Assembly: GCA_043228905.1 (NCBI GenBank)
Contig: JBHGNT010000013.1
Coordinates: 15,438,001-15,502,000, forward strand
Source of the DNA: Azolla caroliniana
Taxonomy: Eukaryota > Plantae > Polypodiophyta
Reading direction: 5' to 3'
Length of the DNA: 64,000 nt
In this document: positions 1-64,000 of the stretch, piece after piece
How positions within the stretch are numbered: the stretch's first letter is position 1
Layout of the letters: each line of letters opens with the position of its first letter
Position numbers and translations under genes: made by a program
Notes under the pieces: model-generated
Told to the model about the DNA's origin: nothing
Databases searched by the model: none
What the model saw: only the letters and a program-made list of their open reading frames with translations

Positions 1-479
1 TTCACCATAACCATAGAATTAACCGTAGTGTACTACATGCAAAAACAATCCATAAAAATCTTAGTTGGTATCGGATAATTATATTTCGAAATTTCCTTTG
101 CAATTATTTACAAGAAAATTTATCACTGAAGGGCATGGGCAATCCATGTTGAGGTGCAATGCATTAATGTCATTGTAACATGGTTTGCTAACCCTTTCCC
201 TTTTCTCTGTAGGATACTTTCAAAGAAAGGACAATTCACAAAAAGTTAACTTCACTCTTGTTGATGTCATACGTTCAAGTCTGAATATGGGCTGGGTCTA
301 AAACGATATATTGTTTCCAATTTTAGCCAAAGAGTTACTTCATTCATTCATGGATGGATACTGAACAAATCAGCAAGTACAGCAATTCCTATCCCATTCG
401 TGAAAAAAGATATCAAAGGCCTACTTTATCTTACAGGTCCAATTGTACATGGGGAATAGAGAAACATCTCAGAATATAC

Positions 480-6360
<5,881 letters not shown>

Positions 6361-7124
6361 GGTATTGGTGCTGTTGGGGGATCAAACCTCCTGGACTGGC
6401 TGCAGATTTAGTTAGTTATTACTGCAGACTTTGGATTTTGTTTTCTTTTTAATTGGGTTTCAAGCTTAAGAAGGCCTGAATTGAGAGTAGATCTTTGGTT
6501 GTTCCATGAGTTTTTGTTTTTGTTTTAAAAATGTTAGAAGAAGGAAGATCACCAACTTCATGGCACAAGGTTGTAATAGCACTAGTGTTTATTTACTTTT
6601 TGTTGAGGGGATGTATCAGTAGTATGTATGTGTGGTGGGACTATGGTTAAATGAATGCTCACTTTTTTCCTCACATCAATATACAATAACTTTAATCTAA
6701 AAGGGCAGCATTAAAATGCCAGCAACAAAAGACAAACGTGCAAATGAATGCGTGGTGTTGGAGTGTGGACCCATCCTCTTCCTCTATTGAGAGCAAAACC
6801 AAAGCCATGACATTATATCATGTTAATGTCCTTATAGGAGATAAATAGGTAGATGGATTTTACTATTGTCCAAAGAGGTTAAATATAATCACAAAGACAG
6901 CACACACACACAACAGTTAGAGCATCTGTGTGAAAGGTGAATGGAGTATTGATGAGATCGTTTTGATACATTGGAGCAAGTTGAAAATTTTTCCTCGGTG
7001 GAGTGTTCGTCTTGCCATATCCTACTGCTAACCCATATAGTTGTGACACTGTCACTTGTGATACCAATTGTATAATTTTTTGCACACATTTATTAATGTG
7101 ATTGTGCATGTGTATGCGCGTGGG

Positions 7125-7189
<65 letters not shown>

Positions 7190-8590
7190 GTATTTGCTAA
7201 TTGGAATGGACCAACATGAGACAAGGAAAAATGACGGAGACATGTTTACGAGTTGGCATTGACCTAGATGAGAGGGGGAGAAAGAGAGCCCTACTAATGA
7301 CCTATGTACTCAAAGGGTGCACTACTCAATACACATGCCAACATTTTGAGAGAAACCAAGAGCACAATATTACAAAAATACATTCACAAATATTAGATTA
7401 GATTTTTTCTTGTCAACCACAAGGAGGACAATTTTGACTAATGGGACGTAATAAATATATCATATTATATGTAACATTCTAATCACTAAACTCTTGAAGG
7501 AAATCCCTTGTTATCAACAATATTGAAGAACACATAGAACTCCTCATACACCACTTTGAATATATATATATATATATATATATATGGGAGAGAGAGAGAG
7601 AGAGAGAGAGAGAGCACATGCACGTATTGAGTTGAGTCTCTAGAAAGTCAACAAAGTTGGATTGATGTAGAAATCACACACTATTTTCTTCTTATGACAT
7701 GTTGTTACCTTGGAATATAATGTAGAGGATAATAGTATGGGGTATATGATTTTGATTCAATGATCAATTATGTCCAACACATTTTTAATTCTTTACGACG
7801 CCAAATAAGGAGAGTGCGAGCATGTAAAGCAAGAGTTTTTCTATGTATATTATTTTTTTGCATGGAATAAAAGTAGTTAGGGTAAGGAAATTTAATACCA
7901 TCCAACTATTCCAACCCATACATGTTTGGTGATCTTGTCAATTATTAGTCCTTACCACCTTTTTATAAATGTTGAGCTAATTATACAACTTTTTCAAGTT
8001 TCAACAATGTAATTTTATGTGCAAATGTTTGACAAGGTAGAAGTTGGAGAAATTGATGGAGGGCTATGAGAAAGTTGCATGGGTATATCACATGGGGGAA
8101 TGAATTGCAAATGTAGACCAACAACATTAATGGTGGTTGAACCCTTGCTAGAGATTTCGAATGCCACAATGGGAAAAGCATGTGTTGTGTTTGTACTAAC
8201 CCCTCGTCATAATACCTCGTATGAAGGCTAGATAGGTCGAAGTGACTTGACATATTTAGTATGTAGCTTCATGTAATACGAGCAATTCAATTGTCTTTAA
8301 AATGCATGTTGATTGATTTCAACTATCTCATTACATATATTGGTGCCAACGCCGTCACATCTAACATCACAACGTATAAGGAATTTTGTTTATTTAGAGG
8401 GATCACATCACATTCCAATCCCTTAGCATACTCATTAATATCACAAAACAACTATTCAAAATGTTTTAATATTTGTCGTATAAATACATAAGGTAATTCA
8501 ATTAGTTTCAAATACTCATCACAATCCATCATTATCATGATTTGCATAGTTTAGATTCATTGTTGCATATAGAATTATGTGGCACATAAG

Positions 8591-10776
8591 TGTTACGGGC
8601 ATAACCATATAATATCCCGTGGTGAGAATTTACCGTAGTATTCTTTACACTCTCGTTTAACCCTCACACTTATCCACGTGTATAGAATACTACGGTAAAT
8701 TCTCACCACGGGATATTATATGGTCATGCCCGTAAGACTACGTCGAGACTCTGTCTTGTGGTGGGTCAACTCTTGTAGCGAGCGCGCCAGCACTAGGTAC
8801 GACCCGACGCCATGACAGTGGTATGGGACGCCGATCGAGGCTCGAGTCCGTCTCGATCCCTTCGTTCGAGGGTGGTCGGGTGGATCGGCATCCTTCTTTC
8901 TCTCTCTCCTTTCTTTCTATCTACCTAGATCTATCCTTATCTAATGCTTACTTTAAAAAGGCTCCTTCACTTCTTTTACCCGATCCTTCAAAACCTTTTG
9001 AGGTTGAAACCGATGCAAGCGATTATGCTATAGGTGTTGTCTTATATCAAGATGGTAAACCAATAACATTCGAGAGTAAGAAACTTGATTCTGCTCAATG
9101 TTGGTATACCGTTCAAGAAAGGAATTATTTGCAGTTATACATGCGCTCAAAACATGGCGTCATTATCTTTATGGAAATTGCTTTGTGGTAACTACGGACC
9201 ACAAGTCCTTGAAACATTTTTGTGACCAACAAGACTTGAAAGGTCGTAAGGCACGATGGGCTGATCTCATCCAGGACTTCGATTTTTCCATACAATATCG
9301 TAAAGGTTCCATGAACACTGTCGTTGATGCACTAAGTCGCATCCGTGAAGTTAACATGCTTAGCTTCACTGAAATAACATCAGATCTTTATGATCACCTT
9401 CGAGGAAAGTATCCTGATGACAGTTATTTCGCAAAATATTGGGCAAGAGTTGAGTCTGGAACAGACACCACCACATCCTCGAAGGAATACTTCCACATTG
9501 CTAACCGTTTGCTCTACCATAATAGGAATGTTTGTGTTCCAGATTTACCCGAGGTCAAAAAGAGGATTCTTTTTGAATGCCATGATGCACCCTCAACAGG
9601 GCACCCTGGAATACATCGTACACTCGTTCTCATCTCCACTCAATTTATTGGCCTAAGATGCGCCCTGACATACGTAGTTATGTGACTAAATGTCACCAAT
9701 GTCAGGTTAACAAAGCCGAGTGACTTAAAGCCGCAAGGCTTTTACATCCCTTGGACATTCCCAACAATAAGTGGGAAAGTATATCCATGGATTTTATTGT
9801 TAGCCTTCCTCGCACCCAAAAAGGCCATGATGCCATCTAGGTTGTGGTTGATCGACTAACTAAAATGGCCAGATTTATTGCTACTAAAACCACGGTAACA
9901 ACTCCTAAATTGGCTTACCAATTCGTTGACGAATTATTTCATTTTTATGGGTTACCGATGGATATCGTGAGTGATCGAGATCCAAAATTTACTAGTGACT
10001 TCTGGACGCAAGTCTTTAAGAAGTTAGAAACTACGTTGAGCATGAGCTCCATGGATCATCCTCAATCCGATGGACAAACAGAACGAGTAAATCAAATTAT
10101 TGAGGACATGCTTCGAGCATATGTTGGTGCAAAACCAACAAAATGGGAATGTTATCTCCCAATTTTGGAGTTTGCTTATAACAACTCCAAGCATACGTCG
10201 ATGGGATATAGTCCTTTTATGTTGATGTATGGTTTTCAGCCACGAGCCCCGATTGATGTTAATATACATCATGATGAGTTGCGAAGTACGCAAAACTTTC
10301 TTCGGGATATGCAAGATATGTTGCATATTGCACGAGATAATATAAAAACAGCTCAAGATAGAGCCCGTTTTTATGCCGATCATCATAGCCAACCTCGTGT
10401 ATTCAACCCTGGACATAAGGTATTTTTACGTGTACCTCACAATTCTAAGACATTGTCTACAGGTAAGTGCGCTAAGTTAGCCCCACGGTTTTGTGGACCT
10501 TTTACAGTCCTCAAACGCATTGGGTCATCAGCCTATCGTCTCGCTCTTCCCGATGGTGTTGGAATTCATCCAGTCTTTCATGTGAGTCGTTTAAAAGAAC
10601 TTCTAGGTTCTGGCGACAATACAATTACACTGTTGTTTAACCCTCACACTTATCCACGTGTATAGAATACTACGGTAAATTCTTTACACTCTCGTTTAAC
10701 CCTCACACTTATCCACGTGTATAGAATACTACGGTAAATTCTCACCACGGGATATTATATGGTCATGGCCATAACA
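8591..10776 (+). mobile_element. Rearranged Gypsy derivative (RNase H-integrase segment) bounded by inverted LTR U3 ends
   Basis: Starts TGTTACGGGC and ends GGCCATAACA. RNase H (ETDASDYAIG) and integrase (VSDRDPKF, HPQSDGQTER, GPF) are near-identical to the 18636-34344 element. Flanks are ATAAG and GTAAG. Confidence 0.9.
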
Positions 10777-11392
10777 GTAAGGGATGAGAATGAAGGAACT
10801 AGGGGGAGTGTGAATGGTCAACAAATGTAAATTCAAGGTGGAAAATATAAGGTTGCATGTGCATGTGATTTAGTGCTCACACTTGTGAAGCAAATAGAGT
10901 GGATCAAGTGCATATACCATGTGCCAATAACTATACTTGCATTAAAGAGAGGACTTGTGAATGTGGTAAGGGTCCCGTCGCAATTACATATTCATTTTAG
11001 AACCCAAGCGTCCAAATCCTAAGAATGAAAAGCCATGAACCATGTGTTGAGGGCATTAGCATAGTGGGATCCACTTTGTTTATTGATTGGGATAGAGCGA
11101 GAGAGAGTTATGTGAGGAAAACTTCAAAGAGGGGATGTTATCTATAGTCGTAATCATAATTCTCTCATATGAACTCCAATTTGAGCAACGTATAGTTGGA
11201 GTGAATCATGTTAAGAGGGCTACATATTCATACAAAAAACATGATCGTCATAGGCCAAGAGAGTATGTCTGTCAACAATTACACTTTCAATATAACTCCT
11301 TGTGACTCACCCATCTTGATTGATACGAGAGTACACAAGGAAAAGATGGTACATATATGTAGAAGAGGATTATCATAGTGGTTTGGTTTGTT

Positions 11393-11440
11393 GAGAAATG
11401 CTAGAAACACCGGGTCATTTAGAAAAGGTAATATGTCGCA
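11393..11440 (+). repeat. Left TIR of the Sola-like element
   Basis: GAGAAATGCTAGAAACACCGGGTCATTTAGAAAAGGTAATATGTCGCA, an inverted match to 34915-34960. Confidence 0.8.
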
Positions 11441-12246
11441 TTCCTTTATTGATAAATACATGAGATGTCAAGAATTACAATTTTTTAACAAACTTTCAAG
11501 AATGTATCACGCATGTGCACATGACTTTTAAAAACATCAATAAAAAACACAGTTAATATTATAAAGATTTCAAATTTAACCTGTATTTCTCAATTCATAC
11601 ACATATTTAGCCAGACATTCGCTTGGATTATGAGAATGCTTTCAACTATCATTGTAATATGCTTCATTTTACATAATGTTGAATTTGAATCCAACCGAAC
11701 AATTTTAGAAACACAAATTTAATGCTATATTTCTCTCTAACTCCTATAAAGCTTGTTATATTAAATGAGCAAATTGCATTTTTGGGTATAATTAGACACA
11801 TATTCACAAGTGAACATCACATTATATACCTCATATGCCCAAAAACTTCTACAAACATTATATCCCAACCATATGTGAACAACCTAAATGTAAGATCAAG
11901 TGAGCAACAATGTTGACTTAATATTATCTGACACTCGAAACTAAATAACCAAGATTAAAGAGCCGAGAAATCCTAGAATAAAGCTAAATTCAATTATATT
12001 AATAAAGAAACAATTATAACCAACATTAGTCATACAATCGATAAGTTCATCATCATCTATTCAATAAAAATTATACTTAACAACCACATACTTTGCGAGT
12101 CAACCAATACAAATATATGATAGAAAATTAAAGTTTGCAAACCAATCAGATAGTATAAAGAAATGGTACTCAAACAAAATAATCTTATATTCCAAAACAA
12201 GTTTAGTGTTACAATTTTATAGTTACAAATACAAACTAATATACAA

Positions 12247-15200
12247 TCACTCCATTAGGAGGTCTGGAACAGGCTGCTCTCCAAGATTAGCTGATAGTGG
12301 TGCTACATCAACATGTTTTGTCTCCTCAGTTGAATCTTGTATATGATTAGAACCCGATGCATCTTCAAGGTCGACAAGGTCGCCTCCTTCCTCGTCTATA
12401 GGTTCCATCGGCTCTCTAGAGGCCCTCTAAAACATCTCTGTTTCATTGATATGCTTTGCCCCAACCTCTTGGTCTTGGTCGGGACAATCCCAGATGCCTT
12501 GGATCCTCATCTTGATAAAATTGACTTGGTCGAGGTCCTTTTCTAATGCGACGCAATTCCTGAACAATGTAAGAGTACATGCAATCGTCGTTCCTAAATA
12601 AACAATCACACATACAAAAGTAAGAAAACAGGACAAGAAAGAATATTTCATTTAAAAAAAAATTGATGAAACCGATGAGATTACCTGTTCCAGAAAATAA
12701 GTTGAGAACCCAATCATCAGGGTTCGAGAACAACTCGAATAATCGATTAATCAATCGTTGGGGCTTTTGATAAGGGTTTACTAAACTCTTATCGCCAGAC
12801 ACGTGGTGCAATTTCTTCGTTACAACTGGGCACATGATATAGTTGACAACGTTCCGCTCATTAACATGTGTCAGAGCCTTCTTCTTAGAAATTGCGTCGT
12901 AGTAGCCCATGCACATGTGCTCCACAACACACACCATTCGATCAGCCGAGGTACGAGTTATGTTCGTTTTAACCCTATTGTATAATTGAATCGAAACAAG
13001 TTAATAAATATGTAGTAAGAAACATAGAATCCATACGTTAAATATATAGTAACATAATGCTTACCAATGCATATGTTCGGTGGCATGGCATCTCCACTTC
13101 AATGCAGTCGTGACCGATAATGCCCGACCCATACTGTGAAATATAACAATACGCCATAATGGTGCCTGGGCTAGCTCCGCAAAAGTCCTTAACCATCTTC
13201 TCTATTTGCGGATATTTGTATGGCACATTGTCGTATGTCGAACCTGATATTCTGAAGCCATACGATATATCCGCCATGTCACCATTATATACACTATAAT
13301 ACAATTGTCGGAAAGGATCACTCTTGTGCAAAAAGCTTTTTACAGTATCTGAGTCCTCAAGCACCTTGAGCTCCTTTCCTTTTGTCATTCGTTTCTCGTA
13401 TTTAGCTTGTTCCAAATGGGTGATGAAGGTGCTAGGTATGCCTTAATTGCTATCACTATTATTCTTTGAACGAGGTGGTTTCTGTAATTATAAATTTTGT
13501 AAGAAGAAACCCATTATCCAAAAATCAATTAATATTTGTAGAACATACATACCCATTCTCTAAACACGATAAAGAATTCTTCAAGAGCCTTGTAAGATGA
13601 TGTTTTTGGGCAAGATTCTTCCACTTCTTCCCACGTAGACAGGGACAATTTTTTCATCATCAGCTCTTGAATCTTCATATACACCTTATGGCTAAAAAAC
13701 AAAAGAAACTAAAATTAGAATAAAGAAGAAATCAACAAAGCAACAAAGCAATCAAATCAAAATGATACATGCACATATATGACTCACTTTTGAAACTCTG
13801 TGACCATTTCGTTAAGGCTAAACTCCTTGGCAACCACTCTTGATAATATAGATATCAATAATATGTCATCCTTAATTCCTTGTAGTGACCGCCAAGGAAG
13901 TAGCTTCATATCTTCGGCTAACTCTTCAATTACTAAGTCACTTTTACGTGACTTAGATTTCATCTCCACCTGTGGGTCGAGCTTAGCCTTCTTTAATTTT
14001 TGAACCTTTATTTCTTTATGCTCCCACATACTAAAAATGCGATCTTGGACGTCTCACACCTCCCATGTTCTAAAGGCAAGTTGAAACCATGAGTCAGATT
14101 TTCTCAGGCCTTCAGACTTGGTGCTTTCGTCAACTGATATCCCCACTTCAAGCAGACATTGTCGTCGCAATCCAGGATGCAGCCGAGGACCAAATTTTTG
14201 CAGTGCATCAAGGTACTCGTGATGGAAGAACCGGATGCGCTCGATACATGACATCTTTTGTCTATAGTCATTATCGTTATGATCCCAAGCTAACAACTTG
14301 GCTTCTTCATGTGTAAGGCTTGCACACACTTTACATTCTGCATACTTGAAGAAAAGGGTAAGAGGATAATCCTTGACCAGTTGACGTCGGGCTTTAGCAG
14401 AGTGGGATCCTCCAATCACATAGTATGTGTAGTCATTTGCCGAACTGTACTTGAAGTCAACAACAGTAGGGCATTGATCTGGGTCGACCATTACTAAGAA
14501 TGGCACTACAGTCACATGTGGATTAATCTTCATTTTGCTTTTTAAGTTCTGCACATGCACTGAATGTGGCTCTCTAATTTCTATAGCCCGTCTTCCTGTC
14601 TTCGGATCGATGGGTGGCCGTTGAATAGAGCAGATTGGTAAGTGAAATAATTTTCCATTACGGACAAGCTTCGTCTTTACAATATTTTCTCTGATCCGGT
14701 TCTGCTCTAAGGTGAGTATCCCCGATGAAATGTGCCCCCCTAGAGGAATAACTTCGAGCTCGGCTTCTTCCTCCTCATCTTCTACAAACTCGAGGACCTC
14801 TGACTCGTCCTCTTCTGGTTGCTGCCTTTTCTTGTACTTCTTATGTTCCGGTTTGGACTTCTTGGTAGACTTTGGTGGGGTTGTTGCTTGTGTGACCATC
14901 AACTCTCCCTTAATGTACGGGCGCAAAGCAACAATCAAGTTGTTTTTTGTCTGAACATCCTTTTTTAGGGCTTTAGGGTGGCAGGAGTTAGTTATGAAAT
15001 TACGTTCATCGATCTTGATTCTACGAAACCCCACCGAGCTATCAACATCGAAGAAGAGGTTCGATGAGTCGTTGTCTTCATATTCGATGCTCCGTACGTA
15101 GCCGTAGGTGAATGTCTTTCCCATCTGCAACTTGCCTTCACCTTTAGGCTTTGCAAGATTAAGAAGCATGTCCCCTTCTTCCTCACTATAGATCAATGTC

Positions 15201-15340
15201 CACTCCACATCGGGGTAGCTCTTCAAGCGAGGCTCCCCACTCTTTTCGCCTAAAGTCTTCGGCGTGTTACTGACAAAAGACTTTGAAGTGTCGTCACCTC
15301 CTGACTCAATAAATGCTTTACGAGAATCAACTTTCATCAT
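12247..15340 (-). pseudogene. ParB/Srx-like domain fused to a beta-class N4C/N6A DNA methyltransferase. Exons: 15340-13788, 13691-13553, 13481-13065, 12974-12685, 12593-12247
   Basis: ParB-like core IREP..HV..LK..YYVIGGSHS..A (around 14400-14650). MTase motifs in beta order: ADISYG (motif IV, 13260-13271), W-K, NPYQKPQRLINRLFELFSNPDDWVLNLFSGTG/TT (motifs X and I), RNCVALEKD (motif II). Four short GT-AG introns. Three premature stops and two homopolymer frameshifts. Confidence 0.82.
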
Positions 15341-15736
15341 GCTATCAGAAGGTCTTTTTGTTGGTGATGGATATTATTATTTTTTCCAAAAAATGGTGAT
15401 GGAAATTTTAGTTTGAAGGTCTAAAAACAACAAGTCAGGACACAAGGATATAACAATAATGTTAATAATAAACAATATAGACCTCTTAACTAAGGTAAAA
15501 ATTAGCGAAAATCATACGTTTTTGTATAGAATGTTACATAAAAATATTGAAGAAATAGACCAAAAAATAGCAAAAAATTTGACCAAATCTGATTTATTGA
15601 TCATGAAAATCCCATTTTTCAACGAGAACTCCCTGCATTGCATCGAGTTCTCATTGAAAGGGATACACCTCGATTATGGAAGCAAAAAATGAATAAAACA
15701 AAAAAGAATCTTTAAGGAATCTTTTTTGAATCTAAA

Positions 15737-16206
15737 ATGTTGGGTTGGAAAACATACCTGGCAATTTTCTTTCCCTTGTTCATGTTGATGTTGAAGACGT
15801 TGACTTCATGTTGATGAGAAATAGAAGATGACTTCCCTTTATATAATTTGTTTTGCCTATTTTCAAAAATATTTTAAAAAAAAATAATTTTAATTATTAA
15901 AAAAAAAATAAAAAATATTTTTTTGGACATGGTGCTTATTATAGAACCATGTTGGGTTGGAAAACATACCTGAAAATTTTCTTTCCCTTGTTCATGTTGA
16001 TGTCAGAGATGTTGGCTTGACCTGGGAGGCGAAAACTCGACGATTTTGGTTGGTAAGTGTTCTTGTGCTCTTCTTATGCTTGAACGTGATAATGAGAAAT
16101 AGAAGATGAATTCCCTTTATATAATTTGTTTTGCCTATTTTCAAAAATATTTTTAATTATTAATTTTTTTTTAATATTTTGGACATGGTGCTTATTATAG
16201 AACCAA
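15737..16206. promoter_or_regulatory. Tandemly duplicated ~210 bp divergent promoter region between the MTase and transposase genes
   Basis: ATGTTGGGTTGGAAAACATACCTG..GTGCTTATTATAGAACC occurs twice. Each copy has a minus-strand TATATAAA and a CAG/GTATGT donor. A candidate 5' UTR intron acceptor lies at 15421. Confidence 0.6.
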
Positions 16207-16254
16207 GACTGTGCCTATTTGGGACATTGTTTGTGTTACTTAGCCTTGAGCAAA

Positions 16255-18635
16255 ATGTTCTCAAAGTCAAGTGAAAATTCGTTGTTTTCTATTGAACCTG
16301 TTATATTATTTGATAACTCCTTATTCTCAATCGAGGAATATAGCCATGTTAAGACCAACAACGATCAAGAGCAAAGCTCGACGTCAATTTTTTCGATAGT
16401 GCCATTAAACTTAGGTAAAACAAGATATATTAAAGTAGATACAACTCATGTCAAGTCTAGTTTATCGAATGCTAACGAAGACTGTGTCAATAAGCCTCTA
16501 AATTTTCAAAGAGTTCCTCGACAAATGAATGTTAAACGATATAATTTTTTGTGTTCGGATCGACAAATTTCAATTGACATATGCAAGGTATGTTGTGGGA
16601 GCCTTTGTCTATCAAAATTTGGAAAGGCAAACTTGTGGGGTTGTGACAAAAGTATTTGTCTCTCAATGGCGACGGACAAGATGCATTCTTGATTGCCAAT
16701 ATGCAACTTGTTAAGGACCATCTGGCAGTGTCGTGGTCTCCACAGGTGGAATATTACCTTTCACTTACTATGAAGAGTTGTCGAGTTGCTTTTAAAATTG
16801 CTTATAGAATCGAAAACATGAGGGTACAGAGAATTCAACATTGATTACTGATGGGGTGGTGGGTGCCTTTCAACAATACAAAATCTTCATGTAAGGGCCT
16901 GATTGGGCGACATGCTATTAGATGGATGGAGATTTATTTCTCGAAGCAATGTGATGTTATGCCCACCACTGGAAGGTTACATTTGTCAAATAACTTCACT
17001 CGTCGTGAGGTATACCAAGCCTATAAGGATGAAATGTTATTGGAAAGTGTACCTTATATACAATATCAATATTTTAATCGTTTATGGAGATCGAAGTTTA
17101 ACAATGTGGTCATACCCCGCAAGGTCTGGATGGGTGTTTGTTCGATCTGCATGAGTTTAAAAAGCTTGACAAAGAGTGGGACAACAAATGAAGAAATAAC
17201 AAAATATAAGACTTTATTGAGAGAGCATCGAGAAAGCCAAGCGTTGGAAAGATCTAAAGCTATGCACCATCGTCAAAAAGCGCTTCAATCGCTAGAAAGA
17301 TGCATGTGCTTGATTATAGATGGGATGGATCAGAAGAAAACTTGTTTGCCACATTTTCGAAGGTTGCCCAAGGATATTGGAGATGAATGCCTGTGCAAAT
17401 GCACTTAGTAGGATGTATTTTGTATTGTCAGACAATAAGGCCTCAAGTGTTCTTAACTTATCAAAATATCCACAACGACCCTAATCTTACAGTTACAGTC
17501 ATGCAAAGAGTTCTATGGAGTTGGCAAGGTTTACTCCCACCAGTACTCTATACTTGCAATTTGACAACACGGCGAGAGAAAACAAGAACTCAATTGTGTT
17601 TGGTTACCTGAGCATGTTAGTAGACAAGGGTATTTTCATACACATGATCACATAGATCAAATGTTTAGTAGGTTCTCCAAGAAATTAGCGAGGTGCAATG
17701 CTTTCACACTTCCTGTGCTATCAAGTTTGATCGCTAAAGCTTATATCCCCAAGCCAGATGTGCAACATCTAGATGAAGTATATGATTTCAAGCGCTTTTG
17801 TTTGGATGGTGATGGGACTGGATGTAGGGTTCTTGCTCCGCTTAATAATATAAGTTTTAACCATGTCTTCCTCATCCAAAAAAGTGTGGTCGGTCACAAC
17901 CAAACCATGTTGTATGCCAAACAATACTCATATAGTTCTCAATGGGAGCCACAAGACGGATGTAGGCTCTTATTGCATTTCCCAGATGCAATAATCTATG
18001 GTGTTGAGCAAATGCCCTATGACGACCATAAAAGATTGGTTGTTGGTAGTTCAATTGAAGAGAAAAAGATATATTGGATGCGCTGCCTTGAGGGAAAATA
18101 GAAAAATATTGAGCGAACCAAAAAGTACGTTGGTGATCATGATGTGTATTGGTGGGATGTCTTCTTTAATCATCAACATACAATATTAGATAACCACTTT
18201 ATAGGGTGCTGGACACTACAAAATCAATTCGAATGGGCGCTTGGTGGCCCATCAATGGCAAGCACAACTCCTTTACAACCACTAGATAATCTTGAATTGA
18301 ATAATCTAGTTCATCCACGAGACAAAGAGATATTTACGTGGGACCAAGATTATCACATGATGTAGAGGCGAGGTGGCAAGGAAATCTACATGAGCTACAA
18401 GTTGGTATGTTGGTTGCAACATTAGCTGGGGGTGATAAGTTGGGCCATCCCTTCTGGATTGCCAAAATCATTCAAATTATTAAGGATGATGAAGGCAATC
18501 AAGTAAAGTCTATTATGGTTCATTGGTATCATACCTCTTTCAAAGATGCATTTACTAGGAAGTACTCTTTAGAGATGGTTAAGGATGTCGAAGGCACAAG
18601 TAGAAAGCGAAGAAGAAAGAATCTATCAAGCACAT
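16255..18635 (+). pseudogene. Sola-like (DUF7869-type) DDD transposase, 5' part, frameshifted
   Basis: CxxC (CSIC) followed by H, then IIDGMDQKKTCLPH (D at 17319), LYLQFDNTARENKN (D at 17563) and HTHDHIDQMFS (about 17637-17669). Several frameshifts and a short deletion before HTHD. Confidence 0.8.
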
Positions 18636-19094
18636 TTTTAGAGACATGACCTAATGTAAGCATTAGATAAGGATAGAATATAGATAGATAGATAGAAGGG
18701 AGAGAGAGAAAGAAGGGTGCCGATCCACCCGACCACCCCCGAGCGAAGGGATCGAGATGGACTCGAGCCTCGATCGGCGTCCCATACCACCGCCGTGGCG
18801 TCGAGTCGTACCTGGTGCTAGCGCGCTCGCTATATGAGTTGACCCACCACAAGACACAGTCTCAATGTAGTCAACAAGATGCTCAAATGAGGGTCGCTAG
18901 GCCTCTTATTTATAGTGATACCCAAGGCCCCTAGGCAAGTTCACACTTGGCCTAATGGGTTGTCTCAATCCCGAGGATTAAAAGAAATCCTCCCCTTCTT
19001 TACACTCTCGTTTAACCCTCACACTTATCCACGTGTATAGAGTACTACGGTAAATTCTCACCACAGGATATTATATGGTCATGCCTGTAACATA

Positions 19095-20899
19095 CTCCTC
19101 CTCTTTAAAACATTGCACTCTTGCAATGGAAAGTTAGGGAAGTTAGTTCTGAGAGTATTTTCGCGTTCCCATGTGGCATCTTTTATTGATTTATCCATCC
19201 ATTTTATTTTACATTCTTGGATTTCTTTAGTACGTAATTTTTTTGTTTTAACATCGAGAATTATTTATGGTACATGTGGTTTAGAAGATAATTCTTCAGA
19301 AGTAACAAGAGTTTCAGTTGTAACTGTATTGTTGCCAGAACCTTGAAGTTCTTTTAGACGACTCACATGAAAAACTGGATGAATTTCAACGCCATCGGGA
19401 AGAGCGAGACAATAGGCTGATGACCCAATGCGTTTGAGGACTGTAAAAGGTCCACAAAACCGTGGGGCTAACTTAGCGCACTTACCCTTAGACAATGTCT
19501 TAGAATTGTGAAGTACACGTAAAAATACCTTCTGTCCAAGGTTGAATACACGAGGTTGGCTATGATGATCGGCATAAAAACGCGCTCTATCTTGAGCTGT
19601 TTTTATATTATCTCATGCAATATGCAACATATCTTGCATATCTCGAAGAAAGTTTTGCGTACTTCGCAACTCATCATGATTTATAGTAACATCAATCGGG
19701 GCTCCTGGCTGAAAACCATACATCAACATAAAAGGACTATATTCCGTCGACGTATGCTTGGAGTTGTTATAAGCAAACTCCAAAATTGGGAGATAACGTT
19801 CCCATTTTGTTGGTTTTGCACCAACGTATGCTCGAAGCATGTCATCAATAATTTTATTTACTCGTTCTGTCTGTCCATCAGATTGAGGATGATCCGTGGA
19901 GCTCATGCTCAATGTAGTTTCTAACTTCTTGAAGACTTGCGTCCAGAAGTCACTAGTAAACTTTGGATCTCGATCACTCACGATATCCATCGGTAACCCA
20001 TAAAAACGAAATAACTCGTCAACGAATTGGTAAGCCAATTCAGGAGCTGTTACCGTGGTTTTAGTAGCAATAAATCTGGATTGGTGACATTTAGTCACAT
20101 AACTATGTATGTCAGGGCGCATCTTAGGCCAATAAATTGAGTGGAGATGAGAATGAGTGTACGATGTATTCCAGGGTGCCCTGTTGAGGGTGCATCATGG
20201 CATTAAAAAAGAATCCTCTTTTTGACCTCGGGTAAATCTGGAACACAAACATTCCTATTATGGTAGAGCAAACAGTTAGCAATGTGGAAGTATTCCTTCG
20301 AGGATGTGGTGGTGTCTGTTCCAGACTCAACTCTTGCCCAGTATTTTGCGAAATAACTGTCATCAGGATACTTTCCTCGAAGGTGATCATAAAGATCTGA
20401 TGTTATTTCAGTGAAGCTAAGCATGTTAACTTCACGGATGCGACTTAGTGCATCAACGACAGTGTTCATGGAACCTTTACGATATCGTATGGAAAAATCA
20501 AAGTCCTGGATGAGATCAGCCCATCGTGCCTTACGACCTTTCAGGTCTTGTTGGTCATAAAAATATTTCAAGGACTCGTGGTCCGTGGTTACCACAAAGC
20601 GATTTCCATAAAGATAATGGCGCCATGTTTTGAGCGCATGTATAACTGCAAACAATTCCTTTTCTTGAACGATATACCGACATTGAGCAGAATCAAGTTT
20701 CTTACTCTCGAATGCTATTGGTTTACCATCTTGATATAAGACAACACCTATAGCATAATCGCTTGGATCGGATTCAACCTCAAAAGGTTTTGAAGGATCG
20801 GATAAAAGAAGTGAAGGAGCCTTGCACACCAGGTCCTTGAGTTCCTTAAAGGCGAGGTCTAGTGTAGCATTCCAGACAATAGGTTTTGTAGACTTACGC
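19095..20899 (-). pseudogene. Gypsy RNase H, integrase and chromodomain, disrupted
   Basis: ESDPSDYAIG, VSDRDPKF, GPF, and chromodomain-like KIKWMD..DATWE. An internal deletion near 20080 relative to the copy at about 9700-9870. Confidence 0.9.
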
Positions 20900-20919
20900 T
20901 GTCGTGAAGATTCGCACGT

Positions 20920-21659
20920 TGTCGTGAAGAATATCAGCCAGAGGCGGAAACCGGGAAACATTGGCTACATCGGCAGGGTGCAGCGTGTGTACGCACCCAT
21001 GTACATTTAGTGTGAATAACGAGGGCGCCTTTATGGCCCCGAAGAGTAGTCAAGTTGGGACAGACGGTCCCATGTAAGTCGGGGTTTATCCCACATTGTA
21101 ACGCATCCTTGTCCTTGCTCTATAAAAGGAAGGGAACACCCTTTGTTAAAGGGTTGCCCATTTTGCATTAGAGGGTATACCGTTAGGTTTAGAGTTAGTT
21201 TCTTCTTCTTCTCCCCCTTCGTGTTCGCTTAGGGTTTGCTGCAGCTCATCTCCCGTGCAAGACCCCGCTCGGCGCGACGGGCCCGAGAGCTCCCCGACGG
21301 CGGCTTGACATCGGACGACTGTTGTAAGCTATCTTGGTCCGGCTTGAAGCCGGGAATGTATTCTTCTTTTATATATATATATGCGTTTGCGTCTGTCTGT
21401 GTATATTCGCGTCTATGTTGGTGTCGGGTGTTTCCCCTGTCCTGCGTTTCCTGTACATAAGGGCGTGAGGCGGGTCAACATGTGTGTGTGTGTGAGTGAG
21501 TCGGTGTTAAGCACGCTCTCTCTCTCCCTTCGGTTGCTTCCGGTGTGCTTATGGGATGCCCCGGAAACGGTGAAGCACGGCTTCCTACGCTCCGTCACTC
21601 CCTAGTCCAAGACCCCCGTGGTCCCGCCTTTCTCCACGCACGCGCGTAACAACGCGAAA
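20920..21659 (+). mobile_element. Solo LTR of the Trp-primed group, inserted in the LTR of element A
   Basis: TSD ACGT (20916-20919 and 21660-21663). TATA at 21121. U5 end is homologous to the LTRs of elements C and F. Confidence 0.85.
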
Positions 21660-23184
21660 ACGTGCGTGTGCTACTCGAGCGACCACCGGGGTCTTAGACT
21701 GGGGAGGATGATCGTAGAATTATCGAAGAGATGACGATCAATGTAAGATTAGATGAAATTTGTTCACTTGAGAAGAAGAAAGATTGGACACTTGAGAAGT
21801 AGAAAAATATGAAGAAGATAAAGACAAATATAAGTATATTGATGATAATGGTGTTGGTGATATCACATATTGATCCCCCCTTACACAAGCCCAACTAGAG
21901 GCTTTTATAGGTCTTTCCATGCTTGTGACATGCACAAAACCATGGTTTTGTGCACACGGTTTTGCTTATGTCATGCAAAACCATGTGTTTAGAACCATGG
22001 TTTTGTGCACATGGTTTTCTATGGTTGTTTCATCCATAATTCATATATGAAAAGAAAATACATAAAACCTACACTATATGATAGTGGTCCTAGTGGTAAG
22101 GCAATCATCTTGTATCTTAGAGGTGCAAGGTTCAAACCTTACTTGCACCCCTCTGTATGAACTCAAGTGCCACTAGGCCTTAGGTTTATTTGCTAAGTGC
22201 ATGTGCAATGTTGCACATCCTTGGTTTATTTGTCTCACTCGGTTTCACACCGTAGCCGAAAATTGTCACGACATCCACCCCCACCAAACCCGCACATCCT
22301 CCGGTATGTGCCGAGAAAGGTGAAGAGGTGAGATCTTTGGCAACGGTGATCAACCAAGTTCCTCTGCACGCTCGTCGACCTTGTCTGACTTCGTCTTCCA
22401 CTTCGAGTATGCGTAATCTTTCCAACCGAACCACCGTAGCCACCCGATCCACCATATCCAGCGCTCACACCTTCTTCCCCGATCGGTTGTAGTAGATCTA
22501 CTGAACGATGTCGTGGATCCGACCGCTCTTCCTTTGTCCACTGCGTGTGTCCTTCGATTGGATTCCTGGCCACTCCTCGCGCTCACCGTCTTCAACTAGG
22601 TGTTGTGGATCGTTCGTGTCTATCTCCGATTATGCCGGGTTTGCCCTTGTCCGGATCGGTCTCCGCCGATCGCTTCTTGGCTCGGTTGGCCTTCGTCTGC
22701 ATTCGCATTTCGCCGAGTCGGGCTCGACTGATTGATTCCTACCGGGTCGGCCCCCTTTTGGATTGGGATTGTCCGATCGATTTCAGCCGGGTTGGCCCCA
22801 GTCGATCGGCTCCCATGTGGATCTTCCTTCGTTCGGGCCGGAATCCTGGCCGAATCGTCTTCTGGTTCGACCGGTTCTCGACTCTTCCTTCCTTCCCGCA
22901 TGCCGCCTCTCCATTGAACTCAACCGCGGCTTCATCCTTTGCCTCCTCGTCGGCCACATCCTTCCCTCTGTGTATGCTCGCCTCGAGCCATATTGTCTCC
23001 TCTCCGTCACCTCGTTTATCTTCGGTCTTATGTCGACACATGGTCTCGACTGCCGAAGTCTTCGGAACCAGTTTGAAGGAATCCCTTCGTTCATGCACAT
23101 TTACCTTGTCTTCCTTATCGCCCTTCCGGTCGTCCGCTTTTCCGTCCACACATTCCGTCTCTTTGGTCTCACGTTAGCGCACGT

Positions 23185-23706
23185 TGTCGCGTTGCTACGC
23201 ACGTGCGTGGAGAAGGGCGGGACCACGGGGGTCTTGGACTAAGGAGTAGAGGAGAAGGAATCAGACATGGAATGGAAGCTTTGCTCGAGAAGAAGAAGAA
23301 TGAACAAGAGATTAGATCGAACAAGAGGAAGATGGAGACAAGATGATCAACAAGATATATTAAAACGAAGTGAACGATTACAAAATAGTGGCCGCATAGG
23401 CCGCACCAAACGACTACTCGAAACCCTAACCGACAAAGATGAAGATCAAGATAAAGAAACCCTAACCCTAACCCTAACGCTCGACCTATGTGGTATACCT
23501 CGCACACTCAAAATAGGCAACCCCCACAATGGTGCCTTCTCTCTCCTTTTATAGCACACAAGGAGGGAAGACCGTTTACAAAAGTGAGACTAAAATATCC
23601 CCTTTCATTCAAAGGGGATATTTGCCTTGATTTGGGGGAGGGTGAGATTGATGCCCCCTCAATTCCCACCTCCTCACAAACAACTAGGTACCTATGTACC
23701 GCATAG

Positions 23707-23744
<38 letters not shown>

Positions 23745-26700
23745 GTGGATGTGCACACAAGACCACATCACCTTTATACCTTAGGGATCTTATGGGGGCA
23801 TTCCTAGCACCATGCACTTTACCCTTATTACTATTACACATACATTATGTACGTGTGCAACGTTGCACATCGCTCTTTGGCTCTCGTTGCTCGGGTTTCC
23901 GCTTGTGGACGAAAATCTTCACGACATCCGCCCCCACCTAACCGCACATCCACTGGTATGTGCCAAAAGATAGGGGAGAGAACACGAGATTTTCGGCCAC
24001 GACGACCGACCGAGTCCTTAGCGTCCTTGTGGGCCCGCCCGGTTTTGTCTTCCACTTCGAGCAAGACCACCCCATCCATACGAACCGCCGCCGCCTTCCG
24101 GTCCACCATCCTCGTCGAATGGTCTCGAACCGTCGACGCCATCCGATCCGCCACACTCGACGATGTTCGCTGAGTCGTTGCCTCCACCCGATCCGCCACA
24201 TCCACCGTGGGTCCTTGAACCACCGGCTACATCCGATCCGCCGTGTCTGATGCTCGTGCTTTCCTCCCTGTTCGGTCCTCCTGAACGCCGTCGCCGACCC
24301 GGTTGCTCTTCCTTTGTCTGCCTCGTATATCCTCTGGATGCGCTCCCGGTCGCATGCCGGATTCCGCCCTTTGCGTGCCGCGCACCTCGGCGTGCCGACT
24401 CTCTCCGCTCCGCGCTTGCCTTCCGTAGGCTTTCCCCGTTGTTCGCCGTGCTCTCTCGCAGTAGAGCGTGCCATCACTCCGTCCTTCTTCGTGGCTCTCG
24501 TTACCGCTTCGCCTCGACCCGCGCCCTCTTGGCCCGATTGGCCTCGCATGTCCTTCGGGACACCGCGTTTTCTCTTCCAGGTGCGTAGCCCTCCGTTCTC
24601 CACGCACCTCCTCTGTTTTCCTAGATACGACTCTCTGCTTATGCCGATCGCGCTCGGCCCATGTCGTCGATCTTGGTGTTTCGCCGCGCCGTCCTTCCTC
24701 CCGCGCTTGCCCCTCGAAGGCTTGACCCGACCGTCATCGTCGATCAATCGTTGTCGCCCATCCGCCGTATGCATGCTTGTGTCTTGGCCCTCCACTGGCC
24801 GTATTGCATGCGTCTCGTGTCGCGCTTCCGTTGTAGACCCGACCTCCACGTCGGTCTCCAACTTCTCGCCTCCACCCGCCATCTCTTCGGTCTTCCGTTG
24901 GTCCGCAACCGCCAAAGTCTCAAGCATAGGTGTGGAGGGCTCCTCTTGCTCTCGGCCTCTCACCGACCTGTACTCGTCGTGCCCGGTTAGCCTCCTTCTC
25001 GCTCTCACCGGCTCCCACCGTAACCGTACCCGGCCGGCTACGAATCGATCAAACAATCCCGGTCTCGCCGGCTTCCTTCGGTTCGGGCCCGGTTGACCGG
25101 CCCCCGCTTCACTCTTCTTCCGCTTAGCCTCTCGGTCGGGTTGGTTCCCGACTCGCTCCTCGATGCCGCTCCGGACCTCTCCTTCGGTCTTTTCGCACGT
25201 GCCCACTCCGGGCCTCTCATCCTCACGGCCACCGCCCATCTGCTCGGTCTTATGTCCGCGCTCGGGTGCAACCGCCGAAGTCTCCGGCCCCGGTGTCGAG
25301 GGATCTCGCCTCCGTCCGCTACAAACCTCCTCTTCGTCATTTCGGTTGCCCGCCTTGCCGCCACCACCGTCCGTCTCTCTAGGTCTCACACCGGCTCTCG
25401 GGCCGGTTGCCGGAGTCTCTAGGACCGGTGTGTGGAAGGTCGCGGCACCGCCGCTCGTCTCTTCTTCCTCGATTTCGCAAGCCTCGAGTATGCTCGCGAA
25501 ATCCTCGTAGAACGTTTCGGGCAACCGCGTCCCGAAACTTTCGCCCACTCTCAAAGTGGCGTCCATTGCTTCGTAGATATCGGCCTCATCCACGGCCGTC
25601 CTCTTTCCACAAGTCAAGAGGGTCACTCGCTCCGCACCCTCTCCCACATCGCCGCCGTGGTCACCCGCCTTGCCGCCGCCACCGTTCGTTACCCCTAGGT
25701 CTCATGCGGGCACTCGGGCCGGCCGCCGGGGTCTCTTGAACCGGTGCGTGTAAGGTAGCAACGCCGCCGCTCGTCGATGCTATGCCCGTAGCCACCTCCA
25801 TTCGGACATCGTCGTCTGTGGCTACCCCGCCTCCGCATATGCAAGCATCAATTATGCTTGCCGCCTCCTCTTCCACGGTCTCCTTACCGTTGTCTCGGTT
25901 GCCCGCCTTGCCGCCGCCACCGCTCGTCTCTCTAGGTTTCACGCCGGCAATCGGGCCGATCGTCGGTGCCTCTAGGGCCGGTGTGTGTAAGGTCACGGCA
26001 CCACCGCTTGTCTCCTCCTCACTCGATGTTTTGGGCCGCCATGTCCCGAATCCGTAGTTACCGGCCTCCATGGCCGTCCATTCGCCGCAAGACGAGAGAG
26101 TCGCTCTTTCCGCACCCTCTCCCATGTCACCATCGTGGTCGCCCGCCTTGCCGCCGCCACCGCCCGTCACTTTAGGTCTCACACCGACTCTCGGGCCGGT
26201 TGCCGGAGTCTCTAGGCCCGGTGTGCGTAAGGTCCCGGCATAACCACCCGTCTTCTCCCCGCTCGATGTTTCGGGCCTCCATGCCCGAACTCCCTCATGT
26301 TCGCTCGAACTGGCGATCTCCGCCTCACCGTCCCCGACCTCATCCTCGGTCGATCTTTGTTCGCATGTCGAGAGGGTGGCTCGCTCCGCACCCTCTCCCG
26401 TGGTACCGATGTACCATTCTCTTTCGGCCTCCTCATCCTCCGATCCGCTCGGGCCCGACTCCGCAATAAGCCCTTCTTCGGCTTCGACTTGTGCCTCTAC
26501 GATCTCGTACGCTTCCCGCACCAAGTCTTCAATGTCGAGCTCCTCCAAACCGATTTGCGTTGAGCTCTCTTCCGGCGATAGTGCGTAGTCGGTCACCGCT
26601 CTCTCTTCTCCGCCGCTCGCGGGCCGCGTTGTGTCCGACCGCCTCTCATCGCATTGTATGCACGCCCATTTCACCTCGTTCCAATCTTCGGTGAGGCCGT

Positions 26701-27767
26701 ACGCCCCTTCATCGTCTTTGAGGTAGGGAAAAATGGCCATTCTCCCCCTTTCGTTGACCGACTTCAAGAATAGTGGGACCTTGTCCACCCCCACCGATTC
26801 TTGATCCCGGACCGAAAGTTGGGAAAACCGGAGATCGAACTCCCGGAATGCCTTCATTGCGCTTCGACGAGCCTTTGCCGACGACACCCATAGATCGAAC
26901 TCGCGTCGATCGTACTTGTACGCCTCTTCCCGTCTTTCTCTCCTTCTTGCGAAATCCCTTGCCATTCTCGTAATTACTTCCGCGATGTCTCTGGCTTCCA
27001 TCTCCTTTCTCCCTTCCCGCCTCTTCACGGTGGGTTCACCAAATATGTCGCGTTGCTACGCGCGTGCGTGGAGAAGGGCGGGACCACGGGGGTCTTGGGC
27101 TAAGGAGTAGAGGAGAAGGAATCAGACATGGAATGGAAGCTTTGCTCGAGAAGAAGAAGAATGAACAAGAGATTAGATCGAACAAGAGGAAGATGGAGAC
27201 AAGATGATCAACAAGATATATTAAAACGAAGTGAACGATTACAAAATGGTGGCCGCATAGGCCGCACCAAACGACTACTCGAAACCCTAACCGACAAAGA
27301 TGAAGATCAAGATAAAGAAACCCTAACCCTAACCCTAACGCTCGACCTATGTGGTATACCTCGCACACTCAAAATAGGCAACCCCCACAATGGTGCCTTC
27401 TCTCTCCTTTTATAGCACAAGGAGGGAAGACCGTTTACAAAAGTGAGACTAAAATATCCCCTTTCATTCAAAGGGGATATTTGCCTTGATTTGGGGGAGG
27501 GTGAGATTGATGGCCCCTTAACTCCCACCTCCTCACAAACAACTAGGTACCTATGTACCGCATAGTACCTCTCTCTCTCTCTCGCGTGGATGTGCACACA
27601 AGACCACATCACCTTTATACCTTAGGGATCTTATGGGGGCATTCCTAGCACCATGCACTTTACCCTTATTACTATTACAAATACATTATGTACGTGTGCA
27701 ACGTTGCACATCGCTCTTTGGCTCTCGTTGCTCGGGTTTCCGCTTGTGGACGAAAATCTTCACGACA
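23185..27767 (-). mobile_element. Non-autonomous Trp-primed LTR element C, nested in A. LTRs 23185-23926 and 27046-27767
   Basis: TSD ACGT, near-identical LTRs, PBS TGGTGAACCCACCGTGAA, PPT at about 23927-23938. Confidence 0.92.
23938..27028 (-). pseudogene. gag-derived acidic, repetitive ORF of element C (455 aa + 569 aa, split by a frameshift)
   Basis: Gag-like DRREFDLWVSSAK..LTEDW, followed by repeated ETPATGP..RP..GGGGKAG units. Confidence 0.7.
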
Positions 27768-29757
27768 ACGTGCACAACCGCCGAAGTCTCTAGAATAGGT
27801 GTGGGGATATCCTTTCTTCCTCGATCTTCTTCCTCCTTATGTTGGGCCTTCGTCTTCCTGTCACCACTTTCCGTCTCTCCGGTCTCACGTTGGCACATGG
27901 GCGCAACCGCCGAAGTCTCTGGAACAAGCGTGGAGAAAGTGTCAACATGGCTATCCGTCGTCAACTCATCCATAGCCACCTCCGACTCGATGTCGTTTGT
28001 CATGGCTACCTCCTCAATCACTTCGGACTCAAACACTTTATCTCCCTCGATCATGCAAGCTTTTCTCATGCTTGCACCTTCATCACCCGATGTTTCGTAC
28101 ACAATGCGTGTTCCAAAACATTTATCCTCCCTCGAAGTGGCGTTCGTCGTCCTCGAGTCATCGGCCTCCTCCTTGGCCGTCGTTTCTTCGTAAGACAAGA
28201 AGGTGACTTGTTTCGCACCTTCTCTCTCGGTACCGTCATACCGAACCTGAGCCTTTGTATCAGCCACTTCATTAACCCGCATTTGTTGGGAGGTCTCTTC
28301 TTCCTCGATCACCATTCGCCTCAGTTTTGTCTCCCTTTTAAGCTTTATTTCTTTTGTTGGTGTCGTGGTGCTGCATCTCGCCCCTCTTCGCTCGTCCCTC
28401 ATGGGTCGTCTTGTTGTCGTCGATATTCTCGCTTGCCCCTTATGGTGTAGTCGGCATACACTTTCCACTTTGCTCCAATCCTCGATGAGGCCATTTGCAC
28501 CATCATCTTCTTCGAGTTTGAGGCCGATGGCCATCCTTTCCATTCTATCGATTGACTTCACGAACATAAGGACCTTATCGACCCCCACCAATCTTTGTTC
28601 CCGCTCCGACAGTTGAGAAAAACGACATTCGAAGTCTACGAATGCTTGTGTCGCGCCTTGGTAGGTCTTCGCCGATGTCACCCATTGGTCGAAGTTGCGT
28701 CGATCTCATCCCTTTAGTCTCTCATAGCCATATTCCTCCAATAGAGCCTTCTCGAAAGTCGCCCACGAATCATGAGCTTCTAGAAGCTCTTTTACATCTT
28801 TGAAGATCGGTTGAGACACCACCCGACAAAAGTACTCTAGCCTCATAGCTTTGTCCACACCTCTTGAATCCATCTCCACATTGTAGACTTTTAGGAAACT
28901 TTAGACTTTGGCGCCGTTGAAATAGCTCACTCGCTCGACTACCCTCTCAACGGTTTGTTGGGCTTCATTTCGTCTTTTCCCTTCTCTTAGAAACTCCATC
29001 ATCCTTTTTGACATTGCCTCCATGAGATCTTTGTCCGGTCTTCACGTCAGGTTTTCACCATCCATCTTTGTCCTCCCCTGCTGCTCTTCACGTCGGGTTC
29101 ACCAAATGATGTCGCGAAGATTTGCGCGTGCATGTGCTACTCGAGCGACCACCGGGGTCTTAGACTGGGGAGGATGTTCGCAGAATTATCAAAGAGATGA
29201 CGATCAATGTAAGATTAGATGAAATTTGTTCACTTGAGAAGAAGAAAGATTGGACACTTGAGAAGTAGAAAAATATGAAGAAGATAAAGACAAATATAAG
29301 TATATTGATGATAATGGTGTTGGTGATATCACATATTGAGGCCCCCTTACACAAGCCCAACTAGAGGCTTTTATAGGTCTTTCCATGCTTGTGACATGCA
29401 CAAAACCATGGGCTAAAACCATGGTTTTGTGCACACGGTTTTGCTTATGTCATGCACAAACCATGTGTTTAGAACCATGGTTTTGTGCACATGGTTTTCT
29501 ATGGTTGTTTCATCCATAATTCGTATATGAAAAGGAAATACATAAAACCTACACTATATGATATTTGTCCTGGTGGTAAGGCAATCATCTTTTTTCTTAG
29601 AGGTGCAAGGTTCAAACCTTACTTGCGCCCCTCTGTATGAACTCAAGTGCCACTAGGCCTTAGGTTTATTTGCTAAGTGCATGTGCAATGTTGCACATCC
29701 TTGGTTTATTTGTCTCACTCGGTTTCACACCGTAGCCGAAAATCGTCACGACAACGC

Positions 29758-32183
29758 GTTTGACCTTTTAGAATATCAGTAAACGACGTTGTCAATTGGG
29801 AGTAATTACGAAGGGATTTTCGCAAAAACCCGACAAAACCAAGGAATGATCGAACTTCTCGAATATTCCAAAGAGTGGGCTAAAGCTTGATTTTCTCGAA
29901 GCGAAAGGATCAATTTCAACTCCTCGTTCGGTTATGAAATGTCCAAGATAAGTAATTGATTTCTTGAAGAACTCACATTTTGAGATCTTCGCATAAAATT
30001 GTTTGTCACACAATGTTTGTAAAACAAAGCAGACATGTTTAGCATGTCCTTGTAATGTAAGGCTATAAACTAAAATATCATCCAAGAAAATAACGACAAA
30101 TTTTACAAGTTGTTCTCGGAAAATGTCATTCATTTCTTGTTGAAATGTAGCCGGAGCATTGGTCAAACCAAAAGGCATAACCAGAAACTCATAATGGCCA
30201 TAGGGCATACGAAATGCCATTTTAGGAACATTGTCCTCACTTATACGAATTTGATGGTAGCTAGTATGGAGATCAAGTTTCGTAATATACCGAGCTCCCT
30301 GGACACGGTCAATTAGATCGTAAGCCCGGGGCAATGGATACGAATTCTTGATCGTCACTTTATTCGAGCATCGGTAATTAATACACATACGCCATGTGCC
30401 CTCTTTCTTTTTAACCAAGAGAATTGGTGCACCCCATGGAGATTTACTATAACGTATATAACCCATTCGTAAATAGTCCTTGAGTTGCTTAGATACCTCA
30501 TCCTCTTCGGATCGACTTAAGCGATAAGGAGGTATACTTATTGGTGCAACACTAGGTACAATATCTATACGATGGTCTATATTACGTTTAGGAGGTAACC
30601 CATATGGTAGTTCACTCGGAAAAACATCACGAAAATCATTTAAGATTTCATCAAGTTGTTGTTCAAAATATGTAATTGAACTGAGACATTATTGATAGTG
30701 TAAATGTGAATGTCCAAATCAAGTACACAATAAAATAGAGTAGAACAAGACAACTCGGATATTGATGGAGAGGAAACAATCTAGAGGGATTGTTTTTTTA
30801 CACATTGAATAAAATCAGTACAGTCGTTCAGTACAAATGTAATTGAATGATGAACCCAATCAATAGATAAAGAAGAGCTTTTATTATAGAACCAGGGATA
30901 ACCTAATATTACGTCGGTGGTACAAAGATTCATTACATGGAGGTCTACTTCCTCTATATAAGTATCAATAGAAATTCCTAATGAATGAATCGCCCCGTTG
31001 ATGTATTGTACTCTTCCATCAGCCAAGTGTACCGTGTAGGTGTGATCACTTATGGTGGGTTGGATTCCCCATATCTGAACCAAACGATCATTGACAAAGT
31101 TGTGTGAGGTTCCCGAATCAAATAAAAATTGTACGGGAGATCCATTGATATACCCGTTAAATCATTGGGACCCAATACATAGTGAGGGAAAGAACATTGA
31201 CAATTACTTAAATGATGTGTATAGACCTGAAGGACATTAGGAATCTGACCTTTATGGTCTGCAGCTTTAGCTTTGTTGTCGTGCTCTTTCTGTTGGAGCT
31301 TTCGACATTGCTCTTTTGTATGACTCTTCTTTTTGCAGAATACGCAAAAAGGATGTTGTCGCTTACAATCGCGATCCATGAATTCGTTGGGTGTCTTGCG
31401 TTTCCCAACGAATTGCGACTACTTAGTCCCGGGCGCTTCGTTGGGTTTGTTGTGGTTCTTCTTCAAAGTGCATTGATAGCGAAGAACTATTTCAACGGCC
31501 TCTTCGAAGGATTTTGGATCCTTATTGTGCACTATCCAGTGATAGTCTGAATTGGGGATGCCATTGACAAAACAAGCTATTAACCAGTTGTCCCCTTCTA
31601 GACCCGATTTTTGGATTTGGGTTCTAGCATGGTGGACATAGTCTTCTAGCGAGGAAAATTTCCGACTAGAGAGGTTCATTAAAGCTTGTGATGCCTTGGT
31701 TCGAGAGGGAGGTTGTAGAAGTTGGCCCTTGAAAACAGTGACAAAATTTGTCCAGGTATCGGGTAATTTCCCCAAAGTACGGAGCCCATGCCACTAGGTG
31801 TCTGCCTTACCCCCTAGTTCTCAGCCGACATATGCAATCTTTGTACTATTTGGCGTGGGATAGAACTCAAAATGAGACTCCCATCAGCCTAGCCACGTGT
31901 AGATTGCTTCTTCGGTTCTTTCCTTTTTGTCTCCCGTAAATGGCTTAACGACAAACGATGGTTCACATTGTCGCTCATCAGGTCTATTAGTCTCATGTTG
32001 TAAATTAATGACACGTGCCTCGAGAGCACTTTGAGATTGCCGAAGTTTGGTCACCTGTTGAGCGGTGAAACTAAGGTGTTGGCTTATTTGCGAAAAATAC
32101 ATCTCAATGGACATTTGTCCAGGAGGATTCCCTTGAGTTCCTTCCGCTTGAGCGGATGACATCGGGTCATTATTTTGAGCCAT
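29758..32183 (-). pseudogene. Gypsy gag (CCHC), protease and reverse transcriptase, disrupted
   Basis: CVFCKKKSHTKEQC, FLFDSGTSHNF, SPWGAPILLVKKK, MPFGLTNAPATFQ, FLDDILVYS. Stops and frameshifts present. Confidence 0.9.
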
Positions 32184-34349
32184 TAAATGATTATTTTTGG
32201 AAAAGAAATAGGATAAGGTAAGAGAGATAGTCATAACATCATGTCATGATGTAAACATATCATGGGCAAACATTAATCGATATCATTATCTCACGTCAAT
32301 ACCCCTCTAGACGTATGAGATGAGGTTCAAGATCATGTTACTATGGTAACACAAAGGTGTTTCAAAAACCATGGGGGTGACAATTTAATGTCTTTCCCTG
32401 ATCTCTATATCGATTTTTCATGGCGGCTCCCCGAGGCTCAACCATGTACGTTCGCGTCATGAATAGTTTATACATGAAAAAAATGTTAACAATAAACTAT
32501 GTTTTGGTGCCCACATATATGGTTTTGGCTCTTTAAGTCCTATTACGAGGACCCCGAAGTGCACTTAGACCTTAAGTCTAAACATGTGTTATAGTTATAT
32601 GTATCAACGATGTTGTATGGTCCTGGTCATATTTGAACTCAAGACCTCGAGAACAAATACATTAAACACTTGAGCCAACCAAGTAGATTGCTCTTCTTTG
32701 AATGTTTAATATTTCATGCGTATAAGAGATATGCAAGGCATTTTCCCATATATGTTTTTTTAAAAGAAACATATATGTCAAGAGTCCTTATTTCACCCTC
32801 ATTTACTACAACTATGTTGATACGTTACCTAACCTCAAGTCTCGTAATTACGATGGCATACACCAAAGTGCAACCTAATGGTCAAGCCAAATGAGCCCTC
32901 TTTTTGTAGTATGCCCATGTGGCCCATCACATGGTCACGTCAGTACGAATGCCTCTCGTAAGAATGATCTCATGGTGGCATCGTATCCATGTAATGAGGG
33001 AGGGATGTTGGATACGTGTGTTTTAGGAGCGACCTCACATGAACTGGGTCAAGCCCTACGTACTCAACATCATTATGGCTATAGGCGTTTCTTTACGTAA
33101 CGAAATATCGAAGTCACCAATGGGGATTTCAACAATAAAAAATTGTTGAAAAAAGGGATGGTGACAACGACGCTATTCTCACAAAAATGTGAGGACGGCC
33201 ACCAAGATCCTTTCCCCGAAAAGGAAAACATTCGATTAAAATCACGTAATAACTTATATACACATATGTATATTATCATATATATATGATCAACTACGTA
33301 TACACGTGACCACATATGCCTATATTAAACAAATCGTTATATTTAATAGCCAAAAATGACATAATCGAGATACGTAATCGAGGCATATACCTCTACGCAC
33401 ACGAGACATCCAAAAATAAGGGTTAATCGTAATACGCAATTGAGGTATTGACCTCTTACGCATACGAGACCAAACACATATCATTTACAACGAATCGAGG
33501 TATTGACCTCATATGCAAACGTAACATATGTTTGTGAATGTAATACGCAATTGAGGTATTAACCTTGTGCGCATACGACACTCATCACATATTCAATATA
33601 TGTCAAATGAGGTATTGACCTCATACACATATGTAAACGTTTTATACAACCAATGAATTACCACTACAACATCATTGAATTAATGAAAAAAAACTACATA
33701 TTAACCATACGCATGATTAGATGGGAGAAGAAAAAATAGACAGAAAAAACAAGAAAGATTACCGAAGTTCCTTTGTTGATCCTTGTCTGCATGAAGGCCG
33801 ACCGCATGTAGATCGATCGCCATCAATCAAGAACACAAAAGACAACAAAAGAAACATTAGAAAATGAGCTCTGATACCAACTTTTAGAGACATGAACTAA
33901 TGTAAGCATTAGATAAGGATAGAATATAGATAGATAGATAGAAAGGAGAGAGAGAAAGAAGGGTGCCGATCCACCCGACCACCCCCGAGCGAAGGGATCG
34001 AGACGGACTCGAGCCTCGATCGGCGTCCCATACCACCGTCGTGGCGTCAAGTCATACCTGGTGCTGGTGCTGGCGCGCTCACTACAAGAGTTGACCCACC
34101 ACAAGACACAGTCTCAACGTAGTCAACAAGATGCTCAAATGAGGGTAACTAGGCCTCTTATTTATAGCAATACCTAAGGCCCGCATGCAAGTTCACACTT
34201 GGCCTAATGGGTTGTCTCAATCCCGAGGATTAAAAGTAATCCTCCCCTTCTTTACACTCTCATTTATCCCTCACACTTACCCACGTGTATAGAATACTAC
34301 GGTAAATTCTCACCACGGGATATTATATGGTCATGCCCGTAACACACAT

Positions 34350-34654
34350 ATACTCTAGCACTTGATAATGTTGACATACTTCTGTATGACTTCTCCTTGA
34401 CCAAAACAGGCCATCTAAGACGGACTACAATCAAGATAATAAAAGAGAAGATCCCAAATATGCCTATTGATGCAACACAGAGACGAACAAGGAGTATGTC
34501 TCATAATCACGGTGACATTGGATTGCAATTGTATGAAGACAATGGATCGGTTGCTAGTGATGATGAGGATGAGACCTCACAAAGCTCTTCTAATTCGTTG
34601 GGTGGGTCTGAAGGAGAAGGCGTATCTCTGGGAAGTGATGGATCTCATATATGA
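34350..34654 (+). pseudogene. Sola-like transposase, 3' end
   Basis: Removing the Gypsy and one CACAT copy gives an open frame ..NLSST-YTLALDNVDILLYDFSLTKTGHL..GSHI*. Confidence 0.8.
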
Positions 34655-34914
34655 AATGTAAATATTGTATGTTACATCAATATGGCATTCACAAATATGT
34701 ATAAATATACATGTTAGTCATTTTGTAATTTTTATACGTTCTCTTCTAAATTTCACGTGTCGATTATTAGGGGCATTTTTTGAAAGCCCTAAATTTTTGG
34801 ACATGGTATAAATCAATATATTTTGATTCAATTTCCAAAACCCTTTACGCATGCGATGGTCCTTTTTGTGAAATGACCTACTTTGTGCATTTTTTGGACA
34901 GACTATTCTTAAAT

Positions 34915-34960
34915 TGCGACATATTACCTGTTTCAAATGACCCGGTGTTTAGAGTTTCTC
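34915..34960 (-). repeat. Right TIR of the Sola-like element
   Basis: Reverse complement reads GAGAAACTCTAAACACCGGGTCATTTGAAACAGGTAATATGTCGCA. Confidence 0.8.
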
Positions 34961-35215
34961 CGCAATTGGTCTCGAACTTACAATTGACATTGTTCATCGA
35001 TGGAAATCACTATGGGAATACAATTTTGTTTAGAAAAACCATAATGACAATGGTGAAGGTAAGAAAAGATCCAATAGGGGGCGATTCTTGCATTCACAAG
35101 CTATGGATTCTAAATCTTTCCAAACGTAAATGGAATAGGAAACTACAAAAATAATATGAGTTTCCAAGTTGGAGAAAACAACTATTAGAACAATAGAGTA
35201 TTGGTGAAGGATGCG

Positions 35216-36210
35216 ATTTTGAGGAGCAAAGGATGATTTGACTGTACACACTGACTCCGGCCAAGGAAGGTCGAGGAAGGCAACTGGGTGTTGGTCTACG
35301 ACAACAACCTCGAAAACCAGCACCGGTTGACCCGGAAGTTTGCGTAGCGGTGGTTTGGGCCATATGTGGTAATGAGCGCCAACGACAACGCAACATGACC
35401 GAACTCAATGGGACAAGGATCGCGATGCCAATTGCGGGAAAGTGAATCAAATCCTTTAAGAAGTGGCACGAGCTGGAACCGGATCCGGACATGGGGGAAG
35501 AGAACACTGGACGGAGTGAGGAATTGGATGATGAGCCGGACGACGAAGGATCGGAGAAAGACACATAAGGATCGATTTGGAGTCTTCCCTGCTTCACTAC
35601 TCGGCACATACCGGAGGATGTGCGGTTTGGTGGGGGTGGATGTCGTGAAGATTTCTGGCCATAGGAGAAAGGAGAGTCAGATGCGTGTGAATGGGGGTGT
35701 GCGAGTGTGCACATGAACATGGACCAATGTACAAAGGAATGTAGATATAAGTATAACATTTATAAGTACTAGGTAGAATAGTTAATCGGTACTTTAATGT
35801 CCCACAAAAAGAGGAATAATAGGATATGATGTAAGAGAGAATCGAGGAAGAATCATTGATAGAAAACGGTTGCCATTAAGCATGATCTAACGACCTCCTC
35901 TTGTGTTATAAAAGGGGAGGTTTGAACTGTTGTGGGGATCCATCATTTTGGAAGGAGAAGTGTTGTCGGTTTGAGATACGAAGCTTTGTCGTTCTCCATG
36001 TTTCACTCTGTATTGATTCAGAAGGAAGGTGAGGCCTCTACTCGCGTAGGAAGCTCGTGTACTCCCAATCTGTTTCTCTCTATTCTTGGACGATCTTCCT
36101 CACAAAGAGTGTTGAGACTGTTCCACACATGATGGCCAATTCCAACACTCCACAGGGGGAAACTCCTACTTGCTCGAGGACCAAAAGTACATTCAATGTA
36201 CCCGTTATAT
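35216..36210 (+). mobile_element. Fragment of a related Gypsy: integrase C-terminal remnant, PPT, and 3' LTR starting at 35641
   Basis: EGNWVLVYDN..RWFGPYVV remnant, then GGTGGGGGTGGA-TGTCGTGAAG. TATA near 35908. Right boundary uncertain. Confidence 0.65.
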
Positions 36211-39200
36211 GTCACACTCAGAGAGGGTAACTTGTTCCAACTTCTTGTAATCAAGTTTCGCACATGGACGAGTAGTAGAGATGTGTCGACGTAACAACTA
36301 GACCATGTCTCCAATGACAAAGTGTGGAGTGGAAGATCGATGGCGATCAGCCTGCTTCTTGTATCGTTTACTAGCAAGACTAAGCTCCAAGGATAATCAT
36401 GATGTAGTTCTTCCAAAATGTGGGCGCGATCCTCCGCCGAAGGGTTCACGGAAGTGGTAGGAAGGGAAATGTTGAAGCGAGGATGTAAACCATAGTTGGC
36501 AAAAAAGGGAGTGACGCCAGTCGATGCATGGAGAGAATTATTGTAGGCGAATTCCGCGAGCGAAAGTAAGTTGACCCAATCATCTTGTTGGTAACTAACC
36601 GAGCACCGGAGATACTGCTCAAGGATTTGGTTGACACGCTCCGTTTGCCCGTCAGTTTGGGGGTGATAAGCGGAGGACAACTTGACAGAGATGCCTAAAG
36701 TTTGTAGCAGGCGCTGCCAGAAGTGAGAGACAAACTGGGGTCCGCGATCCGAGAGGACATCATCGGGGAGTCCATGCAAGCGTACCACATTGTTGAGTAG
36801 TAGATGCACCATTCCTTCTCCGGAAATGGTTTTGGAGCATGGAGTGAAGTGAGCCATCTTCGTAAACCGATCGACAACGACCAACACCGAGTCATAGCTA
36901 TTGACCAAGGGTAGATCAGTTATCAGGTCCATAGAGATAGAGGCCCAAGGACGATGAGGACATGGAAGCGGCTGTAGTAAGCCGTATGGCCGATGATGAA
37001 TGGCTTTGGAGCGAGCACAAACCTCACAACTCTTTATGTATTCTTTGACCAACTTCCATGGTTGTGGCCACCAATACCCCCGAGAGATTAGCTCGAGGGT
37101 TTTCGCGACCCCGAAATGACCTGCAAGTGGGTCATCGTGGCATTCCCACAACACCCGGGTGCGACATGGGCCCTCTGGGACGTATAAGAGATGATCTCGG
37201 AACAACAAACCCTCTTGTATGGTGAAGGTTTCAAGATCCTTCCTTTTGGTCACCTTGGAGGGGTTTTGGAGACTATCTCGAATCTCGTTGGCGAACGCAT
37301 CAGTCTTGGATACATCAGTGATTTGTTGGAGTAAAGAATCATCCTGCAACATATAAGTGGCAAAAAGATGCAATTGGTCGGGTTTCAACAAACGTCTAGA
37401 TTGTTGAGCATGAGCAGCATCCCCAGGGTAGAGTGCAAGGTTAGCTCGGCGAGAAAGGGCATCAGCCTTCCCATGTTGGCCACAAGGTTGAAATACGATC
37501 TCAAAATTGTAGTCGGCGAGAAATGTCGACCAACGGGCCTGCCTTCGATTCAAAGTACGAGTGGTGGAAAAATAAACTAAATTTTTATGATCAGTCAGTA
37601 CCTGGACACGATATTGTGCGCCGGCCAAGTAGGGTCGCCATTCTTCAAAGGCAGCAATGATAGCAACAAGCTCCTTGTCGTAAATGGGATAATTGATTTC
37701 GGATGCCATAAATTTTCGGGAATAGTAAGCCATTGGGTGCATTAGGTTGTTGTCGTCTGCCTGGGATAAGATGGCGCCAATGGCAAAGTCAGAGGCATCG
37801 GTTTCGACTTGGAAGGGTTTTGTGGGGTCGGCATGTAGCAGCACCGGGGCAGTGATGAATGCGTGTTTGAGTGAGTCGAATGCATTTTGCGCCTCCGAGG
37901 TCCATAAAAATGGAGTGCCTTTATGGGTGAGAGCGATAAGAGGTTGTGCTAGGGTGGAAAACCCCTTGATGAAGCGACGGTAAAAATTCGCAAAGCCGAG
38001 GAAGGATTGCACATCTTTAAGTCGCCTTGGAGTCGCCCATGCCTGAATGACAAAGACCTTCTTCATATCCATGGTGATGCCAGTGGGCGAGATGAGGTAG
38101 CCCAGAAATTCGATCGAGGTACGGTCGAACTCACATTTCTCGCCTTTGGCATAAAGGCCATGCTCGCAAAGTTTGGCAAGAACTAATCGGACTTGGCGAG
38201 TGTGCTCCTCCATGTTTGGCGAGAAAATGAGAATATCATCGAGGTAAATGACAACAAAAAGATCAAGATATTCCCATAATATATCGTTCATCATATGTTG
38301 AAAAAATGCGGGAGCGTTAGTAAGACCAAAAGGCATGACCTTGTATTCGAAATGCCCATACCGTGTTCGAAATGCAGTTTTCCATTCATCCCCCGGCTTG
38401 ATGCGTACTAGATTGTACGCTTCACGCAGATCAACTTTGGAGAAGACACGCACAACTTGGAGCCGATCAAGGAGTTCGGGGATCAGAGGTAGCGGATAGC
38501 GGTTGCGCACATTGAGTTTGTTGAGACCTCGGTAGTCGACGCATAAGCGTAGAGAGCCGTCCTTCTTCTTCACAAATAAAATGGGGGCCCCGGTTGGTGA
38601 CTTAGAAGGTTGAATAAATCCTTTCTCGAGGTTCTCATCGAGATACACACGAAGGGCCTTCAACTCTGGTGCAGACAACGCATATAGAGGACCAAAGGGT
38701 GGACACGCACCTTCTTGAAGATCAATCGGACAGTCGTAGAGCTGGTGTTCAGGCAAACGATCAACATTACATTTTTCAAATACGTCGGAGAAGTGTTGGT
38801 ATTTTTCGGGAATAACATGGAGTGTGTTAGAAATGGCGCCACAAACAAACCCATCCTGGACCAATGATGGGGTAGTCAATTCGGAGTCGACCGTCTCTAA
38901 AGGATAGGAAACTGAATTTACCTTCATACTTTTGCACGAGCATCTTGGTTTGCTAAATGTGATTGAGCGGTTGCACCAATCCACTATTGGATTGTGTGCC
39001 TCCAACCACGTTAGTCCTAAGATGATCGGATGTCGACGAGATGCGATGAGGTAAAAGGCGAGCTCCTCCTGGTGTGAGCCCACCTGAAGCCCTAATGGGA
39101 TTGTAGCTTGAGTAATTGCACCTGACGAGAGGACGCACCCGTCGATGGCTTCAACTGGAATGGGTTTTGAGAGGCCAATGACAAGTACGCCATGTGCTTG

Positions 39201-39365
39201 GGCAAACGCGACGTCAATGAAGCAAGAAGATGCCCCAGAATCAAGTAAAGCAACAGACTGAATGGAACTAGAGTTAAACGAAAACCATACCTCCAATGTG
39301 AAATTGCCTGATGGTCCGGCAATGGAACCAAGAGAATGTGGGCGACGGGAGATGTCCAGTTGCAT
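36018..39365 (-). CDS. Pol (PR-RT-RH-INT). True homology ends near 36240, after a frameshift near 36390
   Basis: LLDSGAS, YLDDILIF, ETDASDFAIG, HHCC zinc finger, LSDRGPQF, HPQTDGQTER. Confidence 0.9.
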   Translation of the reverse strand: MQLDISRRPHSLGSIAGPSGNFTLEVWFSFNSSSIQSVALLDSGASSCFIDVAFAQAHGVLVIGLSKPIPVEAIDGCVLSSGAITQATIPLGLQVGSHQEELAFYLIASRRHPIILGLTWLEAHNPIVDWCNRSITFSKPRCSCKSMKVNSVSYPLETVDSELTTPSLVQDGFVCGAISNTLHVIPEKYQHFSDVFEKCNVDRLPEHQLYDCPIDLQEGACPPFGPLYALSAPELKALRVYLDENLEKGFIQPSKSPTGAPILFVKKKDGSLRLCVDYRGLNKLNVRNRYPLPLIPELLDRLQVVRVFSKVDLREAYNLVRIKPGDEWKTAFRTRYGHFEYKVMPFGLTNAPAFFQHMMNDILWEYLDLFVVIYLDDILIFSPNMEEHTRQVRLVLAKLCEHGLYAKGEKCEFDRTSIEFLGYLISPTGITMDMKKVFVIQAWATPRRLKDVQSFLGFANFYRRFIKGFSTLAQPLIALTHKGTPFLWTSEAQNAFDSLKHAFITAPVLLHADPTKPFQVETDASDFAIGAILSQADDNNLMHPMAYYSRKFMASEINYPIYDKELVAIIAAFEEWRPYLAGAQYRVQVLTDHKNLVYFSTTRTLNRRQARWSTFLADYNFEIVFQPCGQHGKADALSRRANLALYPGDAAHAQQSRRLLKPDQLHLFATYMLQDDSLLQQITDVSKTDAFANEIRDSLQNPSKVTKRKDLETFTIQEGLLFRDHLLYVPEGPCRTRVLWECHDDPLAGHFGVAKTLELISRGYWWPQPWKLVKEYIKSCEVCARSKAIHHRPYGLLQPLPCPHRPWASISMDLITDLPLVNSYDSVLVVVDRFTKMAHFTPCSKTISGEGMVHLLLNNVVRLHGLPDDVLSDRGPQFVSHFWQRLLQTLGISVKLSSAYHPQTDGQTERVNQILEQYLRCSVSYQQDDWVNLLSLAEFAYNNSLHASTGVTPFFANYGLHPRFNISLPTTSVNPSAEDRAHILEELHHDYPWSLVLLVNDTRSRLIAIDLPLHTLSLETWSSCYVDTSLLLVHVRNLITRSWNKLPSLSVTYNGYIECTFGPRASRSFPLWSVGIGHHVWNSLNTLCEEDRPRIERNRLGVHELPTRVEASPSF

Positions 39366-40791
39366 GGCTCCTACTGCAACCGAACGATGTCGTTTTCCGG
39401 ATGTTGGGGTCCGTTAGCTCGATGGAATTGTGGGCGAGTTCTCCTAGGACAATGCCGAACGACATGACCGGAGGCACCACAATACATGCACAAGCCATTA
39501 GCCCGCCGAAATTGTCGTTCAGCATCAGTCAATGACCGAAATCGGGCTTGATCAATTTCCATGGGGACAGGAGCATCTGCCAAAGTAGGCGAGTGTGAGG
39601 ATGCCTGGGGTTGTATGACCGGGGCATGGCGTGGAAGTGAATGAGGTGGAACCCAAGTCCGACGCTCTTCTTGGCGAAATTCGAAAAGACGATTGTCACA
39701 ATGGACTGCTTGTGAAATCGCTTGGGATAACGAGGTGGGCTCTGGAAAGTTTAAGAGAAGATTCTTGACATTGCTTCGAAGGCTACGCCGAAAGTGATCA
39801 GCTAAAGCTTGATCATCCCAATTGACGTCGCATGCTAGTTGTCGAAATTCTAAAGCATAGACCGAAGCTGCACGCGAACCTTGTTCGAGTGCATAAATCT
39901 TGTTAAGAGTTGTACGTCGTCGGTCCGTCTCTCCAAATGTGGCCTCTAACTCGGCGAGGAAGGCAGGAAAGTCCTCCAATAGAGGTGACGAGGTTTCTAC
40001 CAATGGTGCAAACCAAGCTTGAGCCAGACCTGAGAGAAGGGTGCCCACAAGGCCGACTTGTCGAAGACCATCTCCATAACGTTGAGGTTGTAGCCGAATG
40101 ATAAGTCAAACTTGGTTGATGAACCCTCGGAAACGCCACCTCGTTCCATCAAATTTTTCTAGGAGGCTAACCTTAGGCTCAAGAAACTGTGACGAAGCTA
40201 GGCTAGATGTTGGTAGAAGATCGGGCTCTAGGCTAGGTTGTTGTGGGAGACTAGGGTTCAGGGGTTGTGAGGATAGGGAGGTACCGACTTGAAGTTCTTG
40301 TAAAGAATTTCGAAGAGCTTCATTTTCAAGCTGTAGTTGTCGTAAGGCTACCATTATTTGGCCTAACTCACTAGTTGAGTCGGACATAGCTATGGCTTAT
40401 GAGAGGGAGAGCTATGAGGATGGGAAGGTGAACAAACTGTCACGGATCATAAGCTCAAGAGACAAGCAAGAAGATAACCAAATGGACAAGAAAGAAGATA
40501 GTATTAAAGGAAAAACTCCATAACTGGTGTTGTTCACCTTGAATTGCTTCAAGGTGAACTCCTCTATTTATACTACATGGCATGCATACTTGTGGCACGC
40601 ATGTGAATCTACAATAGAGCATGTAGGTATGCATGCATGTGCCAAGTGTAGATACTACAAGAGAGCAACTATGCACATGATGCTAGCAAAATAATAAGGA
40701 TCAATTACATACATAACTATGTACTAGATATTTTGGTTAACTCATAATACTAGATTATAACATAGTCGTGTCAAGAGTTCGAATCTTGACA
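36237..40791 (-). mobile_element. Tf1/Tcn1-like Gypsy, 3'-truncated. 5' LTR 40438-40791
   Basis: LTR TGTCA..TGACA with TATAAATA. No tRNA PBS. gag and pol follow. The integrase tail breaks off after KLDYKKL. Confidence 0.88.
39371..40387 (-). pseudogene. Gag with CCHC zinc knuckle (one in-frame stop)
   Basis: EKFDGTR..FRGF, QGSR..YALEF, PVPMEID, CMYCGASGHVVRHC. Confidence 0.85.
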
Positions 40792-42691
40792 GTGTGGGCA
40801 TATTTGGCCAAAACCAAAGATCTTGTATTCTCGATCTTCTAGGAATCGCTCACTATGGTCGAAAATCAATCCAATCGAAAACTGAAATGCCTTTGGACCA
40901 ACAATGGGGGAGAATTTAAGTATAAAGAATTCGTCCAATTTTATCGGCAGCGCAGCATCATACGTGAATACACGACACCTCATAGTCTAGAGCAGAATGG
41001 AATTGTCGAGCGTATGAATGAGACAATTCAGGAACGGATAGTATCTATGCTCCAACACTCTAGACTCTCGGATGGCTTTTGGGCAAAGGCCCTACTTACG
41101 ACAATACACATAATCAATACGTCGCCGAGTAGGCCTCTATGACTTCGAATACCTCAGGAATTATGGACCGGAAGTAAGCCGAATTACGACAAGTTGAGGA
41201 TTTTCGAATGTGAGGCATACGCCCTCATATCGAAGGATGATCGCCGGAAACTTGAACCGAGGTCCAGGAAATGCATTTTCCTTGGTTATGGACTAGACGG
41301 TGAGATTGGATACCGACTTTGGGACTTGAGCACAGATAGATCGTCCGAACTTCAGACGTAGTGTTCAATGAGTCAGTTATGCATAAGACGACCGAAAGGC
41401 CTACTGAAGTCTCAGGGGTAACCTTTTCTGAAGTGTTCGCCCTTCATGACAACCCAACCCATAACATGAGGTTGGCTTCATGGGTAGCCGAATCCTCTAG
41501 CACCGACTCGACACAGTTGAATGATTCGGCTTTGGACCATCCAACTCAAACACCCGATGCGACTAGCCTAGTCTTACCTCGACGTCATACGAAGAAGCAT
41601 CGACATTCAACCGATTCGGCCACATGGCATCTGGCGATGGAGTTAGAAATGAATTCCATTCAGCAAAATAAGACTTAGGACTTGGTCGAATTACCGAAAA
41701 ATCGATGTGCCCTTCCATGTAGTGGGTCTATTTGGTCAAACCAAAATTCAAGCCCAAACTAGTAGCAAAGGGTGTTCGACAGGAATATGGCGTCGATATC
41801 GATGAAATCTTTTCACCAGTGGTGAAAATGACCACCCATTTGCTTCATGCTCGGTGTTGTGGCACCCGAGAATTTGGAGTTGATTCAACTAGATGTAAAA
41901 ACAACATTCCTCCATGGTGACCTCATAATTTACGTGGACGATGTGCTACTTTTCGGCCAGTATGCGAGAGAGCTCGTTGAACTTGTTCGACAACTGCGGT
42001 TAAAGTTATCCATAAAGGACCTCGGTCCGATAAGACACATTCTAGGGACGAAGATAAGTCGGATTCAAACTCGATGATAGTTATTTTTGCCTCAAGCAGA
42101 CTATATTGGACATGTCTTAAAACGCTTCAACATGTAATCGGCCAAATATGCTTTGACCCCACTCCCCATTAGCCTTCGGTCATTTCACTGAGACTGCCCA
42201 ACATCCGGTACCGTATGCACTAGCAATAGAGTCCTGAATGTACACGATGGTCGCAACATGGCCTGACATTGCTCATGCCATAAGAGTCGTCAACAGATTT
42301 ATGCACTATCTTGGTCGATCACGTTGGAAGGCAGTAAAGTATGTGTTTAGATATCTGGTGGGCACAAAAGACTATGACATCCTATTAAGCCCGAACGACA
42401 CTTCAGGCGTAGTCAGTTATACCGACTCGAACTTTATTGGTTGTATGGATAGTCGAACTTTAAATTAGGCAATGGGGCAATCTCATGGAAGTTGAATCTT
42501 CAGGAGTGCATTTCTATGTTAACGATTGATGCCAAATACGTAGCCTCGTCCGATGCGGCGAAAGAGGCCTTATGGTTCAGTCGATTGGCGCACATGTTTT
42601 GACAAGTCGACTCCGACTCGGCTCCAGTTGTTTATCGTGACAGTCAGGGTGCCGTTGCTTTGTCAAAATATCCTCTTCAACATAACGCCTT
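40792..42691 (+). mobile_element. Decayed Ty1/Copia pol fragment (INT-RT-RH)
   Basis: [32 protein letters not shown]. Many stops and deletions. RNase H is cut by the LTR at 42692. Confidence 0.85.
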
Positions 42692-42963
42692 TGTGGAGCA
42701 GACAAGCTCAACCAGATCCGGATCGGTATCCGGAAACCAGAGAACTAGATCATGCTCCGAAATAGTCTGAACCAGTAGGCCATTAGAGGCCTATGGTCTA
42801 AGCCTAGTATGTAGGCATATTCCTTGGAGTTAGTGTAGAGGCTCATTTATGAGCATCCAAGTACTTATGGTACTTGTGTCAATCCGTGTAAGGACTTGTA
42901 CAAAATTGCTCTCTGAGCACATTCTATGTACAGAGTATTATTTTTTGAAATTTTTTTTTTGGT

Positions 42964-43018
<55 letters not shown>

Positions 43019-44173
43019 GCGCATGTATGTTAAGGTTTCCATTAAACCTTCACCTCTGTTTTCTATTGTTCTTTTGTTATCCGGATGCGTCAGCTTGTCT
43101 ACACTTCTGCACAGTATCGTTTTCATGGTATCAGAGCACGGGGGTTAGAAATTCTCTGTTGTAGACAGAAACCGTTAGGTAGACGAAAACCGAATTTCTG
43201 GTAAAAGGAACAGACAAGAAGGAGAGAATGGACCGAGGAATGACTAGCTCGCTCCCGACGGAGAAGCTCGACAGATCCAACTACGCATCTTGGTCGTACA
43301 AGATGCACTAGTACCTGCTTGGGCATGGCTACTGGAGTTATGTCGACGGAGCGAATGATACATCACTTGATGCCGCACACAGGGACTTTCTGGTTTGGGA
43401 ACAAGTGGTAAGCAGGATAATGTACAGCTTCGTGTCCAGTGTCAGTGATTAGTTGCTCAGCCATATCCAGGACGCCAAGACACCAAAGGAAGCTTGGAGA
43501 AACCTAAAAATGGTCTTCGCCGCAAGCATCACGACCCGGAAGCTGCAACTCCAACAAGAGTTCAGCAATGTCCGGCAGAAAGACATGTCGGTGGCCGACT
43601 ACACGACCTGCATTAAAGACATTTGCGACTCACTTGCCTCTATCAACATGACCGTTGAGGAAGATGAGATGGTGCAGGTCTGTCCCTAAACCCTAACGTC
43701 AATGTTCGGAGCATTCCGGACGATGGTATGTACAACGGAGAATATGCCTTATGAAGGAGAACCACGCGGGTGCGTCGACGAGCACCAACACCGACATCAA
43801 GATATTGTACACAGAGGAAGATAGGCCCCATGGACGTGGAGGTCGACATGGATCGGCGTGCAATGCTGGCAGCCGACAAGAGCAGAATCAGAGGCACAAA
43901 GACGATGCCAGCAGCAATATTGGACCCTCCGAAAGCAGGGGGAGCCGAGGGCCAACAAGGGAAGACCGCATCAGACTACTGGTATTATGGCCACAAAGGC
44001 CACAAAGAAAGCGAGTGTTGGAAGAAGAGGGTTGATTCGGACAAAGCCGGATCGAGCCGGTGTCGCGTTGTTACGCGTGTGCATGTAGAAGGGCGGGACC
44101 ACGGTGGTCTCGGACAAGGGAGAAAAGGGATGCCCAGAAAAATGACACCGGACACGACTCGGATGCAACCGAA

Positions 44174-44220
<47 letters not shown>

Positions 44221-47009
44221 ACGTGCACAACACGGACACAACACTCGCCTCTTACGTACAGGAAACAAAAGGGAAGAAATGCACCCGACACCGACAGAGA
44301 CACAAACATGTACAACCCTCTATATATATGATTACAAGAGCGGGTTACAACTCCGGCTCCGAGCCGGACTGGGGTAAGCTGGGTCACAACAACTGTCTGC
44401 CGCCAAGCCGCCATCGGGGAGCTCTTGGGCTTGTCGCGCCGAGCGGTGTCTTGCACATGAGGCCGAGCCAAAGTAAACCCCCTAGAACATACAAGCTCTT
44501 CACCGGGCCAAAACCCTTAAAACTCCGGCTCTAAACCGAACTAAGATAAGCTAGGTCACAATAGTTGTCTGCTGCCAAGCCGCCGTCGGGGAGCTCTTGA
44601 GCTTGTCGCGCCGAGCAGGGTCTTGCACAGGAGGCCGAGCCGAAGTAAACCTACAAAGGGGGAAAGATACAACCACCACCGCGACCCGGTTACGCTCAGA
44701 AGAAGAGAAGTCAACCTAACAGCTTGCCGCCATAGCTGCAGCTCGACTTCTCGAGAAGGAGAAGACAAAAGAAGAATGAAGAATGAAGCTAACCCTAGAA
44801 AAGAAAACAAAAAATGGTATAATACCCTTACGAATCAAAATGGGCAACCCCTTCACAAAGGGCGCTCCCTTCGTTTTATAGAACAAGGAGAGGGATGCAT
44901 TACAATGTGGGATAAATCCCGACTTAGATGGGATTCTCTGTCCCCACTTGACTCCTACTATTCACACGTTTTTACAAGGGTGAGTACACATGATGCACTT
45001 CGCCGATTCTGTCGATATTCTCCGATTCCGCCTAGGGACGGTTTTCTCCACGACATCCGCCCCCACCAAACCGCGCATCCACCAGTATGCGCCAAAATAC
45101 ACTCTTGCCGGAGAAGGCCGGCCTGCGCTTACCCTTCGTCCTCCGGATCGCCATTTGCTCCAAACCGGTCGTCCTCACTATCCAAGTCGCCCGGGTCCGG
45201 TTCATCCTCATGCCGCTTGCCTCTCCGTAGCCTCAATCGACCCGTCAATAGGTCGTTCGTCGCGACCCCGTAGCACATGTGCCCCATTGTTGGCCCATCG
45301 TTCGGCCGTATGCACGCTCCGCTCTCCGCGTACCGGTGTCGTCCGCGTCCGAGGAACACCCTGTGGTAGCCCGCTTGGCCACTTTCGTCTCGTGCTGCTG
45401 CCACCGGTTTGGAGCCTTTCGCTCGTCGTTGTCCCCTCGCCGCCTCCAGCTTGTTGTCTCGGGTCTGGTATGCTACGCCAGTGGTTGCCACTCTGACTGA
45501 GCCGCCAAGATCTCCGAAGCGGGTGTGGAGGATCCTCCTTCGGACCTCGATCTTGTTTCCGGTCTCCATCCTGCGTAGTTCTTCTACGCGTGCATGTGTT
45601 TTCGTTCTTGGCACCACCGTGTGCCGTCTTCCGCCTTAGGTGTGCCTTTCCCAACTTGGCACACCGCCCGTACTTGCCCTTACCGGCTCCCTCGGAACCC
45701 TTAACCGGTAGGGGGGTTTGCACTTAGACAGCTTCCGTCTTGCCGACTATTGTCGATGTCGGGTCCCGTTCCTTGCCGCCACCATCCTTCTCTCTTGGTC
45801 TTATGTTGCCATGTTGGCCGAATAGCCGTTGTCTCCGAATCGGTGTGAAGATCCCATAGGACCGGTCTTCGTTTCGTTGCTTGCCGAAATTCGGGTTTCT
45901 TTCATTTAAGTCCCTCCTGGACTCTCCTCATGTCTCCCGCATAGTCGGGTCCCGCTTCCCGCCGCCACCAACCTTCTCTTACGGTCTCATGTTGCCATGC
46001 TAGCCAAACTGCCGAAGTCTCTGGTCTGATGTGGGGATCCCGTAGGACCGGACTTCCTTATGCCCATGACCTTGCCGGTAGGTCCAATTCGGTTCGTAGC
46101 TGCTTCGTCGGCCTCATACCTTCCTGGTCTGCTTTCCGTCGTCTGATCACGTTCTCCTGCCGCCACCGTCCTTTCCTATAGGACTCACGCCGGCTCTCAG
46201 GCCGACCGCCGGATCGGTGTGAGGATCTTCATGGGACCTCGCTTTGCCTGCCTTGCCGCCGCCACCGTTCTTCCCTCTAGGTCTCACGCTGGCTCGTGTT
46301 GCCAGCCACCAGAGTGTCTAGAACCGGTGTGTGTAAGGTCGCTGCAGCACCGCTCGCCGTCTTCGTCATCCTGTCACGTTCACCTGCCGCCATCGATCTC
46401 TCCTATAGGACTCACGCCGGCACTCGGGCCGACAGCCGGATCGGTGTGAGGATCTTCGTGGGACCTCGCTTTCCGTAGCCCCCTTGCCACCACCGTTCGT
46501 CACTCTAGGCCGACCGCCGAAGTCTGTAGAACCGTGTGAAGGATCCTCCTCGGGCTTGTCGTATCTCTGAACCTTATCACGGGTCTTCCTTCTTTCACAA
46601 GTCGAGAGGTGGCTCGCTCCACACCCTCTCCCGTGGTACCGACGTATCGTGTTCCCGGCCTCTTCGTAGGCTTGCTCTCTTCCTTCCTCCCGGAATGGTT
46701 ATCCGGAAGTCCGCTCCACCCGATTCTCGTCCGAGTCCGTCCGTCATTCTCTGGATTGTCGGGTCCCGTTCTCTTATCGCCACTGATCTCTCCTATAGGA
46801 CTCACGCAGGCACTCGGGCCGACAGCCGGATCGGTGTAAGGAACTCCATAGGACCGGTCTTCATTCTCCGCTTCATCCCTTGGACTTCTCCCGGACTCGC
46901 CGTCGCTCTCCTCGTTGTGCTCCCGCCACCATCTTCCATCTCTTTCGGTCTCACGTTACCACGTCGGCCGAACTGCCGAAGTCTCCGGACAAGATGTGGG
47001 GTAACCATT

Positions 47010-50000
47010 TGTTGGGATTACGGTCCCTTCGCATGGAATGGTCGGATATCGGAGATGGATGCCGACAAGCCCGGTTTCGGTTTCGGATCCGGATGACGAA
47101 GACCCCGGTTTCGGTACCGGATGACGAATGTACCCGAAGAGCGATCCGGATGCAGGGACATATCCGTGAATATGTTCGCTATGGGCCCCTGAGGCTACAG
47201 TTGTAAATAGCCCAAAGTCATATAAGTATAAATATGACTTAGGGCAAACAGTTTTGATGTTGCTCATCATTTTTCTGTTTTTTCACTCAAGAGGAGTGAA
47301 GAGAGAGAGCAGCCGTGAGAGAGAGAGAGAGAGAGAGATAGAGCGCGAGAGAGGAAGAGGACGACGCCTCTGTGTATTTCCGCCGCCTGTGGCGAGGACA
47401 GCGAGCTCAAGGTCGTTGCCTTGGAGCTTGTCACTGTATACTTCTCTTTGTATAGTGTTGTTTGGAGTCTTGTACTCCCGTGGTTTTTCCCATCTAGGGT
47501 TTTCCACGTTAAATCCCTGTGTGCTCGTGTTTTGTTTCTTTCTCCGTGTGGTTCCTATTTTCTGCTCCATTGATCCGCGATTACTCGGTTGTGGCCAAGT
47601 GGTGAAGGTTAATCGAAGCATCGATTCCCAACAAACTGGTATCAGAGCGACTGTTGCAGAAAATGGAAGGCGGCGGCAGCGGGCAGCCGATGATGATGGT
47701 GCTGAATGCACAGAATTACGCCGACTGGAAGATCAAGATGGAGGATCTTCTGATTGTTCGGGACCTGTACGAACCGATTGACAGGTCGGAAATACCGAAG
47801 GGGGTACTTGAGTCGGAGTGGAAGCTCCTGAACCGGAAAGCCGTAGCGACGATCCGACAATATGTCGATGTAAGCGTCCTACAACATGTGGCGAACGACA
47901 CCAACGCATATGAGATGTGGAAGAAGCTGTCAGGCCTCTACGAGAGGAAGAATGCGTTGAACCGGACCTCCCTGATGAGGAAGATAGTGAACCTCAAGTA
48001 CCGGGACGGCGAGAGTATGGTGGAACACGTAAGCACGTTCATGGGATTCGTGAACCAGCTTGCGGCGATCAAGTTCCCGCTGGAGGATGCAATGCAAGCC
48101 ATCATCCTGATGTGTACATTGCCGGACAGCTGGGAGAACTTGGTGGTGACTCTCAGCACCTCCTGCACCGAAGATAACTTGTCCTTACAAACGGTAAAGA
48201 CAAGTATTTTGAATGAAGAAGCGCGTCGGAGAGATAAGGAACCGACCTCCGACCCGAAGATGTTGTTTACCGAATCGGATCGGGGAAGACAATGGAACCG
48301 GAGTCCGCAAAGACGGGAGAAGTCGGGGACCCGGTCGCAGTCAAGAGGAAGACCCACATGCTTCCACTGTGGGAAGCCGGGGCACTTCCGAAAGAATTGT
48401 CGGCATTACCGAAAAGACAACGGAGCCGACGACACCGATTCGAAGAAGTCACCAGAGAGAAACGGTGCATACCGGGGAGCCACGGACCGGAGAGGTTCGG
48501 ATCGGCGAGGGCAGGACCGGAAAGGAACAACGGCACTCGCGGCAAGTGAGGAAGAAATCATGCTCATCACCGAAGAAGGAGAGCTAAACATTGCCGGCGA
48601 TGAGACGACCTGGGTGGTCGATTCCGGAGCATCGTTCCACCTGACCCCGGAGAGAAGATACTTCTCATCCTACACAGCCGGTGAGCATGGCTGTGTTCGG
48701 ATGGGAAATGAAGGTACGTGCCGGATTGCCGGCATAGGAGACGTGTGGTTGACTACCCCGACCGGATGCAAAATGCTGTTGAAGGATGTCCGACACGTTC
48801 CGGAGGTTCGATTGAACCTGATTTCGGCCGGGAGGCTAGACGATGAAGGCTACACGGGTAGCATCCGGAACGGTGTCATGAAGTTCAGCAAGGGGAGCCT
48901 GATAGTGGCTCGGGCCCGGAAGGTCAACACACTATACCTGATTAATGCCCGGTTATGTCCGGAAGAGCTGAATGTGGCAGCCGACACTGCCGGTGAGCTG
49001 TGGCACAAGAGACTGTGCCACATGAGCGAGAAGGGGATGAAGAGGCTTGCAGAAGACAACCTCATTCCAGTGAAGCATGTGCACCTGGAGAAGTGCACCG
49101 ATTGCCTGGCCGGTAAGCAGAACCGAACCTCCTTCCACTCAAGGCCACCGACGAGACGTAGCGCACCATTGGAGTTGGTGCACACCGACGTGTGTCAGGT
49201 AGAAACGAAGTCACATGGCGGAGCCCAGTACTTCGTAACATTCATAGATGATCACAGCCGAAGACTGTGGACGGCACCGTTGAAGACAAAGGACCAAGTA
49301 TTGTCCGTCTTCAAAGAACTTCACGGTAAGGGAATCCGGTAAGAAGCTGAAAGGGATACGAGCGGATAACGGAGGGGAATACCGAGGGCAGTTCCAGGAG
49401 TACTGTCGCTCGAAGGGAATCCGACTCGAGTTTACTGTGCCGAAGACGCCGGAACTGAACGGGCTGGCCGAGAGGATGAACCGGACCATAATGGAGAGAG
49501 TCCGGAGTATGCTGGCGCATGCGAAATTACCCAAGGGATTTTGGGCTGAGGCAATGTCGACGGCGACGTACGTGATAAATAGATCACCCTCAGTACCTTT
49601 GGACGGAGACTCGCCGCAGAAAGTGTGGACCGGTAAGGAAGTGTCCTACCGGCATCTGAAGGTGTTCGGGTGTCTCGCATACGTGCATGTGGCAAAGGAC
49701 CGGAGAGGAAAGCTAGATCCGAAGACCCGGCCATGCATATTCCTCGGTTACGGCGATGACGAGTTCGGCTACCGAGTATGGGACCCGGTCGACAAGAAGA
49801 TATTCCGGAGTCGTGATATCATCTTCATGGAGAACAAGACACTCGCCGACTGGGAGTCGGAGAAGAAGATGAAGAGCTTCAAGTCGACCGGTGAGGATCA
49901 ACTCTACGAGGAGCAGTCCCGACCGGCAAGGGACCGGTTAACACTCGAGGATCCGGCCGAAGACGGTGAAGAAACAGAACCGGCCGAAGAAGATGAAAAC

Positions 50001-52362
50001 GATACCGGAACCGGCCCCGATCCCGAAATGGATTCGGATGAAGAAGAATCGGAAGAACCGGTTACCGAAGCTCCGGAACGGAGATATCCTCTAAGAGAGA
50101 GAAGGGCCCCCCGGAGATTTCCGGAACTAGAGCACGTGCTGCTAACCGACGAGGGGGAGCCGGAGAGCTTTGAAGAAGCAAAACATGACACCCAGAGCCG
50201 CAGGTGGTTGAGTGCCATGCAGGACGAGATGGATTCCCTGCATGAGAACCACACATATGAACTTGTGGAGCTGCCGAAAGGAAAACGGGCACTCCGTAAC
50301 AAGTGGGTGTTCAAGCTGAAACCGGGAGATGCCGGAAACCCCCCGAGATACAAAGCCAGGATCGTGGTGAAGGGGTTTCAGCAGAAGAAGGGCGTCGACT
50401 TCGACGAGATATTTGCCCCGGTAGTGAAGATGACCTCCATCCGGACGGTGCTGAGCATAGCGGCAAGCATGGACCTCGAGGTAGAACAGATGGACGTGAA
50501 GACGGCATTCCTTCACGGTGACCTCGATGAAGAGATCTACATGCAGCAACCGGAAGGATTCGAGAAGAAAGGGAAGGAGCACCTGGTATGCCGATTGAAG
50601 AAGAGCCTTTACGGACTGAAGCAGGCTCCCCGGCAATGGTACCGGAAGTTCGACTCCTTCATGACCGACGAAGGGTACCTCAAAACGCAGTCCGACCACT
50701 GCGTGTTTGTGAAGAAGTTCGAAGGAGGAGACTTTCTAATACTCCTCTTGTACGTGGACGACATGTTGATCGTCGGACGGGACCAGGTCAAGATACGGAT
50801 GCTGAAGAAGGCTCTTCACCGAACCTTCTCAATGAAGGACTTGGGTCCGGCGAGACAAATCTTAGGGATGCACATCATCCGGGACCGGAAGAAGAAGCAG
50901 TTGTGGCTGTCACAGGAGAAGTACGTGACGAAGGTGCTTCACCGGTTCAACATGTCGGAAGCAGGACCGGTCGGATCGACCCTCCCGGCAAACTGCAAGC
51001 TGTCCAGCAAGCAAAGTCCCAAGACAAAGGCTGAAAAGGAGGATATGATGAAAGTGCCGTATGCCTCAGCCGTCGGGAGCTTGATGTACGCCATGGTGTG
51101 TACGAGACCGGACATAGGATATGCAGTCGGAGTGGTAAGCCGGTACATGAGCAATCCCGGCAGAGAGCATTGGAACGCGGCCAAGTGGATACTCCGATAC
51201 CTGAAGGGCACGGCAAACGTGTGCCTCCGATTCGGCTCCGGTAAGCCCGAACTCGACGGCTTCACCGATTCGGATATGTCGGCTGATGCAGATACCAGCC
51301 GGTCCACATCAGGGTATGTGATGACGTATGCAGGGGGAGCTGTTTCATGGCAGTCGAGGCTGCAGAAGACGGTTGCGTTGTCAACCACGGAGGCGGAGTA
51401 CATGGCGGCTGTTGAAGCCGGCAAGGAAATAATATGGATGAAGGACTTCATTAGAGAGCTCGGTATCCGACAGGAGGAGTACCGACTCTACTGCGACAGT
51501 CAGAGTGCAATCCACCTTGCGAAGAACGCGGCCTATCACTCTCGGACGAAGCACATCCAGCGAAGATATCACTGGATCCGGGAAAGGATAGAAGACAAGG
51601 AGTTCGTGCTGACAAAGATCCACACGGACGAGAACGGGTCGGATATGCTGACCAAGGTCCTCACACCCGACAAGCTGGAAGCATGCCGGAAGAGGATCGG
51701 ATTGGAGAGACATCCCATGCCGAAGTGAAGGGGGAGTTTGTTGGGATTACGGTCCCTTCGCATGGAATGGTCGGATATCGGAGATGGATGCCGACAAGCC
51801 CGGTTTCGGTTTCGGATCCGGATGACGAAGACCCCGGTTTCGGTACCGGATGACGAATGTACCCGAAGAGCGATCCGGATGCAGGGACATATTCGTGAAT
51901 ATGTTCGCTATGGGCCCCTGAGGCTACAGTTGTAAATAGCCCAAAGTCATATAAGTATAAATATGACTTAGGGCAAACAGTTTTGATGTTGCTCATCATT
52001 TTTCTGTTTTTCCACTCAAGAGGAGTGAAGAGAGAGAGCAGCCGTGAGAGAGAGAGAGAGAGAGAGATAGAGCGCGAGAGAGGAAGAGGACGACGCCTCT
52101 GTGTATTTCCGCCGCCTGTGGCGAGGACAGCGAGCTCAAGGTCGTTGCCTTGGAGCTTGTCACTGTATACTTCTCTTTGTATAGTGTTGTTTGGAGTCTT
52201 GTACTCCCGTGGTTTTTCCCATCTAGGGTTTTCCACGTTAAATCCCTGTGTGCTCGTGTTTTGTTTCTTTCTCCGTGTGGTTCCTATTTTCTGCTCCATT
52301 GATCCGCGATTACTCGGTTGTGGCCGAGTGGTGAAGGTTAATCGAAGCATCGATTCCCAACA
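47010..52362 (+). mobile_element. Young full-length Ty1/Copia G (Tnt1/Tork-like). LTRs 47010-47633 and 51739-52362
   Basis: TSD CCATT. 624 bp LTRs with about 3 differences by eye. iMet PBS at 47637. PPT GAAGGGGGAG. Confidence 0.97.
47663..51728 (+). CDS. Copia gag-PR-INT-RT-RH polyprotein with a single frameshift near 49326
   Basis: CFHCGKPGHFRKNC, VVDSGAS, VHTDVC, ADNGGEY, YVDDMLI, FTDSD. The two ORFs (562 and 763 aa) are joined by one small deletion in the integrase. Confidence 0.93.
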
Positions 52363-55300
52363 CCATTTTCGTAACGTCTTTCGATGACTCGTCCGGGCCA
52401 CCGACCCTTTTAGTGGTGTTGGTGGAAAGCATCCGCTCTGTGATCAATCAAGCCCCGCCTGGGCTTGATTCTCCAATGTCCAGAGTTTCGGCTCAGATGC
52501 CGACCTTGTCGGACCCGTTCCGAACCCTTGATCACCTTCCTTCCAATTCCCGACCTTCGCCCGGTCGGTCTTTCTCCCCATGTAAAAGAGGGCAGCTCGT
52601 TCCGCACCCTCTCCCGTATCGGCATCCTCATGCCGATTCTGGCCCCGATCGAACAATCCACGACCGGATCGCGCTCCAACCGAATCGGAGTGTTGCGCGG
52701 TTTAGTCCCCGGTCGGGTCGTTTCTTGGTCTCTTCGTCAAGCTTCTCGCGGGCCACCTCACATCCTTCTTCGCTGGCATCGTGCCAAGACTCCTCGACAC
52801 CATCATCCATCTTCTCGGTCTCACATAGGCGTAAGGGCCCGAATGCCGAGTTCTCCGCAATCGGTCCCGAGGGCTCTTGTTCGTTGCTTCCCCGTATCGT
52901 CTCGCCGGTAATTCTTGGTCTCACGCCGCCGCCTTCCTCCTCTTGGGACTCACGTGGGCACTCAGGCCCAACTGCCATCGTCTCGGGAGCACGTGTAAGA
53001 AGACGCGAAGAATCACCCGTCCGTTTTACGCTCTTGTTCATAGCCACCGACTCTTCATGGCCGACGGTCGTCTCCTTACCGAACGCGCAAGCCCCGCCTG
53101 GGCTTGCTTCTCCAATGTCCGGAGTTTCGAGCTGACACGCCCGAAACCGCCGGTCCCAACGTTCCGATTCTGCAATCGGTATCTCGGCCTTGTCCTTGGC
53201 CATTCTATCTCCGCAAGTGGAGAGGGCGTTTTGTTCTGCGCCCTCTCCCGTGGTACCGTCGTACCGATCTTCTACCAACTTGTGGGGCAAGTCCGTCTCC
53301 TCGGTGTCGGCTTGCGGCCTTGATCTTTCCTCTTCCTCGAGCATTGCCTCGAGAGCTGCATACGCCTCCGCAATCCTGGCCCCAAAGCCGAGCCTTGCCA
53401 ATTCTCTTTGTCGTTCGGCCTCTTCCCGCTGTGATCTAGCCATTGGCATACCCTTCCGACCTTCGACCAGTCCTCCATAAGGCCATTCGCTCCGTCCTCG
53501 TCTTCGAGCTCAATGTTGATGGCCTCCCGTTCCGCTCGGTCGATCGACTTGACGAACAACAGGACTTTGTCCGCCCCCACCAAACCTTGTTCCTGCTCCG
53601 GGCTCGACTCTCGGAATGCCTTCATTGCGCCCCGGTGGGTCTTCGCCGATTCCACCCACTGGTCGAAGCCTGCAGGAGCGCCTCTTCGAAGGCCTCCCAC
53701 AAACTATGAGCTTCTCGGAGCTCCTTCACTTCCATGTGCATACGGACGACGACGACCCGACAGAAGAACTCCAGCTTCAACGCCTCGTCTACGCCTCTCT
53801 CCTCCATTTCCGCGTTGTAGGCTTCCAAGTAGTATGGGACCTCGTCCCCGTTGAAACGGCCGACTCTTTCGACCACGCATTCAACAGCTTGTTGCGCCGT
53901 CTCTCTTCTTGTTGTTGCTCGTCAAAACTCCCTCACCGCTTCGACAAAAAGTTGCGCGAAGTCGTCTTCTTCCAACTCCATTCTCCCTTGCCGCCCTTCA
54001 CGTCGGGTTCACCAAATATGTCGCGTTGTTACGCGCGTGCGTGTAGAAGGGCAGGTCCACGGTGGTCTCGGACGAGGGTGAAAAGGGATTCCCAGAAAAA
54101 CGACACCGGACACGACTCGGATGCAACCGAACACAAGAGAGAAAGAGAGCACGTGCGCAACACGGACACAACACTCGCCTCTTACGTACAGGAAACAAAA
54201 GGGAAGAAATGCACCCGACACCGACAGAGACACAAATATGTACAACCCTCTATATATATGATTACAAGAGCGGGTTACAACTCCGGCTCCGAGCCGGACT
54301 GGGGTAAGCTGGGTCACAACAGTTGTCTGCCGCCAAGCCGCCGTCGAGGAGCTCTTGGGCTTGGCACGCCGAGCGGTATCTTGCACAAGAGGCCGAGCCG
54401 AAGTAAACCCCCCAGAACATACAAGCTCTTCACCAGGCCAAAACCCTTACAACTCCGGCTCCGAGCCGGACTGAGGTAAGCTAGGTCACAACAGTTCTCT
54501 GCTGCCAAGCCGCCGTCGGGGAGATCTTGAGCTTGTCGCGCCGAGCGGGGTCTTGCACAAGAGGCCGAGCCGAAGTAAACCTACAAAGGGGGAAAGATAC
54601 AACCACCACCGCGACCCGATTACGCTCAGAAGAAGAGAAGTCAACCTAACAGCTTGCCGCCATAGCTGCAGCTCAACTTCTCGAGAAGGAGAAGACAAAA
54701 GAAGAAGGAAGAATGAAGCTAACCCTAGAAAAGAAAACACAAAATGGTATACCCTTACGAATCAAAATGGGCAACCCCTTCACAAAGGGCGCTCCTTTCC
54801 TTTTATAGAACATGGAGAGGGATGCGTTACAATGTGGGATAAATCCCGACTTACATGGGATTCTCTGTACCGACTTGACTCCTACTATTCACACGTTTTT
54901 ACAAGGGTGAGTACACATGATGCACTCCGCCGATTCTGCCGATATTCTCCGATTCCGCCTAGGGACGGTTTTCTCCACGACACCGGAAAGACGTAGATAG
55001 GCGTCATCAATCGCACTTCGTCGGAAGCTCAGAGGGAGCCAGGTCGGGACCCACCCTCGTAATGAAGCATAAGGCAAACAAAGTGGTTGCATCCAACTGG
55101 TTCTCCTTTCTCGAGAAGCTGGAGAAGCCGAGGGTGGTTGAAACCGGAGGCGACACCCCACATCTCATCCAGCATATCAGGGATGTTCCTCCGAGCCATG
55201 TCGGCCAAAAGGGAATCATGAGGAACGTCCTGCATGTTCCAACGATCACCAAGAACTTGGTGTCGGTCAGCCAAATCATGGATCAACGAATGCAGGTCCG

Positions 55301-56122
55301 ATTCACGCACCACAGATGCTTCATCGAGGAGGAAGGCCGGATCATTGTGCAAGGGCACCAAGATGGAAGAATGTTCATCCTCAAAACCAATGATGTGGGC
55401 ATCACTATGTTCGCAAAAGGGAAAAAGGGCGAGTCGGACATCGACCTATGGCATTAGCGGATAGGCCACATCAACTTTCGGAAGCTTCAAGAGATGCACT
55501 CGAAACATGTTTTTTCCAAACTGCCAAAGTTTAGTGGCCAGAAAGGCCAAATATGTGAAGCTTGCCAACTCGGGAAGCAGCATAGGCTTCCATTCCCCAA
55601 CGAAAAGAATCGGAGCGGGAATCGACTCGATCTTATCCATTCGGATGTGTGGGGACTGGCACAAAATGTGAGCATCGAGGGAGTCTATATTTCTTCTCCT
55701 TCATCAACGATTTCAACCGGCACGCCCGAATCTACTTAATCGAGAAGAAGAGCGAAGTTTTCTCGTGCTTCCAGGACTTAAAGAATCATGTAAAACGAGA
55801 AACCGGAAAGAAGATCAAGTGTTTGAGATCGGATGGCAGAAAAGAGTACTTTTCCGACCAGTTCACTAGTTATTTGCAGACCAAGGGAATTCACAGAGAG
55901 TTCTCCTGCAGATACACATTGGAGCAAAATGGCGTGGCCAAATGTTAATAGAAGCGGTAACGGCGACGTTGGAGGAGAAGAGCATGCCCCGGATTTATTG
56001 GGTTGAAACAATTCGGACAACCGTCTACATTCATAATCGAATATCTGCCTCAGGGACAAAGGTGTCACTGCACGAATTGTACTTCGTAGAGTGGAAGCCG
56101 AATTTGGCATACCTATGGGTAT

Positions 56123-56467
56123 TGTCATGGCAAGACTCAAACCCATGACCTTATGTTATATGGGTCGAGCTCTTGACCATTACGCTATCTATTGTGATAT
56201 TATTATTTAAGTTTTACTGTAGAAAATTAATGTATATTCTAGATTTCTCTGGAACATTCTAGAAGCTTCAAGACTACTCCTGAGAACACTATAAAAGGAG
56301 GCACAAGGCATTATTTCGAACCAAATTGGTTCAACACCAGTCTTAAGCCTCATAGCTATTTTGTATTTACTCTTCACATAATATATCATTTGTTATCATC
56401 ACTCACTCACTCTCTTTTTTTCGTAAATAATGGCTTTCATTACGAAAGAAAAAACACCACCATGACT
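56123..56467 (+). mobile_element. Probable short solo LTR
   Basis: TGTCATGG..CCATGAC inverted ends and CTATAAAAGG near 56289. No TSD. Confidence 0.45.
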
Positions 56468-56530
56468 AACTTACAACAAACTATAGAACCCCTTCTATCT
56501 AGGGATCTAACGAAAACTACGACACCAAAC

Positions 56531-57277
56531 TCAATGCCACCCTACACACCAATTCAAATGGCGAATATGATGATATGTGACCTTACAGAGTTCTCTCTCT
56601 TCTTGGTTGAGATTTTGTGACTTCTCTAGCACTGTCAATTGCCACAAAAGAAGTCCTTTTAACTTAACAACATATTTTCTCACCCCAACTTGTGAATAAA
56701 AAATGAAGGCATTCCACATATTCCAATTGAACCATAGCCCCCAATACCTCAAGAACTCAAAAATAATTTGAAAATGAGGCATTGGTTCATTGTTCTCCAT
56801 ATGTGCAAAAACCCAACTGAAGGAAGATAGACTTACTCCTATTAGAGACATCCACACTAAACTGATACACCTCCAAATCATCCTTGCCATCAGGCATGAA
56901 ATAAATCGATGCCTACTATGTTCCAATTCCACCGAACAAAAGAAATACAATCCTTTAGTAATGTTTCTTCTTTTTAATGCATCCCCTAATGGTAAAGCTC
57001 CAACCATAACTCTCCAAATAAATACCTTGGCTCGTAGCATCAATCGAGAACACCAACCTGTCTTGATCACATGAAACCACCAAGTAATGGGCTTATGAAA
57101 ACCCCATATCTTTATAACCCTTTCTTCCAACCACTTATGTTTGTCAATCAACTTGTGATAAGCAAAATTCGTTGAGATCATAGTCAATCTCTTATTTCCA
57201 ACAAACCTCCAATCAAGCTCTTGAGATCGCCCATCTAAATCAGGAATTGGCTCATGCGAAGATAGTATTTGTTGCAA
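56531..57277 (-). pseudogene. LINE (L1-like) ORF2 3' fragment with a zf-RVT-like region
   Basis: KVFIWR..LPLGDALKRR..FC..E..RH.FISC..ARMIW. Confidence 0.7.
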
Positions 57278-57836
57278 CTCACTCTCTCTCTCTCTCTCGC
57301 CCTCACTCTCTCTCTCTCTCTCTCCTTTTCTCTCTTCCTCTCTCGTGAGTCTTACGCAGTTAGTCCTCTTAGTACTAATAGTACTTCCCTTCTCTAGTAT
57401 GTTAAGGATCTATGTATCGATGGAGTAAGCTCCTCGATGTCGTGGCGGGATTCAGACCGGCGTATACCCTCTTGATGGCGAAACGGGCGGAGATGGTTGT
57501 CGGATACCTCCGAGCCTCACACTCACTCAATGATTAGTAAATGATTAAGCACGATATCTCTCTCACTCTCTCAAGCTCTCTCTCGTCGACAATAGATCAA
57601 TAGATATAGACAATAAGAAGCAAGAGTATGTCTATTATTAACCCTCTTTGCTAAGAGGTCTAGCACCAACAAGGAGAGAGATTAGTGTTCTCTAACTCAA
57701 CACTTCACTAATCTCTCTTAAGCTCAAAGGTTACAAGAAAGAGGAGAGGAAGCTCTAGCTCTAATCAATAGGAGATCTTTACAAATGGGAGAACCCCCAC
57801 AAAGTCACTACTATGTGGTTTATATAGCTTTCACGT

Positions 57837-60800
57837 TGTCGTAGTGTATTTCGTACACTACGTGAAAAAGTAAAAATAATATAACCGATTTAATTACATA
57901 GCCTGTACCTCCACGTAGCCAAACCTCAACTTTACCATTATGCTACCTTATCTTTAGTGTTCTACAAATAGATTTAATAACTATAAGTGCTTTATTTGCA
58001 CCTACCTTTATTAAAAGGTAAATCGTGCATTTTTAGAGTGCGTGAATATTTTATAGAAAAACGCAAGCAACTAAAAAAGTGACTCATGCACATCTAGCGT
58101 GCATGAGCACTATATTTAGCAAATAAAAGCAAGGATTAGAAAAGCATCACATGCACATTTAGTGTGCATGAACATATTAGAAAAAAAGCATGTAGCTATG
58201 CTTAGTCTCTCCCATCACTACATAAGGATGGGGAGCACAATGTAATAGGTGTGAAAAATATTTGGAAACTGGATATGTTTCTAAAAAACACCAATTAATA
58301 AACTATACTCGTGGGATTCACGAGAATTCTATATCATTCTCTTTCAACCGAAGTTTATATTCTTATATTCATATTGATTAATCTAATACAATACACTCGT
58401 GGGATTCACGAGTTTGCTATAACTCTTTCTTACAACATATTTATATTCTTATTAGCCTTAAAACTCTCCTCTTCCTAGTCCAAAACCCCAGTGGTTCCCA
58501 CCCGACTCACGCAACGATCCGGAGCCGAAAGGCACGACACAGTTGGTGAACCCGACGTGAAGACGGGTGGCAAGGAGATGGAGAATCAACAAGAGGCAAT
58601 GAGCATAACGATGATGATGATGTTCGAGCAGATGCTACAAGAACAACGAGTGATGTCGGAGATCACGGCGGCAGTAGAGCGGCTTGTGCGACGAAATGGG
58701 GAATTCAACGGAAATGATGTGTCACGCTATCTACGTGACTACAAAGGGGAGATGATGCGATGTGGGATACCGGAAGGATTGCAAGTGATATCCTTCAGTC
58801 GGGTAGCCACGGATGAGTTACAAGAAAGAATCTACAAGATACGGCAACAAAATCCAACATGGGGGTCCTTTGAAGAAGCTTTACGAGAGGCATATGACTA
58901 CAAGAGATCGAAGGGACGAGATCGACGCGAGTTTGACGAATGGGTGGCATCGGAGAAGACCCACCGAAGTGCAACACAAGCATTCCTAGAGTTCGAGAAT
59001 CGTTTTGCTCGACTCTCGGAGCGGGAACAACGATTGGTGGGAGAGGATAAAGTCCTAATGTTCATAAAATCGATCGATCGAAAAGAAAGGATGGACATCG
59101 GGATCGAACTCGAAGACGATGAAGGTACGAATGGTCTTACCGAAGATTGGGCCAAAGTCCAAAGGGTATGCCGGAGACATGATGAGAGGAAGATGAGAAT
59201 CTTGTCAACGACATGGCCGATGAAGGATGGTCGATTGAAGACAAACGATGGAGCCAATATGAAGGCCGAAATACAACATGATGGTCCGACGGAAGAGGGT
59301 GTAAAACAAGCTACCCTCTTGTCTTGCGAAAGAACAACGACAAAGGATAAGGCCGATAACCCAAGTGTAGAAGAAGATTTCGGAATACAAGTGTCCGAAA
59401 CATCGGGTGAAAAAGGGGTAAGCATAATTGATGCAGTGAAAGAGAGCAAAGAGGACTTGATTGAGGAGGTCGCCACGAAAGATGACATCGAATCGAAGGT
59501 GGCTATGGACGAATCAACGACGGATGGCCATATCGAGACTTCCCCACCACTGATTCTAGAGACTCCGGCGGTTGCGTTCGAAAGGCAACGTGAGACCGAA
59601 GAGACGGAAGGTGGCGGAGAGAAAACAAAGGTCGAAGTCGATGCATACGACGGAGAGATAGCCGAGAATATGGCTATGGGTGAAACAATGGAGGATGATA
59701 ATACCGAGGATTCCTACCCACTAATTCTAGAGACTTCGGCAGTTGTGTCCGAGAACCAACGTGAGACCGGAGAGACGGGAGGTGGCAGCAAGAAAGGTAA
59801 AGTCGGAAGCCGGTTTGGATGGAAGGTGATCCAGACGGGATTCCGATCCGAAAGAAAGCCGACCCGAAAAGGGGTCGACTCGGTCAAAACCGATCGACTG
59901 AGTCTGACTTGGCCGAACGCGAATATGGATGGAAGCCGACCTAGCCGAAAGCCGATCGGACGAGACCGATCCGGAAAGAAGCTAATCCGACTCAACCGAA
60001 GGTTGGACCGGTCGAGGCTGGTGAAAACGAGGAAAAGAAAGCCAACCGAAACCGAAACCGATAGATCGAAACCGGGCCGGAAGGAGACCGACTCAATCGA
60101 AACCGAACAACCGATTCCGATTCGGCCGAATACGAATCCGATCGGAAGCCGATCAAACCGAAAGTTGATCGGACAAGAGCGATCTGGAAAAAAGTCAAGG
60201 TTGATGAAGACAAGAAAGAGGCCAGTAAAAGACACTACCACGAATGACAAGGGCCAAGAATATGACGAGAGAGAACAAAGAATATGGTGGATCGGATGGC
60301 GACAATGGTTCGGGTGGAAAGAATGGGTCTACTCAAAATGGAGAGACAAAGTTGACATAGCGGGACAAACGGAGGATGAAGGGGAGACAACGAGCATCGG
60401 CAACTTCGGCACATACCGGAGGATGTGCGGGTTCGGAGGGGGCGAGTGTCGTAGTGTATTTCGTACACTACGTGAAAAAGTAAAAATAATATAACCGATT
60501 TAATTACATATAAATAAATAAAATAATATATCAAAATATTTATCACGTGCATAGGGCAAGATTCGAACCCTATACCTCCACGTAGCCAAACCTCAACTTT
60601 ACCATTATGCTACCTTATCTTTAGTGTTCTACAAATAGATTTAATAACTATAAGTGCTTTATTTGCACCTACCTTTATTAAAAGGTAAATCGTGCATTTT
60701 TAGAGTGCGTGAATATTTTATAGAAAAACGCAAGCAACTAAAAAAGTGACTCATGCACATCTAGCGTGCATGAGCACTATATTTAGCAAATAAAAGCAAG

Positions 60801-61206
60801 GATTAGAAAAGCATCACATGCACATTTAGTGTGCATGAACATATTAGAAAAAAAGCATATAGCTATGCTTAGTCTCTCCCATCACTACATAAGGATGGGG
60901 AGCACAATGTAATAGGTGTGAAAAATATTTGGAAACTGGATATGTTTCTAAAAAACACCAATTAATAAACTATACTCGTGGGATTCACGAGAATTCTATA
61001 TCATTCTCTTTCAACCGAAGTTTATATTCTTATATTCATATTGATTAATCTAATACAATACACTCGTGGGATTCACGAGTTTGCTATAACTCTTTCTTAC
61101 AACATATTTATATTCTTATTAGCCTTAAAACTCTCCTCTTCCTAGTCCAAAACCCCAGTGGTTCCCACCCGACTCACGCAACGATCCGGAGCCGAAAGGC
61201 ACGACA
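57837..61206 (+). mobile_element. Non-autonomous Trp-primed LTR element I. LTRs 57837-58539 and 60447-61206
   Basis: TSD ACGT, PBS TGGTGAACCCGACGTGAA at 58544-58561, PPT GGAGGGGGCGAG. LTRs are near-identical apart from a ~57 bp deletion in the 5' LTR. Confidence 0.95.
58578..60494 (+). CDS. Intact 638 aa gag-like protein with acidic then basic low-complexity tail
   Basis: Uninterrupted ORF from just after the PBS into the 3' LTR. FNGNDVSRYL..W..FEEAL is capsid-like and homologous to the ORFs of A, C and F. Confidence 0.75.
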   Translation: MENQQEAMSITMMMMFEQMLQEQRVMSEITAAVERLVRRNGEFNGNDVSRYLRDYKGEMMRCGIPEGLQVISFSRVATDELQERIYKIRQQNPTWGSFEEALREAYDYKRSKGRDRREFDEWVASEKTHRSATQAFLEFENRFARLSEREQRLVGEDKVLMFIKSIDRKERMDIGIELEDDEGTNGLTEDWAKVQRVCRRHDERKMRILSTTWPMKDGRLKTNDGANMKAEIQHDGPTEEGVKQATLLSCERTTTKDKADNPSVEEDFGIQVSETSGEKGVSIIDAVKESKEDLIEEVATKDDIESKVAMDESTTDGHIETSPPLILETPAVAFERQRETEETEGGGEKTKVEVDAYDGEIAENMAMGETMEDDNTEDSYPLILETSAVVSENQRETGETGGGSKKGKVGSRFGWKVIQTGFRSERKPTRKGVDSVKTDRLSLTWPNANMDGSRPSRKPIGRDRSGKKLIRLNRRLDRSRLVKTRKRKPTETETDRSKPGRKETDSIETEQPIPIRPNTNPIGSRSNRKLIGQERSGKKSRLMKTRKRPVKDTTTNDKGQEYDEREQRIWWIGWRQWFGWKEWVYSKWRDKVDIAGQTEDEGETTSIGNFGTYRRMCGFGGGECRSVFRTLREKVKII

Positions 61207-61432
61207 ACGTTTAGGGTATGGGCCTTTCACACTCCGATGTCCTTTAGCCCTCTTTCCTCTTGTCATTCCCTCTTCGTAGGTCATTTAACCATACGGTGTC
61301 CTTGTTGATGCGCTCTTCTTCACAACTGGTCGTGGTGTTATCCAAGGGCTTAACATCCCCCCAGACCTAATGTGTGCACACTCCCAGGTGCACTATGGGA
61401 GGGGATCTTTGGGTGGTAGTTCTATGGGGCAT

Positions 61433-63841
61433 TCAGACTCTTAGTTGCCAAGTCCGGTCGGGGCTTATGGCCTTAACCTGGGCGGGGTATTTGGTCGATG
61501 TGCGCAGTTGTCGAGTGTCCCGTGCAGTCGTGGTATAGTCGTGGGTGGGAAGCCGGCTTCGTTTCGGGACCGAGAAGCTAGTGGCACCTTTGTGCCAACC
61601 TTGGGCGTTTGTGAGTGCTTTTCTGACTCGCCAAATAGCACGTTCTCCACGGTGTGGTCCTTCGGTGAAAGTTGCGTGGACGTTCACCCATTTGCGTGGC
61701 GGAGATGTCTTTGTTCCGATGTTAGCGTTTCTCTGGTCGTGGGTGGCCGGTGGTTGTGCGCGTTCTTTTTGGTTGGGTGGGTTCGCGCTCTCGAGTTTGT
61801 CGACATCGGCGGGGCGTGATTCGAGAGTTGTTGTAACAAGTTTCTTGGACCTCACACCATTTGCAGTTTGGAAGGAGACGATGTTCTTGCTTGGCGACAA
61901 GAGACATTTGCTTATGTGACACCAATCCAAACCCAGGAGGCATGGGGTGTACAACACTTTTGGTGGGAGGACCCAAACGCGAATTGAGTGGTCACTATAT
62001 TTTGTCTTGATGTTACACACGAAGGTTCCGAGGCAGGGCGATGTAGAACAATTGAAGCCAAGGAATTTATCGTTGCATACTTCGAGGTTTGGGGAACCTA
62101 GATGTTCCCACGTTTTGAAGGAGAAAAGGGTTAGTGATGCTCTAGTGTCGATCACCGTTGTTAGAGGTACACTGTCGGTGAAGCATGGTAGGTGTGTCGT
62201 CACGTCAATAGAGGTGCGTTGTGGTCTCTTACAAGCCACCGCCCTACTCCCCTGTTCATAGAGTTTGAATTGTTCCAGGAAGTCCACCTCTATCGAGGTC
62301 TGCTGAGTGGTCGCATCCTCTTCCTGGCATGTGATTCGTTGCACTAGGCCTGTGTCTCTTACGTCTACCTGTTTTCGTCGGGTTACGAGAGTGGTGACAT
62401 TAAAACACGAGATCGTGTCTCCATCCTCATCGCGACACTTTGTACCAATAGGGTACATTGCATCGGTCGTGGCAAGGGCGTGCACCCAATTCATCTCTGA
62501 CGCATCAGAGGCTACGGATTGATCCTCTCTTTCTCCTGCATTCTCCGCCTTAGGATTAGTGGATTTTTGAGGAAACGGCTGACCGCAAGCCAAGATTTGG
62601 ACTATCTTTGTAGGGTTACACGCTAGGAGGTTAGTCTTGAACTCGATGGTTTCTGCCCAGTCGTCCACGAGAGGGTTGCCTTCTTGTTCGTGCACCTTTT
62701 GTGTGTATGCTTTGATGCGGAAGGTTTTGTTGTTTTTGCGCATGTAGATTGTATCATTCCCAAAATCCATGACGAGGCGGCTTACACGTAGGAATGGTCT
62801 CCCTAGTAAACACTCGTAAGCCACATGATTGGATGATCTTGTGACGACAAAGGTGAGATTGAACTCGACCCCATGGATAGTGAAGTGGTGTGCAGGGATC
62901 ATGCCTTCTGGCCGTTGGATAGACCCATCTGCCATTCGGAGTTTGACGTCCGAGGGAAACATTTTTGGGCTCCCCCACTTACACCAACCTTCGTAGCTGA
63001 CTATGCTTACCCCCGCTCCAATGTCGATGATCGCGTCACACGTCATGCCGTTGAAGCAAACGGGGAGAGTGAAACTAGTGTCGTCACTCTCGAAATGAGC
63101 TTCGCATATATCGACCGGCGTTCCTTGGGGTTGTTTGGAGATTGTGGTCGTATGAGGGATGAGTGTGTCTATCTTTTCTCCATAACCCGCTAACAGGCCT
63201 CCATTGAGGCGCCGATGGACGTCGTGCCATGGTTGGATGTCGAGTTGGAGTAGCTCTTCAAGTGTGAACTCTATTTCCTTGGCGAGTATAGGTTGTAGTT
63301 GGGGGTTGTCAGTAACGAAGGTGCCGGTGTAGCTCTGTACTTCGCGTAATGTGAGTCGTAATTTCAAATTTAATATTTGTTGGAGCAAGACTGTGTTGAC
63401 TTCTTTGATTGGGGTAGATTGGGAGATGGGAGTGTCGGTTGGTGTTACGACGAGGGGGGGTGTACCCGTGTGTTGGGGTGCAGGATTTACCCATTCTTCG
63501 AGTTGGTCGAAGTTTAGGCTCGGAAGACTAAGCGATCTTTCGCACTGTTCGTGTCGAATGAGTTTGATGTACTCTTCGACCTTTTGTTTTTCAGCTACTG
63601 GGTTTGGGTATGCTGCTAGGTGTGCCGGCAGCTCTTGGTTAGGGTTGACGGGTATTGTTTCTACGTCTCCCTCTAGTTCTTGTTCTTGCTTTGAGGCCTG
63701 TGTGGATGCATTTTTTTTGGATTTTCTTCTCTTACGCGTAGTCGTGGGGAGGCCTTGGTCGTGAGACTTTAAGTTATGAGCTATTCTTTGAGCTCGTGTG
63801 ATGACGTTGGCGCCAACCATTGATGGTACGATAGATAACAA
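61433..63841 (-). CDS. Retrotransposon ORF with two tandem retropepsin-like domains, no RT or INT
   Basis: AIIDIGAGVSIVS..CLLGRPFL and TVIDTRASLTLFS..CLLGLDW. 802 open codons. Zinc-knuckle remnant CGKDH upstream. Confidence 0.75.
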   Translation of the reverse strand: MLSIVPSMVGANVITRAQRIAHNLKSHDQGLPTTTRKRRKSKKNASTQASKQEQELEGDVETIPVNPNQELPAHLAAYPNPVAEKQKVEEYIKLIRHEQCERSLSLPSLNFDQLEEWVNPAPQHTGTPPLVVTPTDTPISQSTPIKEVNTVLLQQILNLKLRLTLREVQSYTGTFVTDNPQLQPILAKEIEFTLEELLQLDIQPWHDVHRRLNGGLLAGYGEKIDTLIPHTTTISKQPQGTPVDICEAHFESDDTSFTLPVCFNGMTCDAIIDIGAGVSIVSYEGWCKWGSPKMFPSDVKLRMADGSIQRPEGMIPAHHFTIHGVEFNLTFVVTRSSNHVAYECLLGRPFLRVSRLVMDFGNDTIYMRKNNKTFRIKAYTQKVHEQEGNPLVDDWAETIEFKTNLLACNPTKIVQILACGQPFPQKSTNPKAENAGEREDQSVASDASEMNWVHALATTDAMYPIGTKCRDEDGDTISCFNVTTLVTRRKQVDVRDTGLVQRITCQEEDATTQQTSIEVDFLEQFKLYEQGSRAVACKRPQRTSIDVTTHLPCFTDSVPLTTVIDTRASLTLFSFKTWEHLGSPNLEVCNDKFLGFNCSTSPCLGTFVCNIKTKYSDHSIRVWVLPPKVLYTPCLLGLDWCHISKCLLSPSKNIVSFQTANGVRSKKLVTTTLESRPADVDKLESANPPNQKERAQPPATHDQRNANIGTKTSPPRKWVNVHATFTEGPHRGERAIWRVRKALTNAQGWHKGATSFSVPKRSRLPTHDYTTTARDTRQLRTSTKYPAQVKAISPDRTWQLRV

Positions 63842-64000
63842 GTTTGCGCCAATCCTTTTCTTTTTTTCTGGGGAATCGGGTACTAAGTGATCTTTACCAC
63901 ACCCTACTTTCAGGCATGTTCTTGTTCTTGCTTTGAGGCCTGTGTGGATGCATTTTTTTTGGATTTTCGTCTCTTATGCGTAGTCGTGGGGAGGCCTTGG

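Follow-up and report, generated by a model that had tools for sequence, protein, structure and literature searches.

To our knowledge, the methyltransferase-carrying transposable elements so far described are retrotransposons, those plant anti-silencing factors that are known act by removing or blocking 5-methylcytosine (5mC), and VANC, the accessory protein of VANDAL elements, has no methyltransferase domain. The nearest described systems to the element reported here are the DAM-retrotransposons and VANC. The former comprise DAM-carrying DIRS, DAM-LTR and EpiLTR retrotransposons with a prokaryote-type adenine methyltransferase, for which self-marking with N6-methyladenine (6mA) and permissive chromatin have been proposed (bioRxiv 10.64898/2026.05.21.726589); the accessible main text of that preprint refers to no ParB, PF01555 or land plant, and the DIRS methyltransferases have been placed in the PCIF1-like group 2 (PMC4738411). 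The Arabidopsis VANDAL elements combine VANC with tandem non-coding target motifs, which diverge between related families (PMC5735166). Bacteria and phages commonly have a ParB fold N-terminal to PF01555 (bioRxiv 2025.10.10.680097), and Emiliania clade 6 derives from prokaryotic or phage ParB–methyltransferase loci (PMC4738411). Among DNA transposons, Sola elements have a 4-bp target-site duplication (TSD), an intronless DDD transposase and a length of 2–15 kb (PMC10741241), and one Cibotium barometz element filed as Sola1, cluster_4009, has 19 recent copies (PMC12973397 Table S2); the main text of the latter paper has no ParB, and its single ‘methyltransferase’ is rice DRM2. The literature searched, outside which lay Repbase, the original Sola paper, the bioRxiv supplements and the Marchantia work as published in 2025, contained no description of the present element, and PMC11982613 and PMC5751038 had nothing on it in their accessible parts.

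The window that we analysed, 64,000 nucleotides of the Azolla caroliniana genome, contains at 11406–34949 a dead member of a multi-copy cut-and-paste transposon family of plants, bounded by terminal inverted repeats (TIRs) and a TSD (Table 1). The terminus of the left TIR recurs with other flanks at nine related loci (L001, L003, L004, L007, L011, L013, L014, L035 and L068), and in two DNA-type runs the contig depths add up to thousands over the full length of the element, a figure that does not equal copy number. A 15.7-kb LTR retroelement, with its LTR pair at 18636–19095 and 33882–34347, has split the 3′ end of the transposase gene and broken the C-terminus of the protein, leaving the right TIR 19 kb away. 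A further pair of inverted repeats, at 8736–10629 and 18678–20823, was considered as the transposon TIRs and rejected, being pieces of LTR retroelement. Within the TIRs, a DUF7869/Sola1-like DDD transposase lies head to head with a spliced methyltransferase gene, and the initial annotation, which had described a TIR transposon with a five-exon gene in this arrangement, is borne out by the TIRs, the TSD and the introns.

Table 1. Features of the transposon and of the insertion within it, in window coordinates (a full stop marks no assigned strand).
Feature	Position	Strand	Evidence
Left TSD, TAGA, 4 bp	11402..11405	+	TAGA repeated at 34950–34953
Left TIR, AACACCGGGTCATTT...	11406..11440	+	TIR pairing
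Last exon: RNCVALEKD and acidic tail following the end (G-TT) of the SAM-binding motif; premature TAG	12247..12593	-	Comparison with relatives
Exon with W-VK, NPYQKP (~12778–12761), NLFSGT (relatives DLFSGT)	12685..12974	-	Pfam PF01555, E 2e-4
Motif IV exon: DISY at 13271–13260 (relatives DIPY)	13065..13481	-	Comparison with relatives
Helical-linker exon, 139 nt	13553..13691	-	139 nt in all 29 modelled relatives
Long exon: weakly supported PH-like N-terminal beta domain (~15220–14890), linker of acidic/basic type, predicted ParB/Srx-fold core (GGSH at 14413) and predicted ParB/Noc-like central helical DNA-binding region	13788..15340	-	AlphaFold model of L004 exon, fold searches
Decayed palindrome, TCGATRC-N3-GYATCGA type, two mismatches at 15631	15617..15659	.	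Within 43-bp inverted repeat
Candidate first coding micro-exon, MNKGKKI., phase-2 donor	15758..15783	-	Present in window, L004 and L005
Decayed intronless DUF7869 (Sola1-like) DDD transposase	16255..18635	+	Pfam PF25273, E 1.6e-16; alignment to intact 890-aa L004 ORF
Ty3/gypsy-type LTR retroelement, nested insertions inside	18636..34344	-	5-bp TSD CACAT, LTR pair, RT and integrase matches
Transposase C-terminal remainder, LALDNVDILLYDFSLTKTGHLR..., end approximate	34345..34654	+	Alignment to L004 ORF
Right TIR	34915..34949	-	Pairs with 11406–11440, 33/36 complementary
Right TSD, TAGA, 4 bp	34950..34953	+	Matches left TSD

The four introns of the methyltransferase gene are of the GT–AG type and measure 96, 71, 90 and 91 nt, the fourth splitting the FxGxG motif (NLFSGT/G). 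This split motif, YYVIGGSHS, ADISY and NPYQKP had all been read by the initial annotation and were all found, as was RNCVALEKD, in the last exon; the proposed single C>T step from DIPY to DISY corresponds to CCG>TCG when compared with L001. The copy is dead, as had been claimed, and the count of three stops holds (TGA at 14056, TAA at 13445 and TAG at 12429), but within 12247–15340 we find one frameshift (+1, ~13184) rather than two. The gene has in addition lost 48 nt (~13278, directly before motif IV) and 3 nt in frame, and the DLFSG motif is altered from D to N. The candidate micro-exon is duplicated at 15995–15970 and joins in frame in L004, the window sequence beyond its acceptor (~15420–15370) is rearranged, and no such exon was detected in clades other than those of the window, L004 and L005; were it the first exon, the palindrome would fall in the first intron.

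Relatives were collected as 80 loci from a single accession series, many of them collapsed high-coverage contigs. Four are complete TIR-bearing elements of 6.0–7.8 kb (L004, L027, L032 and L064), so that the intact copies, which the initial annotation had proposed seeking on the same TIRs and with the same transposase, do exist. A matched 4-bp TSD is present in two of the five two-ended elements (TAGA in the window, TGTT in L027), the unmatched three, L004, L032 and L064, being metagenome contigs that may join the ends of different copies. After splicing, the frame is open in 29 of the 30 loci that have all five anchors, with 57–100% amino acid identity, and in these 29 the four introns share the same phases, 2, 0, 2 and 1; the four-intron structure appears, from these gene models, to be conserved. 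Five partial contigs from one run, presumed to be RNA, matched the element with no intron-spanning joint listed, an outcome that is neutral as to splicing. Motif IV is invariantly DIPY (43/43), with I rather than P in second position, and lies N-terminal to DLFSGTG in 29/29 models, which is the beta motif order. Among 16 pairs compared over the methyltransferase, dS was unsaturated in 10, for which dN/dS was 0.016–0.083, and the remaining six gave pN of 0.05–0.075 against pS of at least 0.74; as judged by these codon comparisons, the second gene of the intact relatives is under strong purifying selection.

Wherever a locus extends 3 kb or more upstream, as 12 loci do, the transposase was found head to head with the methyltransferase gene (12/12), and trees of the first long exon, representing the passenger, and of the transposase gave the same three clades for 10 loci. 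Outside this series, named homologues occur in ferns, Ginkgo, the liverwort Riccia, Chara and, as a distant animal relative, the sea cucumber Holothuria. In Riccia, R1sor_010795 (DUF7869) and R1sor_010796 (ParB part and PF01555) have consecutive gene numbers, and 022315 and 022317 are two apart, so that a transposase lies within two gene numbers for two of the four named Riccia proteins; among the transposase matches listed (120 of 316), none is near the six Chara genes or the Holothuria gene. Linkage outside ferns is therefore only partly shown, and the 12 loci together with the Riccia adjacency support a transposon passenger rather than a single-copy host gene. Neither of the findings named by the initial annotation as fatal to its reading, an absence of Rossmann amino-methyltransferase matches or homologues solely as unlinked single-copy host genes, was obtained. 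The view of the initial annotation that a plant element family is involved stands as regards a plant transposon, but the distribution is wider than one plant family. Many database gene models are degenerate, as is the window copy. Names were sought for 20 of the best 150 of 1126 representative matches, and those that had one were all eukaryotic; neither phage records nor representative-protein matches yielded a prokaryotic protein spanning both the ParB and methyltransferase parts. The phage matches (94 records) cover the methyltransferase part alone, with 24–27% identity in the 25 shown, and a viral-contig scan with P0136 gave no match.

The Azolla transposase retains the motifs DGMDQ, Q.DN..ENKN and HTHDHID among several stops and frameshifts, and the DDD triad is conserved in the family (D355 in 82/87, D436 in 86/87 and D478 in 87/87). 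Fold comparison with VIA gave an integrase at Z 9.7 (rmsd 2.6, 129 aligned) and Mos1 at Z 9.3 (rmsd 3.2, 162 aligned), while the best Foldseek E value was just 6e-3; a match to DNMT1 BAH1 (E 0.024) is treated as a lead. The element shares with Sola (Sola1) the 4-bp TSD, the intronless DDD transposase and a short TIR that begins AACACC..G.CATTTGAAA. In the accessible part of the supplementary table, the first 400 nt of Cibotium cluster_4009 start with the same TIR (printed one row off) and, by eye, its ...VYGFTLKKSGHL resembles ...VYDFSLTKSGHL here; the TIR likeness and this by-eye peptide match to the element of PMC12973397 Table S2 suggest the Sola1-like placement.

With exon 4 of the window alone, Pfam N6_N4_Mtase scored 21.7 bits (E 2e-4), under the cut-off of 26.7, whereas PF01555 matched above it for exon 4 of L004 (34.2 bits, 3e-8) and likewise for Ginkgo P0001 (68.9 bits, 8e-19) and for P0002 (65.7 bits). 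Matches to beta-class amino-methyltransferases were found in Pfam, PHROGs and PDB profiles, in agreement with the N6_N4_Mtase, Rossmann-type assignment made initially. In the profile ranking, 6mA beta enzymes came at E 3e-12 to 8e-8 and N4-methylcytosine (4mC) enzymes at 1e-3 to 4e-3, and motif IV in the wider family is D-x-P-Y (DIPY, DAPY, DVPY, DLPY, DFPY or DPPY). These comparisons support a beta-class enzyme closer to 6mA than to 4mC enzymes, and the D-type motif IV with the profile ranking makes 6mA its likely product.

The initial annotation had also proposed a ParB/Srx-like core. Sequence models in Pfam (including ParBc), PHROGs and NCBIfam gave no ParB match, but the predicted fold agrees with the proposal. 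The AlphaFold model of the L004 exon has a pLDDT of 81, and its best Foldseek matches are ParB and Noc (E 3e-5), over about 290 columns across the N-terminal and central domains; Atlas leads were DUF3723 at 0.96 and ParB_N at 0.92. VIA returned PadC at Z 9.7 (rmsd 3.1, 99 aligned) and pNOB8 ParB at Z 8.2 (rmsd 4.6, 207 aligned), with alignments that also take in the central domain of ParB, Noc and KorB; taken by itself, the DNA-binding domain of KorB gave Z 5.0 (rmsd 5.0, 105 aligned), and the whole-chain rmsd to ParB is high, at 7–15 Å. A ParB/Noc fold with a putative central DNA-binding region is predicted by the model, and weak PH/SANTA matches (Z 4–5.2) give a lead for the N-terminal domain. 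The arginine of Box II (GxxR), which is required for NTP binding (bioRxiv 2025.10.10.680097), gives way to other residues in 66/66 rows (S 51, G 6, T 4, C 3, Y 1, N 1), its place in the alignment having been set by likeness of motif, and the protein is therefore probably a site-bound, in-phase cooperative binder rather than a canonical CTP sliding clamp.

A putative target for such a binder lies between the two genes, where the Azolla copy has a single palindrome, overlooked by the initial annotation, and its relatives have arrays of up to 15 copies. Upstream of the methyltransferase gene lie 167 of the 180 matches, with at least one palindrome in 23 of 26 long loci; several subfamilies (L004, L032) have only one or two, and when one mismatch or fewer is allowed, none is present in L064 or L077. 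The spacings cluster at 31–32, 40–42, 50–52, 63 and 72 bp, with a phase score of 0.77 at 10.3 bp that falls to 0.48–0.51 on the 26 distinct spacings, tandem duplication inflating the phasing. The motif was derived from the same loci, and its enrichment (57 vs 0–1) is therefore circular; k-mer enrichment revealed nothing clear in subterminal or coding regions. The half-sites differ by clade, and the predicted recognition region is nearly invariant between clades with different half-sites.

Our preferred reading, which we hold tentatively as somewhat short of an even call, is of a Sola1-like element with ParB-guided self-methylation that counters silencing. By analogy with ParB/parS, the ParB/Noc-like domain would bind the phased palindrome array, the fused methyltransferase would write 6mA in cis on the element's own DNA, and, under this mark, the control region that the divergent genes share would stay permissive in the face of host 5mC silencing. 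Against it, C>T decay in the window affects 23/243 CG and 36/203 CHG vs 28/1186 CHH sites, a normal 5mC footprint, and 5mC-type decay also occurs in four low-coverage copies; since decayed copies bear this footprint, any protection would not be lasting. According to the accessible part of the DAM-retrotransposon preprint, the 6mA benefit of DAM-LTRs is tied to AMT1-bearing hosts (bioRxiv 10.64898/2026.05.21.726589). The broader proposal, of an ancient eukaryotic cut-and-paste lineage in Chara, liverworts, ferns, Ginkgo and a distant animal branch with a self-contained ParB/parS-like read-and-write system, in which the ParB-fold protein would load on helically phased palindromes within the element and the fused enzyme would write 6mA in cis, is possible but doubtful.

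The same footprint fits a reading in which binding and methylation are as above but serve control of the element's own transposition. The protein would act as a KorB-like repressor or switch on an array between divergent promoters, and hemimethylation after replication would time transposase expression or the use of the ends, or mark against self-insertion. Dam controls bacterial IS elements, the array does sit between the divergent genes, and the structural matches include KorB and Noc. However, no palindrome motif occurs at the TIRs, copies inserted within the transposase genes of other copies (L013, L026) argue against strong immunity, and up to 15 phased sites exceed what a simple operator needs; we regard this purpose as rather unlikely. 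We consider it improbable that the enzyme instead directly blocks host 5mC by writing 4mC, for example at the CG that every half-site contains. Some D-type motif IV enzymes do make 4mC. Both characterized eukaryotic beta-class enzymes write it, according to the accessible text of the reports (PMC8885841, PMC10406627, bioRxiv 2021.02.12.428880), but these have SPPY/TSPPY where this family has D-x-P-Y, and in the profile ranking the 4mC enzymes trail those for 6mA by 4 to 9 orders of magnitude. Still more improbable is a transposition accessory factor or a protein acting in trans on host DNA, single-stranded DNA or RNA, in which case the transposase would bind the palindromes or tandem duplication would have produced them incidentally; the transposase does have helical and winged-helix-like regions of its own, arrays are absent from some members and several eukaryotic N6A methyltransferases have shifted to RNA (PMC4738411), but the array is not subterminal, and one small element unites a domain of ParB/Noc type with a 15-bp palindrome. 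A neutral captured gene or chance juxtaposition, which the degenerate window copy and database gene models might suggest, is scarcely credible, because the dN/dS of 0.02–0.08 and the 12/12 linkage, together with the invariant catalytic motifs and the Riccia pairs, already contradict it.

On the preferred reading of ParB-guided self-methylation, one DNA transposon of <8 kb would combine a predicted writer with a DNA-binding module of the bacterial partition type and a candidate array of targets. For the disputed 6mA/4mC of land-plant DNA, a candidate enzyme and site can now be named, as can suitable genomes, those of ferns in which many copies are recent or look intact. If the broader proposal is true, land plants would have an epigenetic mark private to a transposon, together with a natural adenine writer that is targeted by sequence and works in plant chromatin. 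The system would extend ParB/parS-like logic to eukaryotic chromatin and could yield a site-specific adenine writer for plants. Compared with prokaryotic ParB–methyltransferases, ParB/parS and Noc/NBS, the Azolla family lacks the Box II arginine and has in addition a PH-like N-terminal domain and a helical linker of some length. The beta motif order and bacterial origin are shared by rotifer N4CMT and Marchantia DN4MT1, but these are host genes with SPPY/TSPPY and without ParB, and their profile match is weak (E 1e-3). With VANC the family has in common a TIR-type DNA transposon, an accessory protein and target arrays, a likeness of layout only, for VANC causes 5mC loss whereas the Azolla-family protein is a predicted writer with a ParB fold. 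The DAM-retrotransposons likewise have a transposon-borne adenine methyltransferase, but theirs are retrotransposons with a DAM domain; in the Azolla family the methyltransferase is linked within TIRs to a DDD transposase, not to a reverse transcriptase or tyrosine recombinase, and the element, a DNA transposon, brings together a ParB-fused enzyme of the beta class, introns and a palindrome array in cis.

The anatomy of the transposon is well supported. Self-comparison of the window gave a 36-bp inverted pair (11405-11440 against 34915-34950), which, given the termini AACAC...GTGTT, sets the extent of the element at 11406-34949, with TAGA on either side as a 4-bp target-site duplication (TSD). 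Its DUF7869 transposase gene, broken at several points, is split by an LTR element with a TSD of CACAT, whose two LTRs disagree at 26 of 457 sites; minus this insertion, the element measures about 7.8 kb. The initial annotation had placed a spliced five-exon gene within the TIRs, head-to-head with the transposase, and this holds: the methyltransferase (MTase) gene lies on the minus strand with GT-AG introns of 96, 71, 90 and 91 nt, and a head-to-head transposase was found in all 12 related metagenome loci having at least 3 kb of upstream sequence. The window is plant DNA in which LTR-retroelement debris is abundant.

Features in and around the transposon (window coordinates)
Feature	Position	Strand	Basis or remark
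Host aldehyde dehydrogenase exon	3561-3950	-	PF00171, E 4e-7
Probable N-terminal exon of the same host gene	6133-6381	-	Appearance
Rearranged piece of the split-causing LTR family, reverse orientation	8589-10780
LTR element splitting the transposase	18636-34344
Nested GC-rich LTR-like elements within the LTR insertion	21000-29750		Relatives at 44000-62000
Ty3/gypsy ORFs for gag (244 aa) and pol (1131 aa), almost intact	36015-40105	-	1 kb past right TIR

The aldehyde dehydrogenase exons lie 5 kb away from the left TIR, and the rearranged LTR piece has its LTR-end sequence inverted and duplicated, with a 150-bp palindrome at 8589-8739. The nested segment contains arrays of degenerate 59-86-bp repeats that include GGTCTC. 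Short AAACCATGGTTT-type palindromes are clustered at 21931-22009 and 29397-29503, in a duplicated segment (21661-22273 / 29127-29753); a 587-aa low-complexity ORF inside the LTR insertion (23938-25701) had no Pfam match.

The window MTase gene has its nearest relative in locus L001 (194 differences in 4212 sites). Against L001, the window gene shows stops at 14056, 13445 and 12429, a single frameshift (+1, at about 13184), two deletions that keep the frame (48 and 3 nt), and the changes DIPY to DISY in catalytic motif IV and DLFSG to NLFSG in the SAM-binding motif; of the three stops and two frameshifts for which this copy had been called dead, all of the stops and one of the frameshifts are retained. 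The window, L004 and L005 each have a likely sixth coding exon of 26 nt (MNKGKKI.) further upstream, and none was detected in loci of the other clades. A duplication inside the intergenic region (15737-15806 / 15949-16018 and 15814-15949 / 16092-16205) doubles this candidate micro-exon and the neighbouring A/T-rich sequence. Just past the first acceptor (about 15420-15370, minus strand), the window has, relative to L001, a short deletion and a small hairpin insertion (15379-15394), a rearrangement that is possibly an excision footprint and that would shift the reading frame, provided that the micro-exon is used.

When metagenomes were scanned using the ParB-like part as query, 433 stretches matched, 109 of which encode relatives; the best 80 of the 109 were kept. 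Because these come from a single accession series, and because numerous copies are collapsed in many of them, which are contigs of high coverage, they do not equal 80 independent genomes. Intact copies tied to the transposase and TIRs do exist: L004, complete at 7.6 kb, has TIRs of 37 bp, a DUF7869 ORF of 890 aa that is open and lacks introns, and a spliced partner gene of 935 aa, also open. Both ends are also present in L027, L032 and L064, and two of the five two-ended elements (the window's and L027) have a matched 4-bp TSD. Open spliced frames were obtained for 29 of the 30 loci with all five anchor motifs, and the places and phases (2,0,2,1) of the four introns are identical across these 29, to as low as 57% amino-acid identity. 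Motif IV is DIPY in 43 of 43 loci, and of 16 pairs compared over the MTase domain, the 10 with unsaturated dS gave a dN/dS of 0.016-0.083. Transposase and passenger trees for 10 loci agree in three clades, with unsupported differences within one; since kin have a common history, this match shows stable linkage rather than co-evolution. Family members also lie inside the transposase or MTase genes of other members (L013:3961-4040, L026:4033-4040, L035:3280), and strict self-immunity is therefore absent.

The MTase part is matched by PF01555 and phage DNA-MTase profiles, and the best matches of the family profile are beta-class adenine enzymes of solved structure (5hek, E 3e-12; MboIIA, 2e-9; RsrI, 7e-9; CcrM, 7e-8), in agreement with the beta-class assignment made initially. 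Pfam gave no ParBc match to the ParB-like part, and it is the predicted fold that bears out the proposed ParB-like core: the L004 long exon as modelled by AlphaFold (pLDDT 81, 66 sequences) matched ParB and Noc along some 290 columns at E 3e-5 (E was ≤1e-3 for 12 matches), phage ParB proteins at E 7e-6, and PadC, KorB and pNOB8 ParB with Z of 9.7, 8.5 and 8.2, the match reaching the central DNA-binding region, where it is weaker (KorB DNA-binding domain, Z 5.0). Tested ParB-fold proteins need the Box II arginine to bind nucleotide, according to the accessible part of bioRxiv 2025.10.10.680097; it is missing in all 66 rows of our alignment. Residues 42-154 of the model make up a beta domain of their own, which is modelled with confidence and weakly resembles PH folds. 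The transposase model (pLDDT 80) has an integrase/Mos1 catalytic fold at Z 9.3-9.7 (Foldseek alone was weak), and three aspartates are conserved. A C-terminal beta domain of the L004 transposase (residues about 725-835; VGMLVAT...PFWIAKI...VHWY) is a weak structural match to the histone-reader domain DNMT1 BAH1 (E 0.024) and could steer insertion according to chromatin state.

The space separating the two genes holds an array of palindromes. The loci on which the motif was defined contain 180 copies of its 15-bp core CGATRC-N3-GYATCG, 167 of them upstream of the MTase gene, between the ORFs; at least one is present in 23 of the 26 loci with sufficient upstream sequence and up to 15 in some, and it is absent from L064 and L077. 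The 123 spacings, non-independent because of tandem duplication, cluster at 31-32, 40-42, 50-52, 63 and 72 bp, with a phase score of 0.77 at 10.3 bp, or about 0.5 using the 26 distinct values. Half-sites are clade-specific: AAT(C/T)CGATGC, AA(C/T)TCGATAC and A(A/G)GTCGAT(G/A)C. One decayed copy remains in the window (15617-15659), in whose clade the site would sit within the first intron.

With a ParB/Noc-like domain, its conserved amino-MTase partner and helically phased palindromes all in one small element, the simplest reading is a self-targeting writer. Such a fusion protein would bind the array cooperatively along one helix face, a prediction we consider probable, and would methylate adenines close by, in cis; the MTase is very probably an active enzyme, and its predicted product is likely to be 6mA. 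The outcome would be anti-silencing of the element, the least certain step, proposed tentatively by analogy with the Arabidopsis VANDAL protein VANC (PMC5735166) and the adenine-MTase retrotransposons termed DAM-LTRs (bioRxiv 10.64898/2026.05.21.726589), as described in the accessible portions of those reports. Against it count the ordinary decay of old copies at CG and CHG and the fact that a host 6mA reader is not established in ferns; that the protein instead serves self-regulation of transposition is unlikely, though it is the strongest rival. That the enzyme writes 4mC as a block is improbable: 4mC enzymes match the family profile at far lower rank (rotifer N4CMT, E 1e-3; PvuII, 4e-3), and host 4mC enzymes have SPPY in the accessible parts of PMC8885841, PMC10406627 and a Marchantia preprint. 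An accessory or trans role is more improbable still.

Homologues were found in Ginkgo (four gene models), Adiantum nelumboides, A. capillus-veneris, Ceratopteris, Riccia sorocarpa and Chara braunii, and both the ParB-like and MTase parts are present in a protein of Holothuria leucospilota; motif IV reads DPPY in two further long ORFs. The Riccia DUF7869 gene 010795 and ParB-part/PF01555 gene 010796 have consecutive numbers and a second pair is two numbers apart, such proximity applying to two of the four named Riccia proteins; for the Chara and Holothuria genes, no transposase adjacency was seen among the 120 of 316 transposase matches listed. The ParB-core tree (43 of 66 rows, short rows and near-duplicates omitted) forms clades by host lineage and joins Ceratopteris to the family in the window at an SH-aLRT of 99, which makes a fern host likely, its deep branches being poorly separated, with long branches meeting. 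P0168/P0186 (Holothuria leucospilota, non-plant), P0136 and P0175 are distant proteins with both parts, and Atlas feature neighbours of the ParB part include clusters from sponges and molluscs, as well as DUF3723 of fungi.

The eukaryotic N6A-MTase clades in the accessible part of one survey (PMC4738411) include some with a ParB link, from chlorophytes and Emiliania, and are described there as few in land plants; no clade given there matches the element. Full-text literature searches returned no paper for DUF7869 and none describing a DNA transposon that carries a PF01555 or ParB-MTase gene, although subscription papers, Repbase or supplements might hold one. As a transposon, the element seems to be listed already under Sola: an element of Cibotium barometz filed as Sola1, with 19 recent copies, resembles it in TIR, 4-bp TSD and by-eye peptide match, as far as the accessible part of the source goes (PMC12973397 Table S2). 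The passenger system appears uncatalogued to date, and the element is a case of a transposon bearing its own predicted epigenetic enzyme.
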